From an uncultured virus (IMG/VR IMGVR_UViG_3300021197_001705) (lineage: Duplodnaviria; Heunggongvirae; Uroviricota; Caudoviricetes): a DNA stretch of 64,000 nucleotides. The translations under genes were made by a program, and so were the position numbers. The stretch lies in IMG/VR virus record IMGVR_UViG_3300021197_001705; one strand, given 5' to 3'. Shown in pieces: positions 1 to 64,000 of the stretch. The stretch's first letter is position 1; the number at the start of each line of letters is the position of its first letter. The notes beneath the pieces are model-generated. The model saw nothing but the letters and a program-made list of their open reading frames with translations. It was not told where the DNA came from and ran no database searches.

Positions 1-45
1 ACGTTCTACCCAGCCTGATACGATGAATGTTGTTTGTTTTGACAT
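1..45 (-). CDS. Hypothetical protein, 5' end only (MSKQTTFIVSGWVER..., runs off the window)
   Basis: ATG at 45 follows the AAGGAGAG RBS of repeat module 1. Confidence 0.6.
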   Translation of the reverse strand, partial: MSKQTTFIVSGWVER

Positions 46-50
46 GTTCT

Positions 51-113
51 CTCCTTGGTTGGTATAAGTAATATATGCTGTTTCGGTCTGAATGGGTAGG
101 ACAATTTATGTCC
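51..113 (-). promoter_or_regulatory. Repeated promoter module 1/10 (palindrome, TACCCA-N17-TATATT, RBS)
   Basis: Minus strand GGACAtaaatTGTCC TACCCA N17 TATATT ... AAGGAG. Confidence 0.8.
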
Positions 114-396
114 GTTGTGAGATTTTCTTTGCGAAGGCTTTTGCAAAAGCATGAGCTTTCTTTCTGTTCGTGAACAGCCTATTGCTGGGTACATACTTAA
201 TGTTACCCAAGGGCATAATTCTAAGAATATCATAGTATCGAGTCCCATCGCTATGTTTCTCCGATGCTACAAAAACGCAGCCTCCATAAGGTGGGGTCTT
301 TTGGTTTCGACGACCATGCTCAGCCTGCCAAGAAAAGTAGTGCCATCCTTGTGAGCGGCTGAAAGATTTTAGTTGTTTCATGTTGCGAAAGGTCAT
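106..396 (-). CDS. Hypothetical protein (96 aa)
   Basis: ORF starts after the RBS of module 2; stop lies inside the palindrome of module 1. Confidence 0.75.
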   Translation of the reverse strand: MTFRNMKQLKSFSRSQGWHYFSWQAEHGRRNQKTPPYGGCVFVASEKHSDGTRYYDILRIMPLGNIKYVPSNRLFTNRKKAHAFAKAFAKKISQRT

Positions 397-403
397 AAGT
401 TTT

Positions 404-465
404 CTCCTTGGTTATGTATGTAATATAGCCTGCTTGCGGGTACATGGGTAGGTCAATTTTTGTCC
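404..465 (-). promoter_or_regulatory. Repeated promoter module 2/10
   Basis: GGACAaaaatTGACC TACCCA N17 TATATT ... AAGGAG. Confidence 0.8.
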
Positions 466-629
466 GGTTTTAGGTTTTCGATGAAAAACTTGCTTATCCA
501 CTCTTCTTCGCCCTCGTCTTTCCACAACGGATCATAGTTCCACACGACACACACGCTGGTTCCGTTCTCTTCTACAATAATACCCACCGCTCCTGTTGGC
601 TTATGGGTTATGAGATCACCTACTTGCAT
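453..629 (-). CDS. VGDLV-family KOW/SH3-like mini-protein (58 aa, MQVGDLITHKPTGAVGII...LKPDKN)
   Basis: Translated by hand; GGAGG RBS; family N-terminal motif; below the ORF-track cutoff. Confidence 0.8.
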   Translation of the reverse strand: MQVGDLITHKPTGAVGIIVEENGTSVCVVWNYDPLWKDEGEEEWISKFFIENLKPDKN

Positions 630-769
630 ACTACCTCCAGACTATCTGGTCTTAACCATCGGTACGCACCATTATCACAGAACATTACTTCTATCAAGTC
701 GGGCCCTATCTGAACAATGAGGCCAACCATTCCATGGTATATTTCTTTAACCAAATTACCTACTTGCAT
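620..769 (-). CDS. VGDLV-family mini-protein (49 aa, MQVGNLVKEIYHGMVGLIV...LEVVCK)
   Basis: Translated by hand; GGAGG RBS; overlaps the start of the next gene. Confidence 0.8.
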   Translation of the reverse strand: MQVGNLVKEIYHGMVGLIVQIGPDLIEVMFCDNGAYRWLRPDSLEVVCK

Positions 770-969
770 ACTGCCTCCAAAAATTGGTCGATCCACCAGT
801 CATCGGCACAAATCTCTGTCTGACAACACAACCAATAGATTTTATATTGATATGCCTGCGTTCCATCAGGCTTCGGTCTATGGTAGGGTTTCCTTTTTAC
901 GATGGTTCCGAATAATTTACCATGACTCATGTGGTATTTATCTCTTGTTACCAGATCTCCTACTTGCAT
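760..969 (-). CDS. VGDLV-family mini-protein (69 aa, MQVGDLVTRDK...LEAVCK)
   Basis: ORF track 760..1020, start moved to the ATG at 969 after GGAG. Confidence 0.8.
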   Translation of the reverse strand: MQVGDLVTRDKYHMSHGKLFGTIVKRKPYHRPKPDGTQAYQYKIYWLCCQTEICADDWWIDQFLEAVCK

Positions 970-1118
970 ACTAACTCCAGATGTTTTGCATGTATGTGAC
1001 AATTGTAACCGTTGAGCCACTCGACCCAGACATGAAAACGATAACCTTTCCTATGCTTGGTGATGAGTCCCATGTTGCCATGACTGTCTTTTACTAAATT
1101 ACCTACTTTAAAATTCAC
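960..1118 (-). CDS. VGDLV-family mini-protein (52 aa, MNFKVGNLVKDSHGNMGLI...LELVCK)
   Basis: GTG start after the RBS of module 3; translated by hand. Confidence 0.75.
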   Translation of the reverse strand: MNFKVGNLVKDSHGNMGLITKHRKGYRFHVWVEWLNGYNCHIHAKHLELVCK

Positions 1119-1123
1119 TTGAT

Positions 1124-1186
1124 CTCCCTTGCTTATGTATATAATATAGCATGGTGGGTATCACATGGGTAGGTCATTTTTTGTCC
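1124..1186 (-). promoter_or_regulatory. Repeated promoter module 3/10
   Basis: GGACAaaaaaTGACC TACCCA N17 TATATT ... AAGGGAG. Confidence 0.8.
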
Positions 1187-1389
1187 GGTTTGTATTTTTT
1201 CAATTCTCTTGGATGGAATCGCGCCCCGCCTTGGTCTTCACCACTACGGGTATCATACCACTGGGCTTTAATGGGATAGGTTGAATCATCATGGATTTCC
1301 AATATAAGACCCCAGCCACCATACCAACCGTGGTTATGGTTCCTTGCTTGCCCATAAGCTGAGAGTTGTACTAAATCTCCTATTTTCAT
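1174..1389 (-). CDS. VGDLV-family mini-protein (71 aa, MKIGDLVQLS...KPDKK)
   Basis: ORF track; family motif; stop inside module 3. Confidence 0.8.
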   Translation of the reverse strand: MKIGDLVQLSAYGQARNHNHGWYGGWGLILEIHDDSTYPIKAQWYDTRSGEDQGGARFHPRELKKYKPDKK

Positions 1390-1570
1390 TTGGCACCTCC
1401 AATAAATCTACTCTATGAAAAATAACCGTACTGCCATCTGAAAACGCGATCAGCCATGTGTTAGATGGCTTCAATGTTTGTTTCACTTTTCTGACAACTA
1501 AGCCCACCTTGCCAACGTGACCAACCATAGCGGAACTCTTATTTATCCTCACTAAGTCTCCTATCTGCAT
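1334..1570 (-). CDS. VGDLV-family mini-protein (78 aa, MQIGDLVRINK...GKVGLVV)
   Basis: ORF track; KOW-like GDxV...GKVGxV pattern. Confidence 0.8.
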   Translation of the reverse strand: MQIGDLVRINKSSAMVGHVGKVGLVVRKVKQTLKPSNTWLIAFSDGSTVIFHRVDLLEVPNENRRFSTTLSLWASKEP

Positions 1571-1737
1571 ACCGCCTCCACTTCAAACCGCTCAAACCAA
1601 TTATCATCACACATATCACATACCCAACTGACGTAGTATATGGCCCTCTTTGTGCATACATCAGGCACTGTCTTAGTTATTACACCCAATACCTCATGGG
1701 GGTCGCCTTTCAATCTTACTAAGTCTCCTACTTTCAT
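1561..1737 (-). CDS. VGDLV-family mini-protein (58 aa, MKVGDLVRLKGDPHEVLGVI...VEAVCR)
   Basis: Translated by hand; GGAGG RBS. Confidence 0.8.
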   Translation of the reverse strand: MKVGDLVRLKGDPHEVLGVITKTVPDVCTKRAIYYVSWVCDMCDDNWFERFEVEAVCR

Positions 1738-1892
1738 ACTACCTCCAAATACCTCTCAGGATAAGAACACCTGACACCGTTCATCCACTCGACAACCTTT
1801 GCTTTATCGGTTCCAGGGATACAGCGAATGATAATACCACATTGTCCTATTTTGGTTTTGCTTTTGTATCTTACTAAATCACCTACTTGCAT
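1734..1892 (-). CDS. VGDLV-family mini-protein (52 aa, MQVGDLVRYKSKTKIGQCGII...YLEVV)
   Basis: Translated by hand; ATGA overlap with the next gene. Confidence 0.8.
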   Translation of the reverse strand: MQVGDLVRYKSKTKIGQCGIIIRCIPGTDKAKVVEWMNGVRCSYPERYLEVV

Positions 1893-2056
1893 AGCACCTC
1901 CAAGTAAGAGACAGAATATAATTCCATCTTTTTGGATTCAACATTCATAACTTTAACAACATCATATTTGCCAGTTCCCATTACAATAAACAATTGACCG
2001 AGCTTTGTTTCTGGATATGAAGAATTAATGTTTTTTACTAAATCGCCTACTTTCAT
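1883..2056 (-). CDS. VGDLV-family mini-protein (57 aa, MKVGDLVKNINS...LEVLCK)
   Basis: ORF track 1883..2089, start moved to the ATG after the RBS of module 4. Confidence 0.8.
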   Translation of the reverse strand: MKVGDLVKNINSSYPETKLGQLFIVMGTGKYDVVKVMNVESKKMELYSVSYLEVLCK

Positions 2057-2061
2057 TTGTT

Positions 2062-2123
2062 CTCCTTGGTTCTGTATACAATGTATCATGGTGGGTAGGA
2101 GTTGGGTAGGACAATTTATGTCC
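2062..2123 (-). promoter_or_regulatory. Repeated promoter module 4/10
   Basis: GGACAtaaatTGTCC TACCCA N17 TACATT ... AAGGAG. Confidence 0.8.
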
Positions 2124-3013
2124 TATTTCGCCCAGCTTTGGACCATCAGACGAGCATTTGCCCAAGCTTGGATATGCATGATGATTCCACGATCTTCAAG
2201 CTGTTCTAAGCTAAGCTTCTTAGCAAGGTAATCAAAGGCATCCTTGTAAGACGTGACCCACTCTTCTGTTAGTGGCTGCGCTGACTTGCCGATCACCTTG
2301 TCTAAGGAAAATTGCTGATGATAATAGCCTGTTTCTGCGTTTCTCTTGTTGATTATTTTTGAAAGAGATGTACCGTGAAGCTTGTTTTTTAGTGAAAGAC
2401 GATGATCTTTTCCGTCAACCATGACCCTAACGTCAATATGTTGGGCATACCGCTGCCAATCCCATCCACAGTCATAAGCAGTCATAACATTTAAGCTATC
2501 CCAATTAACGGAGGTGATGAGTCCAATGTATTCAGTCTTAACATTCTTACTCCCAACCCACTGACTTCGGGAAACTTGCACCGCTGCCCCTATATCAATG
2601 CCATGCTCTTTAACGAGAATGTTGTATGCAGCCCTTCGCCAGTTCTCATTAGCTTTGTAGCACTGCTTAAGAAACTCTTCCATCTCTGAGCAGTTACGAC
2701 GAGTGTGACCAGCATCACCACAAAAACCACAGTGTCTGGTTGTCGATCTTTTAGCCTTGACCTTTTGTGCATTGCGCTGTTGAAGTTCCACAGTCTTTTT
2801 ACACTCTTCATACCAAGCACCCCAATACTTTGGATACTTTATCCAATGGGCTTGTACCTTTGAGGTCTTCAATGGTATTTGATAAGTGGTAAAGTGTGCC
2901 CAGTCTTCTGGTGCATGAGGGCAGTTGGATCTATTGTGTCCTGTGTTGCGGCAATAGCCACAAGCGTTACTGCTTCTGTTTGATGGGCTGCTCTTTTCTT
3001 CAAATATTTTCAT
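2123..3013 (-). CDS. Protein with two CCHC zinc knuckles (296 aa)
   Basis: CGYCRNTGHNRSNC and CGFCGDAGHTRRNC match CX2CX4HX4C. Confidence 0.8.
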   Translation of the reverse strand: MKIFEEKSSPSNRSSNACGYCRNTGHNRSNCPHAPEDWAHFTTYQIPLKTSKVQAHWIKYPKYWGAWYEECKKTVELQQRNAQKVKAKRSTTRHCGFCGDAGHTRRNCSEMEEFLKQCYKANENWRRAAYNILVKEHGIDIGAAVQVSRSQWVGSKNVKTEYIGLITSVNWDSLNVMTAYDCGWDWQRYAQHIDVRVMVDGKDHRLSLKNKLHGTSLSKIINKRNAETGYYHQQFSLDKVIGKSAQPLTEEWVTSYKDAFDYLAKKLSLEQLEDRGIIMHIQAWANARLMVQSWAK

Positions 3014-3019
3014 CGTGTT

Positions 3020-3081
3020 CTCCTTGGTTCTGTATACAATGTATCATGGGCAGGGGTAGATGGGTAGGTCAGAAAATGTCC
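3020..3081 (-). promoter_or_regulatory. Repeated promoter module 5/10
   Basis: GGACAttttcTGACC TACCCA N17 TACATT ... AAGGAG. Confidence 0.8.
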
Positions 3082-3084
3082 GGC

Positions 3085-3351
3085 TTAAAAATACATCTCG
3101 GAATGTAGGTTCTGGTCGAAGTTAGCCAAAACCTCTTTTAATGTTAATCCGTTTCCGCCACCCACTTCAACCCAGTCAAGTATCTCGCCCGTTGGAGAAG
3201 CAGAAAAAACCAGCGTCTCTTTTAGGGCTGTGTTCTCTGATACTATATAAAAATTTCCCTTATGGTGCACCAGCACTCTTGTTATCTTGCCATTTTTGTT
3301 TCCAAGGCCAAGTTTAAATGGCAGCGGCACCTCTTCAAATATAATATCCAT
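3085..3351 (-). CDS. Hypothetical protein (about 88 aa, MDIIFEEVPLPF...)
   Basis: 3' part of ORF 3085..3591; ATG lies just after the stop of the upstream gene. Confidence 0.65.
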   Translation of the reverse strand: MDIIFEEVPLPFKLGLGNKNGKITRVLVHHKGNFYIVSENTALKETLVFSASPTGEILDWVEVGGGNGLTLKEVLANFDQNLHSEMYF

Positions 3352-3359
3352 ATCAGTCC

Positions 3360-4064
3360 CTATTTTTTGGTCTTTGGTGTGCGATTCTTCTTTAAATCGC
3401 ATTCTAAGATATAATAAATCAACGTGCTGCCGACTGGCATAACAGAGTAAACCCTTGCGCCACCTTGCTTTGGTTTGTATTGAAGCGCAGTAGTGATGGG
3501 TTTTGCGTTTGCCTTGATGATCAAACAAGGGTGGCTGTTGAGGTTCTCGATCCCAGCTTGCTCCTCTTCGGTGCTTCTTCTTTGGCTCCATATCCGATTG
3601 ATACCAGTAGAGCGTATTTTTATCAAGTCACCTGCTGAATACAGAGGTGGTTTACTGTGGCTATCCCATACCTTATCAGCGTATTTGTTATTTATCATTT
3701 TGGAAAAAGAGTGGTACGGTGGCAAATCATTCTTGTCATTACTCTTTAATGCTATCAGTGTTTGTGTCGCTGCTCTAACGTAGTATTGTCCGGCCCCTTG
3801 GTAATATCGAGACACGACCTCCACCTTTTCCCTAAACTCCTTATCTGTGGTAAAGCGTTCAAAGTATTCATTAAAATCCACCAACGCTGCTTTACAATTA
3901 TCAAGCATAAGTTTGTTCAAGTAGTCCCATTGGCGATCTGATAGACACCCTCGGCTGTCAAGTTGCGTTTTCATATCAGCCATAACCTTTACGGATCTAA
4001 GTCTTCCCATTTGTTCTGCTCTTTCAATCGCTGCTGCGATCTCTTCTGATGTTCTTCTTCTCAT
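3360..4064 (-). CDS. Hypothetical protein (234 aa) with a C-terminal AGDLI SH3-like domain
   Basis: ORF after the RBS of module 6; YSAGDLIKIR...YYILECDLK resembles the mini-protein family. Confidence 0.75.
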   Translation of the reverse strand: MRRRTSEEIAAAIERAEQMGRLRSVKVMADMKTQLDSRGCLSDRQWDYLNKLMLDNCKAALVDFNEYFERFTTDKEFREKVEVVSRYYQGAGQYYVRAATQTLIALKSNDKNDLPPYHSFSKMINNKYADKVWDSHSKPPLYSAGDLIKIRSTGINRIWSQRRSTEEEQAGIENLNSHPCLIIKANAKPITTALQYKPKQGGARVYSVMPVGSTLIYYILECDLKKNRTPKTKK

Positions 4065-4069
4065 GGTTT

Positions 4070-4131
4070 CTCCTTGGGTCTACATATAACATAGCATGGT
4101 GGGTGCTACATGGGTAGGTCATTTTTTGTCT
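4070..4131 (-). promoter_or_regulatory. Repeated promoter module 6/10
   Basis: AGACAaaaaaTGACC TACCCA N17 TATGTT ... AAGGAG. Confidence 0.75.
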
Positions 4132-4283
4132 GGTTTTAAATGATTGGGGTGGAAAGTTTGAGAGCTTCCATCTGGAAAAGCAACCACCGATCTGCCACCC
4201 CATATCTTAATTATGATGCCAACCTCGTGATAGCCGAAGTCTCGCATCCTTTTGGTTGGTACTATTAAATCACCTACTTTCAT
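4119..4283 (-). CDS. VGDLV-family mini-protein (54 aa, MKVGDLIVPTK...LKPDKK)
   Basis: Translated by hand; stop inside module 6. Confidence 0.8.
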   Translation of the reverse strand: MKVGDLIVPTKRMRDFGYHEVGIIIKIWGGRSVVAFPDGSSQTFHPNHLKPDKK

Positions 4284-4476
4284 GCTCACCCTCTTTTGGG
4301 ATGAGATTGATTTGGGATGGATGATACGCTCCCCAATCTCCGTCGAAAAAGGTTACAAAGATGCTACATCCACTCTCCAAGCCCCAAGCATCCTCAATCT
4401 CAGTGATCACACCTATGAACCTTTCTTGGCTCGGGTGAGCGTTACGATATACCCAGACCAGATCACCTACTTGCAT
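4270..4476 (-). CDS. VGDLV-family mini-protein (68 aa, MQVGDLVWVY...)
   Basis: ORF track; GGAGG RBS. Confidence 0.8.
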   Translation of the reverse strand: MQVGDLVWVYRNAHPSQERFIGVITEIEDAWGLESGCSIFVTFFDGDWGAYHPSQINLIPKEGEHESR

Positions 4477-4637
4477 ATTACCTCCATATCCTCTTCATAT
4501 TCGCAGCACTCATAGCCACAAGGGTAGGCCACCCGAATCAAAGGCGACCCCTCGTTATAATCATTGTCGGGCAAAAACCCAATGATCATACCATAGTCCT
4601 CAAAATAAGGCACATAGACCAAATCACCCACTTTCAT
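4467..4637 (-). CDS. VGDLV-family mini-protein (56 aa, MKVGDLVYVPYFEDYGMII...MEVICK)
   Basis: Translated by hand. Confidence 0.8.
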   Translation of the reverse strand: MKVGDLVYVPYFEDYGMIIGFLPDNDYNEGSPLIRVAYPCGYECCEYEEDMEVICK

Positions 4638-4828
4638 GCAAGCACACTAACGGTCGATGCCCAAGACCACCTTGTTCCTTTTAGGGTCTTGGCTGATACG
4701 CACCTCACTTTTAGACGTTTGGGGCTGCTACGGTTGGTGCGAACAGCTACAACCACAAACTGCTCTCCTATGTAGCGATGCTTGTACCTTACTAAGTCAC
4801 CTACTTTTACTAAATCATTTATTTTCAT
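4634..4828 (-). CDS. VGDLV-family mini-protein (64 aa, MKINDLVKVGDLVRY...)
   Basis: ORF track, start moved; duplicated N-terminal motif. Confidence 0.75.
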   Translation of the reverse strand: MKINDLVKVGDLVRYKHRYIGEQFVVVAVRTNRSSPKRLKVRCVSAKTLKGTRWSWASTVSVLA

Positions 4829-5012
4829 TTTCGTTCTCCATGGCATCAAAAATGGCGGTTTCTAATATTTCTACTTCGTGAAGGTATCTTCCGGCTGCTC
4901 TTAGGTCACCTACGCTTTGGGCTTGAAAAGCCTTTTCTCGTAAAGATGCAAGCTTGTCTTTGTTCTTTTCAAGAACAGTCTTCAGTCCAAACAGTTTACG
5001 AATCCATTTCAT
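4815..5012 (-). CDS. Small helical hypothetical protein (65 aa)
   Basis: ORF track; GGAGGTG RBS. Confidence 0.75.
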   Translation of the reverse strand: MKWIRKLFGLKTVLEKNKDKLASLREKAFQAQSVGDLRAAGRYLHEVEILETAIFDAMENENENK

Positions 5013-5172
5013 TGATCACCTCCAAAAAGTAAGTTGAATGGTTGCTTACAGCACCATCGGCCCAAACGACTTCTACTTCGCCATCATCACCAAGCTCCTC
5101 TGGATCGATGCAGGTGACAACACCTACACAAAGATCATCCATATCGTATCTTACTAAGTCACCTACTTTCAT
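4996..5172 (-). CDS. VGDLV-family mini-protein (58 aa, MKVGDLVRYDMDDLCVGVV...LEVINEMDS)
   Basis: Translated by hand. Confidence 0.8.
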   Translation of the reverse strand: MKVGDLVRYDMDDLCVGVVTCIDPEELGDDGEVEVVWADGAVSNHSTYFLEVINEMDS

Positions 5173-5228
5173 TGGTCACCCCACGTTCTCCACATTCTTT
5201 CTTCTTCTTCATGTTCATTCATTTTGTT

Positions 5229-5290
5229 CTCCTTGGTTATGTATATAGTATATCACAGGCAGGGGTAGGTGGGTAGGACATTATTTGTCC
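5229..5290 (-). promoter_or_regulatory. Repeated promoter module 7/10
   Basis: GGACAaataaTGTCC TACCCA N17 TATACT ... AAGGAG. Confidence 0.8.
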
Positions 5291-5499
5291 GTTACCCAAG
5301 GGGTCAGATGCGTATAGTCACACCAACTCTCGCTCTCATGGTTCTTAACTGGTCTGACGACATATAAAGTACTACCACAGGAGATAGAAACAGGGTCTAA
5401 AACCTTTATCACAATGGCTGGATTTGGGCATTTTAACTTGCCATTCCAGCCAATGCCGACCAAGTCACCAACTTTATACTTAGCTGGTTCGTGCTTCAT
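5281..5499 (-). CDS. VGDLV-family mini-protein (72 aa, ...YKVGDLVGIG...VTDK)
   Basis: ORF track; stop inside module 7. Confidence 0.8.
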   Translation of the reverse strand: MKHEPAKYKVGDLVGIGWNGKLKCPNPAIVIKVLDPVSISCGSTLYVVRPVKNHESESWCDYTHLTPWVTDK

Positions 5500-5656
5500 T
5501 GATCACCTCCATCTCATAACTAAAAACTTCGACCAATTCAGGGTCTGTGATAATCGACACGCGCCATGAGCACTCATCAGCAAAAACCTCGCCCTTCTCC
5601 ATTACAATAGCATACTCCTTCCAATCTGGAATATAGATCAAGTCCCCGATCATCAT
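5480..5656 (-). CDS. VGDLV-family mini-protein (58 aa, MMIGDLIYIPDWKEYAIV...MEVINEARTS)
   Basis: Translated by hand; ATGA overlap with the upstream gene. Confidence 0.75.
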   Translation of the reverse strand: MMIGDLIYIPDWKEYAIVMEKGEVFADECSWRVSIITDPELVEVFSYEMEVINEARTS

Positions 5657-5823
5657 GGTCTTGTACAGAGGCCAGCCTTAATAAGCCCGCTGGCAACTCT
5701 ACCGTAATGCCCTTGGAGGGTCCAAGCATGACCTGTGTTAATAAGCTCTTGAAAGAAATCTATTACTTCATCTTCCTGCATCTCTCCATTTTCATATCGT
5801 ATTATCTTGTCAATATCAATCAT
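5653..5823 (-). CDS. Small hypothetical phage protein (56 aa, MIDIDKIIRYENGE...AWTLQGHYGR)
   Basis: 3' part of ORF 5653..5976; start follows the RBS of module 8. Confidence 0.75.
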   Translation of the reverse strand: MIDIDKIIRYENGEMQEDEVIDFFQELINTGHAWTLQGHYGRVASGLIKAGLCTRP

Positions 5824-5829
5824 CACACC

Positions 5830-5891
5830 CTCCTTGGTTGTGTTAGTATTATAACCCAGACAGGGGTGGGTAGGTAGGACATTATTTGTCC
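5830..5891 (-). promoter_or_regulatory. Repeated promoter module 8/10
   Basis: GGACAaataaTGTCC TACCTA N17 TATAAT ... AAGGAG. Confidence 0.8.
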
Positions 5892-5972
5892 GTTTTTCTC
5901 TTCGTGGTTGCTTGGACGCATACCATTCGCTACTTGCCCTTGACCGCAATATTGCTCTCCTAAGTGTCTTAC

Positions 5973-6767
5973 TCATTTATTATCCCTGTTTAGCCAGTTC
6001 TTGACAAGGGTGTCAATTGCTGCATACGCTTTGTGTTCGCGAGAAAGACTGCTAAGCACATATTCAATCTCTGAGTTTTCTTTGCTTTCCAGCCACCCAG
6101 TAGGCGGCTGCCATGGAGCACTACAAACAATATCAGTTGTTACATTGCCCCATCGTGATAAAGTTAGGCCGTTATCAACAAACGGCTGGATTTTATTGAA
6201 TGGCCAATTAACCTGCTTGTAATCCGCACAGTCTACAACAACCATGTTGGGTACGGTTCTGTATTTGTCTTGATTGGGCCAAGCAGAAAATATGTTTAGG
6301 CTGTCCATGTTAAAAGCAGTAACTATTCCCCTTAATTTATCGTCATCTGCTGCATACCACATGATTGAGGCTCTCGGAAACTCAATGAGTGACCCTATAC
6401 CTATTCCAGTCTCATTAACAAGTTCAACAAACTCTTTTTTCCAGATTTGGTTTGCTCTATATATTTTTTTTCTAAAAGACTTGTGTTTGGTACAAGTAGT
6501 TCTCCTGTGGCCTGCCTCTCTACAAAAAGAACAGCGCGAGCTTTTCTTGACATTCTTACGGTTTTTTCTTTTTTGTTTTCGGTCGGCTCTATTCTTCATT
6601 TCGTATATAGCCCGTCTTTGGGTGAGCGTTAGACTTGTTGTGTCTTGGTTGTTCTTTGCGATGGTCTGGAATACTTCCTCGACGTGGTTACAGGAGGAAA
6701 CATTGTGTCCCCTTTTGCCACAAAAGCTGCAACGTACAGTTCCTGACCCCCACTCTATGCCTATCAT
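5973..6767 (-). CDS. Protein with two CCHC zinc knuckles (264 aa), paralog of 2123..3013
   Basis: CSFCGKRGHNVSSC and CSFCREAGHRRTTC; shared ANxxW, GIxIG and DSLN blocks. Confidence 0.8.
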   Translation of the reverse strand: MIGIEWGSGTVRCSFCGKRGHNVSSCNHVEEVFQTIAKNNQDTTSLTLTQRRAIYEMKNRADRKQKRKNRKNVKKSSRCSFCREAGHRRTTCTKHKSFRKKIYRANQIWKKEFVELVNETGIGIGSLIEFPRASIMWYAADDDKLRGIVTAFNMDSLNIFSAWPNQDKYRTVPNMVVVDCADYKQVNWPFNKIQPFVDNGLTLSRWGNVTTDIVCSAPWQPPTGWLESKENSEIEYVLSSLSREHKAYAAIDTLVKNWLNRDNK

Positions 6768-7009
6768 CTCGAAACCCTAACGATTGTCAGCTTTCCTCTA
6801 AGCAAAGTTCCAGTTATCCCGTCTACTGGCGTGTGTTCGCCATCAGCAATAGCTCTGACTAAGTGCGTGACTTCATGGCCTGAGACATTGCTTAGCTTAA
6901 TGGCACCAACAAAATCATTTAGCTCACCTCTCCATATACCAGATTTATCGAGCCAATTCTGCCTGATAAAGGTTATTGCTTCTTTGATCGCTTCAAGTTT
7001 TTCATTCAT
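6764..7009 (-). CDS. Hypothetical protein (81 aa)
   Basis: ATG after the RBS of module 9. Confidence 0.7.
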   Translation of the reverse strand: MNEKLEAIKEAITFIRQNWLDKSGIWRGELNDFVGAIKLSNVSGHEVTHLVRAIADGEHTPVDGITGTLLRGKLTIVRVSR

Positions 7010-7014
7010 ACTAT

Positions 7015-7076
7015 CTCCTTGGTTGTGTACATAATATATCATGCTCGGGGGTAGGTGGGTAGGACATTAATTGTCC
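7015..7076 (-). promoter_or_regulatory. Repeated promoter module 9/10
   Basis: GGACAattaaTGTCC TACCCA N17 TATATT ... AAGGAG. Confidence 0.8.
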
Positions 7077-7249
7077 TTTTTGATTATATTCTGAAAATAG
7101 CTGTATGCTTTGGCCGCTATCTGAATGGTTTCGTACACCATCAGGGGCTGTTCTGGCCTGACTTGGATTGCATACATTCCGAGATCATAACTTGAGAGTT
7201 CTTCGTACTTACCTAAGTGTTTTTTTGTTATTTTAAATGGCCTAATCAT
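7067..7249 (-). CDS. Hypothetical protein (60 aa)
   Basis: AAGGAGA RBS; stop inside module 9. Confidence 0.7.
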   Translation of the reverse strand: MIRPFKITKKHLGKYEELSSYDLGMYAIQVRPEQPLMVYETIQIAAKAYSYFQNIIKKDN

Positions 7250-7535
7250 TGGCTTTCTCCTTTGCAAGTAAAATATACTCTATGTAGTTAGGCGGAACCG
7301 ATTTAACAACCAATCGCCAACCCATATATTTAGGCGGGAAAGGTTTTTTTAACTTAAAGAGTGATGATGTGGCGTTGTGTTCGCTCTCGATAATAGCAGT
7401 CAGGTGTGTGCTGGTGTCATCACTCTCGAAACGGACCCAAAATCGGTTATCGGTATGTTCTACCATGTCCCTCATAAGAGCCGCTTCTGCTTCCTCTTTA
7501 GGGGCCTTTTCCCCTCCAAAAAATAAACTACTCAT
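7242..7535 (-). CDS. Hypothetical protein (97 aa)
   Basis: GGAGG RBS before MSSLFF. Confidence 0.7.
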   Translation of the reverse strand: MSSLFFGGEKAPKEEAEAALMRDMVEHTDNRFWVRFESDDTSTHLTAIIESEHNATSSLFKLKKPFPPKYMGWRLVVKSVPPNYIEYILLAKEKAND

Positions 7536-7659
7536 TGTTACCTCCAATGGAAAGCAGTATTGTGGTTAAAACTAAACAAGAAATCAAGAAAGCCCATCTT
7601 GGATCGGCCACTACGATAAGAAGTGCAACTGATATTAAAATAATTAGGTTGTTTTTCAT
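7528..7659 (-). CDS. Small two-helix membrane protein (43 aa, MKNNLIILISVALLIVVADPRWAFLISCLVLTTILLSIGGNNE)
   Basis: Translated by hand; first gene after module 10. Confidence 0.65.
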   Translation of the reverse strand: MKNNLIILISVALLIVVADPRWAFLISCLVLTTILLSIGGNNE

Positions 7660-7665
7660 CACACT

Positions 7666-7725
7666 CTCCTGTCTTGTCTATAATGTATCATAGTAGGTAG
7701 TATGCGGGTAGGACATTATTTGTCC
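7666..7725 (-). promoter_or_regulatory. Repeated promoter module 10/10
   Basis: GGACAaataaTGTCC TACCCG N17 TACATT ... AGGAG. Confidence 0.75.
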
Positions 7726-8090
7726 TTTTTTTTATATTTGCGTTTTTTATTTCTTTTATTAACTGCTTTTCTGCCTTTCCGCTTCCACTCTTTCTTGACT
7801 TTACGAGATGGACGCTTATTGATCTTTTTTCTTTTTTTGTGTTTGGGGACTCTTCGTATCGCTTTCTTTTTCTTTTTACGCTTTATTTTACGCTTGGATG
7901 TCGGGCTTTGTGACCCAACTGTGGGTTGCGATGGTTGGGCCTCTTCGTGATACTCTTCTACGTTGTACACTGTGATCTCTGACTGGGTTGCGTAGTGATT
8001 ATCCTTTATGAGAACTCGCATTGCACAAGCTTCGTAGAAAGGCGCCATCATAAAAGCTGAAATTGCTATAAACTTCTTAAAGTAACTCAT
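7716..8090 (-). CDS. Protein with a signal-peptide-like N-terminus and a very Lys/Arg-rich C-terminal half (124 aa)
   Basis: ORF track; amino-acid composition. Confidence 0.65.
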   Translation of the reverse strand: MSYFKKFIAISAFMMAPFYEACAMRVLIKDNHYATQSEITVYNVEEYHEEAQPSQPTVGSQSPTSKRKIKRKKKKKAIRRVPKHKKRKKINKRPSRKVKKEWKRKGRKAVNKRNKKRKYKKKDK

Positions 8091-8344
8091 GTCTCATCCT
8101 GTGTGAATACGTCGGACGGGAAAACCCATGTACACTTGCCATAACTTACAAAGTGTACTCGAAGATGATCGCCAACGCTTGTTTGTAGAAACTCCACCAC
8201 TATTCCTATTTCTTCTTCTGGTGGGGTGTTAATGAAAAGTGTATTTATTGTGCTCCTTACCTTGACAAGTTTTCCTTGCCACCATCTACGCTTATGTTCT
8301 ATATCCTCGAAAGACTTAGATAAGTGAGAATTATTAAAATTCAT
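8087..8344 (-). CDS. SH3-like small protein (QGKLVKV...EIGIVVE)
   Basis: ORF track; divergent family member. Confidence 0.65.
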   Translation of the reverse strand: MNFNNSHLSKSFEDIEHKRRWWQGKLVKVRSTINTLFINTPPEEEIGIVVEFLQTSVGDHLRVHFVSYGKCTWVFPSDVFTQDET

Positions 8345-8544
8345 TTACTCGTGAAAACGCCGGAGAGTGCCCCTATGTCCATTAGGTTAGAGTAGTGCGT
8401 GTCTGACCACGCAACATAACAAACGTGCACCCCCCGTGGGTATCCGAGTAGTACGGTACTGTCTGTAGTGACCACGCCAATTCGATTAGTACTTATGTGC
8501 ATTACCAAATCTCCAATATAATATTTTTTCACTTCCTTCTCCAT
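8341..8544 (-). CDS. VGDLV-family small protein (YYIGDLVMHIS...RIGVV)
   Basis: ORF track, start moved downstream of the TTGACA promoter. Confidence 0.7.
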   Translation of the reverse strand: MEKEVKKYYIGDLVMHISTNRIGVVTTDSTVLLGYPRGVHVCYVAWSDTHYSNLMDIGALSGVFTSK

Positions 8545-8579
8545 ATATAATATGTAACACGTTTCCTTTTGTTTGTCAA
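8545..8579 (-). promoter_or_regulatory. Possible sigma70-type promoter
   Basis: TTGACA-N17-TACATATTAT with TG in the extended -10 position. Confidence 0.5.
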
Positions 8580-8782
8580 CCTTTAATCCGGCCTTTGACC
8601 ATCTCGCAGGGTACAATATACACGCACCCCTCTATGATCGAAAAAACTTGATAGAACTCATATAACCGATGGTACATGGGTATGGTGGAAGATAAAATTA
8701 CTGCTATCTCCCTAAAGTTTTTGTCGTCATCAATAATCACAAGATCACCCTTAACATATATTTCTTTCTTTTCGATACCCAC
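8576..8782 (-). CDS. VGDLV-family small protein (YVKGDLVIID)
   Basis: ORF track. Confidence 0.7.
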   Translation of the reverse strand: MGIEKKEIYVKGDLVIIDDDKNFREIAVILSSTIPMYHRLYEFYQVFSIIEGCVYIVPCEMVKGRIKG

Positions 8783-8792
8783 ATAAGACCCT

Positions 8793-9032
8793 CTAATTAG
8801 TAGATATTATTTCTATAACATCAGCTTCAATGAGCTTTATCAACGTGCTCTCACCTATGATCTGTATATCCCCATCTATATAGCATATTTCATAGTTTAA
8901 TCTCCACTTGATAGTAGAGACTTCCGTCTGTAGTGCTCCTGATTGTAGTATTTTACTTATAACACCGACCTTTCCTGTGTCTTTTAGTAAAGTGCCCACG
9001 GAGAACCTTGATTTATCTTCCTTCGTCAGCAC
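8793..9032 (-). CDS. VGDLV-like small protein (FSVGTLLKDTGKVGVI)
   Basis: ORF track; GAGG RBS. Confidence 0.7.
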   Translation of the reverse strand: MLTKEDKSRFSVGTLLKDTGKVGVISKILQSGALQTEVSTIKWRLNYEICYIDGDIQIIGESTLIKLIEADVIEIISTN

Positions 9033-9705
9033 TCATGAATACCTCTTTAAGGAACTCTTTGTTTACAAAACTAAACCTCTCAACATAAACAAGAGTTTCA
9101 ACTAACTCTGGGAATGGTGACAGGGGGGTATCTAAAACCTTTACAGCAGAGACTACCCCGACAGCCCTTCCCTTCTTGTCGAATACAACAGAACCAGAAG
9201 ACCCCGGAAGAGCAAAAGACTGAATTAATATTGATTCTAAATTACTTTTAGACACAAAACCTGTGTAAGTAGTCTGCCCGAGATTGTCTGGGAAACCTGT
9301 ATAATTAACCAAGTTGCCTACAACGTCTGAATCATCATTGATCTTTAGTTTTACAGGCTCAAAGGACGGGTCACTCAAAGGCTCAATGATGGCAACATCC
9401 CTACCTCTATTGATGTATATTACCCTCGCTGGTATCTCTTCGTCGTTGTCCATTAGGAATATATTCCCCTCTGCGACAACATGGGCTGCTGTTATTACAA
9501 ACTTGTACTTCCCAAGCTTAAAATAATTTCCAGAACCCCATCCCCCATAGCCGTCACCCAACGAAAACCCAATACGAACTGAGCTTTTCATGCCACTTAT
9601 AATCTTTTGATTACAAGATGGTAAGCCTTGGTTTTCAAACGAAAGAGTCGTGGCCTGATCATCTACCTCCATAGATATCAAACACGATAATAACAATATC
9701 AACAT
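9013..9705 (-). CDS. Trypsin-like (S1) serine protease with an N-terminal signal/anchor
   Basis: Catalytic triad motifs ITAAHV, RDVAI and PGSSGS; hydrophobic N-terminus. Confidence 0.9.
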   Translation of the reverse strand: MLILLLSCLISMEVDDQATTLSFENQGLPSCNQKIISGMKSSVRIGFSLGDGYGGWGSGNYFKLGKYKFVITAAHVVAEGNIFLMDNDEEIPARVIYINRGRDVAIIEPLSDPSFEPVKLKINDDSDVVGNLVNYTGFPDNLGQTTYTGFVSKSNLESILIQSFALPGSSGSVVFDKKGRAVGVVSAVKVLDTPLSPFPELVETLVYVERFSFVNKEFLKEVFMSADEGR

Positions 9706-9777
9706 AACATTCCCCCCTATAATAACTATGAACCGAAAGACCATTGTTACCTAAAAAGAGTTCTTACATAATTTGCG

Positions 9778-9951
9778 TTAAGTGTGTTTTTCTATTTTCC
9801 TTATGCTTGAGGGCCTACAAACGATTTTTGTGTTGTTTTCATCAGTAAAAATTAAAAAACCACGATGATGTTTTTTAAACAAACACGTTATAAAATAATC
9901 ACTATCAACGAACTCAACCCTATATTTCTGCTCTGGTTCAAGCTCTGCCAT
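9778..9951 (-). CDS. Small hypothetical protein (57 aa, MAELEPEQKYRVEFVDS...IRKIEKHT)
   Basis: Translated by hand; fills the intergenic gap; beta-rich. Confidence 0.6.
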   Translation of the reverse strand: MAELEPEQKYRVEFVDSDYFITCLFKKHHRGFLIFTDENNTKIVCRPSSIRKIEKHT

Positions 9952-10318
9952 GGTCATTCTGTAGAATTTTTATGTCATCATATTGTGGCGTTGAGGCTTC
10001 GATCAGTCTAACGTGCCCCTCAATAGGAGCACTAAATCTATAGACTGTCTTTGGCTGGATTCTTACACTTTCGCCTTCTTTCAAGACCACGGTGGACGCT
10101 GGTGTGCCGTCTGATTTCGTCCCGACATCAACTATCAATACCCCGTTAAGTACGTGTATGGTCTTATCCTTCACATCATGATACTGCTTGGGTAGGGACT
10201 TCATTCTATCAATGTGAATAATTTTGCCAATATACTTGTTGTTTATGGCCCACTCCACCTCATGTCCCCATGGCTTATGGCTCTTCTGTGGTGTTCTTTT
10301 AACTATTAACTTCTTCAT
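9938..10318 (-). CDS. Cupin-domain protein (mannose-6-phosphate isomerase type II C-terminal-like)
   Basis: KPWG...SLxxQYH...EASTP cupin pattern. Confidence 0.8.
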   Translation of the reverse strand: MKKLIVKRTPQKSHKPWGHEVEWAINNKYIGKIIHIDRMKSLPKQYHDVKDKTIHVLNGVLIVDVGTKSDGTPASTVVLKEGESVRIQPKTVYRFSAPIEGHVRLIEASTPQYDDIKILQNDHGRA

Positions 10319-10577
10319 CGCTACCTCCAAAGATCTTTACAAGATCCGAAAACCCACCTATAAACTCCTCAGTCCATTCCGTTGAGCTTGTTTTTGTGTG
10401 TTTGGTTATCATTGGGACTGTCATCCAGTTGTACTTTTCTTTAATGTGTGTTAGTAATTCTTTAGAATTATCAATACAACAAAACATAAACTGCTTGTTG
10501 TTTCGGGTGAGTAACTCTTTAGCTTTTATACAATATGGGCATTCAGCCCAAGCATAAATTTTGTAATATTGATTCAT
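10299..10577 (-). CDS. Glutaredoxin
   Basis: CPYC, TVP and IGGFSDL motifs. Confidence 0.92.
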   Translation of the reverse strand: MNQYYKIYAWAECPYCIKAKELLTRNNKQFMFCCIDNSKELLTHIKEKYNWMTVPMITKHTKTSSTEWTEEFIGGFSDLVKIFGGSDEEVNS

Positions 10578-10578
10578 A

Positions 10579-10860
10579 TCATCCCCTAAGTAATTGTCTA
10601 TTTGAGCTTAATATCTTGGCCTCTATTAAGGCCGGGTCCCCCACTACTGTAATAGTCTCTCTACCATCACTGGAAGCAAAAGATAAATCTGAAAATCGAG
10701 CCACAGAGTTAAGACCAATCTGGATTTTTCCTTCCATCATCGCCACTTTCATTTGATCGTTTTCAGAAATAAAGAGTATCTTTGCTGGGTTGATCCTTAC
10801 CTCGGAGAGATAAAATTCACCAGAATGTGTCTTATTTATTTTGTTTAGTTTTATGAACAT
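10579..10860 (-). CDS. Hypothetical protein (possibly FlbD-like small beta protein)
   Basis: MFIKL...INPAKILFI pattern. Confidence 0.55.
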   Translation of the reverse strand: MFIKLNKINKTHSGEFYLSEVRINPAKILFISENDQMKVAMMEGKIQIGLNSVARFSDLSFASSDGRETITVVGDPALIEAKILSSNRQLLRG

Positions 10861-11065
10861 TGTAGTCTCCCACTAATTGTAAACATTTGTTGTTTATGAT
10901 CCAAGCTTGCTCGTTCACAAAGACTTTAGTCTCAGTGTCGTTTTCTTTTTTTATGACAACGCCGTATTGCGGTGTCTTAAGCCTTTTTACAAACCAAGGC
11001 TCTAAATTGACAGGGTAAAGAAACGTATCTTGCCTTACCCTGACAAGGTCGCCCTTAGTCAGCAT
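10832..11065 (-). CDS. VGDLV-family small protein (MLTKGDLVRV...YGVVI)
   Basis: ORF track. Confidence 0.7.
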   Translation of the reverse strand: MLTKGDLVRVRQDTFLYPVNLEPWFVKRLKTPQYGVVIKKENDTETKVFVNEQAWIINNKCLQLVGDYNVHKTKQNK

Positions 11066-11396
11066 CTGGCTCTTCTGTTACGCGCTCGGGCATGGGCTCA
11101 GGTGCGGGTACGGGGGTAGAAGGTTTTGGCTCAAGGATGCCTACGTAGCCATTAAGAATGGATGACATATCTTCTACCATTTGGTCGATATCCGACACTT
11201 GTCGCTTTATTTCTAAAAGCATCTCTAATACTAACTGGTATTTTAAAGCTGAATTGGAAACTATTTCTGAGGCAGACTCCGCATCCATAGATAATTCCGA
11301 TACTTTACCAATTTCTTTTCTTATATCAGACATCATGTCTGTTAGTTTTTCAGGAACCTCATCGAGGTTCACTGCATGGTTGATTCTTACTTTCAT
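11055..11396 (-). CDS. Coiled-coil hypothetical protein (113 aa)
   Basis: AGGAGG RBS; helical heptad pattern. Confidence 0.75.
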   Translation of the reverse strand: MKVRINHAVNLDEVPEKLTDMMSDIRKEIGKVSELSMDAESASEIVSNSALKYQLVLEMLLEIKRQVSDIDQMVEDMSSILNGYVGILEPKPSTPVPAPEPMPERVTEEPDAD

Positions 11397-11409
11397 ATTA
11401 CCTCCTAAA

Positions 11410-11676
11410 TTAAGAATTCATTATCATTTTGTATATCGTGGTTGTTAATAATCCAAAAACTGTCATAATAACACCCCATTGTATTTTGGCTTGGGCTTCT
11501 TTCCACTGCTCTATTGCTCGCAGCCTAGCATACAAACCCGAGTCCGGGTTGTAAATCGCAGTCTTTACATCACGCATATCTCTTACCATCTCATCTTGCT
11601 TCTCTGCTATTCTTTCGATATCATTTTTGATTTCAAGGATACCGGTTGTTATTTTTGTTATTTGGTCTTCAGTCAT
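11410..11676 (-). CDS. Coiled-coil protein with a C-terminal TM helix (holin/XhlA-like candidate)
   Basis: GLYARLRAIE...WGVIMTVFGLLTTTIY; preceded by the late motif and GGAGG. Confidence 0.6.
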   Translation of the reverse strand: MTEDQITKITTGILEIKNDIERIAEKQDEMVRDMRDVKTAIYNPDSGLYARLRAIEQWKEAQAKIQWGVIMTVFGLLTTTIYKMIMNS

Positions 11677-11693
11677 AACAAGAACCTCCGCTA

Positions 11694-11701
11694 TAAATAG
11701 T
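11694..11701 (-). promoter_or_regulatory. Putative late promoter motif ACTATTTA
   Basis: Same motif precedes the structural genes (see findings). Confidence 0.55.
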
Positions 11702-11705
11702 ACTT

Positions 11706-13271
11706 TTAAGATACAATAGCATGACTGGTGGTAATCAAAGTGGATGCGACTGAGACAGCGTTCTGTAACGCACAACGAGTCACCTTGGCGGGGTCTACTA
11801 TGCCTTCCTCAAGCATGTTTACAATGGTGCCAGTCATGAAATTATAGCCCATATTCGGGGCGCACTGCCTTACCCTAGCAACAAGAATATCAGGCGATTT
11901 TCCGGCGTTTTTAGCCATTTGTCGCAGAGGTTCTTCAATGGCCTCAAGGACAATCTTGGCACCAATAGACTGCTCTTCGGACTCCGTTCGCACAAGTAGA
12001 TCTTGTGTTGCTCGAATCAAAGCTATGCCACCACCTGAAACGATTCCTTCTTCCTGTGCTGATCTTACAGCCTCCAAAGCATCATCAATCCTGTGTTTCT
12101 TTTCCATCATTTCAATCTCTGTTGCTGCTCCGACTCGAATCACAGCCACACCAGAAGCAAGACGAGTAATCCGTTCTTGGATTCTCTCACAGGCTTTGAT
12201 GTCGTCTGTTTGTTTGATCTCTGCTTTCAGTGCTTCAATTCTGTTTTCTGTTTCTTCTTCTGGACCTTTTGCACCGACAATAGTACTCCACCCTTTGTTG
12301 ATAGATATCGATTTGCAATTACCAAAGTGAGGCAATTGTACCTGTCTCAGGGGTATTCCGTTTTCTCTTGTTATGAATGTGGCCCCAGTCTTCAAAGCCA
12401 TATCCTTTAATATGTTCCTTCTTTCTTCTCCATATCTGGGGGGCTTAACCGCAACTATTTTCATTGTACCGCGAACTGCATTGGCAATAACAGCAGCCAA
12501 GGCTTGACCTTCCACATCTGCAACAATCAATAACGGACTGTTGTCTCTTGATGCAAGCTCAAGGGTGGGTAGTATTTGCTCGATGGTCTCAATCTTCTCA
12601 TCTGTGATTAGAATAAGGGGGTTGTTATATTCAATGGTCCCTGATCGTTCGTTATTGATGAAGGTGGAAGACAGATACCCAGAATCAAAACGGAAACCTT
12701 CGATCAAATCGAGAGACGTATTGATGGAGTTAGCTTCCTCCACAAGAACAGAGCCATCTTTACCTGCTGAATCAACTGCTGTGGCTATCAAAGTACCTAT
12801 TGATTTGTCGTTGTTAGCTGAGATCGTAGCAATGTGCCGAATATCTTCCTCCGATCGAATTGGGGTGGACATTTCACTCAAGCGATCAACAATAAGGTTT
12901 GTGGCATTGTCCATTCCACGTTTGATTTCAACTGGGGAGACCCCGGCCATAAGGTATTTTTGGGCTCTCTGTAGGATTGCTCTAGTTAGAACAGTGGCGG
13001 TTGTAGTGCCATCACCAGCTTTTGTAGCAGACTGTTCTGCCGCTTGTTTTACAATCTGTGCTCCCACATTTTCCATCGGATCTTCAAAATCCACAAACTT
13101 AGCAACAGTTACTCCATCTTTTGTGATGACAGGGATACCCTGCTCCTTATGAAATAGTATTACGTTGCGACCCTTTGGTCCGAGAGTCGTAGCTACGTTG
13201 TCTGCCAGTTTATTAATCCCAGACAGAATCTTTGTGTTGAGTTCCTGTCCGTTGCTATAATGTTTTGTCAT
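11706..13271 (-). CDS. groL: Chaperonin GroEL (lacks the GGM tail)
   Basis: TLGPKGRNV, ITKDGVTVAK, AGDGTTTATVL, GIVSGGG, DPAKVTRCALQNA. Confidence 0.97.
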   Translation of the reverse strand: MTKHYSNGQELNTKILSGINKLADNVATTLGPKGRNVILFHKEQGIPVITKDGVTVAKFVDFEDPMENVGAQIVKQAAEQSATKAGDGTTTATVLTRAILQRAQKYLMAGVSPVEIKRGMDNATNLIVDRLSEMSTPIRSEEDIRHIATISANNDKSIGTLIATAVDSAGKDGSVLVEEANSINTSLDLIEGFRFDSGYLSSTFINNERSGTIEYNNPLILITDEKIETIEQILPTLELASRDNSPLLIVADVEGQALAAVIANAVRGTMKIVAVKPPRYGEERRNILKDMALKTGATFITRENGIPLRQVQLPHFGNCKSISINKGWSTIVGAKGPEEETENRIEALKAEIKQTDDIKACERIQERITRLASGVAVIRVGAATEIEMMEKKHRIDDALEAVRSAQEEGIVSGGGIALIRATQDLLVRTESEEQSIGAKIVLEAIEEPLRQMAKNAGKSPDILVARVRQCAPNMGYNFMTGTIVNMLEEGIVDPAKVTRCALQNAVSVASTLITTSHAIVS

Positions 13272-13426
13272 TTTTCCTCCAATAATCGTTTTGCTTGTTC
13301 GAGTTCGTTTATAGCATTAATAATATGTTTCTTTTCTGGATCAAGGGAAGTTAGCCAGTACTTAAGACGTTTAAGTTTCTTAATCATACTGTCAACTGCC
13401 AGCCATTGTTCTTTGGGATCATTCAT
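13268..13426 (-). CDS. Small helical hypothetical protein (52 aa, MNDPKEQWLAVDSMIKKL...)
   Basis: Translated by hand; ATGA overlap with groL. Confidence 0.6.
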   Translation of the reverse strand: MNDPKEQWLAVDSMIKKLKRLKYWLTSLDPEKKHIINAINELEQAKRLLEEK

Positions 13427-13433
13427 ATTAAAA

Positions 13434-14795
13434 TCACTTACCCTTTAATATAACCTCTTTTACAAGTTTGTCAAGTAGTTCATAAGTAATTTTTTCATTT
13501 ATTTCCTTTTCTGTCTCTCTTTGTTTGAATCCCTGATTCACCCCAGTTTTGATTTGTCCATAGCTGGTTATTATCTTATCAGCAATTTTGGTCGTGTCCT
13601 CATCCGAGACAGAGAAAAATATGTTTGAAAGCTTTCTGAAGTTTGTAATCTCTCTAAATAGGAGATCGATGTTTTCGTTATAATTATCCATCAAGGTTTT
13701 GGATTTCTTTCGGATATTGATCTGGCTTGGTAGAAATAAGGTGCCACCAACATTCTTTCCATAATCTTTGAATGTTACTCTTGGCTCTTTACCAGTTTCA
13801 TACTCGTTGAGGCTAACTTCGGCTGATCTTGTATCGTTGTCTTGTTTATTACTAACAGAATAGTTTACACCACCACCCTTAATAAAGATCGCTTTATCAG
13901 TTTCTGCCATTTCAGCTTCTGGGTTCATGTTCTCAATTTGTCTTGCAAGATTTAAATAATCTTTATATGTAAATTCACTAATGTAAAATGAAATCTGACT
14001 TCCTGCCTTGGAAACTCTTTCCTTCAAGGCTGAGATATGATACATCGGGCTTTCGTTTTTGTTAAAGTAACCAGCAACGGTAGACCAAGCTTGATAAAAG
14101 GATGATTTTTCGGACATAAACTTAACGGATATATTGTTAAGTTTATTGTCAATGATGTCCTCGTATGAATCATTGGCAACAGGCAAAGTTCCAGACAGAA
14201 TAAAAGCTAAAAATGACTCAAACAAGAACCCACCCTCTTTGAGTCTTGTGGTTGCGCCACCCCTAACGTGTGAAACTACTCTTTCTAAAAACTCCACGAC
14301 CAATATTTGAGAAAACTGTTCGTTCAATGGTTTAGCCGGAGATTTTTCCTTTTTAGCAGTTCCAAATTCACTAAGCATATTGTTGAGCCGTGCAATCCTA
14401 TCTGCAAGCGTTCCAGAAGAAAACCCAGCGTTTTTGAATGCTTGTAGGTATATCTCTGGTAGTCTGACCATATCATCTCGGTAATGCGATATCGGAATGT
14501 CGCCAAGATACCCCGTTTTGGACTCGCCATTATCGCCTGACTTCTTGCTTGGTAATGCAAACTTGCTCTTAATTGTTGCACCAGAGCCTCGAACGTCTCC
14601 ATCTGTTTGGGGTGTGTTTATTATATAAGTCTCTTCATCGCTTAGGTCCACAATATACTGTGCAAACGATTGTAAGTCTTCAAATTCTTGAGACTTTTGA
14701 CCATCATTACTCTTAATGCTATAAGACAAGTCTTCGGCTAAGACTCTTGTCTGTTCTGTAATCAAACTATCAAGTAGCTCATTGGTTATCTTCAT
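13434..14795 (-). CDS. Hypothetical 453-aa protein with KITxELL leader and trailer; possible PD-(D/E)XK fold
   Basis: GFLFESFLA...EDIID...ISVK; N- and C-terminal KITxELLDxL repeats. Confidence 0.6.
   Translation of the reverse strand: MKITNELLDSLITEQTRVLAEDLSYSIKSNDGQKSQEFEDLQSFAQYIVDLSDEETYIINTPQTDGDVRGSGATIKSKFALPSKKSGDNGESKTGYLGDIPISHYRDDMVRLPEIYLQAFKNAGFSSGTLADRIARLNNMLSEFGTAKKEKSPAKPLNEQFSQILVVEFLERVVSHVRGGATTRLKEGGFLFESFLAFILSGTLPVANDSYEDIIDNKLNNISVKFMSEKSSFYQAWSTVAGYFNKNESPMYHISALKERVSKAGSQISFYISEFTYKDYLNLARQIENMNPEAEMAETDKAIFIKGGGVNYSVSNKQDNDTRSAEVSLNEYETGKEPRVTFKDYGKNVGGTLFLPSQINIRKKSKTLMDNYNENIDLLFREITNFRKLSNIFFSVSDEDTTKIADKIITSYGQIKTGVNQGFKQRETEKEINEKITYELLDKLVKEVILKGK
13447..13474 (-). 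promoter_or_regulatory. Sigma70-type promoter upstream of groL
   Basis: TTGACA-N16-TATATT. Confidence 0.6.
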
Positions 14796-15687
14796 TCTTA
14801 ATTTCCTCCAAAATAGATTTTAGGTCAAGGCCTGCACAGTCGATTTTCCGCCTTGTAAGGTGATAATGCGAGACATAGCCACTGTATCTATTCTTAGACG
14901 CAACAGGATCGAGAGCGTAACTTGTCTCACCATTGCTATCAACGGGGCACTCCAAGGGAATCCAAGGCATTGCGCCATGGACAGCTTTCATCAAAGCTTT
15001 GAGTGCTTGCTTTTGAACTGGATAAAAGTCCGTGAAGGGTTTCATATCTTTACCATGGACCTTCTGCCCCTCAATTAAAGGGCGCTCTCCAAAGCCATGG
15101 CGTTTGTACCAAGAGTTGTACTTTGGGTAATATGCGTTGCTGATCTCCACTCCAACCGAAGTGGTATTGAATTTACCACCAGCATGGTAAGCTATATGGT
15201 TCATGTCCATGAACTGGAATATAGTCCCATCGTTGTCGATGGCGAAGTGAACACTAAGGCCACGTCGAGAAAGCACCTTGAAGCAGGACTTTGAGCTAAG
15301 ACAGACGTCCCAATGCGAAACGAACATCTTTGGCTTGCGCTGCTTGGTCACCTTCTTATAACCTTTGGTTAGTTTTAAGCCATTGGCATTAAATGGTAGT
15401 ACCACTTTATGCCAGTCAATTGGAAAATAATCATTGTTGTAAATAATGTGATTTGAGGAGCCCTCTCGAATTTCTTTATGTTCAAAAGTCTCAAGCTGTT
15501 CTTCTCGAACTGTGTTGATTCTACGAAAAGTAGTTGGGCCACACATACCATCGGCTGTTAAGTGATATTTCCTCTGAAATGCCCTGATCTTCTTTAGCAA
15601 GTCTTCATCAAACTCGTAAGCACCAAACCATTCAGGCGTCCATCCAAGTTTAACAGCAGACGCTTCATTATAAAAAATCTTATCCAT
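14779..15687 (-). CDS. Endolysin: peptidoglycan-binding domain plus Amidase_2 N-acetylmuramoyl-L-alanine amidase
   Basis: AFQRKYHLTADGMCGPTT; SHWD, SVHFAIDNDG, AYHAGG, SVGVEI, SHY...KIDC. Confidence 0.88.
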   Translation of the reverse strand: MDKIFYNEASAVKLGWTPEWFGAYEFDEDLLKKIRAFQRKYHLTADGMCGPTTFRRINTVREEQLETFEHKEIREGSSNHIIYNNDYFPIDWHKVVLPFNANGLKLTKGYKKVTKQRKPKMFVSHWDVCLSSKSCFKVLSRRGLSVHFAIDNDGTIFQFMDMNHIAYHAGGKFNTTSVGVEISNAYYPKYNSWYKRHGFGERPLIEGQKVHGKDMKPFTDFYPVQKQALKALMKAVHGAMPWIPLECPVDSNGETSYALDPVASKNRYSGYVSHYHLTRRKIDCAGLDLKSILEEIKNEDNQ

Positions 15688-15698
15688 CTGTATTCCTC

Positions 15699-16313
15699 TT
15701 AGTTAATAATTGTATCTGCAATACCATATTCTACAGCTTCTTCTGCTGTGAGGTAAACATTAACCTTACGATCCAGCAATTTCTGAATTGTGCGCTTAGT
15801 CATGCATGTTTCCTTTGATAAAGCATTAATATATAGTTCTTGAATGTTCTTTATGGACTTAATTTCATTTTCAATATCGTGCAATTCACCGGCAGAACCT
15901 GCGGCTACTGCGTGGATCATGACTCTACAATGTCGACCGATCTTCCTTTGGCCTTTGGTTCCAGCAGCCAGTATTAGTGTTCCAGCCGACATAACCTTAC
16001 CAAGACCAATTGTGTGAATCTCGCACTTTGTCTTAGTTAGCGACATCATATCATAAATGGAGAACATTTCGTCAGCAGAGCCACCGTAGGTTGAAAGGTA
16101 CATCTTTATTGGCTCATAAGGAGCCTCTTTGGGGCTAAAGTCCGTAAGCATTAACAGGCCCATGCACAAATCGCCTGCTTTTTCCTCATCTACATCACCA
16201 AACATTGCAATCGTTCTGATCTCTGGTTGTTGGGCTCCACCTAGAAGTTCCATTAGATCTTCTTTCGTTTCTTTTTCCTCGGTCTTAGGTTTGTCTGTTA
16301 TCTTAATCATCAT
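15699..16313 (-). CDS. clpP: ClpP-like protease subunit (copy 1)
   Basis: STYGG, VMSAG (catalytic Ser), MIH, YLTAEEAVEYGIAD. Confidence 0.92.
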   Translation of the reverse strand: MMIKITDKPKTEEKETKEDLMELLGGAQQPEIRTIAMFGDVDEEKAGDLCMGLLMLTDFSPKEAPYEPIKMYLSTYGGSADEMFSIYDMMSLTKTKCEIHTIGLGKVMSAGTLILAAGTKGQRKIGRHCRVMIHAVAAGSAGELHDIENEIKSIKNIQELYINALSKETCMTKRTIQKLLDRKVNVYLTAEEAVEYGIADTIIN

Positions 16314-16696
16314 TAAATCCTCCTTTTAAGTTGATCAGTCAAATATTTCATTGCAGAGTCCCAGTCATGGAACACAACGAGGTGGTCATAGTTTCGGGGC
16401 ACCGAATTCATGAAATTCCTCATGATTGTCTTTTGCAATGTCCTTTGCTGTTGTTTATCTATCTTTTTTTGAAATTCAATATATTTATCGTCTCTCTCCG
16501 CGATCTTTAAAGCTTCATATTTGATCTCGTAAGACTCATGAGACGATTGTATGTTGTCAGCCATGACCAACAAACAGTCATTGATTGTGCGCTTCATTAA
16601 GATGGAGGCATAACCAAGGCCAACAACATTGTACCACAACCTCGTAAGAACTACTCCTACTATAAATGAAATTGTAATATAAATTATCTGGTCCAT
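16313..16696 (-). CDS. Membrane-anchored hypothetical protein
   Basis: N-terminal TM segment; GGAG RBS. Confidence 0.7.
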   Translation of the reverse strand: MDQIIYITISFIVGVVLTRLWYNVVGLGYASILMKRTINDCLLVMADNIQSSHESYEIKYEALKIAERDDKYIEFQKKIDKQQQRTLQKTIMRNFMNSVPRNYDHLVVFHDWDSAMKYLTDQLKRRI

Positions 16697-16711
16697 TGGT
16701 ACTCCAAAAAT

Positions 16712-16741
16712 AAAAAAGGACGGTTCCAACCCCCGTCCTTT
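16712..16741 (-). terminator. Rho-independent terminator-like hairpin
   Basis: AAAGGACGG...CCGTCCTTT followed by a U-tract on the minus strand. Confidence 0.55.
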
Positions 16742-16742
16742 A

Positions 16743-16771
16743 AATATAACACGTTTTTAATTCTAAGTCAA
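16743..16771 (-). promoter_or_regulatory. Sigma70-type promoter
   Basis: TTGACT-N17-TATATT with TG extension. Confidence 0.6.
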
Positions 16772-16772
16772 A

Positions 16773-17354
16773 CTATTTTAGACTAGACTTTCTTCCGAGA
16801 GCTTCATCAAGTTGGGCTTTAGCTTTTTTCGCTTGAAGAATTCTTTTAGCAACACGACGAGCGACTTCTTGTACCACTTCGTCTTCAGAAAGTTCAAGAT
16901 TAACGCCCTCAAGCATATCTTCTTCTTCTTCATCATCCATTGCGGGCTCTTCAGGAGCAGCGTCCATTGCAGGTTCTTCGGCAGGCTCTTCAGCGTCCAT
17001 ATCCATTTCTCCGTCAGGTAGTGCGTCTGAAAGCATGTCAACAACTTCACCAAGATCTTCATAAGCTTTTACTGCCATTTTGATTGCATCTTCGTCAATG
17101 TTAACCTCGCCTTCTTCACCCATTTCTGCACCCATTTCATCGCCCATTTCAGGCTCTTCAGGAGCAGCGTCCATTGGTTCGGCAGCAGCCATTTCTGGTT
17201 CTGCGGGAGGCATTTCTTTATCAGCCATGTCCTCTTCTTCTTCATTGTAGTTGTACATTTCGCTAATAGCGTTTGAAACCAGACTTGATTCCATACCAGC
17301 GAGTCCCATGAAGCGTCTAACGGTTGCTTCGTTTAAAAGTTTTTTCTTAGCCAT
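16773..17354 (-). CDS. Acidic low-complexity protein, possible internal head or scaffold-associated protein
   Basis: E/D/M/P-rich; LLNEATVRRFMGLAG N-terminus; late motif at 17386. Confidence 0.7.
   Translation of the reverse strand: MAKKKLLNEATVRRFMGLAGMESSLVSNAISEMYNYNEEEEDMADKEMPPAEPEMAAAEPMDAAPEEPEMGDEMGAEMGEEGEVNIDEDAIKMAVKAYEDLGEVVDMLSDALPDGEMDMDAEEPAEEPAMDAAPEEPAMDDEEEEDMLEGVNLELSEDEVVQEVARRVAKRILQAKKAKAQLDEALGRKSSLK
16945..17176. repeat. 25-nt exact direct repeat in the acidic gene (16945-16969 and 17152-17176)
   Basis: ggctcttcaggagcagcgtccattg twice; encodes MDAAPEEP. Confidence 0.85.
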
Positions 17355-17418
17355 TTATAAATCTCCTAAAAATGTTTTTCAGTAGTAAATAGGCACCAAA
17401 ATGATAAAACACTCAAAA

Positions 17419-17751
17419 TTATAAATCAGGGTGCTCTTTTGCTATCATATCAAAAATATCCTCTAATTCATCTTGTTCAATGCCGAATTGTGACATCAAT
17501 GTCTCAGCAGCCTCATGATCTTTCATTATTATTTTGATATTCCTTTTACTCTGGATTCGTTTGTCTTCTTTGTAGGCACTAATATACTTCATAACAAAAG
17601 GGTCTTTTTGCAAATATCCAGTTATGAACGAACGAAAAAACTCAGCCTGTGTCAATCCATCGTAATCGAGTCTAACCTTAAGCTGAGCGTGTCTGTAATC
17701 TGTGTCATCGAAAACTAGTCTTTTAGTTTTATCCTTTGTTTTGTTCTTCAT
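17419..17751 (-). CDS. Hypothetical protein, possible ribbon-helix-helix-like DNA binder
   Basis: KRLVFDD...AQLKVRL...LTQAEFFRSFI strand-helix-helix pattern. Confidence 0.55.
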   Translation of the reverse strand: MKNKTKDKTKRLVFDDTDYRHAQLKVRLDYDGLTQAEFFRSFITGYLQKDPFVMKYISAYKEDKRIQSKRNIKIIMKDHEAAETLMSQFGIEQDELEDIFDMIAKEHPDL

Positions 17752-18016
17752 TATTGTTGATCCCAAGCTCATTTAATAGATTCTGTGCCTTTGACCAACA
17801 TGTTGGACAATAAATTCGTACTTTTTTTTCTTCCTCTCGCACCACAACATTCCAAGTTGAGACCATTTTTTTGTTTGACTTGTCGAATTCAGTATGACAA
17901 ATCATACAATCCTCTGGAATCAAATCAAACAAGCCAAGCTGCTTATCGAAGTCGGTATTTGCTACACCCGCTTTCTTAATAGCTTTTTGTCTCGCTCTAC
18001 GCTGTTTTCTGTTCAT
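17729..18016 (-). CDS. Small Zn-finger protein (CMIC...CPTC)
   Basis: Two CxxC pairs; MNRKQRRA N-terminus. Confidence 0.75.
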   Translation of the reverse strand: MNRKQRRARQKAIKKAGVANTDFDKQLGLFDLIPEDCMICHTEFDKSNKKMVSTWNVVVREEEKKVRIYCPTCWSKAQNLLNELGINNNEEQNKG

Positions 18017-18444
18017 TGCCCAGTACTCCCAAAACCACCACTTCCTCTATCACTATTAGATAGTTCGCCAACTTCAATAAACTCTACTTTTGGATGAGGA
18101 ATTATCATTAATTGTCCAACTCTGTCTCCGGCTTTATAAATCACCTGAATGTTTGAAGGTTTGCCAATATCTTTGTATTTAAGCATTATTTCGCCTCGAT
18201 ACCCACTGTCAATGACACCGACAGAATTAGCCAATGACATGCTTGTCTTAGATACGGAACTCCTCGGGAAAAGAAGACCAACAAAGCCTTCGGGAATCTC
18301 AAGAGCCAAGCCAGTTTTGTATACGAGGTTACCATGGCGATCAATTTCCATCGAGGTTGCAATTAAATCCATTGCGGCATCGCCAGCTTTAGCATACTTT
18401 GGAATAATAGCGTTAGGGCTTACTTTTTTTATTTTAATTTTCAT
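18013..18444 (-). CDS. dut: Trimeric dUTPase
   Basis: AAMDL, PRSS, GVIDSGYRGEI, DRVGQL, RGSGGFGSTG. Confidence 0.97.
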   Translation of the reverse strand: MKIKIKKVSPNAIIPKYAKAGDAAMDLIATSMEIDRHGNLVYKTGLALEIPEGFVGLLFPRSSVSKTSMSLANSVGVIDSGYRGEIMLKYKDIGKPSNIQVIYKAGDRVGQLMIIPHPKVEFIEVGELSNSDRGSGGFGSTGQ

Positions 18445-18904
18445 TTTTATCTCCATTTTCAGATAGCTCCAATACTTTTTCAAAAGAAAGAATCTCTTTT
18501 TTAGTCAATGCTGCTTTTGGTTGTATCATCCTGTTGGCATACTCTGGTCTTTCAAAGAGAGTGTTTAACATTGACAACCCTTCCTTGGTATATCCCATCT
18601 TCTTTATAACCTCTTTGTATGTTGCCTTGTAAACTGATACGATTTTGCCTTCAACGTGGTTAAAAAATAAAATTGGGATTTGCTTTTCTTCTTCCATCAT
18701 CTGGGAAAATTTATACGGGTCAAGAAATTGCATACTTGTTTGTTTTTTATATTCCCAAGTTTGACCATAGGCATCAACACCATCATAGTATTTCGACGAA
18801 ACTCGTTGATGTCCTAAAGCTTCTGCTATCTCTCTATCTTTGCCGCCTTTTCCAGACACATCTAAATCATTTAACGCTCGAATCTGTTCTTTACTAAAAA
18901 TCAT
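18434..18904 (-). CDS. Hypothetical protein, possible PD-(D/E)XK nuclease
   Basis: E...YDGVD...WEYKK motif spacing. Confidence 0.5.
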   Translation of the reverse strand: MIFSKEQIRALNDLDVSGKGGKDREIAEALGHQRVSSKYYDGVDAYGQTWEYKKQTSMQFLDPYKFSQMMEEEKQIPILFFNHVEGKIVSVYKATYKEVIKKMGYTKEGLSMLNTLFERPEYANRMIQPKAALTKKEILSFEKVLELSENGDKNEN

Positions 18905-18915
18905 GTTAACCTCCT

Positions 18916-19086
18916 TTATGCTACATTTTCTATTGTAAAATTAAGCTCGTATGAATGCTCTACAGAGATCCCGGTTAAAATCTCAGGTATTGTATCTTTG
19001 TTTACATTTATGACAATGAAGTGAACACCATCTAAGCAAACCAAATCACCAATTAATACGGCTTTATTCAAATTATTAAAATTCAT
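18916..19086 (-). CDS. VGDLV-family small protein (56 aa, ...VLIGDLVCLDG...)
   Basis: Translated by hand; downstream of a TTGACA promoter. Confidence 0.6.
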   Translation of the reverse strand: MNFNNLNKAVLIGDLVCLDGVHFIVINVNKDTIPEILTGISVEHSYELNFTIENVA

Positions 19087-19109
19087 ATCAATCCCAAACT
19101 TTGAATTGT

Positions 19110-19143
19110 ATTATAATATTAACACATTATACAAGTTTGTCAA
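19110..19143 (-). promoter_or_regulatory. Possible sigma70-type promoter
   Basis: TTGACA followed about 16-17 nt later by an AT-rich -10-like TAATAT. Confidence 0.5.
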
Positions 19144-19146
19144 GAA

Positions 19147-22100
19147 CTATCCCAACAAAAACCAAGAATTGTTTATCATACCATAAGTGCTGAATCCCCA
19201 ATCTGCATTGTATTTCGGCTTAATCATATATGGCCTATTAATGTGGATGTTATCCCGCTCAGGCTTGACAGACCAACAACGAATCTTGGTCAAAACAGAG
19301 TTGGCGTCTATTACCTCAACAACATAAAAGTTCTTTCCATTCTTTGATTTCTTTTGGGTTATTGAGCGGGGGATGCACCAACAATATCCAAGGTCTGGAT
19401 CGTATTCTGATATCGGAGGAGAACACCATTCATCAATTCTAGCTTGAACGTCAGGGGTTATAACCTTAGACATAGGGAAGATGCCAGTTAAGTCGCTTAA
19501 GAAGGTAATTTTTTCCTCTTCTGTGAAGGAACCTTCCGGTGCATACTTCTCAATGTTCTCAATGAGATTTTTGGGCTTTCTTGGGCGATCTACGCACACT
19601 GCTGACCAGAAATGCTTATCTCCTGTGAATCGTTCGTCAACCAAATCTCGTAAGGCCCCTGCTCTGCAAAGAACGTCGAACGCTCTCTTGTTGAGCTTTG
19701 AGTATACAATGTCCTCATTGAAGATAAACTCCTCTACCGTATTGAACGGACGGTTGTTGAGGATCTGCTCAATGGCTTTCTCCCCCAGTCCCTTGATAGT
19801 CGTCAGGGGGGCAACAAGGGTGTTTTTATCAAGTATCTCCCACCTCATGCCAGAGGTATTAAGGTCGATATCCTTGATCGTAAAACCGTGCTGTTTTGCG
19901 AGGTTTATGGCCTTCTCTTTGCGCGACTCTGGTTCTCTTTCGAGGAACGCTGCTGTCCACTCTGCTTGGTAATAGTTGCATAGCCAAGCGCACTGATAGC
20001 TGATAATAGAATAAGAAACGGCATGTGACTTATTAAAACCATAGCCCGAAAAGTACTCGAAAGTTGTCCATAAAGCGTTAGCTTTTTTATCCGAAATGCG
20101 TTTGTCTCTACATCCCCTGATGAACTTGTCGTATATCCGTTCTTTGTCCTCGTTTCCTTTACCTGTTCCCTTCTTGGTGAGCAGCTTACGCAATAGGTTC
20201 CCTTCGTCAAGGGTGATATTGTCACCTAGCTTATGAGCTAGCATGGCGATTTGTTCTTGAAAAATTAAGAACCCATGTGTTTCCTGAGTCACGGAGCGAA
20301 CAACTTTGTTGAGATACTTGACTGATTCGGGTTCTTCCTTGGCTTTTACATATTGCTTATCAACGCCAGCCGATAAAGGGCCGGGACGGTATATGCTAGT
20401 AATAGCAGATATATCGATAATGGATCTTGGCTTTGCTCTTTGGGCAAATTTTTGTGCGCCTTGTTCCGCGAACTGGAAGATCCCAACCCACTTCCCTTTG
20501 TGGAATATGTTTTCATAAACATTCTGATCTCCTAAATCTATAACGTCTGGGTGTAACTTGGTGTCGTAATAGTCTTTGATCTGTGCAAACGTGGGCTCTG
20601 GTATGTCGTGGTGTCTCTTGAGAATGAGAGAGATGCAATCCTCAACCATACGAAGAGTCGATAGACCGAGCAAATCAAACTTGATGAAACCCATAGGCTC
20701 AAGGTGTCGAACATTCATGCCCTCGCTCCACGGAGTCTGCCTGACTCCCTTGGATGCTATAAGTGGCATGTACTTATCCAAGTCCTCTCCGATCACCACA
20801 CCACCTGCGTGACGGGAAACCTGCCGGACTTGCCCTACAAGACCCAACACATGATCCTTAATCTTGGGGTATTTGGAAAAAAATTTTTGGAGCGACTCGC
20901 TGTATTGGATAACCTCGTCGAATGTAGGATTATATACCCCCGCTTTGATGCCATGCTTGGCTTTGGCCAACGGTGTAGCCTCAAACAACATCTTGTTTGT
21001 TACTGCGTTCGCTTCCACGAATGGCACGTCATAAAACTTACTGATGTCTTTGATGAGCGACTTAAGTTGTAAGGTGCTGAAGTTCGATATAGGAACAACA
21101 ACATTGCTCCCCCAATCATCGATCAGTTTTTCTTTTAGAGCCATCGGCTCAGACACATCGTAATCGATATCAGGGTAATCAGTAGCATCAGCACGTAAAA
21201 ACCGCGAGAAGAGGAGGTCGTAAGAAACTGGGTCCACTTGAGTAATGCCAAGAGCATAAGCAACAAGAGAACCAGCCGCAGAGCCTCGACCGGGCCCAGA
21301 GATTTGTATTTCATTTGTTTTATCCGCGATTGCCTTCATGGTTAGAAAGTATTTAGAAAACCCACGATCAGCAATAACTTTGAGTTCGTGGTCAAGCCTG
21401 AGTTTATATTCAGTGTTGTGCTCCAAGCGAGAAGTCTTCTTAAGTAAAGAGAACAAGCCCTCAGTGGCTATACGCTTGAGATAATCATCGGCAGTATATC
21501 CAGCAGGAACCACAAAGTCAGGTAAACGAACGGTATCATCAGGATAAAATCTTTCAATCCGGTTGAAAGCAATATCGTGAGTTCTCTCAATGCTATCAAG
21601 TACAAGTTTGTCATCATATTTCACTCCACAATCATTAGAATATTTCTTATATGCTTCCCACATTTGATCTCCGTTCTTTGGATAAAGCTCATACTCCATC
21701 TCTTGAACTGATGTCGGAAGATTCATGTCAAGCCATTCGGGTTTTCCCCTACCAAGCCAGCCAAGTCTCTTATATAGTTCTCTGTCGTTCCAAGCGTCTG
21801 GTGTTGGGTAATGGGAATCTGCTGTGGAAACTAACGGGATTCCATACTCTTCGTGCATTTGGATAACATAGTTGTTGAGTTCATGTTGCTCCGGGACGTT
21901 ATTCCATTGAAGTTCTCCGTACCAACGGTCTCCAAGGATTGAAACCATTCTTTCGGTGGTGTCTCGCATAGCCGCAAGAACAGCCTCTTTGCCCTCTTCG
22001 CGGTTGGCCCAATAGCAACCAGCATATATACCGCCAAGACAAGCGGAAAGGCAAATAACGCCGCTAGAATATTTGTTAAGTAGTGCATAATCAATCCTTG

Positions 22101-22578
22101 GTTTACGATAGAAGTAGTCTCCGGTATAAGATTCTGAGACCATCTTATAAATATTGTTAAGACCCTCTTGGCTCATTGCAAGAAGAACAATGTGACGAGA
22201 GCGATTAATTGCAGTCCCCTTGCTCTTACTGGCACCTTCGGCTTCAATGTTAGTGCCTGACCGTTCCTTTGAAAGGGCGCGAGCTTTCTTCTTATCAGCC
22301 TTGTGTTCTTCGTAGGTCTTGCGCCACTCAACAACATCAGAGATAAAATACGCCTCGACGCCGAATATGGGTTTGAAACTCTTTCCTTGTTTTTGCATCT
22401 TCTTGGCGTGTAGTACTTGGTAACTTGTCCCGTTCATATTGCCATGATCTGTCAAGGCCAGAGCTTCGCAGCCATTCTTATGTGCGAAGTCCATGTGGTC
22501 AGCGGGGAATCCGAAACCGTCAAATGGAGAACCAACTCCACAGTGAGCATGAAGCCCAACGAATTTAATGTTGTTCAT
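19147..22578 (-). CDS. dnaE: DNA polymerase III alpha subunit (family C) with a PHP domain
   Basis: LHAH, ALTDHG, GVEAY, GPGRGSAAGSLV, YPDIDYD, KFDLLGL, YGFNKSHA. Confidence 0.97.
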   Translation of the reverse strand: MNNIKFVGLHAHCGVGSPFDGFGFPADHMDFAHKNGCEALALTDHGNMNGTSYQVLHAKKMQKQGKSFKPIFGVEAYFISDVVEWRKTYEEHKADKKKARALSKERSGTNIEAEGASKSKGTAINRSRHIVLLAMSQEGLNNIYKMVSESYTGDYFYRKPRIDYALLNKYSSGVICLSACLGGIYAGCYWANREEGKEAVLAAMRDTTERMVSILGDRWYGELQWNNVPEQHELNNYVIQMHEEYGIPLVSTADSHYPTPDAWNDRELYKRLGWLGRGKPEWLDMNLPTSVQEMEYELYPKNGDQMWEAYKKYSNDCGVKYDDKLVLDSIERTHDIAFNRIERFYPDDTVRLPDFVVPAGYTADDYLKRIATEGLFSLLKKTSRLEHNTEYKLRLDHELKVIADRGFSKYFLTMKAIADKTNEIQISGPGRGSAAGSLVAYALGITQVDPVSYDLLFSRFLRADATDYPDIDYDVSEPMALKEKLIDDWGSNVVVPISNFSTLQLKSLIKDISKFYDVPFVEANAVTNKMLFEATPLAKAKHGIKAGVYNPTFDEVIQYSESLQKFFSKYPKIKDHVLGLVGQVRQVSRHAGGVVIGEDLDKYMPLIASKGVRQTPWSEGMNVRHLEPMGFIKFDLLGLSTLRMVEDCISLILKRHHDIPEPTFAQIKDYYDTKLHPDVIDLGDQNVYENIFHKGKWVGIFQFAEQGAQKFAQRAKPRSIIDISAITSIYRPGPLSAGVDKQYVKAKEEPESVKYLNKVVRSVTQETHGFLIFQEQIAMLAHKLGDNITLDEGNLLRKLLTKKGTGKGNEDKERIYDKFIRGCRDKRISDKKANALWTTFEYFSGYGFNKSHAVSYSIISYQCAWLCNYYQAEWTAAFLEREPESRKEKAINLAKQHGFTIKDIDLNTSGMRWEILDKNTLVAPLTTIKGLGEKAIEQILNNRPFNTVEEFIFNEDIVYSKLNKRAFDVLCRAGALRDLVDERFTGDKHFWSAVCVDRPRKPKNLIENIEKYAPEGSFTEEEKITFLSDLTGIFPMSKVITPDVQARIDEWCSPPISEYDPDLGYCWCIPRSITQKKSKNGKNFYVVEVIDANSVLTKIRCWSVKPERDNIHINRPYMIKPKYNADWGFSTYGMINNSWFLLG

Positions 22579-22608
22579 ATTTACCTCCGATGTAAACTCT
22601 ATAATATA

Positions 22609-22641
22609 TAAATAACAAACCCCCTGACAAATGTCAAGGGG
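22609..22641 (-). promoter_or_regulatory. Hairpin (terminator-like) overlapping a TTGACA promoter for dnaE
   Basis: Minus strand CCCCTTGACAttTGTCAGGGG hairpin; TTGACA-N17-TATTTA. Confidence 0.55.
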
Positions 22642-22655
22642 CTCTTACGAAAAAC

Positions 22656-23708
22656 TTAAACTAAGTTGAACTTCTTGTTTTTTGAAGACCACTTATATTT
22701 TATTGGGATTGACTCCTTCTCTTCACCGGTTAGTGCTTGGTGCAAGAAGTCAACTTCCGTAACCAAACTAACCTTTGACGGTCCCCAGACCATATTGTTC
22801 ATTACGGTCAAATCTTTTAAAGCATTTTTTCTAAAAGCTTTTAAATCTTTAATCCCACTGCCGACATATTGTTTTGGGGCCCAAGTAACAAGCTTAATAT
22901 CCAACCGACTTGACGATGTTTTGTCGTGAATTTGATTTGCTCGATCTGTACTCTTAACATAAATCGACTTTCTAACAACATTATAGTCAGAAGTAATATA
23001 GCAAGCATCACCTTCAACGGCTCCACTTTTGTGGGGCTTGCCGTGAATTCTTTGGACTTCGACTTTGGCTTCTGAAGGGGTCCAAGTTTTCACTTTCTTT
23101 GTTTTAAAATTCAAAGCTTCTTCAAAAATTGATGCTTTTGTACTTGTTTTAATTCTAGGATAATGTTTCGTAAGCATTTGATAGACTTGATTCTGAATCG
23201 CTTTTTCATCTTTACCGTATTTGTCAAAGTGTCCCATCGATTGCATCTTTTTAATATACGCAACAGCATCACTTTTTCCATGCGATTTTGATGGGCGATG
23301 ATTATTACAGTGTTGTAAAAATTCCCACCTCTTTATACTATCTTGAAATTCCAAGACAATGGCTGGGAATTTATTCTTTGCTGATTCTGGATTATCATTG
23401 TTTTTGTGCAGTGCCAACATACGATGAAACCCAGACAAAACACGATATTTTACCTTTACAGGGTCAAATTCAACAATCGGAAGTGTTTGGAGTCCGATAT
23501 TTTCAATATCAGCAGCCAAAGTTGCGATATGTCCAAGATCTGCATCGGCCACCCGTGTTTGATATTGCCTATCGGAAATTTCCAATTGATCCCAGTCAAA
23601 CCACTTAGCAGCGATATATTTAGCACCCATACTTTCATATGTCGTGATGTTATTTTTGTAGTCTCCAACATTTAAGGTTGTTGTTCCATTTGTTTTTTCT
23701 TTTAACAT
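22656..23708 (-). CDS. ParB/Srx-like N-terminal domain protein
   Basis: LAADIENIGLQTLPIV...YRVLSGFHRMLAL. Confidence 0.75.
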   Translation of the reverse strand: MLKEKTNGTTTLNVGDYKNNITTYESMGAKYIAAKWFDWDQLEISDRQYQTRVADADLGHIATLAADIENIGLQTLPIVEFDPVKVKYRVLSGFHRMLALHKNNDNPESAKNKFPAIVLEFQDSIKRWEFLQHCNNHRPSKSHGKSDAVAYIKKMQSMGHFDKYGKDEKAIQNQVYQMLTKHYPRIKTSTKASIFEEALNFKTKKVKTWTPSEAKVEVQRIHGKPHKSGAVEGDACYITSDYNVVRKSIYVKSTDRANQIHDKTSSSRLDIKLVTWAPKQYVGSGIKDLKAFRKNALKDLTVMNNMVWGPSKVSLVTEVDFLHQALTGEEKESIPIKYKWSSKNKKFNLV

Positions 23709-23770
23709 TTTGTTTCCGTTTTTGTATGGCCTAAACGGCCAGAAATTAGTTCCTAAGCGGAACCATATAC

Positions 23771-23798
23771 AATATAACATGTTTGGATCACTTGTCAA
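23771..23798 (-). promoter_or_regulatory. Sigma70-type promoter
   Basis: TTGACA-N16-TATATT with TG extension. Confidence 0.6.
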
Positions 23799-24031
23799 GA
23801 GATTATTCTTAAATAACTGCAACAAATAAAACAAATACCGCTACCGTCTAGCCAGTGAACTTGTGCAGCGCTATCGCGGCCCAATTCTACAGATATTTTC
23901 AGAATTACGCCATATGATCCGGGAGACAACCATGCACCATCACCGTCAGACATGGCGTAGTATCGAACCAGATCACCAACTTTAAAAAATGTAGATTTTT
24001 CCGATATGTTTTCTTGAGATGGCAAATTCAT
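23795..24031 (-). CDS. VGDLV-family small protein (FKVGDLVRYY...YGVIL...VHW)
   Basis: ORF track. Confidence 0.7.
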   Translation of the reverse strand: MNLPSQENISEKSTFFKVGDLVRYYAMSDGDGAWLSPGSYGVILKISVELGRDSAAQVHWLDGSGICFICCSYLRIIS

Positions 24032-24185
24032 TAACTCCGAATATAGACTGAATCAACCATATTCTGATTGTGTCTGTCTGAAGGCACTCTTCTGTGCAAA
24101 GTCCCCTAGCTCCTTTTGGTATTGGCCCACAAGCTTCTATAAATGCTATCGATTTTCCCTTTATCCGCCTCACTCTATGCCCCAC
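23982..24185 (-). CDS. Small hypothetical protein
   Basis: ORF track; fits the gene packing. Confidence 0.45.
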   Translation of the reverse strand: MGHRVRRIKGKSIAFIEACGPIPKGARGLCTEECLQTDTIRIWLIQSIFGVNEFAISRKHIGKIYIF

Positions 24186-24463
24186 TCACAATCACACGGG
24201 TCACAGTCGCAAGCCACACACGGCTTGTAATCTATCGGGTATTCTCTCAATTCTTCCTCGAACAGCATGATCTCTGTACCATTGACTAAAACCAAATAAT
24301 CAAAAAAGAAACTGACCATAGATAAAGGCATTTCTGGTACTGGTAGTGAGATAACTTCGACTATAACTCCAAGCTCGCCATTGATTATGTGCTTGTACCC
24401 TATCACACCGTCTAACCCCGTTAAAACAACCAAATCACCAACTTTAAATTTATTTTTATGCAT
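24170..24463 (-). CDS. VGDLV-family protein with a Cys-rich tail (CVACDCDPCDC)
   Basis: ORF track. Confidence 0.72.
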   Translation of the reverse strand: MHKNKFKVGDLVVLTGLDGVIGYKHIINGELGVIVEVISLPVPEMPLSMVSFFFDYLVLVNGTEIMLFEEELREYPIDYKPCVACDCDPCDCEWGIE

Positions 24464-25441
24464 CTAATCAAGAGACCCTATAACCTCTAAACCATTTTTG
24501 GTTGCTATATTAACTAGGGTCTGCATGTCATAAATGTGCAACGACTCAAGTAAAAACTTGATTTCCGTGAACATGTCACCCGTTGAAAAAGGTTTATAAA
24601 CATCATGGATATTGTCTGAACCTATCGCTACAACCAAATCGTTACTCAACAACTCATCCACTGGTGTGACCGCATTATGGGTTGGCGTTTCCTCCTCTGA
24701 TCTTCTTGCGTCAATCCAAGCAGTTGGGCAAGTTATAAATGATAGGCCCGCATCTTTTGACATCTTGTACACATCGTCCCGGTAGTGTTTAGGGTGGCAC
24801 GACAAACTAATCGAATGAACAGCCGTAACTCGGTTTTCCATACCATGTTTTATCGTCATTCTGGCTAGCATTTCGGTTTCCTTTTCCGCTCTGGTGTTTA
24901 ACTGGTCGACATGAACATGGAGTCTCTTATTGTATACCTTGGCTAGCCGCATCAGATAGTCCATATGTTCTTTTTCCTGTCCTTTGTCGGCTCCGGGCAA
25001 TGATCCAATGATATCAATCAAGTTATGCTCCAAACACTCAACTAACATGATCTTACATCGTTTATCCAAAATACCTTTTAGTGTCTGACACGCTATCTTG
25101 AAGTCCAATTGACCTTCAAAGTCTTTTTTTACAGAACGTGCGGCCCGCAAAGCTCGATAGCCCGCAACGTGGTCAATGTCTATAAACGACAAACAAGAGG
25201 TGGTTCCCATGGATATTTGCCCGACCAAAGCTTGAGAAATATTATTATAGTATTGAGCTTCTGATGCAGACGCCTTGTAGCCATCAATGTAAAGCCATTT
25301 TTCGTGAAGATGGTTATAGACTACATCTTGTAAGTTTTTCTCTGTGACAGTATGAGCGCGGTCTAAGTGGGAATGGGCATTAACAAAACCACCATTCTTG
25401 GTGATTAGGCTACGTAATTTTTCATTTGGATCGAAATGCAT
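24464..25441 (-). CDS. Amidohydrolase-superfamily metal-dependent deaminase (cytosine deaminase CodA-like)
   Basis: FVNAHSHLD, HVHVDQ, VTAVH, GSDNIHD. Confidence 0.85.
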   Translation of the reverse strand: MHFDPNEKLRSLITKNGGFVNAHSHLDRAHTVTEKNLQDVVYNHLHEKWLYIDGYKASASEAQYYNNISQALVGQISMGTTSCLSFIDIDHVAGYRALRAARSVKKDFEGQLDFKIACQTLKGILDKRCKIMLVECLEHNLIDIIGSLPGADKGQEKEHMDYLMRLAKVYNKRLHVHVDQLNTRAEKETEMLARMTIKHGMENRVTAVHSISLSCHPKHYRDDVYKMSKDAGLSFITCPTAWIDARRSEEETPTHNAVTPVDELLSNDLVVAIGSDNIHDVYKPFSTGDMFTEIKFLLESLHIYDMQTLVNIATKNGLEVIGSLD

Positions 25442-25449
25442 ATTAACTC

Positions 25450-26091
25450 CTATGCTTTGTATTTAAATAACTGAAATAAAAAGTCCTTGATTACCTTGTC
25501 TTTGCAAGAGTCGTCTTCTTCGCATTCATATAGCTTCCAACTAAACGCTCTTTTGCCATTGACTATTTTTTTGTTAATATCTGAAATTTCATCTCTTATT
25601 ACTGAACTAACTCCTTCGTATCTGGTTGGCATTATATCAAGTTTTTCACAAATATCAAGAAATTTACCCCAGTTTCTATCGTTATAGGATTTCGTACAAT
25701 CCTTAAACATCAGAATCTTTTCTTTTATTTCTGGTGTCTCTTCGCGACCAGCAAACTTATCAGGGTGGATTCTCGAAGTTACCATTCTATACATCTTTGT
25801 GAAAACTTTATGTATTTTTGGCGGTGGAGGTTCAGGTGAAGCCTCAACTTTTATTATACCTTCTTCGTCAACCTCTTGTTTTTTTGGATGCGGAATTACT
25901 TCCTCTATTCTTTCTTTGTGTTTTTCGTTTAAATCAGTAAGGGGGACATCGTTTTCGGCACAAAACCTCTGGTAGTATGCTTCGAAATCAGAATGGGCGT
26001 CTGCTAGGACTTCCTTAACAAATTCCAATTCAGTATAAACAAAAACCAACTCTTTAACTAATTTTTTGTATCTCTTTTGTACCAAGGACAT
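25450..26091 (-). CDS. J-domain (DnaJ-like) protein
   Basis: MYRMVTSRIHPDKF HPD motif flanked by helices. Confidence 0.7.
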   Translation of the reverse strand: MSLVQKRYKKLVKELVFVYTELEFVKEVLADAHSDFEAYYQRFCAENDVPLTDLNEKHKERIEEVIPHPKKQEVDEEGIIKVEASPEPPPPKIHKVFTKMYRMVTSRIHPDKFAGREETPEIKEKILMFKDCTKSYNDRNWGKFLDICEKLDIMPTRYEGVSSVIRDEISDINKKIVNGKRAFSWKLYECEEDDSCKDKVIKDFLFQLFKYKA

Positions 26092-26098
26092 ACCTTAA

Positions 26099-27010
26099 CT
26101 AGTCTCGGTCTTCTGCAATCCTGTTGAATTCTCTGTAGGAAAACAATTCTTTTGTTGGACGCTGTGTTTCTCTAGCTAAATCGGACAACATATATTCACG
26201 ATAAGCATCCCAGCCATCCAAATTATAAAAGTTTTCTACATTGTGTTGGTACCCATTGTTAACGTTCACACCGTAAAAAACATCTTTTGGTTCAAAAAAT
26301 CTAGCACTCCATCTTTCTTCTACTGGCATTTTACTTCTGGGGAGCCCTCGTTCGTCAACAATTTCTGTAGTGTACATTCCGGTTCCTTTTCTAGCATTAC
26401 GACGATAGATTATAAATTCTTCTTTACCAAAAGTAAAACTAGAATACATATTATCCTCCACAGTCTTTCCCTCAGAGACCACATAGAAGTTGTTTTTATT
26501 TCTTATTTTACCTCTAACTTTTTGTAGTTTTCTTGGGTCCATAATCCCATAAGGAAATGAAACATAGTATTTTTCTGGTATTAACCACTTAGATAATTGA
26601 CTGGCGATCTTCAAGCAAGAGATTGCCCCGGTCAGAACTGACCACGAAAGACTATCTCTTCTGTATCTATCTTTTGCGTGGACCGGGACCCAATAGATTG
26701 GTATACGCTTTCTACGAAGACTCGGCAATGCATCAAATTTATTATAAAAATGCACCGGATCTTGGATAAAGTCTCCGACCCTATGCCTAACTACAGGTGC
26801 CAAATCATCATTGCAAATAACCCATATCGTATCGCAGCCAGCAAATGCCGCTTCAATGATAGCAGCTTCGATCATCGTGTAGTCTGGTGCTATTGGGACC
26901 AAACAATCAGGGTATGGCATACCAAAGTCTAAAGGCTGGCCGGCAACCGGTATGATCCCTGCAAGATGGAAATTTGCTTGTGACGAGTAAGGCTTTTCTT
27001 CAACAAGCAT
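26099..27010 (-). CDS. Divergent NTP-transferase (sugar-nucleotidyltransferase-like) protein
   Basis: AGIIPVAG...PDCLVPI...AGCDTIWVI; alternative start at 27037. Confidence 0.65.
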   Translation of the reverse strand: MLVEEKPYSSQANFHLAGIIPVAGQPLDFGMPYPDCLVPIAPDYTMIEAAIIEAAFAGCDTIWVICNDDLAPVVRHRVGDFIQDPVHFYNKFDALPSLRRKRIPIYWVPVHAKDRYRRDSLSWSVLTGAISCLKIASQLSKWLIPEKYYVSFPYGIMDPRKLQKVRGKIRNKNNFYVVSEGKTVEDNMYSSFTFGKEEFIIYRRNARKGTGMYTTEIVDERGLPRSKMPVEERWSARFFEPKDVFYGVNVNNGYQHNVENFYNLDGWDAYREYMLSDLARETQRPTKELFSYREFNRIAEDRD

Positions 27011-27037
27011 GAGACTCCATTTTATTGCTTTTATCAT

Positions 27038-27880
27038 TCATAAATAACTAGGCAGTTTAAAAGTATCTTGTAAAATCTTAATTTGATTATGTCGAAAAAG
27101 TTTCTTCGCTAAATTCCATGCTTTACCTTCCTTTCTTTTGTCTTGTAAAATTTCATCTAATGTCCTAGTGGGCGTATAATCCTCTATAACCTCACGGTGC
27201 GTGTGCTCAATTTTGATCGGCATATGAACCTGTTGTCCCTTAGTACCGTAACCATTGCTTTGGCCCCTTATGCCAGACCCAAGCATCATCTTAATAGTTT
27301 TCAACCTAGCTATACCTTCGGTATGGCCCACATCATTCAAATATCTTATCGGTAATCGAGATTCTGCACACACGTCTCTCATGAAACTGTTGGTCCCGAT
27401 TCTGTTTGCTTTATAAAAATGCAGTGTATGAACAAAGTCACTCTTTTTGTCCTCGATAACATCATAGGTGTGATTATTGCCAGACCTAACATTAAACCAA
27501 TCGTAAACACTAACGTGGGAATCTCCCATTTTTTCAAATATAGTCAGTTCGTCATAAGTAATAATAATTCTTTTGTTGAACTCGGTGACAAGAATAAACC
27601 TATTGTTTTCCTCTCTATATGTCTTTACTATGTTAGGAAATATAATCTGCCCTGACATTGATAAAAGGAAGGATAGTCTGTCCCACATCTCTGATTTGTA
27701 AGTCTTTCGATTGTTGTCATATCCTAAAAACTTAAGACTATTAGTATATTCTACAGTTGATAGTTGGAAAGGATACAGCGGGTCGATTAATAGAACTTGC
27801 TCATTATTTATAAACGAATGAAGCAAACACTCCACAGACCCACCAACATTAAGCTTATTAAAGTGATATTCAGTTATCAT
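27038..27880 (-). CDS. Hypothetical protein (280 aa)
   Basis: ORF track; weak Rossmann-like start (LNVGGSVECLL). Confidence 0.7.
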   Translation of the reverse strand: MITEYHFNKLNVGGSVECLLHSFINNEQVLLIDPLYPFQLSTVEYTNSLKFLGYDNNRKTYKSEMWDRLSFLLSMSGQIIFPNIVKTYREENNRFILVTEFNKRIIITYDELTIFEKMGDSHVSVYDWFNVRSGNNHTYDVIEDKKSDFVHTLHFYKANRIGTNSFMRDVCAESRLPIRYLNDVGHTEGIARLKTIKMMLGSGIRGQSNGYGTKGQQVHMPIKIEHTHREVIEDYTPTRTLDEILQDKRKEGKAWNLAKKLFRHNQIKILQDTFKLPSYL

Positions 27881-28165
27881 TTACCACTCTTTGGGGTCTC
27901 GAATGACCATTTTTTCCACTGATTTATTATTTTCTTCATCTTTGTCCATCCTCATAATAAATTGAATTGGTATCCTCTTAATTAGTTCATCACCCAGCAT
28001 TATATCATATGCTATGTAGTATCCCTCTGGTTCTTGGCCTCCCGGTAATCCCATACTATAAGGCCCTTTTACTATCACACCGTATTTCATCTCCCAGTCT
28101 CCGGCCATAACTTTTCCGAAATCACTTAGCTCCACAAGATCTCCAACTTTGAACTTATGTCCCAC
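27881..28165 (-). CDS. VGDLV-family protein (MGHKFKVGDLVELS...YGVIV)
   Basis: ORF track; GAGG RBS. Confidence 0.75.
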   Translation of the reverse strand: MGHKFKVGDLVELSDFGKVMAGDWEMKYGVIVKGPYSMGLPGGQEPEGYYIAYDIMLGDELIKRIPIQFIMRMDKDEENNKSVEKMVIRDPKEW

Positions 28166-28886
28166 CTCGCAGTTTCCTGTATGAATTAACAGTCACAGGC
28201 CATAGATCTGTTGCTATTTCCAAGCAGGCCTCCGCCACTTTTTGAATCTCCCATTGCGCTCCTTCGTGTGTGCGAAGGTCAATAAACTTCAAGAGGTTGG
28301 ATAAATTGACTGTGCCGTAGTATTCAGTGTAGAGGTTCTGTGGTAGAACTCCGCGAGCTTGTTCTCTACATACTCCTTTGTCAATGAGTGTATAAAAAAG
28401 CTTTAGACTTGATTCGTGATGAACTTTTACCACTTCAGACGCGGTTCTCGTTTTAGTTGGGATAACTGAATTGTATATACGACTCCAATTAGGATCTATT
28501 AACTCGTCTGGGTTGGAAGCTTGTCGGTTTGACTTGTGTTGCGTTCTGAATTGCTTTGGTTCATAAAATTGTAGATCCTTGTCGGTATATCTTCTAGAAA
28601 TCTCATTGTAGGACCATGTTCTATGGCGATGGTGCTGAGAACGAACGAACAAAGGCACAACAAATTTAAAGGTAACAAGATTATGTTCCAATGTAGAGGT
28701 GTGTCTATGCTTGATAAGGTAATTAATAAGTCGCTTGTCACGCCCATCAAGATCAGACTTTTGCACACCAAAACTAACCCTTGCGCTGTTAACAACGGTA
28801 ATGTCGCTGCCCATATGATCAACGTAACATACCGAACCAATACTGTCACTATATAAATTGATACTTTTATCATACTCTTCCATCAT
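28155..28886 (-). CDS. thyX: FAD-dependent thymidylate synthase
   Basis: NSARVSF, HTSTLEH, RHRTWSYNEISRRY, EQARGVLP, AQWEI. Confidence 0.97.
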   Translation of the reverse strand: MMEEYDKSINLYSDSIGSVCYVDHMGSDITVVNSARVSFGVQKSDLDGRDKRLINYLIKHRHTSTLEHNLVTFKFVVPLFVRSQHHRHRTWSYNEISRRYTDKDLQFYEPKQFRTQHKSNRQASNPDELIDPNWSRIYNSVIPTKTRTASEVVKVHHESSLKLFYTLIDKGVCREQARGVLPQNLYTEYYGTVNLSNLLKFIDLRTHEGAQWEIQKVAEACLEIATDLWPVTVNSYRKLRGGT

Positions 28887-29561
28887 TTACCTCATGTAGG
28901 ATTTTATTTCACTTTCAGGATCAGAGGCGACTACGCCAGATTCATCACCCATTTTATGTTCAGGGGCTTCAGAGAAAAACGGAATATAAAACTTTCGGCC
29001 ACCGATCTCGCTGTAATAGTCTTGTCTTGTGTCATCAGATACAACCATGTCTCTTGAATCAACTAGATAGTATTCTTGAGGGCCATAATCTGGATCTTTT
29101 TCTCCATCTGGTTCTGTTTGATAATAGTCAATTCTAAAATATTGAGATTCTTGCCCTTCACGATAGTTTCTCTTTAGCCTTTGGCCGTAAATTACAGCAG
29201 CTTGACCATATTTCTTACCGAATGATATAATGTCCATCTTGGTTGGGTTTAAAATTAACAAACTGTTTTCTGGGCTTCCGTACTTTCCACCCATCTCAAC
29301 ATAGTCCAGTGAAGATCGATCTAGAGTTTGTTTGAAATCTTGTAACATTTTCATGTTTGACTGAGCGTCGCTCTTAACACCTCTTGGATTTTCAGCAGTC
29401 ATGATACCCACTCTCTGCAAGGTCGCCTTTGGGTTTTTGTCTTTCAACATATTCATGATATTATCAAGGCTGAGATCTACTCTGGCCTCAGACAGGATCA
29501 TTGTGTTCTCTCTCATAGTCTCAGTAATAAGTTCTTTTAAAAGCTCTCTAGTTATTTTCAT
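28887..29561 (-). CDS. Hypothetical protein with an MKITRELL leader and a TAENP (DUF3293-like) domain
   Basis: MKITRELLKELITE; GIMTAENPRG; GKKYGQAAVIY. Confidence 0.7.
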   Translation of the reverse strand: MKITRELLKELITETMRENTMILSEARVDLSLDNIMNMLKDKNPKATLQRVGIMTAENPRGVKSDAQSNMKMLQDFKQTLDRSSLDYVEMGGKYGSPENSLLILNPTKMDIISFGKKYGQAAVIYGQRLKRNYREGQESQYFRIDYYQTEPDGEKDPDYGPQEYYLVDSRDMVVSDDTRQDYYSEIGGRKFYIPFFSEAPEHKMGDESGVVASDPESEIKSYMR

Positions 29562-29841
29562 CTGTAATACTCCCATAAATGTAATTTTCTAATACTAAAT
29601 AGACTGGTTTTTCTGTTATATCAACATTACAGAGCATTCTTCTTTCAATTATGATCTCATCTCCTTTCGAAAGGAGGGAGGAAAGTTTGGAATCCCTAGA
29701 AACAGACAACACTACGCACCTAAGATAAGCAGATACGGGTTTGGTATAATTTTCTGGTAACACTATTGTCGCTGTAAAGTCTTCTTCTTTCTCCTCGACT
29801 GGTTCCACTAAAATATAACGATTAAACGGCTTAAAGTTCAT
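29548..29841 (-). CDS. groS: Co-chaperonin GroES
   Basis: FKPFNRYILVEP, IVLP, KGDEII, LVLENYIYG. Confidence 0.8.
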   Translation of the reverse strand: MNFKPFNRYILVEPVEEKEEDFTATIVLPENYTKPVSAYLRCVVLSVSRDSKLSSLLSKGDEIIIERRMLCNVDITEKPVYLVLENYIYGSITDENN

Positions 29842-29877
29842 AATAACCTCCAAAAAAAAACTCTTAACACATTATAC

Positions 29878-29906
29878 ATTATAACATGTTAAGAGCATAA
29901 AGTCAA
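29878..29906 (-). promoter_or_regulatory. Sigma70-type promoter for groS
   Basis: TTGACT-N17-TATAAT with TG extension. Confidence 0.7.
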
Positions 29907-29911
29907 GTAAT

Positions 29912-30514
29912 TTATTTTACTGTTATTGATACACCTATATTAATTTTCATAGTGGGGAGTCGCAAATGATTTACAAGGTTATGCTTCTTAGCTTTTTTCG
30001 CTGTTAAATACCAATCGGCTCGACTCTTCTGCTGAAGCTTATCCAAAAAGAACCCCTCGGGTTTTCCGCAGTTCTTATCCATCATCGAGAATATCTTTTT
30101 GTTAAGTCTGTTGGCTTCCTTTGTTTTGGACTTAAGATCTTCTACTTTCCCCATTGCTCCAGCCGCTACATCATGAATCATGATTGTCGCAGTAGGGGCC
30201 GCGAATCGCATTCCCTCCGATCCATACGACAGCAAAACAGCACCACAAGACATTGCCTTACCTTGGGCGATTGTCATGATCGGCAGTGATGAATTCTCTA
30301 TTTCTGCAATCATATTCATAAGAGAATAGACCTGACCGCCATAGGAATCAATCACGATAGGTATAACTGGTTGCCCTGTGTTGTGTGCAAGAGTCATCTT
30401 CTGTGAGAACTCTTTGGCAGATTTTTCATCAAACTCGTTGACAGAGATAATAATTGGGCGATATCTCAATTCATGGTCCTTAAGTAAAGGTGATACATTC
30501 ATTATTGCTTTCAT
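29912..30514 (-). CDS. clpP: ClpP-like protease subunit (copy 2)
   Basis: Own GGAGG RBS and ATG at 30514; IDSYGG, AMSCGA, IMIHD, DWYLTA. Confidence 0.9.
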   Translation of the reverse strand: MKAIMNVSPLLKDHELRYRPIIISVNEFDEKSAKEFSQKMTLAHNTGQPVIPIVIDSYGGQVYSLMNMIAEIENSSLPIMTIAQGKAMSCGAVLLSYGSEGMRFAAPTATIMIHDVAAGAMGKVEDLKSKTKEANRLNKKIFSMMDKNCGKPEGFFLDKLQQKSRADWYLTAKKAKKHNLVNHLRLPTMKINIGVSITVK

Positions 30515-30538
30515 TTTATCCTCCGGTTTTTTAAAATG

Positions 30539-30638
30539 NNNNNNNNNNNNNNNNNNNNNNNNNNNNNNNNNNNNNNNNNNNNNNNNNNNNNNNNNNNNNN
30601 NNNNNNNNNNNNNNNNNNNNNNNNNNNNNNNNNNNNNN
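30539..30638. other. Assembly gap (100 N)
   Basis: Run of N. Confidence 1.
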
Positions 30639-32464
30639 GCAATTTCACCCTTAAGATCAGTTTCGTCTTCTGTCTCTACAACTTGCGTCAAATCTATATC
30701 AACAAGGTGTTTTAACATTTCATTGTATTTCTCTTCTGTACAGTCTTCAAAAGGAGCTTGCCGATAGCTGCCCCCATCATGGGGTAAAATGGCTAAACCA
30801 TTATAATTTTTCCTGTTATCCCACATCCATTCTCCAACTTCATCCCATTCTGTTTCTTTTATATTGATTGTAGCTGAAACGTTGTTTGTGTTCTGGCCGC
30901 TACGGTGCCCAGTCTTGACCCACTTTAAATGAACGTTCTTAACCCTCTCCAAAAGATTTAACGCGCTTTCTACCCTTGTTGTGGCGCCCAACGGAGCCTT
31001 TTGTGGAACTGATATAACTGCTGTATCGTGTGGTCGGAAGTATTCATCCTCAACCAATTCTGGATGATTTTCTAGTAAATAAGAATAAATTGCCTCATTC
31101 TTTCCAACTCTTAATCTTCTGATGTAAGTGTCGTTGTGCCATGCATGAATACCACTCGACGTTCCTAAAACCAGCGAAGTTGTTCCGGCTGGCTTTGTGG
31201 TAGTGCAGCGGGCAGCAGGCTTTATCCCGATAAGGTTGGCCACCCTATCGTTCTCACTAGCCACTACTCTGGCTGCTTGTTCCATGTCCAAGCCTTCTAC
31301 AAAGCCTGACGCTATCCCTGTCATTGAAACCCCAATTAAATAATCTTTTTCTGTGTTTCTTTGCCACACTGGTCTTAAATAATGAAAGTCAGTATAAGAT
31401 GCCTGCAAGGTCCCGATGAAAGATCCGGCTCTCGCTCTATCTTCATATTCTTTTTGTGAGGCCACATCGCTAACATTTACTTCTGTCAAATTGCAAAACT
31501 GATATGGGCGAAGCGCAATCTCGCAGCAAGGGTTGCAACCATATTCTTTATCATTTGTTAAATATATACCGGGCTCTCCGCTGCCTGACGCCCTGATTCT
31601 TTCCCATATTTTCATAAATGTATCTTTATCAATGCGGTGACGCATAATGACAGCAGAATTATTAGCCCGGCCACGCTGGGGGTTAGTTTCCCACCAGTTA
31701 CCCGACTTGGAAGCAAGCATATTCTCATCGTCAATACTAAACAAAGATATGAGAGCAGCGCGACGAATACCACCAGCCAAAACAGCATCTGCCACATGAC
31801 ATACCACGTCATGAACCTCGATAGAACTGAGTCTTTCTCCGTTTTCTTTTGCATCAAGCATACCTTCGATTTTAACCAAGCACTCCCGAAGAGGTCGTGG
31901 TCCGGGAGCTTTGCCCCCACTTGTAACTAGTCTCTCGCCCTTTGCACGTATGTCTGAATAATCGAATCTCAATTGGGAAGTTCCTTTGAAATAAGATTTT
32001 ATCAGCGCTGTTACGGCATCTGCCCAGCCCTCGATGGAATCTCCAATCAAAAACCTTCTTGTTCTTTTCTTATTTGGCTTAAGAACGGGTGGTAATTTCT
32101 CCACATGGTGGCTTTGCACTGAAAATCCAACACCGGTTCCGCCTAATAATAAAAACATTATTTCACCAAAAACACGAACATCGTCTATAGGAGCGTAGGC
32201 ACAGTTAAACACCCGATTGGGACTAATCTCAATAGGTTTTCCTGCAAACTGCATTGAACGCATAGAAGGTAATACCTTCTTATCATATACGAATTTGTAC
32301 GCTTCCTCAATCTCATGTTTCAACTTAGGAAACTTTTTAAGATGCATATTCTTGTTTCTTGTTACTAATTCATCCCAAGTCTCTCTGCGATTCTTTTCCG
32401 GTAAGTATCTTGCATACTTCATATGCACTGTTATATCCGATAATATTTTATTTGCTATGTTCAT
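30639..32464 (-). CDS. nrdJ: Class II (B12-dependent) ribonucleotide reductase, 3' end in the gap
   Basis: PSMR, FNCA, GGIRRAALI, NPCCEI, QFCNLTE, TTKPAGT; ends at GEIA, where the C-terminal Cys pair would be expected. Confidence 0.9.
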
Positions 32465-32474
32465 TGTGGGTCTC

Positions 32475-33836
32475 CTATTTTCCTCGAACTTCTGCGTACT
32501 TGTCTCTCAAATATGTGAGATTGCTCTTTGCCGTAGGCTGGGGCTTATCATCACTTGTCATCTCTGTTCTCTCTAATGCCTTAATCGATACATTTGATGT
32601 GTCCATAAAAATAGGGAACACCAAACCATCAGGACCGTTTCTATTCTTGGCAATAAAGAATCGTCCTGTATTTGCCTGTTTGTCTTGTGCTGTTCTGGAC
32701 AGCGAGAATATAAAATCTGCGACAAAACATTTATTAAACGCTTCGGAGATAGACTCCATAGTAATGACTTCTGCATTTAGGCCGCCACGATTAGTTTGTG
32801 AACATGTCCAAACTGGACATTCATAGGTTTGTGCGATGGATCTAAGTTCTTCATATATACTCTCTAGGTCGTGGCGTTTTTCTCCGTAGCTTTTAACCGG
32901 ACGGAGTAAATCAGCGTAATCTACTATTATCATATCAGGGTTTATGCCCCTTTTCTTGAGGCGTTCTATATGACTTTTTATTGTTTGAGTACTTGCTGAC
33001 TTCGTTGGATATTCTTTAATAATTAGATGCCCTTTAATGTCTTTTACTTGTTCCACAATATTAAATTTGTTTCTTAATAAATCATTAAGTTTAATCCCTG
33101 TTATACAGGAATCGAACCTTTGGCCAACTACTGTATCCGCCAACTCTAGGGTATAATAAACAACTGTTTTGCCCTCCTTCAGGGCTGTTGCACCGAGATG
33201 CACCATAAGCATACTCTTCCCGGCACCAGTTGGCGCTATGGCAACACCAAGCTCTGATTTACCAAGGCCACCCTGACAAATCTCGTCAACTCTCTGCCAC
33301 CCTGTTGTAATTGGGTTTCTGGATTTAAGCCTGAAGCGGTCATCAATATCCATATGATAATCGTGCCCAAAATCAACGTTTGTGCCAAGCTTCATTGCGT
33401 CCTCAATAACAGTAGCAATCTCCTCGAATGAAGATGATTTGAGAAGTTTAACAGACTGTATCATCGCTTTTTTAAGTACTTGTTTGCGACAAAAATCAAT
33501 AGCGTGTTCTTTAATAAAATCAGACCCATCGATCTCATGAGAATTAATAACTTTAGCATAAAATTGTCTTATTTGTTTCTGTAACGCCTCTGTATATGAT
33601 CCTAAGCCAGAGGTTATGTTAGTCGCCATAATCTCATAACTTGGATGTTGTCTGTATTTTGACCTATACTCTATAAGCATGTTCGCGAATACCTTAAGGT
33701 GTTCGTATTGCAAATATTCTACGTCAAGAACCTCGCATATCTGATCACAAAATGTCCTATCCTGAAGCATCAGGTGGCACAAATTCTCTTGAAACGTCTT
33801 TCCAAACCTTTGAAAAGTTTCATGTTTTAATTCCAT
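32475..33836 (-). CDS. Replicative SF4 helicase (DnaB/T4 gp41-like)
   Basis: APTGAGKS, YTLEL, IIKEYPT, IVDYADL, SQTNR, KNRNG. Confidence 0.93.
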   Translation of the reverse strand: MELKHETFQRFGKTFQENLCHLMLQDRTFCDQICEVLDVEYLQYEHLKVFANMLIEYRSKYRQHPSYEIMATNITSGLGSYTEALQKQIRQFYAKVINSHEIDGSDFIKEHAIDFCRKQVLKKAMIQSVKLLKSSSFEEIATVIEDAMKLGTNVDFGHDYHMDIDDRFRLKSRNPITTGWQRVDEICQGGLGKSELGVAIAPTGAGKSMLMVHLGATALKEGKTVVYYTLELADTVVGQRFDSCITGIKLNDLLRNKFNIVEQVKDIKGHLIIKEYPTKSASTQTIKSHIERLKKRGINPDMIIVDYADLLRPVKSYGEKRHDLESIYEELRSIAQTYECPVWTCSQTNRGGLNAEVITMESISEAFNKCFVADFIFSLSRTAQDKQANTGRFFIAKNRNGPDGLVFPIFMDTSNVSIKALERTEMTSDDKPQPTAKSNLTYLRDKYAEVRGK

Positions 33837-33859
33837 ATCATCCTCCGAATGTTTTATAA

Positions 33860-34840
33860 CTACTGTACAATTTTCCTAAAAGCAACCCACATGTCAGTCA
33901 AGTTCAACGATCCTTGTCCATCTTCCATGAGCATTTTACTAATGTTTATCTTACTAAACAGGGGCTTATAATTAGATAAAGTATAATCAACCTGTTGTTT
34001 ACCTTGTAAAGAAATATTTGGCTCGTATAACTGCATAATAGTATAGTTACTCTTAACAAGTTCTTTGTGTTCTAGCAACTTATTGTGAACAGATTTCTTG
34101 TTTTTTTCCATTTGACAATGTGTGAATATCTCGGAACAAGAGATCTTTTGTGGTTTATCAACAAAAGGAAAATACTTAACAACAGTTTTCATACCTATTC
34201 TTGGTACACCTTTGAGATTGTCTGACGAATCTCCCTCAATAGCCCTGACCAGTGCAAAATTAGCTGGGTGTACTCCAAACTTATAAACTAATTGTTTTTG
34301 ATTTATAAGTTCTTTCTGGATAGGTCTCCATATATATGTTTGATCATCCTCGCATAGTTGATAAAAGTCTTTATCAGAGGATACTATTATTTTATCCCAG
34401 CCTTTATATTTACTTCTTGTGTTAACATACGCTATGATGTCGTCAGCTTCAACATAATCAAGCTGCAACTGTACAACAGGCATCTCATTCAGATATTCAT
34501 GTAGTCTTAGTTGTTGATCTCTTCTGTTTTTGTAAACATCTTCTTCTGGGAGTTCAATCATTCTGCGGTTGAAACGCACAGGTCTTCTACCTTGTTTGTA
34601 TTCCTTATTAAGTTGTCTCTTTTTTTCCGAACCTCCGTGTCCATCCCAACAAATAACAACTTCACTTGGACGAAAGTCACGACAAAGTTTTTGCAACGAT
34701 TTTATAAATCCAACTGTACCTCCGTTGGGAAGACCTTTGGGGTTCATACTTGGGATGATTGTATAACTTCTAAGAAACATGTTAAGGGCATCAATGATCA
34801 ACACCCTCTTTCTATTACTTGGTTTAACCTCTGTTTTCAT
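33860..34840 (-). CDS. 5'-3' exonuclease / FEN (T4 RNase H-like)
   Basis: IIDALN, WDG, YKQGR, EADDII, SSDKDF, GDSSDNLKGVPRIG. Confidence 0.93.
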   Translation of the reverse strand: MKTEVKPSNRKRVLIIDALNMFLRSYTIIPSMNPKGLPNGGTVGFIKSLQKLCRDFRPSEVVICWDGHGGSEKKRQLNKEYKQGRRPVRFNRRMIELPEEDVYKNRRDQQLRLHEYLNEMPVVQLQLDYVEADDIIAYVNTRSKYKGWDKIIVSSDKDFYQLCEDDQTYIWRPIQKELINQKQLVYKFGVHPANFALVRAIEGDSSDNLKGVPRIGMKTVVKYFPFVDKPQKISCSEIFTHCQMEKNKKSVHNKLLEHKELVKSNYTIMQLYEPNISLQGKQQVDYTLSNYKPLFSKINISKMLMEDGQGSLNLTDMWVAFRKIVQ

Positions 34841-34861
34841 TCTTTCCTCCGATGTTTAAGT

Positions 34862-34890
34862 AATATAACCCATACACATATGTTTGTCAA
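34862..34890 (-). promoter_or_regulatory. Sigma70-type promoter
   Basis: TTGACA-N17-TATATT. Confidence 0.65.
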
Positions 34891-34892
34891 AT

Positions 34893-34924
34893 AAAAAACC
34901 CTCGGTATATTTCAACCGAGGGTT
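34893..34924 (-). terminator. Rho-independent terminator after recA
   Basis: AACCCTCGG...CCGAGGGTT plus T-tract on the minus strand. Confidence 0.75.
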
Positions 34925-34947
34925 AGCACAATGATCAAACACACAAA

Positions 34948-36036
34948 CTACGACTTATATTTTTCTATCAAGACTTCATCCATCAGAGAAATAACAGTCT
35001 CTCTAAAACTTTCTTCTTTTAGCTTATTAAGCCACTGTTTCGATTGAAATTTAACACTTTTTCCGTCTTTCCCTACCATTGTGTACCACGCCCCAGAGAG
35101 CGTGAAATTGGGGTGTTTTGAGGCTTTAAGGACATCTAGCCAAGACTCTTCATCTTGTATTCTGACCTCTGGGCCTCCCCACATTATCTTGAACTCGCAT
35201 ATTCTCCCTTCTGATCCCATTCTGGATTTCTTTATGAAGGCTTTAACGTGAGACCCAACTCTCACTCCATCGTCATCAAGTGCAAATGATGCCTTTGCTC
35301 TTCTCTTTGTAAGCCATATACGCAAAGAGGAAAAGTATTCGATTGCCTTGCCTCCCGGTGCTATATATGGCTCCATTAGGGCCTCCGCTGGTCTACTTGT
35401 GATATTGGTCTTCAACTGGTTGATCAACAGCAACGTTGATTCAGTATTTGCCAATGGAATCGTAAGTTTGGGAAATGCCTTCGAAAAAATTCTCGGCTTA
35501 ACCGCCATTGAAGATTGAGGGTTGTAATCTCCTTCAAGGTCTTTCTCAGATGGAGTTGCGGCAATGGAATCCCAGATAAAGAGAACTCTTGCGCCACTAT
35601 ACTCGCCCATTACATATTCCATTGTCTCCAATGTCTTTTCGACTGAGACTGCTTGTTGGTACAACAACTGATCCTTAGTGCAACCAGCTTTAACCAAAAA
35701 CTCTTCATCTATTGCTGACTCTGCGTCGAAATATACGACAAACATACCTTTCTTCTGAGCGTTTCCAGCAATCTGAGCGGCCATAAATGATTTTCCAGCA
35801 CCAGACAAGCCAGCAAGTTCGGTAATCTTCCCAACAGGAATACCAGCATATTCTCCGGGCTTAATTGTACAGTCAAGCCAGCGAGATCCAGTTGGAATCC
35901 AGTCTTTAACAGAAACTGGGTTGGATTCGTTCAAATCGTGGGCAACATTGATGCCCAATTTTTTATTTATTTTCTTGGCTAGGTCGCCAACGTTAATCTT
36001 TCCTGTGTGTTCACTCATTTCAATCACCTTCCCCAT
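34948..36036 (-). CDS. recA: RecA/UvsX recombinase
   Basis: IPTGS, ELAGLSGAGKS, FDAE, WDSIAA, INQLK, PGGKAIEY. Confidence 0.93.
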   Translation of the reverse strand: MGKVIEMSEHTGKINVGDLAKKINKKLGINVAHDLNESNPVSVKDWIPTGSRWLDCTIKPGEYAGIPVGKITELAGLSGAGKSFMAAQIAGNAQKKGMFVVYFDAESAIDEEFLVKAGCTKDQLLYQQAVSVEKTLETMEYVMGEYSGARVLFIWDSIAATPSEKDLEGDYNPQSSMAVKPRIFSKAFPKLTIPLANTESTLLLINQLKTNITSRPAEALMEPYIAPGGKAIEYFSSLRIWLTKRRAKASFALDDDGVRVGSHVKAFIKKSRMGSEGRICEFKIMWGGPEVRIQDEESWLDVLKASKHPNFTLSGAWYTMVGKDGKSVKFQSKQWLNKLKEESFRETVISLMDEVLIEKYKS

Positions 36037-36695
36037 TATGCCACCTCTTTGTTGTTTGAATCCAAGAATCGTGATAAGCAAAAGTCATCAACATCGTATT
36101 GACTATAAATTCTTGTTCCGTGTCTCCGGATATAAGTCCAAGACATCTTTGGATCGTTAAGAGATGTTCCAACTTCCAAAGTGTGTTCTATCCTTTTTAG
36201 GTCTGCCTCTGAAAATTTGTCCTTAATTAAAGGAAGGATATGTTTTTCATACTCTTTCATGCCATAGTATCCCAATGAGTTCTTTTTTGGTTGCCTGCCT
36301 TCGTAAAAAGGTGTCGCTACCTTTTCGATAAGCCATGGCTCTAAATCCTCATAGGTCATAGCATAATGCTCTTGCCAAGAACCATCAAAATCCGTACCCG
36401 AATATTCACTAAAAATGTAGACATCAGTTTTTGCCTTCCACTCTTCCATTTTATGCGGGTTAAACCCACGAGCAGTGCTAAGGCCAGTCTTGTTCTTGAT
36501 TTCTCTTAAGCCAGTTTTCTTATTTAACTTAAGTTGTTTTTCTGGTTTTGTTTTTAATTCAATTGTAACCAGCTTACCATTTACCATTTTCTTAGCATCT
36601 GGTTCGTACTTGTTGCTCCGATTCGTTTCTGAGAATTCAGAAAGACCAAACAATTTCATTTGAGATTTCTCCCTTACATCATCTTGCGCTGCCAT
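36036..36695 (-). CDS. Hypothetical protein, possible PD-(D/E)XK endonuclease
   Basis: EPDAK...TIELKTK. Confidence 0.55.
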   Translation of the reverse strand: MAAQDDVREKSQMKLFGLSEFSETNRSNKYEPDAKKMVNGKLVTIELKTKPEKQLKLNKKTGLREIKNKTGLSTARGFNPHKMEEWKAKTDVYIFSEYSGTDFDGSWQEHYAMTYEDLEPWLIEKVATPFYEGRQPKKNSLGYYGMKEYEKHILPLIKDKFSEADLKRIEHTLEVGTSLNDPKMSWTYIRRHGTRIYSQYDVDDFCLSRFLDSNNKEVA

Positions 36696-36706
36696 TGTTT
36701 TCTCCT

Positions 36707-36823
36707 TTAGTGATACCTAATATAGGCTTCAGTTTCTGTCTCTGTTGTTTCGTCACCTGTGTCTGACGCTGAGTCTTCCTCATCACCACAAGCGATTAAT
36801 AAAATTAATAATAATATATTCAT
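36707..36823 (-). CDS. Tiny lipoprotein (38 aa, MNILLLILLIACGDEEDSASDTGDETTETETEAYIRYH)
   Basis: Translated by hand; lipobox LIAC; GGAG RBS. Confidence 0.65.
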   Translation of the reverse strand: MNILLLILLIACGDEEDSASDTGDETTETETEAYIRYH

Positions 36824-36835
36824 ATTTGCTCCAAT

Positions 36836-36869
36836 AAAAAAAATGCCCCATATTTATAGTGCAGGGGCA
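36836..36869 (-). terminator. Terminator-like hairpin after the SSB gene
   Basis: TGCCCC...GGGGCA plus T-tract. Confidence 0.6.
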
Positions 36870-36884
36870 AAACACTTAACCACA

Positions 36885-37661
36885 CTATCGAACCATTGAT
36901 GTATCGTTGTTCATAAATGATTTTAATGCATCATCGACAGTTTTTTGTTTATTATATTTTCCCGTTTCGCTTGAGAGAGACTCGGAGGATTCATCGGAGG
37001 ATAGGTATTCATCCAACAACGATTGAACTTCGGAGGTAGAATGTCGTTGGAAGAGAGTCTCCATCTCAGGTACAGAACTTAATAATTCATCACAATCAGC
37101 TACGTCTTCATCACACAACACTGATGGCCGTCGACGAGGCTTAAGCGTGGTCTTGGGAAAAGATCCCGGAGTTCCGGGGATGGCGTAGTTAAGTACAATA
37201 TCAGTACCTGTTTCGGCATGAGTAATGTCGCCATAATCCGGATCTAAAACGTAAGAAAGTAGAGTCTCATAAGCCATTTTACCATAAGCCCACACTCTTA
37301 CGCCTTTGCTTTCCTCACCTCTAACAATAATCGGTGAGTAATAGCGCTTTCGAGCAAATAATTTCTTTGCTTCTCTTTTAGCGGTATCGTCGTTACCTTC
37401 GACACCTTGTCGCCACAATTTTGAGGCGAAATCGCATATTGGACAGTCTTCCCCATGATTACGCTTGGGGCAAAGAATGCCGGGATTCCTTCCAACATTA
37501 TAATGGAAATGAAATTCCTTAAAAGGGTCGCCATCATCAGTAGGGATGATGCGAACAGTTTGATCACCCTCAGAAGGGCGCCATTTAGTGTTATCTTGTT
37601 TTTTGCCACCGTTACGTGACGCTTCGAGCTTTGCTCTCATTTGTTCTATATTTAAAGCCAT
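36885..37661 (-). CDS. Single-stranded DNA-binding protein (T4 gp32-like)
   Basis: VRIIP...FHY...CPK...CPIC, VWAYGK, YGDIT, acidic tail. Confidence 0.8.
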   Translation of the reverse strand: MALNIEQMRAKLEASRNGGKKQDNTKWRPSEGDQTVRIIPTDDGDPFKEFHFHYNVGRNPGILCPKRNHGEDCPICDFASKLWRQGVEGNDDTAKREAKKLFARKRYYSPIIVRGEESKGVRVWAYGKMAYETLLSYVLDPDYGDITHAETGTDIVLNYAIPGTPGSFPKTTLKPRRRPSVLCDEDVADCDELLSSVPEMETLFQRHSTSEVQSLLDEYLSSDESSESLSSETGKYNKQKTVDDALKSFMNNDTSMVR

Positions 37662-37710
37662 GATATTTTTTCCTTTTGTTAGCTAAGTTTTTTGTCTATA
37701 AAGACTAAGG

Positions 37711-37733
37711 TCGGAGGGGAAATCCCCTCCGCC
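37711..37733. terminator. GC-rich hairpin in the SSB leader
   Basis: CGGAGGGG aaat CCCCTCCG. Confidence 0.5.
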
Positions 37734-37740
37734 ATGATTA

Positions 37741-37769
37741 AATATAACCTATTGGTTATTGATTGTCAA
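37741..37769 (-). promoter_or_regulatory. Sigma70-type promoter for the SSB gene
   Basis: TTGACA-N17-TATATT. Confidence 0.65.
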
Positions 37770-38007
37770 ATGAACGATTGACAGATTGTGATGAAACGGT
37801 CCCTACGACAGTCCCATGGTTGAATGTACGGAAACCATTCCTTTCCGTGTCATATACAACTTCAATTTCACCATTACTTTTTGGATAACGATCCTTTGTC
37901 GAAGTTACCATAGTTTTTGGAAGATCAGTGATCTTGATAAAACTCATTGTTCGACGGTTTCCGTTACGCTTTACGAATGTTCCGGTGTATTGTGTAAATG
38001 TACTCAT
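37756..38007 (-). CDS. Small Sm/SH3-like protein (WYL_2/DUF2693-like)
   Basis: TFVKRNGNRRTM...VYDTERNGFRTFN. Confidence 0.7.
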   Translation of the reverse strand: MSTFTQYTGTFVKRNGNRRTMSFIKITDLPKTMVTSTKDRYPKSNGEIEVVYDTERNGFRTFNHGTVVGTVSSQSVNRSFDNQ

Positions 38008-38147
38008 GTTACCTCCAGTGTATTGTTTATGAGTGGGTGCGAGATTTTTGCTTTCTTGATAAGATAGAGTGTGATATTGTGTGATTAAAGTATATCATCA
38101 AAGACCAAATGCAATACAAAGTTTATCTCTTTTTGTTGTTCTCTTCT

Positions 38148-38175
38148 AATATAACCTATTGAGAAAAATTGTCAA
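38148..38175 (-). promoter_or_regulatory. Sigma70-type promoter
   Basis: TTGACA-N16-TATATT. Confidence 0.6.
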
Positions 38176-38187
38176 GTTTTTTTTCAA

Positions 38188-39000
38188 TTATTTTTCCTCC
38201 ATAGATTGTATATAATGCGTGAATTTAATTGAATAAAAATATGATTGTTTATGTTGAGACGAATAAATTACAAAAGAAGAATTAATATTCTTTTCTTCGT
38301 CAGCAATAACTCGGTTTCTTATAATTGGAATCAGATTTTTATTTTTTTCTAGATTTTCCTTACTTACACTATAAATATACCACGTTTCTGTGGTATTGTC
38401 AAGTAAAAATAGTAAGTTTTCTTCGTCTTCGCTGAAGTTGCCGATTGAAACTGTGTAAATTTTTGAAATTAATTTTGTTTCATGTAGTGAGCCCATAACT
38501 GACTCTTCCGATTTAAACCATTCTATAGTTTCAATGGTATTTGATATAATCGTATTAAGGCTAGAATACATATCCATTATTGACTGGTCGCCTATAGATT
38601 TCAATGTTTCTCGATTTGAAACCAAACACATGGTACTGAAAAGGCCAGATCTTGTATACTCCTGTAGTACATTGTACACTACTTTGTGCCTTCTCATTAT
38701 TGTAGGACCAGATAAGTTAGGGTCCGGGCATATATAAATAATATTTATCTTTTTATGCTTAATGGTCTCCAAAAGTGCAAGAGATGCAGATGAACATCTA
38801 CTACCGCCACAAACTACAAACCAACACTCGTCCTCTTTAAAGGACAGTTTCTTTTTAAACTTTGGACAGTGTTCTTCAAAGTCCTCTTCCTTCTTACACT
38901 TAGATGGAAAATCAGATTCGGTTATGCATATCTTTTTATGAATGCTGGAAAAACTGTTGACAATACCAGTTCCTGCTGTTCCTAATCCTATTAAGACCAT
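38188..39000 (-). CDS. Divergent tubulin/FtsZ-like protein
   Basis: LIGLGTAGTGIVN (T1 loop); VCGGSRCSSAS (degenerate GGGTGS); LVSN; YSSLNTII. Confidence 0.65.
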   Translation of the reverse strand: MVLIGLGTAGTGIVNSFSSIHKKICITESDFPSKCKKEEDFEEHCPKFKKKLSFKEDECWFVVCGGSRCSSASLALLETIKHKKINIIYICPDPNLSGPTIMRRHKVVYNVLQEYTRSGLFSTMCLVSNRETLKSIGDQSIMDMYSSLNTIISNTIETIEWFKSEESVMGSLHETKLISKIYTVSIGNFSEDEENLLFLLDNTTETWYIYSVSKENLEKNKNLIPIIRNRVIADEEKNINSSFVIYSSQHKQSYFYSIKFTHYIQSMEEK

Positions 39001-40181
39001 GATATCTCCCTTAAATCGCGAAGATTGTGCCCAACTTGTACAGAGGACTTAAACCAGCCCAATTGCGTGTCTTCAAACAACTCTTGGATTTGTGGTAGCA
39101 GATTTCGATCTGTAAAATCCAGATCAATTGTAATCGAATCATGCACAACCGAATGAACAAAAGACTTATTGTTAGTCAGGAACTTATTTATCTTAATGCA
39201 TTGAGTCATACAATTATCTGACGATGACGATTGCAGCAGGTAGTTCAAAGCATGGAAGTCGTCAGCCTCTATTTCTCTACCAAAAGGAGTTGAAACCACG
39301 CTACCATTATAATATTTATTTAACAAAAGGTTGCGGTCATAATGTTCCGACTGGACAACATCAGAGTGTGGGTTATAGAACCAAGCGAGAAACTTCTTCT
39401 TTGCCTTGCTTCGTTCCGTTACGTTCTCAAGTACATTCTCCATATTCCATGTGTGGATATCTACAGGGGGATGAGTGCCTGTAGATAGAGAAATAAAGGT
39501 GCGAATCTCCGCACCATTAAGGTCGAATTGAACAAAAACATCATTTTTTGGAACAACACAATTTGCAATTTCTTTTTTCAGGTTCATTATCGGGAAAGAT
39601 CCCTGTTTTGTGGTCAACCTGCCTGTCTTAGATCCCCAAACATCGTAGCAAATAGGCTTGTTTTCGCCACCTAGTGAATTAAGCAGCGCCTTTGCCTTCA
39701 GGTCAGTTTTGGATGCCTTTCTGAGGGTATTTTGATCGACCAAGATAGGGTTACGAGATATATCGTTAGCCATCTGGTGTAGGTCAACCATAAAGCCGTG
39801 ATTTTGAGGCTGCTGTTTGTTTTTAAAGATCCATTCGCATATTTCATTTTTGATTTCACAATAATGCATTAAATGCTGCTCTGGTATAACTTCAAATAAA
39901 CAAAGCTCACTAAGTTTTATTTTCGCATTCAATGCTGAGTTGATGAAGGATCGGATTTTGGATTCTCTTTTTTCGAATCTTGATCGGAGATGCTCTGGAG
40001 CCGCTTTAGAAATGGATTCACCACCAGAATAAATGCTAGCATAACGAATATCGCGATTACCAAACCGCTTATCCCATTGCCAAGTTCCTGTGACGTTATC
40101 AGGTATTCTATCATATGTAAATTTTCCATTGCTATATACTCCAAAGCATTCTACTTTATCATCAAGAATTTGAAAGTTCAT
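38991..40181 (-). CDS. Compact family A DNA polymerase-like protein (polymerase domain only)
   Basis: KTGRLT, FDLNGAEIR (motif A), RSKAKKKFLAWFY (B), ALNYLLQS, VHDSI (C). Confidence 0.8.
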   Translation of the reverse strand: MNFQILDDKVECFGVYSNGKFTYDRIPDNVTGTWQWDKRFGNRDIRYASIYSGGESISKAAPEHLRSRFEKRESKIRSFINSALNAKIKLSELCLFEVIPEQHLMHYCEIKNEICEWIFKNKQQPQNHGFMVDLHQMANDISRNPILVDQNTLRKASKTDLKAKALLNSLGGENKPICYDVWGSKTGRLTTKQGSFPIMNLKKEIANCVVPKNDVFVQFDLNGAEIRTFISLSTGTHPPVDIHTWNMENVLENVTERSKAKKKFLAWFYNPHSDVVQSEHYDRNLLLNKYYNGSVVSTPFGREIEADDFHALNYLLQSSSSDNCMTQCIKINKFLTNNKSFVHSVVHDSITIDLDFTDRNLLPQIQELFEDTQLGWFKSSVQVGHNLRDLREISWS

Positions 40182-41408
40182 CTACCCTCCACGTCTATTT
40201 TCATAATTTTTATTTGATCTGATGATCGAGTTGATTCCGCCGTTCTTGGATTTGAAAGTCTGACGGAATCTTTCGTTAATATATCCCATTGCTCTCTGAA
40301 TGTCAAATCTTATAGCAAAGTTATTTGCATTTTTTATTAAAATATTGAGATCAGCTTTTCTAAATATGTAATTTTCTTCAATATTTTTCATATTTGCATA
40401 AATACTTATTATCCTTGACTGTTTAACAGATTCTGTTATACTATTAATATTATTTCTATTTATTATATTATATATTAATTTATTATTATTACATGTACTA
40501 TATTTTTTCTCTATAGGATAAAACAATACAAATTTATTATAGTTTCTTGTAATCACCTCTTCTAATAACTGTATATCTAGTGTATATGCGTCATCAAATC
40601 TATTAGCGAATAAGGAAGCTGGTGAAGTTATAAGCCTCTGGGCCAAATGGTTTTGTTTCATAACTTGTGAATCTATATCAGCGAATATGACCCATGGAGA
40701 ATTTTTAGATACATTAAATCCGTTTTGTTTACAGACGTTTAGGTAATATTGGAATGCCGGATTAGATAAAAAATTAACATCCTTAACAGTGTCATTGTCT
40801 ATACTCAGATCAGCAATACTTATGGCCAACCCAGAAGTGAAAATCGATGATTTATTTGTCTTTTGCCAAGATGAGAATGTAAGAGGAAGCGTAGATGTTA
40901 AAACTTTCAAATAATTTACAAGTTCACTCATGTAGTCATTAATTGTAATAATATTTGCTCTTCGGTTTTGAGCAACAATATATGTTTCTGCGTAGACCTT
41001 TAGCATGTCTTCCATATATTGGGAATACAAATCCACTGGGCTTTCATAGCCCTTTACAGCGTTGATTACCGATAAGTACGGATCGTCTTGGGGTACTTTG
41101 TTAAGTAAGCATGCGTTTCTAAAAGCACTTTGGACATTTTGAAAGGCCTCAAGGACAAAGTCAAATACCCTTACTGCCTCCTCTTGTGCCTGTGGTGCTG
41201 ATACACTTACTAAAAAATCCTCTTTAGGTACGACTGGTAACATATTTGTATCAACCCTGCCATACATTTGGAATTCTCCAAAAGTTAAATCTCTTAAACT
41301 GTTAGATATTTCAAAATCGTTATATGCATTAAGGTGAAAGTTGCTTCTTTCATAATATAACTTTATACTCGATTTTATTGAGTTTCTTCCTTTAAATTTG
41401 CTAGCCAT
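40182..41408 (-). CDS. Hypothetical protein (408 aa), end of the baseplate module
   Basis: ORF track; GGAGG RBS. Confidence 0.75.
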   Translation of the reverse strand: MASKFKGRNSIKSSIKLYYERSNFHLNAYNDFEISNSLRDLTFGEFQMYGRVDTNMLPVVPKEDFLVSVSAPQAQEEAVRVFDFVLEAFQNVQSAFRNACLLNKVPQDDPYLSVINAVKGYESPVDLYSQYMEDMLKVYAETYIVAQNRRANIITINDYMSELVNYLKVLTSTLPLTFSSWQKTNKSSIFTSGLAISIADLSIDNDTVKDVNFLSNPAFQYYLNVCKQNGFNVSKNSPWVIFADIDSQVMKQNHLAQRLITSPASLFANRFDDAYTLDIQLLEEVITRNYNKFVLFYPIEKKYSTCNNNKLIYNIINRNNINSITESVKQSRIISIYANMKNIEENYIFRKADLNILIKNANNFAIRFDIQRAMGYINERFRQTFKSKNGGINSIIRSNKNYENRRGG

Positions 41409-41432
41409 TGAAATTGTACCTCCATACCATAA

Positions 41433-44400
41433 CTATTCGTCGCTACTCCATGTGTCAAAAAGACCCCTACCCGGTTCCTGCGAAAACGTCAGCGAAATAC
41501 CAGATGACTCTGGTTCCTTAGTTTCTTCCTCTAATCTCTTAATAGCATCTTTATCTGATTCTTCGTCGCTCGTATCAAAGGCATCAGGACGGGACGCTTC
41601 AGCAAATGGTGGCGCCGGATTCACTATCTCTAATGGATTCCCTTGTTCATCATATGTCATACCCCCCGATCTCCAACCAATCTTGACCCATCTACCGTGC
41701 TCCGCAGACTCAGCAACCCATCCCCACGGAGATTCTTTTTCGGGATCTACTTTCTTGGAGTCCTTTTCCATATTCTCGTTAGGTAATTTTTCTTTAGCGG
41801 CCTTTGAGGCCGTTTCAGATACAGACGGCACCCCAGCGCTGGCGCCTACTGCGCCTCCGAAATTAACAACAGTAGGTGCAGGCCCAGACAAACCAATCGT
41901 TTTTAGGCCTGCTGACTGCTCTGCAAATAGCCCTTGTAATTGTTGTTGTCTGTGGTTTATAAATACGTTGCAATACGTTTTTTCTGCACTTGTTTGTTTT
42001 TCTCCGCTAGGCTTTGTGCCTAACTTGCTAGCACCACTCTTAGCGCTTTTATCTGGCTCTTTAACCTTTGGTTTCACAGCCGGCTTCTTTTTACCACTAT
42101 AGCCTTTGCCACCATCACCGCTATATGTAAATAATGCTTTAACATTTGTGGAAAACTTGCCCGGAGTGATTTCGCAAGAAACTCTGATTATTTGATGGTA
42201 GCCGCCAAATCCGAGTTTGTTTGCTGCCGAGCCGGGTCTTCGTGGGTCCATTTCGTGGCCTGTCCCAAGAGAGGTTGGCTCTATCCACAGATTCATTCCG
42301 GGAAAATACAACGTGTTACCGATCATATCAATGCTAGCTTGATACACTGCTCCCAGTTGTAGTAAACCGTCATTACCTTGCTCGATAAACCTAGATTCCC
42401 TCAAATATACCATATCTGTTTTGGTAAACTTTATCTTTTTTAGAAGACCTGCTCTCGCTCCAATCTCGTAATGATATACTCCCGCTTTTGCATCTTCTTT
42501 TAGATTACCTGAACCGTTGTATTTGTCGGTCCCTTGCTTGGGGTATAAAACAAGATACTGCTGGAAATCTTTAGAATGCATATTGGACTCTACTGCCTTA
42601 ATCGGTAATCCGCCACCTTTTTTGAAATGCTTATCGGTATAAATAATACCATCTTTACCACTCCTCAAACTTCTTAACGGGTCTCCGCCGTTATTGCCAG
42701 ACCCTACAAACGCAGTATGTGAGAAGTCAGTTTTTTTAACGTCCTTAAGGTCATGACACTTTTCGCTAAGAACATCTACTACAAGGTTTCTTGTTAGATC
42801 TCTTATCATATCCATGACAGGGTATGACTTTCTTTCTCCTTTGATTACTTGTTGTGTCATAAACTCAAGAAAATAATCAACAGCAACAGGGATCTCAGCA
42901 ACATTCATAGGAATTACAGCACTTCGTGCTTTCGGTTTTTTTTCTATGTAATCGAAGCTTGGCAAAAGAATGTTTATATTTTTTAAATGACATATTCTTT
43001 CACCTACTTCTTGGTTGCTTTTAGAATCAAAGTTTTCAAATGCTTGTGGGTCTACTTTGTCAGTAACTCTATTTTTAGGATAGTGCATCGCGTCCAACAC
43101 TGTGTGAATCAGATCTCCTAAGAAGAAAAAGCTCACTGTGTCTTCCGCGTCTTTTAAAGATGGTAATTGCTCGAATGTCCTTGTAGACTTCAGATCTTTC
43201 TCTTCTGGTTTTGTTAGTGTCTTTTTTGCAGCGTCAGCAGCCTTTTTGACCTTTTCAGCACTTTCTACTTTTTCTACGGCCTCTTTTTTCGGAGGTGGTG
43301 TTTTCGATTTGCCACTGGTGTGGTCTTTAAGTTTAGCGTCTCCGTATGTACCCTTGTTGTTGGGCCATTCCAGCTTTGGAGCGCCTTCAAAGACTTTTCC
43401 GCCTTTTAATTTAAAACCACCGCCTATTTGATTTCTATTTATTTTACAAAAATGAACATGCCCTCTCATCATCATTCTTTTCATGATTGAGCGATAAGCG
43501 GCGATTCTAAATTCGTCATCGATGGCAGCATATGTTGCTCTTAGTTCTTTATATTGGTCGACGCTACAATCGCCATCGTTAATTAGTTTTTGTAGTTCTG
43601 CTCCGAATTGGGCCCTGTGTCCAATTATCATTGGAGACGCTAGAGCATCTATATGTTTATCTTGTAGTGCAGTTTCAGTATAGGCGCGATAACTGGCTTT
43701 TATTTCGATATTTCCATTCTCTTTTATGTCCATCTCGTGGTCAACCAATGTTAAATAAAAGCTTTTGTTTATTCTGTTGATTGCATCGTTAACATTATCA
43801 GCCGTTATTCCTAAATCACCTCTCCTGTTAAAGAGTTCTCTTACTTTACCTGTTATGTTCTGCCAGCCTACATCTACTCTTACTCTGTAGTTTTCAGAGT
43901 TCTGTTGTGCGTAGGGGTTGAAAGATCCTTGATCTTTTTTAGTTTTTGTTTTTGTGTTCTCCGGATGAAGCAGCAAATCAACATATCTATATTCCGATGA
44001 GCCGTTGTCGCGTTTTTTTATTATTTCTTCGAAACTTTGAAAAAACAATGTCAATTCCATGCCTATTGCAGATCTTGCTTCCGCTGGGTTTGTTCCTTCG
44101 TAGGTCCAATTCAAACTTTTTATACCACTACCGTTACCCCGATCAATTCCGGCTTTTAGGTTACGAAGGGCGCTTATTCTGCTTGGGTCTTCGAAGTTGG
44201 GAAAAGCTATTTCTTGCTGATAAAGGTCACAACCCTGATTCCAAATTTTAAACAACCTTATCTTCGGAGTAAGAGCGGAAACTAAATCAGGTGTCAATTT
44301 CATAAACGGCTCAATATCTTCCATCTTTGGAACAAATAATTGATTCAAGATATCCCTTCTACGTAATTTGTTAGTGTCAACCATAATGAACCTATTGTCA

Positions 44401-46076
44401 AACCAAGCAGTTTTGTGTGCTCCTCGTTTTGCCTTACGGTCATCAAGCCTCTTTTCTTCATATTTCATTTTTAAATCAGAGAAGTTTAAGATTAAAGCAC
44501 ATTGTTTAACATACTTTCTTTTCTCGTTTATTTCGTCTTCAGTTAACTTATCTGCTTCGGGGGGCATCTCGTTAACTCTGTTACTTGCTTTTGAGGCGGA
44601 TGCTATTCCATCTGCGAGTCTTTTGTCTGAAGCCGCTTGAGCGTCCGTCATTGAAGCCGCCCCAAGGGCACTTATCTGCTCTGCTGTCAAAGAGGCATTT
44701 GGGTCTTTTGCTTTGGCTGCTTTTTCTGCTGCGGTGGCGTCTGTACTAAGATCCTTTATGAATTCTTCTAATAACACCCTTTGTCGGGCTGAAGCGTATA
44801 ACTTTGCCACAATGTCAGCAGCAGCCTCAATCATACCAGTATACTTCTGCATTTGGGTGTCGCCACCGTAATCTAGTTGTTCTCCTTTGGCCAGCTTTTC
44901 TTTATTTAATAATGTACCCCAGTCTAAAGTGTCCAAGAATTTTAAGTATTTTCCGTTGATTTCCAGTTCGATTCCATCAAATAAATCCTTTGAAATACCT
45001 TTTGTTTCAGGTAAATCCCTCAAATCAGTTACGCCCTTTAGTCCTTCTTGTACTTTCCATGTAAACTTAAATTTTGAAGTATCACCGCCAGCCTGCTCTT
45101 CTACAAAAAACGCTGCAAGGCCGGGCTTGGTCGCAAGACCAGCAGTAATAGCCGCTTTGAATCTTGATGGTATAACCGCTGGCTTGGGTTCGGGTTTAGT
45201 AGCCCACTTCCTTATAGTAATATCATTTGGTTTCATAGCGTTGACTCTTTGGTCGACAACACTTTCAAAATTGGTGTTCAGTGAGAATCTTGAAGCAAAA
45301 GCGCTTTTGACCTTTTGGGAATACTCGTTAAACCAAGATCTTGCTTTACTGCTAAATTGAGTATTTATTGTTTGTAAAGAGTAAGCACTCTCTTTCGTCT
45401 TATATGTTGGGGGTGTGAAGAGTTCCTTGGGGCCCATAATTAATGCTGGTGCCACAATCTCAACACCTGATTTGAGTTTGGTCTCAACTTGAGTTTTTAT
45501 ATCTTTTTGAAATTGCAATGGGGACAATTTACCAATAAACTTGGTAATTCCTGTATCTCCCTTTGTGATAACAAGGTCAAGATATTTGGCTTGTAGTTCC
45601 CTGTTGCCAATTTGGGTGTCTTTATGAGCTAATCCGTTTCCTTTTCCAAGTTTTTTTCCGTTTGCAAGGATTACTTCTTGTGGATATTTAAACCATAATA
45701 AAAACCAATTAAGATGCTCTTGTTTGAATTCACTTGTCTTTAAAGACCACAGTCTATACCATTGAAATCTTAAAATTCGATGCCAATGGCCAGCCGTTGT
45801 GTATAATTTATTGTCAGGGTTAAATGCTTGCTTTGTTGCCCACTTGTAATCTTCAACTGACATTGGTGGCATTTCTGTATCTTTCGTTGAGGATATAAGA
45901 CCGAGATCCCAACCTTTTTCCTTCGCGTACGAGGATAAAGTATCAGCGTAAACTTCAACCGGAAAATTATCCATTGAATTTAACCGAGCCCCGTATCTAT
46001 TTGTAAACAATTTTATTTGAGCATTATTTTTATCTTTTGACCATTTCAGCCAATGCTTATATACTTCGGAAGCCAT
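41433..46076 (-). CDS. Large baseplate hub / tail-associated protein (1547 aa)
   Basis: Position after the LysM gene; hub-like C-terminal IGNTLYFPG...GGYHQIIRVSCEI...FSTNVKA. Confidence 0.6.
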   Translation of the reverse strand: MASEVYKHWLKWSKDKNNAQIKLFTNRYGARLNSMDNFPVEVYADTLSSYAKEKGWDLGLISSTKDTEMPPMSVEDYKWATKQAFNPDNKLYTTAGHWHRILRFQWYRLWSLKTSEFKQEHLNWFLLWFKYPQEVILANGKKLGKGNGLAHKDTQIGNRELQAKYLDLVITKGDTGITKFIGKLSPLQFQKDIKTQVETKLKSGVEIVAPALIMGPKELFTPPTYKTKESAYSLQTINTQFSSKARSWFNEYSQKVKSAFASRFSLNTNFESVVDQRVNAMKPNDITIRKWATKPEPKPAVIPSRFKAAITAGLATKPGLAAFFVEEQAGGDTSKFKFTWKVQEGLKGVTDLRDLPETKGISKDLFDGIELEINGKYLKFLDTLDWGTLLNKEKLAKGEQLDYGGDTQMQKYTGMIEAAADIVAKLYASARQRVLLEEFIKDLSTDATAAEKAAKAKDPNASLTAEQISALGAASMTDAQAASDKRLADGIASASKASNRVNEMPPEADKLTEDEINEKRKYVKQCALILNFSDLKMKYEEKRLDDRKAKRGAHKTAWFDNRFIMVDTNKLRRRDILNQLFVPKMEDIEPFMKLTPDLVSALTPKIRLFKIWNQGCDLYQQEIAFPNFEDPSRISALRNLKAGIDRGNGSGIKSLNWTYEGTNPAEARSAIGMELTLFFQSFEEIIKKRDNGSSEYRYVDLLLHPENTKTKTKKDQGSFNPYAQQNSENYRVRVDVGWQNITGKVRELFNRRGDLGITADNVNDAINRINKSFYLTLVDHEMDIKENGNIEIKASYRAYTETALQDKHIDALASPMIIGHRAQFGAELQKLINDGDCSVDQYKELRATYAAIDDEFRIAAYRSIMKRMMMRGHVHFCKINRNQIGGGFKLKGGKVFEGAPKLEWPNNKGTYGDAKLKDHTSGKSKTPPPKKEAVEKVESAEKVKKAADAAKKTLTKPEEKDLKSTRTFEQLPSLKDAEDTVSFFFLGDLIHTVLDAMHYPKNRVTDKVDPQAFENFDSKSNQEVGERICHLKNINILLPSFDYIEKKPKARSAVIPMNVAEIPVAVDYFLEFMTQQVIKGERKSYPVMDMIRDLTRNLVVDVLSEKCHDLKDVKKTDFSHTAFVGSGNNGGDPLRSLRSGKDGIIYTDKHFKKGGGLPIKAVESNMHSKDFQQYLVLYPKQGTDKYNGSGNLKEDAKAGVYHYEIGARAGLLKKIKFTKTDMVYLRESRFIEQGNDGLLQLGAVYQASIDMIGNTLYFPGMNLWIEPTSLGTGHEMDPRRPGSAANKLGFGGYHQIIRVSCEITPGKFSTNVKALFTYSGDGGKGYSGKKKPAVKPKVKEPDKSAKSGASKLGTKPSGEKQTSAEKTYCNVFINHRQQQLQGLFAEQSAGLKTIGLSGPAPTVVNFGGAVGASAGVPSVSETASKAAKEKLPNENMEKDSKKVDPEKESPWGWVAESAEHGRWVKIGWRSGGMTYDEQGNPLEIVNPAPPFAEASRPDAFDTSDEESDKDAIKRLEEETKEPESSGISLTFSQEPGRGLFDTWSSDE

Positions 46077-46411
46077 TATTCAATCACCTGTAGTGCTTGT
46101 GCAAGAGAAAGAGGAATTTTTATCACCTCTCCGGCCTCGACATGAGCCTCCGTTGGTTTTCTATTAAAAGATGCTATAACCCACCAATTTTTAGGGCTAT
46201 TTAGGTATTTTTTAGCTAATCTCCAAAACGTATCGCCACCCTTCCAGACATAATTTATATAATCAACTTCTCTCATGTTGTCATCATCGAAATACTTCAA
46301 CACGGGAGTTCTATATTGTTCTATATTCTTAACGCCTCGCTCATCGAGTATATCGTCATATTGCTCGTAATCATTAATTGCTGTCATTCTACTTATATAC
46401 CTTGACATCAT
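46076..46411 (-). CDS. LysM-domain baseplate wedge protein (gp53/tail X-like)
   Basis: YVWKGGDTFWRLAKKY...WWVIASFN...GEVIKIP. Confidence 0.85.
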   Translation of the reverse strand: MMSRYISRMTAINDYEQYDDILDERGVKNIEQYRTPVLKYFDDDNMREVDYINYVWKGGDTFWRLAKKYLNSPKNWWVIASFNRKPTEAHVEAGEVIKIPLSLAQALQVIE

Positions 46412-46417
46412 TATCTC

Positions 46418-46981
46418 CTAAATTTTAAATGGGAACTTTGCGGTGGCCTTCTTCTCTTGTCCAAGGGATTCTTGATGCAGCACATTGAGGTTAAATGAAA
46501 GCGAAATAACTTTTGGATAGAATTTCCCTGCTGATGGATTAAACATCCCCATATCCAACGCAGGTTTCCAATTTATAGAATCCATCCACCCAAGTAAAGG
46601 GTCACCGCCCGAATCACAAACAAGGTTACCAAATTTTACTTTAACTAGTGGGTTTTTAGCAATAATTCCTATACCTGTTACCCCAGAAGGAGTATAGGCC
46701 GGATAAGCCATCGCAATTAACTTGTTACAACTCTCAAGGTTATCTTTAGCCTCACTGGCGTCTTTGGACGGTACATCCCAAGATAAACTTATAGTTCTCT
46801 TTGTAGAGGCGAATGTAGCGATGGGGTCATTACGACCGTACACATCTTCGGTCTGCCAATTCGATTGAAATGTTTGGGAAAGATCATTTAAGAATGCCTT
46901 AAAATGCACTTCAATATCCGTTATAGCACTTTCTATTTTTAATTTTTGGCTCTTACTATTTAAAAAATCACCGTATGACAT
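46418..46981 (-). CDS. Baseplate / tube-initiator protein
   Basis: Follows the tape measure gene; WQTEDVYGRNDPI...RTISLSW...PLVKVKFG. Confidence 0.7.
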   Translation of the reverse strand: MSYGDFLNSKSQKLKIESAITDIEVHFKAFLNDLSQTFQSNWQTEDVYGRNDPIATFASTKRTISLSWDVPSKDASEAKDNLESCNKLIAMAYPAYTPSGVTGIGIIAKNPLVKVKFGNLVCDSGGDPLLGWMDSINWKPALDMGMFNPSAGKFYPKVISLSFNLNVLHQESLGQEKKATAKFPFKI

Positions 46982-46995
46982 TCTCTATCCTCTTT

Positions 46996-49539
46996 TTAAT
47001 AACCAGTTCCTACTGCTACTTTTACAGCCTCTCCACGCATGAGTTTGGTAGTCGCCTCACCGTCTAGCTTTATCAGCATTTCTTTCTGGTCTTTTTTTGC
47101 AATATCCCCAACCGCTTTCCCGACACCAATTATGGCAGCACCTAAAAGACCCATCGCGCCAGATTCTGCTGAAACGCCTGTTGTCATTAGTGCTATGTTC
47201 TGTAGCATTGGTTTTATGTTTTCGCTGTTTGTGTTTAAGTCTGCCACAAAGGTGGTTGCTGCCTTGAATGACGACTCAACATTGTTGTTTTCCATTTCTG
47301 CCATTCCTTTGGCGAATATAGCCAAAGAAGAAAGTCTCTCTAAGGGCAAGGCATACATCGCTAGTGCCAAGCCACCCATAGCCAAAGCCATGGCCCCGAT
47401 TCCAAGAGCGGCTAGACTCCCAAATACACCCAAGACCATAGCAGTTGTTTGTAGGGCAACCATACCCTCTAAAATCGACCCAATTGCACCAGACGTTACC
47501 GCGTATATCAACACGCCAACAAGCGCCGCTATGCTCCCTGCTGCTAGCGCAATACCCATACCAACTGCTAAAGACGCTAAGCCCAATGCTCCCATTACAA
47601 GTACAAACAAACCAGTAGCAGGTAGAGCAGCCATCATCCCGGCGCCAGCAGTAGCGACACCAGTCGCTAAAATACCCATAGCGCCCGCAACACCGGTTGC
47701 TACAGTTGTGATTCCACCGGCTGCGGCTGCACTTGCTGGTGCTAGTCCAAACATCCCTGCTGCCAGCGCTGGTAGTGCCCCAGCGGATAGAATACCAGCC
47801 AAAAACGTGAAAGTTTTAAATGCCAAGAATAGCCCAGCAAAGATCCCGATAAATTTTACTGTGTTTAGGACCAATACTTTGTTTTCAGTAATAAACTTAT
47901 GAACTGCTGTTACTCCTTCTGATATTTTATCGACAAGTGGTTCAATAGCAATTACTAGTTCGGCAAACATCATCTTTATCTTCAACAAAATAGGAGTAGC
48001 GTCCTGCATTCTTTTATTTAATTCTTCTTGTTGGTCTTGGGCTAAAGATTGCGCTTTGGAGAAGTTTTTGTAGTCACCCATGTTCATGCTGAAAATTTTC
48101 ATTGCCTCATTCATGTCTGTTATTCCGGCTGCATTCGCGATTGCTTTTTGTTGAAACCTGTTCATATCTTTGAAGTTCATCCCCGTTGCTTGAACGGTCT
48201 GGATCAAAGTCTCTATTCTTTGGTCTTCTGTTTTCATTAGCATGTCTGTCGCGTTTAGTTGAGATCCCATAATAGCATTCAATTTACCAACAGACTTAGC
48301 AGCACCTTCAAACGTATCGAACTTATTAGCCAATGCCAGCAGGCTTCCGACTTCAACACCAGCAGCGGCAGCAGCAGCGGCTAAACCAGAAAAAACTTCA
48401 ACTGATTTGTCTCCGTAAACTGCTAGGGTTTGTAAAGAGGCGTTAAGGCCCTTGGCAAACTTACTAGCATTTATTCCCATTTGTTTTCCCATCATGGCAA
48501 CGTTCTTAGTTAACTGGGCTGACTTTTCAGCAGAGTGGCCCATACCTTTTGCGAAAAAGTTCATCAACTGTCCTGAATCTTGTGCAGAAACACCTATTTT
48601 AGCCAACTGGGCGGCTGAGTTAACCATGACTTCTTTGGTCTTCGCACCCATCGTCATGAAGCCGCCAAAGTTATCAGTCAAGCCTTGGATGGCTTTTCCC
48701 ACTTGGGCTGTTGAGATTCCGTTTATCCTGTTTGCAGCGGAAAGTCTACCTATGCTTTCTGTTGCTCGATCTCCGTTACCTGTGTACGCTGCCAAGCTTG
48801 ATGCAGCATTATCTATTTCAGTAAAAAACAGCGTCGTATTGGAAATCATTTTGGAGAATATGGCAGCGGCTGCGTTTGCGACATTAATCGTTGCTCTAAA
48901 TGCTTCAACCAGACCCTGCATTCCTTTCGGAGTAGAAGCGATCGCCCCTATTTCTGCCATTTTTCCAAAAATGGAATTTGCGTATCCGTTTGTGGATACT
49001 CCCATCATTCTTCCAAGGGCACCAAAGTGCTTTTTACCTGCTGCCAGTCCTTTCTCGTGTAGTGGCCCAAGGGTCCTGTATTGATCTGACAGGGCTTTCA
49101 TTCTATCAAGCTCTTGCTCTGTAATCTCAATACCTCTTTCGGCTGCAAGGGCTCTTATCGTAGCCGCTTTCTTTTGTTCGCCCCCAAGTTTTCTTGCTGC
49201 GTCTGCGCTCATTCCCAATTGTTCTGAGATTCGCTTGATATTTCCCTCGTTATCTTGGTAAGCTTCTTCTTCTAATTTGCTATAGGCCATATATTTACCA
49301 TGGGCTGCTTTTCTCGCGGCTGCTGAATCGTTATAAAGTCTTGCTAATCTCTCTTCTTGGTCAGCCAACGCCATAGCATCTTTTATCATTTGCTGGGCCT
49401 GTTTGGAGTCAAGGCCTGCCGTATTTAATACATTTGACGAATCACCCCCAAAAGCTTTTTGGAGCTTTTTATAACCACTGGGGTCGTTTATTTTTAATTC
49501 TTCTATTGCTTTTAGCAGTTCCGCAGCAGATATTGCCAT
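46996..49539 (-). CDS. Tape measure protein
   Basis: Ala/Gly-rich helical protein with hydrophobic segments, downstream of the tail chaperone. Confidence 0.85.
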   Translation of the reverse strand: MAISAAELLKAIEELKINDPSGYKKLQKAFGGDSSNVLNTAGLDSKQAQQMIKDAMALADQEERLARLYNDSAAARKAAHGKYMAYSKLEEEAYQDNEGNIKRISEQLGMSADAARKLGGEQKKAATIRALAAERGIEITEQELDRMKALSDQYRTLGPLHEKGLAAGKKHFGALGRMMGVSTNGYANSIFGKMAEIGAIASTPKGMQGLVEAFRATINVANAAAAIFSKMISNTTLFFTEIDNAASSLAAYTGNGDRATESIGRLSAANRINGISTAQVGKAIQGLTDNFGGFMTMGAKTKEVMVNSAAQLAKIGVSAQDSGQLMNFFAKGMGHSAEKSAQLTKNVAMMGKQMGINASKFAKGLNASLQTLAVYGDKSVEVFSGLAAAAAAAGVEVGSLLALANKFDTFEGAAKSVGKLNAIMGSQLNATDMLMKTEDQRIETLIQTVQATGMNFKDMNRFQQKAIANAAGITDMNEAMKIFSMNMGDYKNFSKAQSLAQDQQEELNKRMQDATPILLKIKMMFAELVIAIEPLVDKISEGVTAVHKFITENKVLVLNTVKFIGIFAGLFLAFKTFTFLAGILSAGALPALAAGMFGLAPASAAAAGGITTVATGVAGAMGILATGVATAGAGMMAALPATGLFVLVMGALGLASLAVGMGIALAAGSIAALVGVLIYAVTSGAIGSILEGMVALQTTAMVLGVFGSLAALGIGAMALAMGGLALAMYALPLERLSSLAIFAKGMAEMENNNVESSFKAATTFVADLNTNSENIKPMLQNIALMTTGVSAESGAMGLLGAAIIGVGKAVGDIAKKDQKEMLIKLDGEATTKLMRGEAVKVAVGTGY

Positions 49540-49561
49540 TATATAATCCCTCTATCAAACA

Positions 49562-49569
49562 TAAATAGT
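49562..49569 (-). promoter_or_regulatory. Putative late promoter motif ACTATTTA
   Basis: About 22 nt upstream of the tape measure ATG. Confidence 0.55.
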
Positions 49570-49575
49570 TTAAAT

Positions 49576-49600
49576 AAAAAAATGCCCTCATTCGAGGGCA
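49576..49600 (-). terminator. Rho-independent terminator
   Basis: TGCCCTC gaat GAGGGCA plus T-tract. Confidence 0.7.
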
Positions 49601-49603
49601 CTC

Positions 49604-49797
49604 TTATCTTTTCTTCATTGATTTGTCCATCTGTTCCTTTTCTTCCTTAAAGTGCTTCTGTAGCCTTTCTGTGAACCAGTTTCTTAGTCCAATCGGGAGG
49701 TTATACATCTCAATGAATGACCAGCCACCGAAGTGCTTTAAAATAAAGAATTGTTCGTAAACGGATTTTTGGTATTTATCGGTCAGGCCAAAAAAAA
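49604..49797 (-). CDS. Tail assembly chaperone C-terminal extension, probably reached by frameshift
   Basis: Open frame FFGLTDKYQKSVYEQFF...LRNWFTERL overlapping the T8 run; no good RBS/ATG of its own. Confidence 0.6.
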
Positions 49798-50627
49798 TCC
49801 GCGCCAAACGGAACCTCCATTCCTTCTTCGAAACCACACGAAGGACATGTGAACTGATTCGCAACCTTGACGTCAGGGTTGGCGAGTTTATAACAAACTC
49901 TCAAGTGCCTTGAGTCTAATGTTGGCATATTGTCAACATACTTGTTAACGATGTTGCGGTCTGAGTGACCTTCAATCTCAACGATCAGTCGTTTCATTTG
50001 ATCAGTGAGAACGGATTCTTGTAGTTTGCCTTTTCTCTTATTATTCATAAGTTTAGCAAGATACATTTCGTCTTCTCCCTTAAGGAGTTTAAATTTAATT
50101 TTAAACTTTGAAAAGGGCATTAAGGTTTGAAATAATCCATCTTCAGTATGGGTCAGGTTTAGATCTTCGCTAACCTCCGTTTGATGTATTTTTTGATCGT
50201 TTAAGTCAAATTCAAACTTACTGCTTTTCTGACAAGAGGGGCAATTTACCTTTGTCTCGTAATCAGAGCCGTATCCAGAGATACGAGCAGCGATGATAAC
50301 AGCATTTCGATCACCAGTAAGCATATCTTTCGGCTTAATATTCTTATCAAGCAAAATGCTTTCAATAAATCGCTCGATAACAATACCCTTCTTAATCAAA
50401 CTCTGAGATGCTAAAATATCTTCTTCCTTAGCGGTCATAAACTTGATTTCCACTGTTTCTTTGTTGTGCAGTGGGTGGTTTGCAGGGTATCCCTTTCCCT
50501 TTGATGGTAAATCAACCATTTCCGTTGGAGCTACAAAGCTCAAGGGGTTGAAGCCACTTTCTGCCTGTTGTATTATTGGGGCATCGGCAGGTGGCGCCCC
50601 AGTTCTATCCATATTATTTCTTGACAA
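49776..50627 (-). CDS. Tail/baseplate hub assembly chaperone (T4 gp26-like) with two CxxC
   Basis: VDLPSKG, MTAKEEDIL, ARISGYG, CPSC twice, ends DFFWPDR; between the tube and tape measure genes. Confidence 0.8.
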   Translation of the reverse strand: MSRNNMDRTGAPPADAPIIQQAESGFNPLSFVAPTEMVDLPSKGKGYPANHPLHNKETVEIKFMTAKEEDILASQSLIKKGIVIERFIESILLDKNIKPKDMLTGDRNAVIIAARISGYGSDYETKVNCPSCQKSSKFEFDLNDQKIHQTEVSEDLNLTHTEDGLFQTLMPFSKFKIKFKLLKGEDEMYLAKLMNNKRKGKLQESVLTDQMKRLIVEIEGHSDRNIVNKYVDNMPTLDSRHLRVCYKLANPDVKVANQFTCPSCGFEEGMEVPFGADFFWPDR

Positions 50628-50644
50628 TTTTCACCTCTTTTAAA

Positions 50645-51121
50645 TTATTTAAATTCTGCCCAATCATAGGCAATAGTCATTGACATCTCAACCAGTTCAT
50701 CATCACTGTAGCTGAGATCTCCAAAATTAACAGTCTTTATTGTAACATTGTTTAAAATCCACTCTTCAATAGTTTTTCCGCTAGCATCCATTTGATAAAT
50801 CTTTAAATCGCTTTTATCGCCTTTTTTGATTCCGCCAAATCCGTCTGTTGTCGAGCCGGGGGCACTATACCCCATATCTTCGAGTTTATCATACAATTCT
50901 TTAGTTTTTTTGCCAACATCAACAATCGTGAGAGTTACATCATTCCAAGTAAGTATTCCCGGATACTCAATTGAGTGATTAATAGCAGTGTATCTGTTCG
51001 TGGAGATATCAAAGCTTGGTTTGGTAACTGATTTTGCCCACCACAAGACGACACCGCCAAGTTCAACCCTGAAGCGATGTTTTCGTGTTGGTTCTAAATC
51101 GGAAGCACTCCAAAAGGTCAT
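50645..51121 (-). CDS. Tail tube protein (gp19-like), copy 2
   Basis: EPTRKHRF, KPSF, YPGILTWNDV, FGDLSYS, IAYDWA. Confidence 0.85.
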   Translation of the reverse strand: MTFWSASDLEPTRKHRFRVELGGVVLWWAKSVTKPSFDISTNRYTAINHSIEYPGILTWNDVTLTIVDVGKKTKELYDKLEDMGYSAPGSTTDGFGGIKKGDKSDLKIYQMDASGKTIEEWILNNVTIKTVNFGDLSYSDDELVEMSMTIAYDWAEFK

Positions 51122-51138
51122 TTAAACTCCTGAGCAGT

Positions 51139-51696
51139 CTAGCTGCGGATAAACTGTTTAGTCGAAGTGGCTGTGTGCATGATTTCACAAGTCGCCCAGT
51201 CATAACGGATTGACATTTCTACAGTTCTAAGATCGTCATTTGAGTAATCTAAATCTCCGAATTTAGCAGACTTAATAAACGGATTGTTAAGAGTCCACAC
51301 TTCCAAATCAGCGCCATCAGCGTTTACAACATGAATCGATAAATTCTTAAAACCAGCATTAGTGGCTTTAGCCTTAGATATCGTAGCCTTTTGATTTGCT
51401 GAGGTAGGACTAGCGGGAATATTATAACCTGAATCAATTAACAATTTGTTTGTCAACTGAACAGCATCCGGTGAGATAGGATCAACAAGAGTCAAAGTGA
51501 CCTCTGACCAACTTACACGTCCGGGATAATAATATTTATTATCAAAAAAATTGTGTTCGACTTCGGAAACATCATATGATGGAACCGTTACGGTCTTTGC
51601 CCACCAAAGAATGTTGTTTCCACCGAAACCATCTAAGATGACCTTCCATCTATAATTTCTCTTTGGTTCTACGTTTGCGCTACTCCAAAATGCCAT
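51139..51696 (-). CDS. Tail tube protein (gp19-like), copy 1
   Basis: EPKRNYRW, YPGRVSWSEV, FGDLDYS, IRYDWA. Confidence 0.88.
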   Translation of the reverse strand: MAFWSSANVEPKRNYRWKVILDGFGGNNILWWAKTVTVPSYDVSEVEHNFFDNKYYYPGRVSWSEVTLTLVDPISPDAVQLTNKLLIDSGYNIPASPTSANQKATISKAKATNAGFKNLSIHVVNADGADLEVWTLNNPFIKSAKFGDLDYSNDDLRTVEMSIRYDWATCEIMHTATSTKQFIRS

Positions 51697-51739
51697 TTTA
51701 TAATACTCCTATAAATCTTATATAATTAGTTGGCTGTTA

Positions 51740-54700
51740 CTAAAATTCAATTCCGCTTCTCGTTACAATAAAGTCGATAGCGATGAATTCGATTGCCCTA
51801 GCAGGCTTGATAAACACTTTAGCATACAAAATGTTTTGATCAACCAAATCTGCTGTTGTGGTTGTTTCATCCAAAACAAGCTGATATTCTGTAATTCCCA
51901 ATCTGGACTGAGCGTCTCTAAGGATCAAGTCAGCACCAGCTTTGAAGCGTGACCATGTTGCTTGAACATTTTGGTCAAACAATACAGTTTCAGCTACTCT
52001 TCCGACTCTCTTCTTAAGGAAGATCATCAATCTGCGAACGTTAATTCTATCAAGTGCAGATTTGGTTTGTTGAAGAGTTTTTTGACCGAAAATAACGGTC
52101 TCACCAATTGCAGGGAATCGAGCAACAGGGTTAATGTTTCTTTGGTAAAGTTCGTCTCGGTTAGATTTTGAAAGCTGCTTAAACGCTCCAATAACTTTTG
52201 GACCTTCACTTCCACCAAGTTGCGACAATCCACCTCTGTTGAAACCAGCAGGGGCGAACCATGGAGCACCAGTATCTGAGTCTGAGAATGCCAAGGCTCC
52301 AATCGCGGCTACAGAAGCAGGAGCGATAACCATATCGCCATTTCCAGAAAGAGAATCTCTCATTCTTACTCTTGGGAAGTATGTAGCAGCATAACTTGTA
52401 TTATAATCTCTACTGTCAGCATTAGATTTAACTGAAGCGAGAGTACCACCAGTTCTTGTTCCATTGTTCTCATATGTCTCAAGATAACCATCATCAAGAT
52501 CGATGATCGCCAAAGCATCAGCGCGTTCTTCAACCATTCTGATTAGATCGTTAGTCAAGCTTTCGTTAGTTAAGCCCGGTATTGAGATCACATCATATTT
52601 AACTGATTCTGCGGTGTTACACATATCAATTGCTCTTGATACACTATTAAAAGCATAAGATGTTGATTCTGCTTTAGATGCAAGGGCAACAGCGCTTGAG
52701 AATGGATCAGCTTTCGTGATATCAACTCCGTCAAATCCACCAAACATTGGTACAGCAAATTGACGAACCTTGTCATCGATTAGTTGTTGAGATCCGGACC
52801 CTGCTGTGACTGCTCGTGTTTGAGTGCCAATAGCGATTGTGTGAGAGCCAGAAGCCCAATAGTATAGACCGTTTGCGTCTCTAGCTATTTCGTCCATTGA
52901 GAATACAAAACTATATTCTGTAGCATTTGCTGTTGTGTGGACGTCCATAGAGCCACCTTGAAATCTTGTAAGATCAAGATAATCTCTCTTAGGTGCAACA
53001 CCCTTTTCATTCTTAGAAGCAAATTTGTGCCTTACACCAAACATGTCAGTGTTTTTATAATTTGCTGACGCCTTATTGGTGTTTTCTTCAGTAAGCTTTA
53101 GCCTTGGGAAGTGAATCGATGCTGACATTATGGTTGGCATCTTTGCAAATTGTGCTGCATCGCCACCAGAATGAATAACGTTGTTATTACCTTTAACATA
53201 TACATGGGCCAAGTTTGATGTGTCAGTACCAGCAGTAATCACTCCGGGTGCCTGCCTGTTCGTATCGTCACCAGATTCTGACCATGTCCAAGTATAATGA
53301 GCACCGGGGCCAACAGCAGTAACTGTTACGGTTGCAGTAGAGTTTCCAGCAGTATACCCTTCCAAAGCATTAAGAGCCACCGCAACTTGGGCTGCGTATG
53401 TTCCATGGTCTGTGGCGACCGTGTTGTCGATTCTCCATTTCATTTTTAGCCCGTTTGCGACCCATGCCGAATAGTGGCCACCGCCAGCATATGATTCAAT
53501 TTCATATACAATTCCGTCAGGATGGTTGAAAATCAATAGGGCACCAGCATCTGGGTGATCACTGGTGTATACGACTTGCCCTGTGGCAACAACACCAGCA
53601 TCTACTGGATCTACTCCGGCAGCAGGAAGAGCCTGTACTCCGGTGGAGCCTTCTAACATAGTAAACCCTTTAGGTCTAACTGGTCCAAAGAAGCCCCATG
53701 GAAGCATGTATGAATCATCGATTCCAGACTTCCAGTCATCACCCATTTCAATTCTAATATAGTCAGATTGGTTCATGTAATCACCAGAAATATCAAATAC
53801 CATGTTGGTAGTATTCCAAGTTTGACTCATATCTCCAATTTTCTTTCCGACAAAACTATCAGAAGATTCGTCTAAGTTACAATTTGAAAATTGCTCTACA
53901 AGTTCTCCATTTTGCCCAGTCTTTCTAACACTAAGAGTGAAAGAGGAATTGGGATTGGTAACAGTACCGAGCTTAAGATCTTCGATAGTAACATAATAAT
54001 TCGCTTGGAACCATTCTCCATCATGGAGAGAAACCACGCGGAAAAGCTTCTTTAATTGAGAGGCATCGAAAGCTGATGAATTCAATTGTGGTGTTGGGTC
54101 TCGGTTAATAATCCAACCAGACTTGGCTGGTGTGGCTGCTGCTTGGTGTGTTACCATGTTAGAAGAGCCACTAACCAATGGAAGGATTACACCGTATTGA
54201 GCCCCAGCAGTAGAGCCAGAAACTAATGCCTGAACTGCCTCTTCATAAGTTTCACCTAAAAAGTATTTCTTTGCATTTGCAGAGCCGTAGTTCGTAGCAA
54301 AAGTCTTAAGAGGGTTAGTGTTCAATACATTTCTAATATAATTATCTTTTTGATCAGGATCAAGATGAAATACGTGCTTCTCAACAACGCTAGACTCGGT
54401 GTATGAATCTCTAATTTCAAGTGTAAAGGTATTTCCTTTGCCACCTGTTGAAATAGACTCGATCATACATCCAGCGGAGGATGTAGTGGCAGAGGAATTG
54501 ATGGTGTTTTTTAGACCGCCAGCCATTGTACCACTAAGAGTAACAGCAGCACCAGTTGCATAAATAACAGCAGCCAATGTTCCAGTTACGTTTACTGTGG
54601 CTGATGCTGAGGGCATAATAAATAACCCGTATGCGGTAACGTTTGTTGCATGTGTACCGGTATCGGCAGTTAAATTGGCACCATCCAGATTCCAACCAGC

Positions 54701-55054
54701 CTTAATATATCCGCTGGCTTGGTTATCTGCATCTTGACCAAGCAACCTTACAAAGGTAACTGGTGAAGTTTCTGATGCTAGCCACGCTTGGGCTGCATAG
54801 GCTCCGTATGTCGCAGATTGGTTATTTCCGTCTCTCCAAACATCATTGTTAGCGGTTCCTTTACCACTAATCGGGTCGCCAAAAACAGCAACAAAGTCTC
54901 TTAAACTTTTAATCTTGGTGGGTTGCATGGCTGGTCCAGCCTTTGCTCTTCCAATAATTAATAAACCGTCATCAGTTACTGGCGCCTCAATAATACTCTC
55001 GTCAATCTCTTCAACAGAAATACCGGGCGATACAAAATCAAATTTTCTAGGCAT
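51740..55054 (-). CDS. Contractile tail sheath protein (gp18-like)
   Basis: FVSPGISVEEID; PWFAPAGFNRG; FGQKTL; DRINVRRL; IKPARAIEFI. Confidence 0.95.
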   Translation of the reverse strand: MPRKFDFVSPGISVEEIDESIIEAPVTDDGLLIIGRAKAGPAMQPTKIKSLRDFVAVFGDPISGKGTANNDVWRDGNNQSATYGAYAAQAWLASETSPVTFVRLLGQDADNQASGYIKAGWNLDGANLTADTGTHATNVTAYGLFIMPSASATVNVTGTLAAVIYATGAAVTLSGTMAGGLKNTINSSATTSSAGCMIESISTGGKGNTFTLEIRDSYTESSVVEKHVFHLDPDQKDNYIRNVLNTNPLKTFATNYGSANAKKYFLGETYEEAVQALVSGSTAGAQYGVILPLVSGSSNMVTHQAAATPAKSGWIINRDPTPQLNSSAFDASQLKKLFRVVSLHDGEWFQANYYVTIEDLKLGTVTNPNSSFTLSVRKTGQNGELVEQFSNCNLDESSDSFVGKKIGDMSQTWNTTNMVFDISGDYMNQSDYIRIEMGDDWKSGIDDSYMLPWGFFGPVRPKGFTMLEGSTGVQALPAAGVDPVDAGVVATGQVVYTSDHPDAGALLIFNHPDGIVYEIESYAGGGHYSAWVANGLKMKWRIDNTVATDHGTYAAQVAVALNALEGYTAGNSTATVTVTAVGPGAHYTWTWSESGDDTNRQAPGVITAGTDTSNLAHVYVKGNNNVIHSGGDAAQFAKMPTIMSASIHFPRLKLTEENTNKASANYKNTDMFGVRHKFASKNEKGVAPKRDYLDLTRFQGGSMDVHTTANATEYSFVFSMDEIARDANGLYYWASGSHTIAIGTQTRAVTAGSGSQQLIDDKVRQFAVPMFGGFDGVDITKADPFSSAVALASKAESTSYAFNSVSRAIDMCNTAESVKYDVISIPGLTNESLTNDLIRMVEERADALAIIDLDDGYLETYENNGTRTGGTLASVKSNADSRDYNTSYAATYFPRVRMRDSLSGNGDMVIAPASVAAIGALAFSDSDTGAPWFAPAGFNRGGLSQLGGSEGPKVIGAFKQLSKSNRDELYQRNINPVARFPAIGETVIFGQKTLQQTKSALDRINVRRLMIFLKKRVGRVAETVLFDQNVQATWSRFKAGADLILRDAQSRLGITEYQLVLDETTTTADLVDQNILYAKVFIKPARAIEFIAIDFIVTRSGIEF

Positions 55055-55113
55055 TAAAAAAATCTCCTTATAATCTTTCTCAAAGTAAATAGTATCTTAT
55101 AACGCTAATGACA

Positions 55114-55947
55114 CTAATCTCTGTAATCGCTGTCTTTATCCTTCCAAGGAATTTTGTCTCCAATAATAACTCTTTCTCTAGAAATTCTTACTTTTGTTCG
55201 ATTTTCTCTGATTGTTACCTTTGGCTTTTCTCTGTTGTCTCCCTCTCCGACCAAATATCCTTGTACTCTAATCTGGACCTTTGTCTCGAACATCCTTTCT
55301 TCCTCTCCTAGGTTATCCAGATTTTTACTTTCACTAAAATCCGGCTGGATGAAGGCTTCATAGCGATAATTGTCGTTTTTAAGCATAAAACTGTTGATAT
55401 TGCCGGTTTTTGTCATAAAAGGCTGAGAAAGTGAGTTCATTTGCTGTTGATATTCAGTTCTAAGGGTAATAGTATACATCACAGCTACATAAACCGGTGC
55501 AGGCATGATAATCTCTTGGTAAACAATGTTAGAACTTGTAACTCTGCCTGTCTCATCTCCATTCTTTGACCCTCTGTTTCTTTTTGTGTTGGCAAAGTTT
55601 CTTGTTTTATCTTGTTTGATCCTTCTTGAGATAGTTATGGCTCCACCTTTGTAATCTGGGTGTTCAAACACGTTAGCTTGAAAGGCGCCTTTAAAAGCAG
55701 GATCTTTAGAGATTGAATCCCTGCTTACCACTATAAGAGGTAGTATCAATTTACCAGCAGAGTCTCTTAGTTCTTTATTGTTTTTGATTTGAAACGCCCT
55801 TTCCGCACCTAACCAAAGAACCTTAGCTTTATTATAGCCATTGTTGGTGTTGGCGTGAAGATTCAATTCTTCATCAATATATTTAAACATCGCTGTATCT
55901 ATAGATTCTATAGACGACGGTTCAAATGGTTCATGTTTAATCGGCAT
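55114..55947 (-). CDS. Tail terminator / neck protein (gp15-like)
   Basis: Position; LILPLIVVSRDSI...PVYVAVMYTI pattern. Confidence 0.65.
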   Translation of the reverse strand: MPIKHEPFEPSSIESIDTAMFKYIDEELNLHANTNNGYNKAKVLWLGAERAFQIKNNKELRDSAGKLILPLIVVSRDSISKDPAFKGAFQANVFEHPDYKGGAITISRRIKQDKTRNFANTKRNRGSKNGDETGRVTSSNIVYQEIIMPAPVYVAVMYTITLRTEYQQQMNSLSQPFMTKTGNINSFMLKNDNYRYEAFIQPDFSESKNLDNLGEEERMFETKVQIRVQGYLVGEGDNREKPKVTIRENRTKVRISRERVIIGDKIPWKDKDSDYRD

Positions 55948-56428
55948 TAAATAATCCATCCCTTGCTCTTATGCAATCTGCTTGTATCTCGAACCTAGAT
56001 TCGGGCTGCCCGAAGAGGAGCTTAGGTTCATTAAGTTTTACAATTTCGTAAAAGATTTCTCCGTATCTAACAAAGTCCCCTTCCCTAACAAACAAGTCTT
56101 GATCTTCGGTCAAGCGTCTTTTGTGAAATTTGACATTTATTTTGGTCAATTTATCAACCCCAATACCGGCCATATAGGCACTTTCTATGCCTTGGTACTC
56201 GATGAGGGCATGAACCCTTATCGGTGGCAAAAAAGTCTTCTCAATCGCCTCTCCGTACAGCGGATGATAGTTTGTGTGATCTATATCAATGGCAAAATAA
56301 AGAACTTGTTGCCCAACGACTCTTTCGATGATTTCGTCGTTGACTTGCTTAACAAGGTCCTTCTCTTTTTTACCAAGAAAGAGTGGTGGGGGTGGTTGAT
56401 CTGGTTTTTTCCATTTGTTATCTGACAT
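55937..56428 (-). CDS. Neck / head-closure protein (gp14-like)
   Basis: GQQVLYF...HPLYGEA...VREGDFV; position. Confidence 0.7.
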   Translation of the reverse strand: MSDNKWKKPDQPPPPLFLGKKEKDLVKQVNDEIIERVVGQQVLYFAIDIDHTNYHPLYGEAIEKTFLPPIRVHALIEYQGIESAYMAGIGVDKLTKINVKFHKRRLTEDQDLFVREGDFVRYGEIFYEIVKLNEPKLLFGQPESRFEIQADCIRARDGLFNAD

Positions 56429-56432
56429 TCAA

Positions 56433-57704
56433 TTAACCTACAAATATCTTTAGTGGAACTTCTGACAAGATAGCTTTAGAATTGTCAGCTACTTCCTTAT
56501 CACTAGCAATAAGCTTAGGATACGTGATTTCATCAAGTTGTGTCTTGAGTTCTTCTCTAAGTTTTTCTTGCTCTGTTTGGGCTTGGGACAACAAGTCTGA
56601 AGCGTTTAAGGTGATATTGTCTCCCGGTATTGGGATCGCTCCACCGAATTTGCCTCTAATTTGCCCAAGAGTTTCCTTAGATAGTGCCAAAGAGAATCGT
56701 CGAATCCACTGTTTTCCGATGGAATTGATGTTTTCATAAGCAATATTTTCAAATGGTAAGGTGTTCATGTTATTAATACCGTCTTGGCCTATATCTTTAT
56801 CATCCGTCCAAGGGTCCTGTGATACGGAGAACCTAAAGAATATTTTCTCTGGTGACTGCGCGGTGGGAGTTGGATATAATAATAAAGTATTATCGACAAT
56901 CTCGTATGAGTAGTGACTGGTTCTGGTGTACAGGTGATCTTCGTATTGCATGGCTTGTATTTTGTTCTGCCATGCAGGGATAACTTGAAACGAAGAATCG
57001 TCAGCATACTGTCCATATGTGCTCATATCACCAGTAACGTTTAAGCCGCCATAATAGCCGAAAAATCGCCACATCTGTCGAGGTGACACGTAGTACACTT
57101 GACGTATAAAAACTCGTTTATTTCCCACTTCTCCGTAGAATGGGGAGTTAGAATCGCCTGTATCAATGGCAGACACAATACTCTGTAGATTATATTCTTG
57201 CTGGTCGGACACTGTATCAAAAGAGGCTGAGTAAATTGGCGTGTTTCCGCCAACTGTAGCTTCTGTGGAAAACGCATCTGATACCCTAAATGCTGTTTCA
57301 AAACTAAACTTAGGATATTTCAATTCGATATTTTTAGTACCACTGTCTGTTCTTTCGCCTTTGTGATTAAAAGAACCAGTGGTAGACCCAAGAGAAGACC
57401 CTAGTATATTTTTTGACTGGTGTAGGTTTACAATATAAGAATATTCTAAGACAGCCTCTTCGTAGTTCGCGAAAACGCTACCAGAGGTCAACTCAATGTC
57501 TAAGACATCTCCGCCAAGTTTCTTATAAGTGTAAGCTACTTGGGCAACTGCCCCAGAGACAAAATTGACGCTAGCTGTGTAATATCCTATGGGACAAGCA
57601 TCAGAAACGTGTGAGTTAGCCGCAGTTGAGCCGTTAAACGAAGCCGTTTCTGGTAAAACAATAGCGCTAGTTGTTGAAGTCGGTGTTAAGGTTGGTAAAG
57701 ACAT
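56433..57704 (-). CDS. Neck / adaptor protein (gp13-like)
   Basis: KKLGGDVLDIEL...WIRRFSLALSKETLGQIRGKF...IPGDNITLNA. Confidence 0.8.
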   Translation of the reverse strand: MSLPTLTPTSTTSAIVLPETASFNGSTAANSHVSDACPIGYYTASVNFVSGAVAQVAYTYKKLGGDVLDIELTSGSVFANYEEAVLEYSYIVNLHQSKNILGSSLGSTTGSFNHKGERTDSGTKNIELKYPKFSFETAFRVSDAFSTEATVGGNTPIYSASFDTVSDQQEYNLQSIVSAIDTGDSNSPFYGEVGNKRVFIRQVYYVSPRQMWRFFGYYGGLNVTGDMSTYGQYADDSSFQVIPAWQNKIQAMQYEDHLYTRTSHYSYEIVDNTLLLYPTPTAQSPEKIFFRFSVSQDPWTDDKDIGQDGINNMNTLPFENIAYENINSIGKQWIRRFSLALSKETLGQIRGKFGGAIPIPGDNITLNASDLLSQAQTEQEKLREELKTQLDEITYPKLIASDKEVADNSKAILSEVPLKIFVG

Positions 57705-57740
57705 TCATGAAACCTCCAATCAATGTAAATAGTCTTATAT

Positions 57741-58187
57741 CTATTGTTTGGCTTCAATGGCTTTGATAATGTTGCTCTTAGTCATAAACGTAGAAACTTT
57801 GACACCATTGGTTTTTGCGAATTCAATCAACTTTTTCTTTGTCATTCTCTTAAAGTTGGTTAATTTTACTGTCTTTTCTTTGACCTCTGGTGTTAGTTGG
57901 GTGGGCTTGATTTGTGGAGCTAGCTGCGTTGTTTTAATCATTGGCACCTGAACTTCAGCCTCTTCTTCAAAATCGATCTCATCGTTTTCCGCCATTGTAT
58001 AAAAGGTTTGTAAAAGATTGTCACAAATAGTTGACACGTTGTTCATCTTTTCGAGCATGACAGAGTTGTCTTCAACAATTTTGCTGACCTTCTGTTCTGG
58101 CATTTCTTCAACTTGTCTTTTGTGATATCTGTTCCACGGCAAAGCTTGGAATTTTCTTCTTACCATCTTTCTTCTTCTATTTCCCAT
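57741..58187 (-). CDS. Hypothetical protein with a C-terminal Rho-N/HeH-like motif
   Basis: FKRMTKKKLIEFAKTNGV...MTKSNIIKAI. Confidence 0.7.
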   Translation of the reverse strand: MGNRRRKMVRRKFQALPWNRYHKRQVEEMPEQKVSKIVEDNSVMLEKMNNVSTICDNLLQTFYTMAENDEIDFEEEAEVQVPMIKTTQLAPQIKPTQLTPEVKEKTVKLTNFKRMTKKKLIEFAKTNGVKVSTFMTKSNIIKAIEAKQ

Positions 58188-58265
58188 TTTTAACTCCTGT
58201 AGTTCGGTATAATTAGTTTAAAATCTGAAAATTGGCCCGAAAATAAATTTTGGAATTTTGGTTTT

Positions 58266-58391
58266 TTACTTTATTTGCTCGGCTACGATCTGAGAGAGTT
58301 CTATAAGTTGTTCTAAAATTAACCTGTTCTTTTCTTGAAGGTCTTTCACTTTTTGTTCCAAGATCGTGATCTTTTGTTCTTGTGCACTCAT
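58266..58391 (-). CDS. Small coiled-coil protein (41 aa, MSAQEQKITILEQKVKDLQE...)
   Basis: Translated by hand; GGAG RBS; late motif at 58415. Confidence 0.6.
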   Translation of the reverse strand: MSAQEQKITILEQKVKDLQEKNRLILEQLIELSQIVAEQIK

Positions 58392-58431
58392 AATAACTCC
58401 GTTGTGTTGTCTGTTAATTAGTTTTTTCAAA

Positions 58432-58460
58432 TAAAAAGCCCCCAATCCGAAGAAAGGGGG
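58432..58460 (-). terminator. Terminator-like hairpin
   Basis: CCCCC...GGGGG plus T-tract. Confidence 0.5.
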
Positions 58461-58491
58461 ACTTGACTTATCGATTAATAAATATTAATTA

Positions 58492-59145
58492 TTATGCGAT
58501 ACTAGCGTCGACTGTGTTCATGCTTCTAACATATGCATGCCACTCTTCAGCAGCACCACCAGCACAGTTAATAAGCTCAATTCTAGATCCGATTAATGCA
58601 TTGGTGAAAGTCAATTGATCATGATCAGCACCACCGACATCAGCAAGAACAGCATCAGAAGCATTACAAAATAAAGTAATGTTATCATTACCATCTTGAC
58701 CACTTGTCTTGATAGTGAATGCCTTATTAACATTTGCAGCAATAATGATATCACACCACCATCCTGTTTCTGTACCAATAGCTGGCAAATTAATGCTTAA
58801 TGCGTTAGTGGGTGTCACATAAATAATACACCCAGAATCAGCAGCAGACAGTGTGAGAGTGTTGTCATCATTACCTGACCCAACAGTCAAAACTCTTCGT
58901 CTCCAACCCATACCAGTTCCGGCAGCCAACGAAGTTGATGTACCAGCGGCTGTTGGCACAACAGCGCCATCATGAATTCTAGCAACTTCAGTTCCATCAA
59001 ATTGTACAATTGCCATATCTGCACCATTTACTGGACATGCTATTGTTGCTGGGCGCAATATAGACCCGACACCAAGATCCAAATCTCTCTTTAAGTTTTC
59101 AATTAATGCCTCGATTCTCGCGAGACCTACTCTTTTTGTTCCCAT
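58492..59145 (-). CDS. Virion structural protein (possible capsid decoration)
   Basis: Directly downstream of the MCP gene; TLSAADSG...LP beta-rich domain. Confidence 0.65.
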   Translation of the reverse strand: MGTKRVGLARIEALIENLKRDLDLGVGSILRPATIACPVNGADMAIVQFDGTEVARIHDGAVVPTAAGTSTSLAAGTGMGWRRRVLTVGSGNDDNTLTLSAADSGCIIYVTPTNALSINLPAIGTETGWWCDIIIAANVNKAFTIKTSGQDGNDNITLFCNASDAVLADVGGADHDQLTFTNALIGSRIELINCAGGAAEEWHAYVRSMNTVDASIA

Positions 59146-59292
59146 GTTAAAAACCCTCCTTTTATAATCATGTTCCTTTATCGTTCTATTTCAGCGATAA
59201 TAGGAGGCAAGTCAAGCTTGCCCGATAACAATGGATGAACGATATTCTCATTCACAGGTAAATAGTCTTTCAGTGCGTCTTTGGACAGCTTT

Positions 59293-59330
59293 AAAAAATA
59301 AACCCCCCGACCAACAAAGGAAGGGGGGTC
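59293..59330 (-). terminator. Rho-independent terminator after the MCP gene
   Basis: ACCCCCC...GGGGGGT plus T-rich tail. Confidence 0.65.
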
Positions 59331-59357
59331 TAGTTTAACCTATAAGGTTTCTATGAT

Positions 59358-61241
59358 TTAGCTAGTTGCACCAGCTTCACCAAGGAGACCACGAACGATA
59401 ACAAGACCGTACATATCAGGACGAACCATCTTCTTAGCGTAACGGGTCATAACACCCTTACGAGGAACGAAGTCCTCTACACCGAAGATAGTTGGTGTGG
59501 TTTGTAGAGGCACGTAAGGCGCATATACATAACCGCTTTCAAGGAAAGAGTTACCACGACGACCGACAAGAACAACATTACGGGGGAAGTAAGGATCAAC
59601 CATAACGTCGAACTTACGGCTCAAAGAACCAGTTTTAACAGCACCGATGTCGCCTTTATCAGCGTCAGCAGTAACGTTAGCACGGAATCCAGCAGTAAAC
59701 TCAAGAATGTTAGCAACTTCAGGAGAACAAACTACGAAGTTAGCTCCACCACGAAGTGTCTTTCTGTGAATTTGAGCAGAAACATCATTGATAGTCTCAA
59801 TAAGGGTTTCATACCATTCGCTAACAGTTCCGGTGAAGTCAGGAGCAGCAGAGCTAGCACCTTGTTCAGCACCAGTAACACGGTTAACGAAAAGACCGGG
59901 AGCGCGAGACCAGTAGAAAGTACCAGCAGTTGCGCCATTAACAAGATCAGCAAGGATCTCGCGATCGATCTCAAGAGCAATTTGCTCTGAAAGGATAGAA
60001 GTCAATTCGACTTCAGCATCAAGGTTATGATAAGCATTCAAGTCTTGACCAAGCTCAGGGGACCATTTAGCTTTAAGCTTCTTGGTTTGAGCGGTGATCG
60101 CGATTGAATCAACCTTAATGTCGATCTCTGGAATATCAGCGCTATTCTCAAGCAACATGGTATAAGTATCAATTGCACCAGCAGTTGATGTATCGCCAGT
60201 TACAGAATCTTTAACAGGATATGTTAGACCTGCTGCAAGGAGATCATCAGCGGCGGCTGAACCATTCCCAGCATGTGCGGTGAGTACCTCATCAGCAGAA
60301 GAACTACCAGAAGTGTCCAAAACAAAGACGAAACGTACTGCTGCGCCAGTGGTTGTCGCTTCTGCGGCACTTACTCTTGTAGTGAGGCGGCGAATATGAC
60401 CGAGATCAGTAATTACAACTGTGAGGTTGCCATTATCTGTCAACATGGACCCTATTGTTCCTGTTGTTCCTGATGATGTCTCTGCTATAATATCGGGAAA
60501 CGAAAAAGCACCAAGATTATCAAAATCTGGATTGGTGAATTGTGCTTCCGCAACATCCAAGACAATTACAGAACTATTACCATCAGTAATAGAAAGGATA
60601 TCAGGATCGTATTGAACTAATTTTTGCATTGCTTCTGTAACGCTTCCATCTAATGTGAAAATAGCTCTGTATTTTCCCTGTGCAACCTGATCCATTTCTA
60701 GAGTAGAAGCCATGGTACCTTTAGGTGATGCATAAGCATAACCAGACATTCCACGAGGACCAGAAAGGTCACGTTTTTCGTCGCCAACAATGTTAACACC
60801 ACTAGCAACTCCAGAAGCAACCTTATCTGTACCATAGATTGATTGCTCGTCGTTGTTGCCAAAGCGTGATGCTTGTGCATCGGCTGTACCACCAAGATCT
60901 CCGCTATATACGAAGTCAAGGAAGAAAATGAGACCACTAGGTAGACTCATTGGTTGAACGCTAACAAGTTCATTAGCGATAAGTCCGGCGAATACACGAC
61001 GAACAATTGGGAATGCGACAGCGGCGAAACCTTCGACGTCACCACCTGTTCCCATTGAAGAAGCTTCACGAAGAAGTTCTTTAGCTTGGTTTTCGAGCAA
61101 TCTAGCCATATTGGCTTTTTGTTGCTCGTTTTTAAGGCCTTCAAGTAAACCAGTTTGATTCCACTTATTCAAAAGGGCTTGCCCTTCTGCTTTCATGTCA
61201 CGGTTTACGATGCCTTCAGTTAATTTCTGAACAATAGACAT
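59358..61241 (-). CDS. gp23: Major capsid protein (T4 gp23 superfamily)
   Basis: LLENQ, PIVRRVF, VSVQPMSLPSGLIF, KLKAKWSPELGQDL, EIDREIL, YAPYVPL, GVMTRY. Confidence 0.96.
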   Translation of the reverse strand: MSIVQKLTEGIVNRDMKAEGQALLNKWNQTGLLEGLKNEQQKANMARLLENQAKELLREASSMGTGGDVEGFAAVAFPIVRRVFAGLIANELVSVQPMSLPSGLIFFLDFVYSGDLGGTADAQASRFGNNDEQSIYGTDKVASGVASGVNIVGDEKRDLSGPRGMSGYAYASPKGTMASTLEMDQVAQGKYRAIFTLDGSVTEAMQKLVQYDPDILSITDGNSSVIVLDVAEAQFTNPDFDNLGAFSFPDIIAETSSGTTGTIGSMLTDNGNLTVVITDLGHIRRLTTRVSAAEATTTGAAVRFVFVLDTSGSSSADEVLTAHAGNGSAAADDLLAAGLTYPVKDSVTGDTSTAGAIDTYTMLLENSADIPEIDIKVDSIAITAQTKKLKAKWSPELGQDLNAYHNLDAEVELTSILSEQIALEIDREILADLVNGATAGTFYWSRAPGLFVNRVTGAEQGASSAAPDFTGTVSEWYETLIETINDVSAQIHRKTLRGGANFVVCSPEVANILEFTAGFRANVTADADKGDIGAVKTGSLSRKFDVMVDPYFPRNVVLVGRRGNSFLESGYVYAPYVPLQTTPTIFGVEDFVPRKGVMTRYAKKMVRPDMYGLVIVRGLLGEAGATS

Positions 61242-61264
61242 TTTAATACCTCCTACAGTATGTT

Positions 61265-62476
61265 CTATTTAATACCAGCCAACTTTCTCATTCGCTCTGA
61301 AAATGAAAGTTCTTGGCTTGGTTTCTTTTTTCGTGGCAGTATGCCTGATAAATTAGATCTACGCTGCACTGACTCGCTCAGTGATTTTGGTCCACTTTTT
61401 TTGGTGGAACCCACTGTCGCCCTAAGAGTCTCTTGCATAGTCTTTGCGTCATCTGGTGTACTTGCCGTAGCGATGGCTTCAACAATCTTTCGTTTTTGTC
61501 GCTCATTCAAGGAGGCATCGCCTAATGTTTGATTGCTATAAAGCAATTTAGCATTTGATAGTAGAGTTTCATTTAGAACCTCTTCCATCTTTTCAATAAT
61601 GTTTTTAAATTCTTTTGTTTGGTTCTGAGACTTATTAAGAGATTCGTCGAGTTCTTCTAATCTTTTTTGCAAAAGCTCGTTCTCTTCTTTATGTGAGTCT
61701 GCTTCCATTCTGGCTAATTCCATTTCTTTGTTATAGCCTAAAGTAGCTTCGCTAGTTTCGAATGTACCGTTTTTGTGTTCTCCGGCCATATCAACAACAA
61801 GCTCTTCTTCTAAAACTTGATCGTCACCAATCTCATTCAATATATTCATGATTTCTTGAAGTGCAAGTTCGTCTTCCTCTGGGCCTTCGGCAGATAGATC
61901 ACCCCCTAAATCGCCAAGGTCTCCTAAGAGGTCTTCTTCGTCACCCAAGGGAGCAGCATCTGCCTCTCCACCAAGGATGTCACCCGTCTCTTCTTGGGTC
62001 TCAGAATCTTCTAAATCTTCGAGGTCCACACTAAACATGGCAGGATCAAACTCGAAAGTCATATTTACGTCCACAGGCTGATCAGGGCTCAAATCAGCAT
62101 AGGCTGATGGTGCTTGGTATGGGCTTGGGGCAGCAGCTTCGGCTCCACCGCCAAGGGCTCCCTCTTCCTCTTGTAGGATATCACCTTCGCTTGACTCTTC
62201 AAGCTCTGATTCCATGACCAGATGTGTTTTATCTTCGCCCACAAGCGCAATTCCTATTTTGCCATTATCATTTTCAGTTGTAACCCTAGCAAACCTACCC
62301 TCATGCCTAACAACATCACCTAGGTTGAAGCTTCTCTGGTCATTTTCCAGAAGTGAATCAACGGCTGCTTTGATTTCGGGGGCATATTTATCAATTATTG
62401 ATTGTTCGGCATTTTTGAGGGCCGCTTCTCTAAGCGCTGCGGCATCAACTATCGCTTGTTCTAACATTGAAGACAT
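61265..62476 (-). CDS. Prohead scaffolding protein (gp22-like position)
   Basis: Acidic coiled-coil protein directly upstream of the MCP gene; ends ERMRKLAGIK. Confidence 0.75.
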   Translation of the reverse strand: MSSMLEQAIVDAAALREAALKNAEQSIIDKYAPEIKAAVDSLLENDQRSFNLGDVVRHEGRFARVTTENDNGKIGIALVGEDKTHLVMESELEESSEGDILQEEEGALGGGAEAAAPSPYQAPSAYADLSPDQPVDVNMTFEFDPAMFSVDLEDLEDSETQEETGDILGGEADAAPLGDEEDLLGDLGDLGGDLSAEGPEEDELALQEIMNILNEIGDDQVLEEELVVDMAGEHKNGTFETSEATLGYNKEMELARMEADSHKEENELLQKRLEELDESLNKSQNQTKEFKNIIEKMEEVLNETLLSNAKLLYSNQTLGDASLNERQKRKIVEAIATASTPDDAKTMQETLRATVGSTKKSGPKSLSESVQRRSNLSGILPRKKKPSQELSFSERMRKLAGIK

Positions 62477-62509
62477 TAAGTTTTCTCCTAATAATACTAT
62501 TATCAAATG

Positions 62510-62517
62510 TAAATAGT
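62510..62517 (-). promoter_or_regulatory. Putative late promoter motif ACTATTTA
   Basis: Upstream of the scaffold-MCP operon. Confidence 0.55.
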
Positions 62518-62559
62518 GTTAATAACAAGAAAAGGACCAGTTTATAACCTACAGGGCTA

Positions 62560-63999
62560 TTATCCAGCCTGTAAATCTCCACCAATCAAGAACCAAGCGC
62601 TTCCATTACTAACAAAAGTTACTATTTCACCCGGCATGATTGTATCGTTATCAACGTTTGTTGTTATTAAAGCGGTACCACCTGTTGCGTGAAAAGTGAC
62701 ATTCTCTCCACCCTCGTTTTCAACGATTAGAAGGGCTCCTGCCGTACCTGCTCCTCCAAACCTCATACCGGTCCGGGCAGAGCCGTTAGCGTCTATCTTC
62801 ACATATGTAGACGTTATTGGGATTGTCGCGTTTGCATCATTCCCGGTGAAGTTGTGAACACTAGCGGGTGTAAAAACGGTTGTTGACGTCACAGTCACAC
62901 TACCGTTAATTGTGGTCATAGAGGTAGATTGCTTTCCGATTTCTACATCAACTTCATCTTCCGCATCACCGTCAACTAAGACAAGTCCAAATTGCATTTC
63001 ACCATCGTGAGTTGCAACACCAAGAGAAAGTTTACCACCTTCTTGACCATTAGTATGGACTGATACAGCAGCCTCCATTTTTGCAAAAAGAACTTGATCT
63101 TGGTTAGCATCATCAGCAATAAACTCAATAACACCAGCAACATCGTTAGCAGCACCAGCAGCACCCTTATCTTTAATAAATTGAAGTCGTGCTCCGTCAG
63201 CATCATTTGTTGTATTTTTAATTTGAAACAAGGGCATTGTAGCCAGAGCAGACGAAAGAGTCAAGGTACCGTCACTTCCATCAGTTAGCTTTACATCTTG
63301 ATCGTTGCCAAACTGAATAGTTCCCCCATCAGCTATGAAAAGATCCGACCAGCCTTTAGCAGCGGAACCCAAAGCGATTCCATCATTGGTAGTTGGGGAA
63401 AACTCATTTGCCTCTAGCGCGATCTCGTCAACATCGGCCACTCTAAAGGTAACCTTGTCGTCTGACGAAAAATCAATTAAATTGTGGGCATCTCTACCAA
63501 CTTTCCTTCCAGCATTAAAGTCAGTTGTAATTGCCGTCTGAGCACCAGCGAGTAGAACTGCTGTACCTTCGACAGCAATAGCACCAGACCCTGTACGAGT
63601 AATGGTTGTGTCACTAGCGTGTCCTAATTCGATACCGGTACCAATTTGAAGACTATTAGCTATAGCGACACCACCAGCAAGCGTGTTGTTGATATCTAAT
63701 AGATTAGTATCTGAACCGGCAACCAGAGTTTTGAAAATAAATCCGCCGTCTTCAGTACCATTTGTAACATCTACAGACAGTGCTTCTATTGTCGAATAGA
63801 ATGTACTGGTATTTCCATCATCGTCACCGATGAATTTCAGAAAACCCAACACATCACCATCGCTAGCATTGCCTCCGTTTTGGTCCATGGCAAAATGAAT
63901 TCCCGGACCAGTAGCAAAGTTGCCCGTGTTCTTTAGGGATAAGGTAGGCTCACCGGCTGTTTCTGTGGCTTGTTGAATTCTTAGTCCAGCGTCTGGCCT
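62560..63999 (-). CDS. Fibre-like / beta-repeat virion protein, 5' end outside the window
   Basis: Frame open to the window edge; Gly/Asp/Thr-rich; internal repeat DVLGFLKFIGDD..NGTEDG / DVAGVIEFIADD..NGQEGG. Confidence 0.7.
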   Translation of the reverse strand, partial: RPDAGLRIQQATETAGEPTLSLKNTGNFATGPGIHFAMDQNGGNASDGDVLGFLKFIGDDDGNTSTFYSTIEALSVDVTNGTEDGGFIFKTLVAGSDTNLLDINNTLAGGVAIANSLQIGTGIELGHASDTTITRTGSGAIAVEGTAVLLAGAQTAITTDFNAGRKVGRDAHNLIDFSSDDKVTFRVADVDEIALEANEFSPTTNDGIALGSAAKGWSDLFIADGGTIQFGNDQDVKLTDGSDGTLTLSSALATMPLFQIKNTTNDADGARLQFIKDKGAAGAANDVAGVIEFIADDANQDQVLFAKMEAAVSVHTNGQEGGKLSLGVATHDGEMQFGLVLVDGDAEDEVDVEIGKQSTSMTTINGSVTVTSTTVFTPASVHNFTGNDANATIPITSTYVKIDANGSARTGMRFGGAGTAGALLIVENEGGENVTFHATGGTALITTNVDNDTIMPGEIVTFVSNGSAWFLIGGDLQAG

Positions 64000-64000
64000 G

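Follow-up and report, generated by a model that had tools for sequence, protein, structure and literature searches.

A chained array of small SH3-like barrel genes in an uncultured marine T4-like phage

Introduction

What are the sixteen short genes that crowd positions 453-5656 of this phage DNA, all on the minus strand and each encoding 49-78 aa, and what generates their diversity? The window (the whole stretch analysed, 64,000 nucleotides) belongs to an uncultured marine T4-like myovirus of ~190 kb, and the array lies in its hyperplastic accessory region.

Results

The array genes are real, carry ribosome sites and are under purifying selection. All sixteen ORFs that a first-pass annotation had reported here were located on the minus strand, at the places and with the lengths it had given (Table 1). 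A GGAG, GAGG or AGGA core lies at -17 to -4 of 13 of the 16 starts, compared with 40 of all 196 ATG triplets on the same strand. Ten array orthologue pairs between the window and G001, a relative 92% identical to it, gave dN 0.043 and dS 0.303, a ratio of 0.14 (0.04 to 0.33 for single pairs, with 5480-5656 at 0.33).

Table 1. Features of the array, its cassettes and the outlying family members (window coordinates)
Position	Strand	Feature	Evidence or remark
397..465	-	PeSL-like cassette, 3' of array	
453..629	-	Family member, 58 aa, operon's last gene	KPDKN-stop tail
620..769	-	Family member, 49 aa	Missing in G001; joint is a chimera of both flanking junctions
760..969	-	Family member, 69 aa	Sequence, leave-one-out profile, G001 orthologue comparison
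960..1118	-	Family member, 52 aa, leading gene after cassette	GTG start
1119..1186	-	PeSL-like cassette	Heads 960...453 operon
1174..1389	-	Family member, 71 aa, operon's last gene	KPDKK-stop tail
1334..1570	-	Family member, 78 aa	Sequence, leave-one-out profile, G001 orthologue comparison
1561..1737	-	Family member, 58 aa, first one folded	AlphaFold2 model
1734..1892	-	Family member, 52 aa	Sequence, leave-one-out profile
1883..2056	-	Family member, 57 aa, leading gene after cassette	
2057..2123	-	PeSL-like cassette	Heads 1883...1174 operon
3014..3081	-	PeSL-like cassette	
4065..4131	-	PeSL-like cassette	Single hairpin mismatch
4119..4283	-	Family member, 54 aa, operon's last gene	KPDKK-stop tail enters cassette hairpin
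4270..4476	-	Family member, 68 aa	HESR-stop tail, 14-nt overlap with next MKVGD
4467..4637	-	Family member, 56 aa	Missing in G001; deletion joint within GDLV codons
4634..4828/4849	-	Family member, N-terminal motif twice (MKINDLVKVGDLV), basic (pI 11.1)	Leave-one-out E 9.5e-4
4815..5012	-	Non-family ORF, 65 aa, interrupts chain	Missing in G001
4996..5172	-	Family member, 58 aa, acidic (pI 4.1)	
5169..5222	-	17-aa leader ORF, 3' of cassette	TGA overlaps ATG of 4996-5172
5223..5290	-	PeSL-like cassette	Hairpin GGACA-N5-TGTCC
5281..5499	-	Family member, 72 aa, motif at residues 9-15	Leave-one-out E 0.45
5480..5656	-	Family member, 58 aa, starts MMIGDLI	Leave-one-out E 0.035
5827..5891	-	PeSL-like cassette	Heads DUF7417 gene and members 5480, 5281
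8087..8631	-	Two extra members, 8087-8344 and 8341-8631	E 0.0022, 0.0081 (profile A3); G001 orthologues
10832..11077	-	Marginal member	E 3.3e-3 and 1.1e-3
23795..24052	-	Extra member beyond array	E 6.7e-8; G001 orthologue dN/dS 0.18
24170..24463	-	Marginal member, Cys-rich tail	E 4.1e-3 and 3.7e-3
27881..28192	-	Extra member, longer C-terminal tail	E 0.0058 and 2.5e-4

The genes form one family. Their start motif, [VIL]G[DN][LIVM][VIL], occurs 24 times in the minus-strand frames of the 64 kb versus twice in the plus-strand frames. When each member was sought among 1038 ORFs with a profile of the other 15, 14 of the 16 were recovered at E<1e-3; the remaining two, with E values of 0.035 and 0.45, include 5281-5499, the most divergent of the sixteen. 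With the first seven residues trimmed, 6/16 were still recovered at E<0.02 and 3/16 at E<1e-5, so the earlier description of the interiors as unrelated was overstated. Nine further members had been proposed elsewhere in the window. Four of these (8087, 8341, 23795 and 27881) are matched at E<0.01 and two (10832 and 24170) are marginal, while 8576, 8793 and 18916 gave no significant profile match (E 0.1 to 6); the profile matches therefore support 20-22 members in the window rather than the ~25 first counted. No Pfam or PHROG family fits the array members, and the only SH3-type Pfam match among the sixteen, to SH3-C_UBE2O (E 0.002), falls under that model's cut-off.

To place the fold, we relied on AlphaFold2 models of two of the 16 members, the most divergent one included, each built from an alignment drawn from the family itself. 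The models of 1561-1737 (pLDDT 93.9) and 5281-5499 (pLDDT 84.3) share five strands, their order and an SH3-like barrel, a convergence that bears out the SH3/KOW-like barrel suggested earlier. Their top fold matches were Tbtudor (6if4; TM 0.78 and Z 8.5 for the first model, Z 8.8 for the second) and MRG15 (2f5k; Z 7.4 and 9.0), followed by Spt5 KOW (Z 8.0), R67 DHFR, NdhS and PsaE, with an ssDNA-bound PWWP also among the matches; Z scores of this size fall within what the search tool rates as common among small barrels. Searched against PDB sequences, the family profile matched DNMT3B PWWP (a combined E of 1.6e-5 for two copies), uL24 KOW (E 0.002) and NusG (E 0.012). The models thus describe the mini-proteins as SH3-like five-strand barrels, nearest to Tudor, chromo-barrel and KOW domains.

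Likeness to these domains goes only so far. The family consensus, MKVGDLV...GxxGxI, has the KOW-type pattern of NusG/Spt5 and uL24 (x-V-G-D-x-V...G-x-x-G-x-I/V in the N-terminal half), to which the profile and fold matches above also point, yet none of the 16 members scores on the Pfam KOW model (PF00467) at E<=1, and the array proteins stand alone, without NGN or ribosomal context, at 12-27 copies per genome. Similarly, the bent five-strand barrel is that of the Tudor/chromo-barrel/PWWP 'royal family', which supplies the best matches of both models, and the repeat proteins matched by the family profile bear Tudor_5, Agenet or SGF29 domains, although the Pfam Tudor, Agenet and PWWP models match 0/16 members at E<=1. 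With regard to the royal-family aromatic cage for methyl-lysine or methyl-arginine, W/F37 alone is conserved in most members.

Across 146 members, the fixed core consists of G4, D5, L6, V7, G19, V35, W/F37 and L51-E52-V53 (G4 in 144 of 145, L6 in 139, D5 in 130, W/F37 in 102 of 135). Insertions are concentrated after profile positions 12, 27 and 42, and three loops differ among members, both in sequence and length and in charge (pI 4.1-11.1). Core residues have a dN/dS of 0.13 versus 0.28 in the loops, as the proposed constant scaffold with variable loops would have it. Selection on the loops is purifying, not positive, and no arms-race signature is seen between orthologues. Fast loop evolution was considered as the source of diversity and rejected, the loops being under purifying selection.

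A protein with an SH3-like fold need not be a protein binder; the fold also binds RNA, DNA, peptidoglycan and cofactors. The mini-proteins could be nucleic-acid binders in the KOW, Tudor or LSm manner; instead of forming a protein-binding repertoire, they would then adjust transcription elongation, translation or the stability of mRNA in the infected cell. The sequence matches to uL24 and NusG KOW regions and a PWWP domain, the Spt5/NusG KOW and ssDNA-bound PWWP among the fold matches, and a pI above 8 in ~57 of the 146 members are all consistent with such a role. We nevertheless judge it unlikely: 49 of the 146 are strongly acidic (pI <5), a poor fit to a uniform nucleic-acid function, and Pfam KOW finds no array member. 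In the Sm/LSm fold a helix at the N-terminus precedes the bent five-strand sheet, and this helix is missing from both models. Nor does the T4 genome contain a match to the family profile (A4) at E<=1.

T4 bears on this point through its early proteins GoF, MotB.1 and Frd.2, described as a family with an 'LSm-like fold' (Kim et al., 2025; PMC12152347). As far as the accessible text of that study goes, these too are small bent beta-barrel phage proteins with very dissimilar sequences and an obscure wild-type function. They differ from the array members in the helix and the profile result just given, and in being three scattered genes rather than a chained array.

Neighbouring array genes overlap by 4, 10 or 14 nt. 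The 'LEV' codons of the last strand are at the same time the GGAGG ribosome-binding site of the following gene; 'VCK-stop' overlaps the following MQVG, with the stop codon within the next gene's first codons; and the 'KPDKK-stop' tail doubles as the hairpin in a terminator/promoter-like cassette present in 10 copies. The conserved termini are thus largely dual-coded, LEV, VCK and KPDKK being set by the next gene's signals or by the cassette hairpin. That much of the C-terminal conservation stems from overlapping signals is a point absent from the first-pass annotation.

Overlaps of these lengths would make the amounts of neighbouring proteins near-equal, as might suit hetero-oligomers of translationally coupled neighbours, or accessory proteins of the virion or its assembly. 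Fused relatives with 3-5 repeat units per chain also occur elsewhere. However, close relatives differ in cassette content, unlike parts of a fixed complex, and the structural genes, at 46-64 kb of the window, are a long way from the array, which sits behind promoter-like cassettes of its own; we regard an oligomeric or virion role as highly improbable.

The cassette yielded 10 matches, all on the minus strand at 95-7725, versus 0.04 expected. Its parts follow in the order hairpin (GGACA-N5-TGTCC), TACCCA, 17 nt, TAyAyT box (TATACT at 5223-5290), AAGGAG and start codon; the TAyAyT box is -10-like and often has an upstream TG, and the invariant TACCCA occupies the -35 place. Small operons of family members lie downstream, and the dedicated promoter class postulated earlier finds its counterpart in this repeated, putative promoter element. 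The elements resemble PeSL (promoter-early stem-loop) cassettes, the early or middle terminator/promoter units known from T4-type phages; on this likeness the array genes would be made before the structural genes and are probably expressed early. As the cassette has no canonical -35 box and was missed by a scan for the sigma-70 consensus, this timing is argued by analogy.

As the accessible text on PeSL has it (Arbiol et al., 2010; PMC2839356), each repeat combines an upstream stop codon, a stem-loop, promoter boxes, a Shine-Dalgarno site and a start codon. Our ten cassettes have the matching order of parts and are concentrated among small ORFans, and where close relatives differ by an indel or a replacement, the change ends at a conserved motif, as reported for PeSL and hyperplastic regions (PMC2839356; Comeau et al., 2014; PMC4122927). 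In contrast to the PeSL described there, the -35 place holds TACCCA, not TTGACA; the hairpin has only 5 bp; and it is the coding junction between two members, rather than the cassette, that takes most of the breakpoints.

To follow turnover, we compared the array with its relatives. The profile count proposed earlier gave 12-27 family copies in each of four near-complete relatives, and 18, 22, 12, 27 and 24 matches in whole related records. Among IMG/VR loci with the junction pattern, 46/47 have three or more members, all of them on a single strand. Clustering the 146 members at 60% identity gives 118 clusters, and just one pair of clustered members shares a genome; none of the four nearest cultured phages by capsid protein carries the family. 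Between the window and G001 we found five gain, loss or replacement events; at 960-1118, for instance, G001 has two different family members. None of the 10 breakpoints is more than ~25 nt away from a cassette start. Two are next to a PeSL-like element, the others fall in the coding junction, and two deletion joints are chimeras within the junction or the GDLV codons. The diversity of the array comes from old paralogues and whole-cassette swapping, a second point absent from the first-pass annotation.

Such traffic might make the cassettes selfish or near-neutral cargo for the most part, with a conserved junction that eases duplication and movement by recombination and little fitness gained per copy. 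Whole cassettes do come and go between 92%-identical phages, junction motifs are common to many marine metagenome contigs (a weak point, the matching sides being short), and a comparable ORFan region was lost by a cyanophage in culture, according to the accessible part of that report (PMC4503421). Against this, dN/dS is 0.14 overall and 0.07-0.14 in the core, the fold-defining residues are conserved across the 146 members, and the four near-complete genomes each retain their 12-27 copies, which makes mere cargo distinctly improbable.

Discussion

On balance, we favour the array as an accessory family of stand-alone SH3-fold binding modules that evolves by cassette shuffling. Related phages gain, lose and replace whole cassettes at breakpoints in the conserved junction. 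Each paralogue would bind a host or phage macromolecule of its own through its variable loops, and the changing repertoire may let the phage adapt to different host strains, by taking over the host or by countering its defences. The host-takeover module of the Bacillus phage SPO1 offers a parallel, being a dense block of 26 small genes thought to redirect the host; in the accessible text, however, the SPO1 genes are mutually unrelated, whereas most of the block in the present phage consists of a single fold family (bioRxiv 10.1101/569657).

Whether the junction itself is selected is a further matter. The conserved coding junction, with its ribosome-binding site in 'LEV', its stop within the next start and its GDLV codons, could be a selected crossover site and the array a means of integrase-free cassette exchange, an idea that we put forward tentatively and consider doubtful. 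If it were true, marine phages would trade ready-to-express binder genes population-wide, and which host strains or defence systems a phage overcomes would depend on its repertoire.

A single diverged gene family

The 16 ORFs of the array (453-5656) are present as the first-pass annotation described them. In the 64-kb window, their core motif, [VIL]G[DN][LIVM][VIL], was counted 24 times in frames of the minus strand against two in those of the plus strand, and the member alignment gives the consensus MKVGDLV...GxxGxI...VxW..G...LEV. When leave-one-out profiles were run against all 1038 ORFs with 30 aa or more, 14/16 members were recovered at E<1e-3, the outliers being 5480-5656 (E 0.035) and 5281-5499 (E 0.45). 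The interiors had been thought unrelated; they are very diverged yet related, as 6/16 members were still detected at E<0.02 after removal of the first seven residues. Nine extra members had also been proposed: those at 8087, 8341, 23795 and 27881 are supported (E<0.01), 10832 and 24170 are marginal, and 8576, 8793 and 18916 are not significant. Pfam and PHROGs yielded no family above cut-off for the 16 members, the sub-threshold hits being SH3-C_UBE2O (0.002), Tad2-like (0.11), HAS-barrel (0.18), phrog_9237 (0.004) and phrog_1690 (0.008).

A GGAG/GAGG/AGGA core lies at -17..-4 of 13/16 starts, as compared with 20% of all ATG triplets on the same strand. Two of the three starts lacking this core are coupled to the preceding ORF via overlapping stop and start, and the third (4996-5172), with only a weak GGGGTG upstream, shows such an overlap with a 17-aa leader ORF. 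This leader (5169-5222, minus) is acidic and immediately follows a cassette; its TGA stop and the ATG of 4996-5172 overlap. The strong Shine-Dalgarno use in the array presumably reflects a host employing such sites.

Orthologues were compared with those of G001, a related virus record (185,652 bases, 92% complete) whose DNA is ~92% identical to the window across the array. The dN/dS of thirteen pairs ranged from 0 to 0.33, and ten concatenated array pairs (641 codons) gave a dN of 0.043, a dS of 0.303 and a ratio of 0.14. These selection data oppose a reading of the array as near-neutral mobile cargo, which we regard as improbable.

Conserved barrel, diversified loops

A common SH3-like barrel had been expected for every member. 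Models were made for two of the 16, and both adopt one five-strand barrel; the other 14 were assigned to the fold via alignment only. Member 1561-1737 was modelled with a 24-sequence family alignment (pLDDT 93.9). The most divergent array member, 5281-5499, was folded on an 83-sequence family alignment because its own homologue search gave only two hits, and it showed the same strand order (pLDDT 84.3). Both models matched Tbtudor (Z 8.5 and 8.8) and the MRG15 chromo-barrel (Z 7.4 and 9.0), values that lie within the program's 'common' range and therefore indicate fold class, not family. Further matches of both were a PWWP domain, R67 DHFR, HspQ, Spt5 and NusG KOW, NdhS and PsaE. A search of the ESM Atlas gave DsrB (0.90) and otherwise only viral clusters without a name. 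At the sequence level, the family profile showed weak alignments with uL24 (E 0.002) and NusG (0.012), in both cases over the KOW region, and also with the DNMT3B PWWP. As a rival function, binding of RNA or DNA like that of KOW or LSm domains seems unlikely to us. Mimicry of the cyanobacterial SH3-like subunits PsaE, NdhS and PetP is without support because psbA was found in none of the five relatives searched (control positive).

Across the 146 members collected from six genomes, G4 (144/145), L6 (139), D5 (130) and G19 (118/143) are kept, as are V/I7, V/I35, W/F37 and L51-E52-V53. Insertions concentrate after profile positions 12, 27 and 42, which correspond to three loops. The pI spans 4.1 to 11.1 among window members and, in the set of 146, lies below 5 in 49 and above 8 in 57. 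The idea of a constant scaffold with variable loops was borne out: in 26 orthologue pairs the loops and tails are freer to change than the strands (dN/dS 0.28 versus 0.13), but the loops are under purifying selection too. On balance, we lean slightly towards the array being a repertoire of small putative binding modules that act on the host and are produced ahead of the structural genes; hetero-oligomer or virion roles appear very improbable.

Dual-coded junctions chain the genes

The conserved ends of the members are dual-coded. Specifically, the codons of the terminal L-E-V, (C/T)TG GAG GT, contain GGAGG, the ribosome-binding site used by the gene that follows. Members ending in V-C-K-stop (GTA TGC AAG TAG) share a 10-nt overlap with the ATG CAA GTA GG (M-Q-V-G) of the following gene, and those ending in (I-N-)E-S-R-stop a 14-nt overlap with ATG AAA GTA GGT GA (M-K-V-G-D). 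Operon-final genes end in K-P-D-K-K/N-stop, a stretch whose codons form the intergenic cassette's hairpin CCGGACAAAAAATGA; here LEV has given way to the looser IENL, HLKP or ELKK. The top 150 hits of an exhaustive search included 76 stand-alone proteins of at most 90 aa; 71 of these begin with the motif, and the ending is xCK or xCR in 22 and of LEV-IN type in 29. Chaining is therefore general. The dual coding also calls for caution, in that conserved protein termini in arrays of this kind can mirror overlapping translation signals and not protein function.

Promoter-like cassettes

A ~68-nt element is matched ten times on the minus strand, always within 95-7725, against 0.04 expected; no copy of this hairpin-plus-promoter-like cassette was found in the other 56 kb of the window. 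In order, the element has the upstream stop codon, the hairpin GGACA-N5-TGnCC and a TACCCA that never varies; 17 nt further on comes a TAyAyT box, often with TG in front of it, followed by AAGGAG and the start codon. The order of parts is the same as in the PeSL of T4-type phages as set out in PMC2839356; PeSL are described there, and in PMC4122927, as terminator/promoter cassettes in hyperplastic regions. A scan with sigma-70 and terminator consensus models showed no enrichment, and the cassettes were not among the elements it listed. Because the -35 place of the element is not sigma-70-like, some other factor may read TACCCA.

PeSL-like cassettes of the window and differences of the array from G001
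Feature	Coordinates	Strand	In G001
PeSL-like cassette	47-113	minus	
PeSL-like cassette	397-465	minus	
PeSL-like cassette	1119-1186	minus	
PeSL-like cassette	2057-2123	minus	
PeSL-like cassette	3014-3081	minus	
PeSL-like cassette	4065-4131	minus	
PeSL-like cassette	5223-5290	minus	
PeSL-like cassette	5827-5891	minus	
PeSL-like cassette	7010-7076	minus	
PeSL-like cassette	7663-7725	minus	
Array member	620-769		no counterpart
Array member	4467-4637		no counterpart
65-aa ORF	4815-5012		no counterpart
Three genes	1561-2056		three other members in their place
Array member	960-1118		two other members in its place

Two paralogues of 296 and 264 aa lie in the array region (2123-3013 and 5973-6767, minus), each with its own cassette upstream. 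They carry two CCHC zinc-knuckle-like motifs apiece and matched no Pfam family above cut-off. The DUF7417 gene (5653-5976, minus), whose Pfam match covers only residues 57-106, has a promoter-like cassette inside the long ORF, and its true start is probably 5823 or 5826, not 5976.

Exchange of whole gene cassettes

The array differs from that of G001 at five places (see table). All ten breakpoints, taken as the ends of BLAST matches, fall within about 25 nt of the start codon of a gene cassette (here the whole member gene unit), and consecutive matches overlap in G001 by 5, 16 and 30 nt. Two deletions show a chimeric sequence in G001, with the partner switch inside the junction or the GDLV codons. 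The cassettes are thus swapped through recombination within the conserved junction; no direction is assigned to single events. Contigs from four marine DNA runs contained many apparent joints at cassette starts; the sides of these were only 20-25 letters long, so that the joints mirror the shared junction motif and are not proof of rearrangement.

Spread of the family

The profile matched 18 times in G001 and 22, 12, 27 and 24 times in other whole related records, and had no match in one related record that is 88% complete. IMG/VR loci were collected by the DNA pattern of the junction, which gave 47 loci on 29 contigs; 46 of them hold at least three members, with up to 22 in 8 kb and always on a single strand. 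Diversity is high, the 146 members forming 118 clusters at 60% identity, with one within-genome pair above 60%.

In the exhaustive profile search, 3009 proteins scored E<=1e-3. Half of the top 150 were mini-proteins standing alone, the other half multi-repeat proteins; most of the 19 repeat proteins scanned match Tudor_5, Agenet, DUF1918, PsaE, SH3_15, KOW or DUF4314, and one carries a CHAP domain. In the proteins P0001, P0011 and P0032, related barrels are fused as 3-5 units per chain, every unit beginning M-(K/E)-F-K-V-G-D. Judged by their sequences, these look as if a chained array had fused through frame changes at its junctions. No longer fused forms turned up in a word-index search, a negative of little weight; multi-repeat proteins were among the hits of the exhaustive search. 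All 64 near-length hits were metagenomic and unnamed. Among GenBank phages, window 1-6000 had no blastn match and 1561-1737 no tblastn match at E<=0.01. Likewise, the family profile found nothing in T4 or in the phages, cultured or named, that stand closest by capsid protein (immuto, Mel-JY01, LR756508 and RM378).

The phage

The window derives from a large myovirus, with all genes on the minus strand. It encodes T4-type parts (gp23-type capsid protein, baseplate, tube and sheath proteins), a DnaE-type polymerase, a GroEL-like chaperonin, ClpP, ThyX, RecA and a gp32-like protein. A search for tRNA genes was negative. The combination of GroEL-like chaperonin (11706-13271), ClpP protease (15699-16313) and DnaE-type Pol III alpha subunit (19147-22578, all minus) is unusual within the T4-like capsid lineage. 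Among named phages, the capsid protein comes closest (42-54% identity) to those of Flavobacterium phage immuto, Microcystis phage Mel-JY01, Rhodothermus phage RM378 and an uncultured 484-kb phage. The 627-aa capsid protein (59358-61241, minus) matches Gp23 mainly over residues 336-611, its long N-terminal part being unexplained. An ORF at 29912-32464 (minus) reads as a fusion of ribonucleotide reductase and ClpP but spans a run of 100 N (30539-30638), and is probably an artefact of this masked stretch joining two genes. The window stretch is present in seawater and marine metagenome runs, with at least half of the sampled words in six runs from three studies; no RNA run was among the listed runs containing it.

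Significance

There is precedent for PeSL cassettes, for hyperplastic regions and for small early proteins of barrel type. Literature searches returned no description of the family, its copy number or a dual-coded recombining junction. Small genes of unknown role take up much of the variable regions of large phages. About twenty such genes are resolved here into one fold family, with a mechanism of dual-coded chained junctions and whole-cassette exchange. If the members bind distinct host proteins, they would constitute a natural library of minimal ~55-aa binding scaffolds and offer a handle on the host-strain adaptation of uncultured marine phages.
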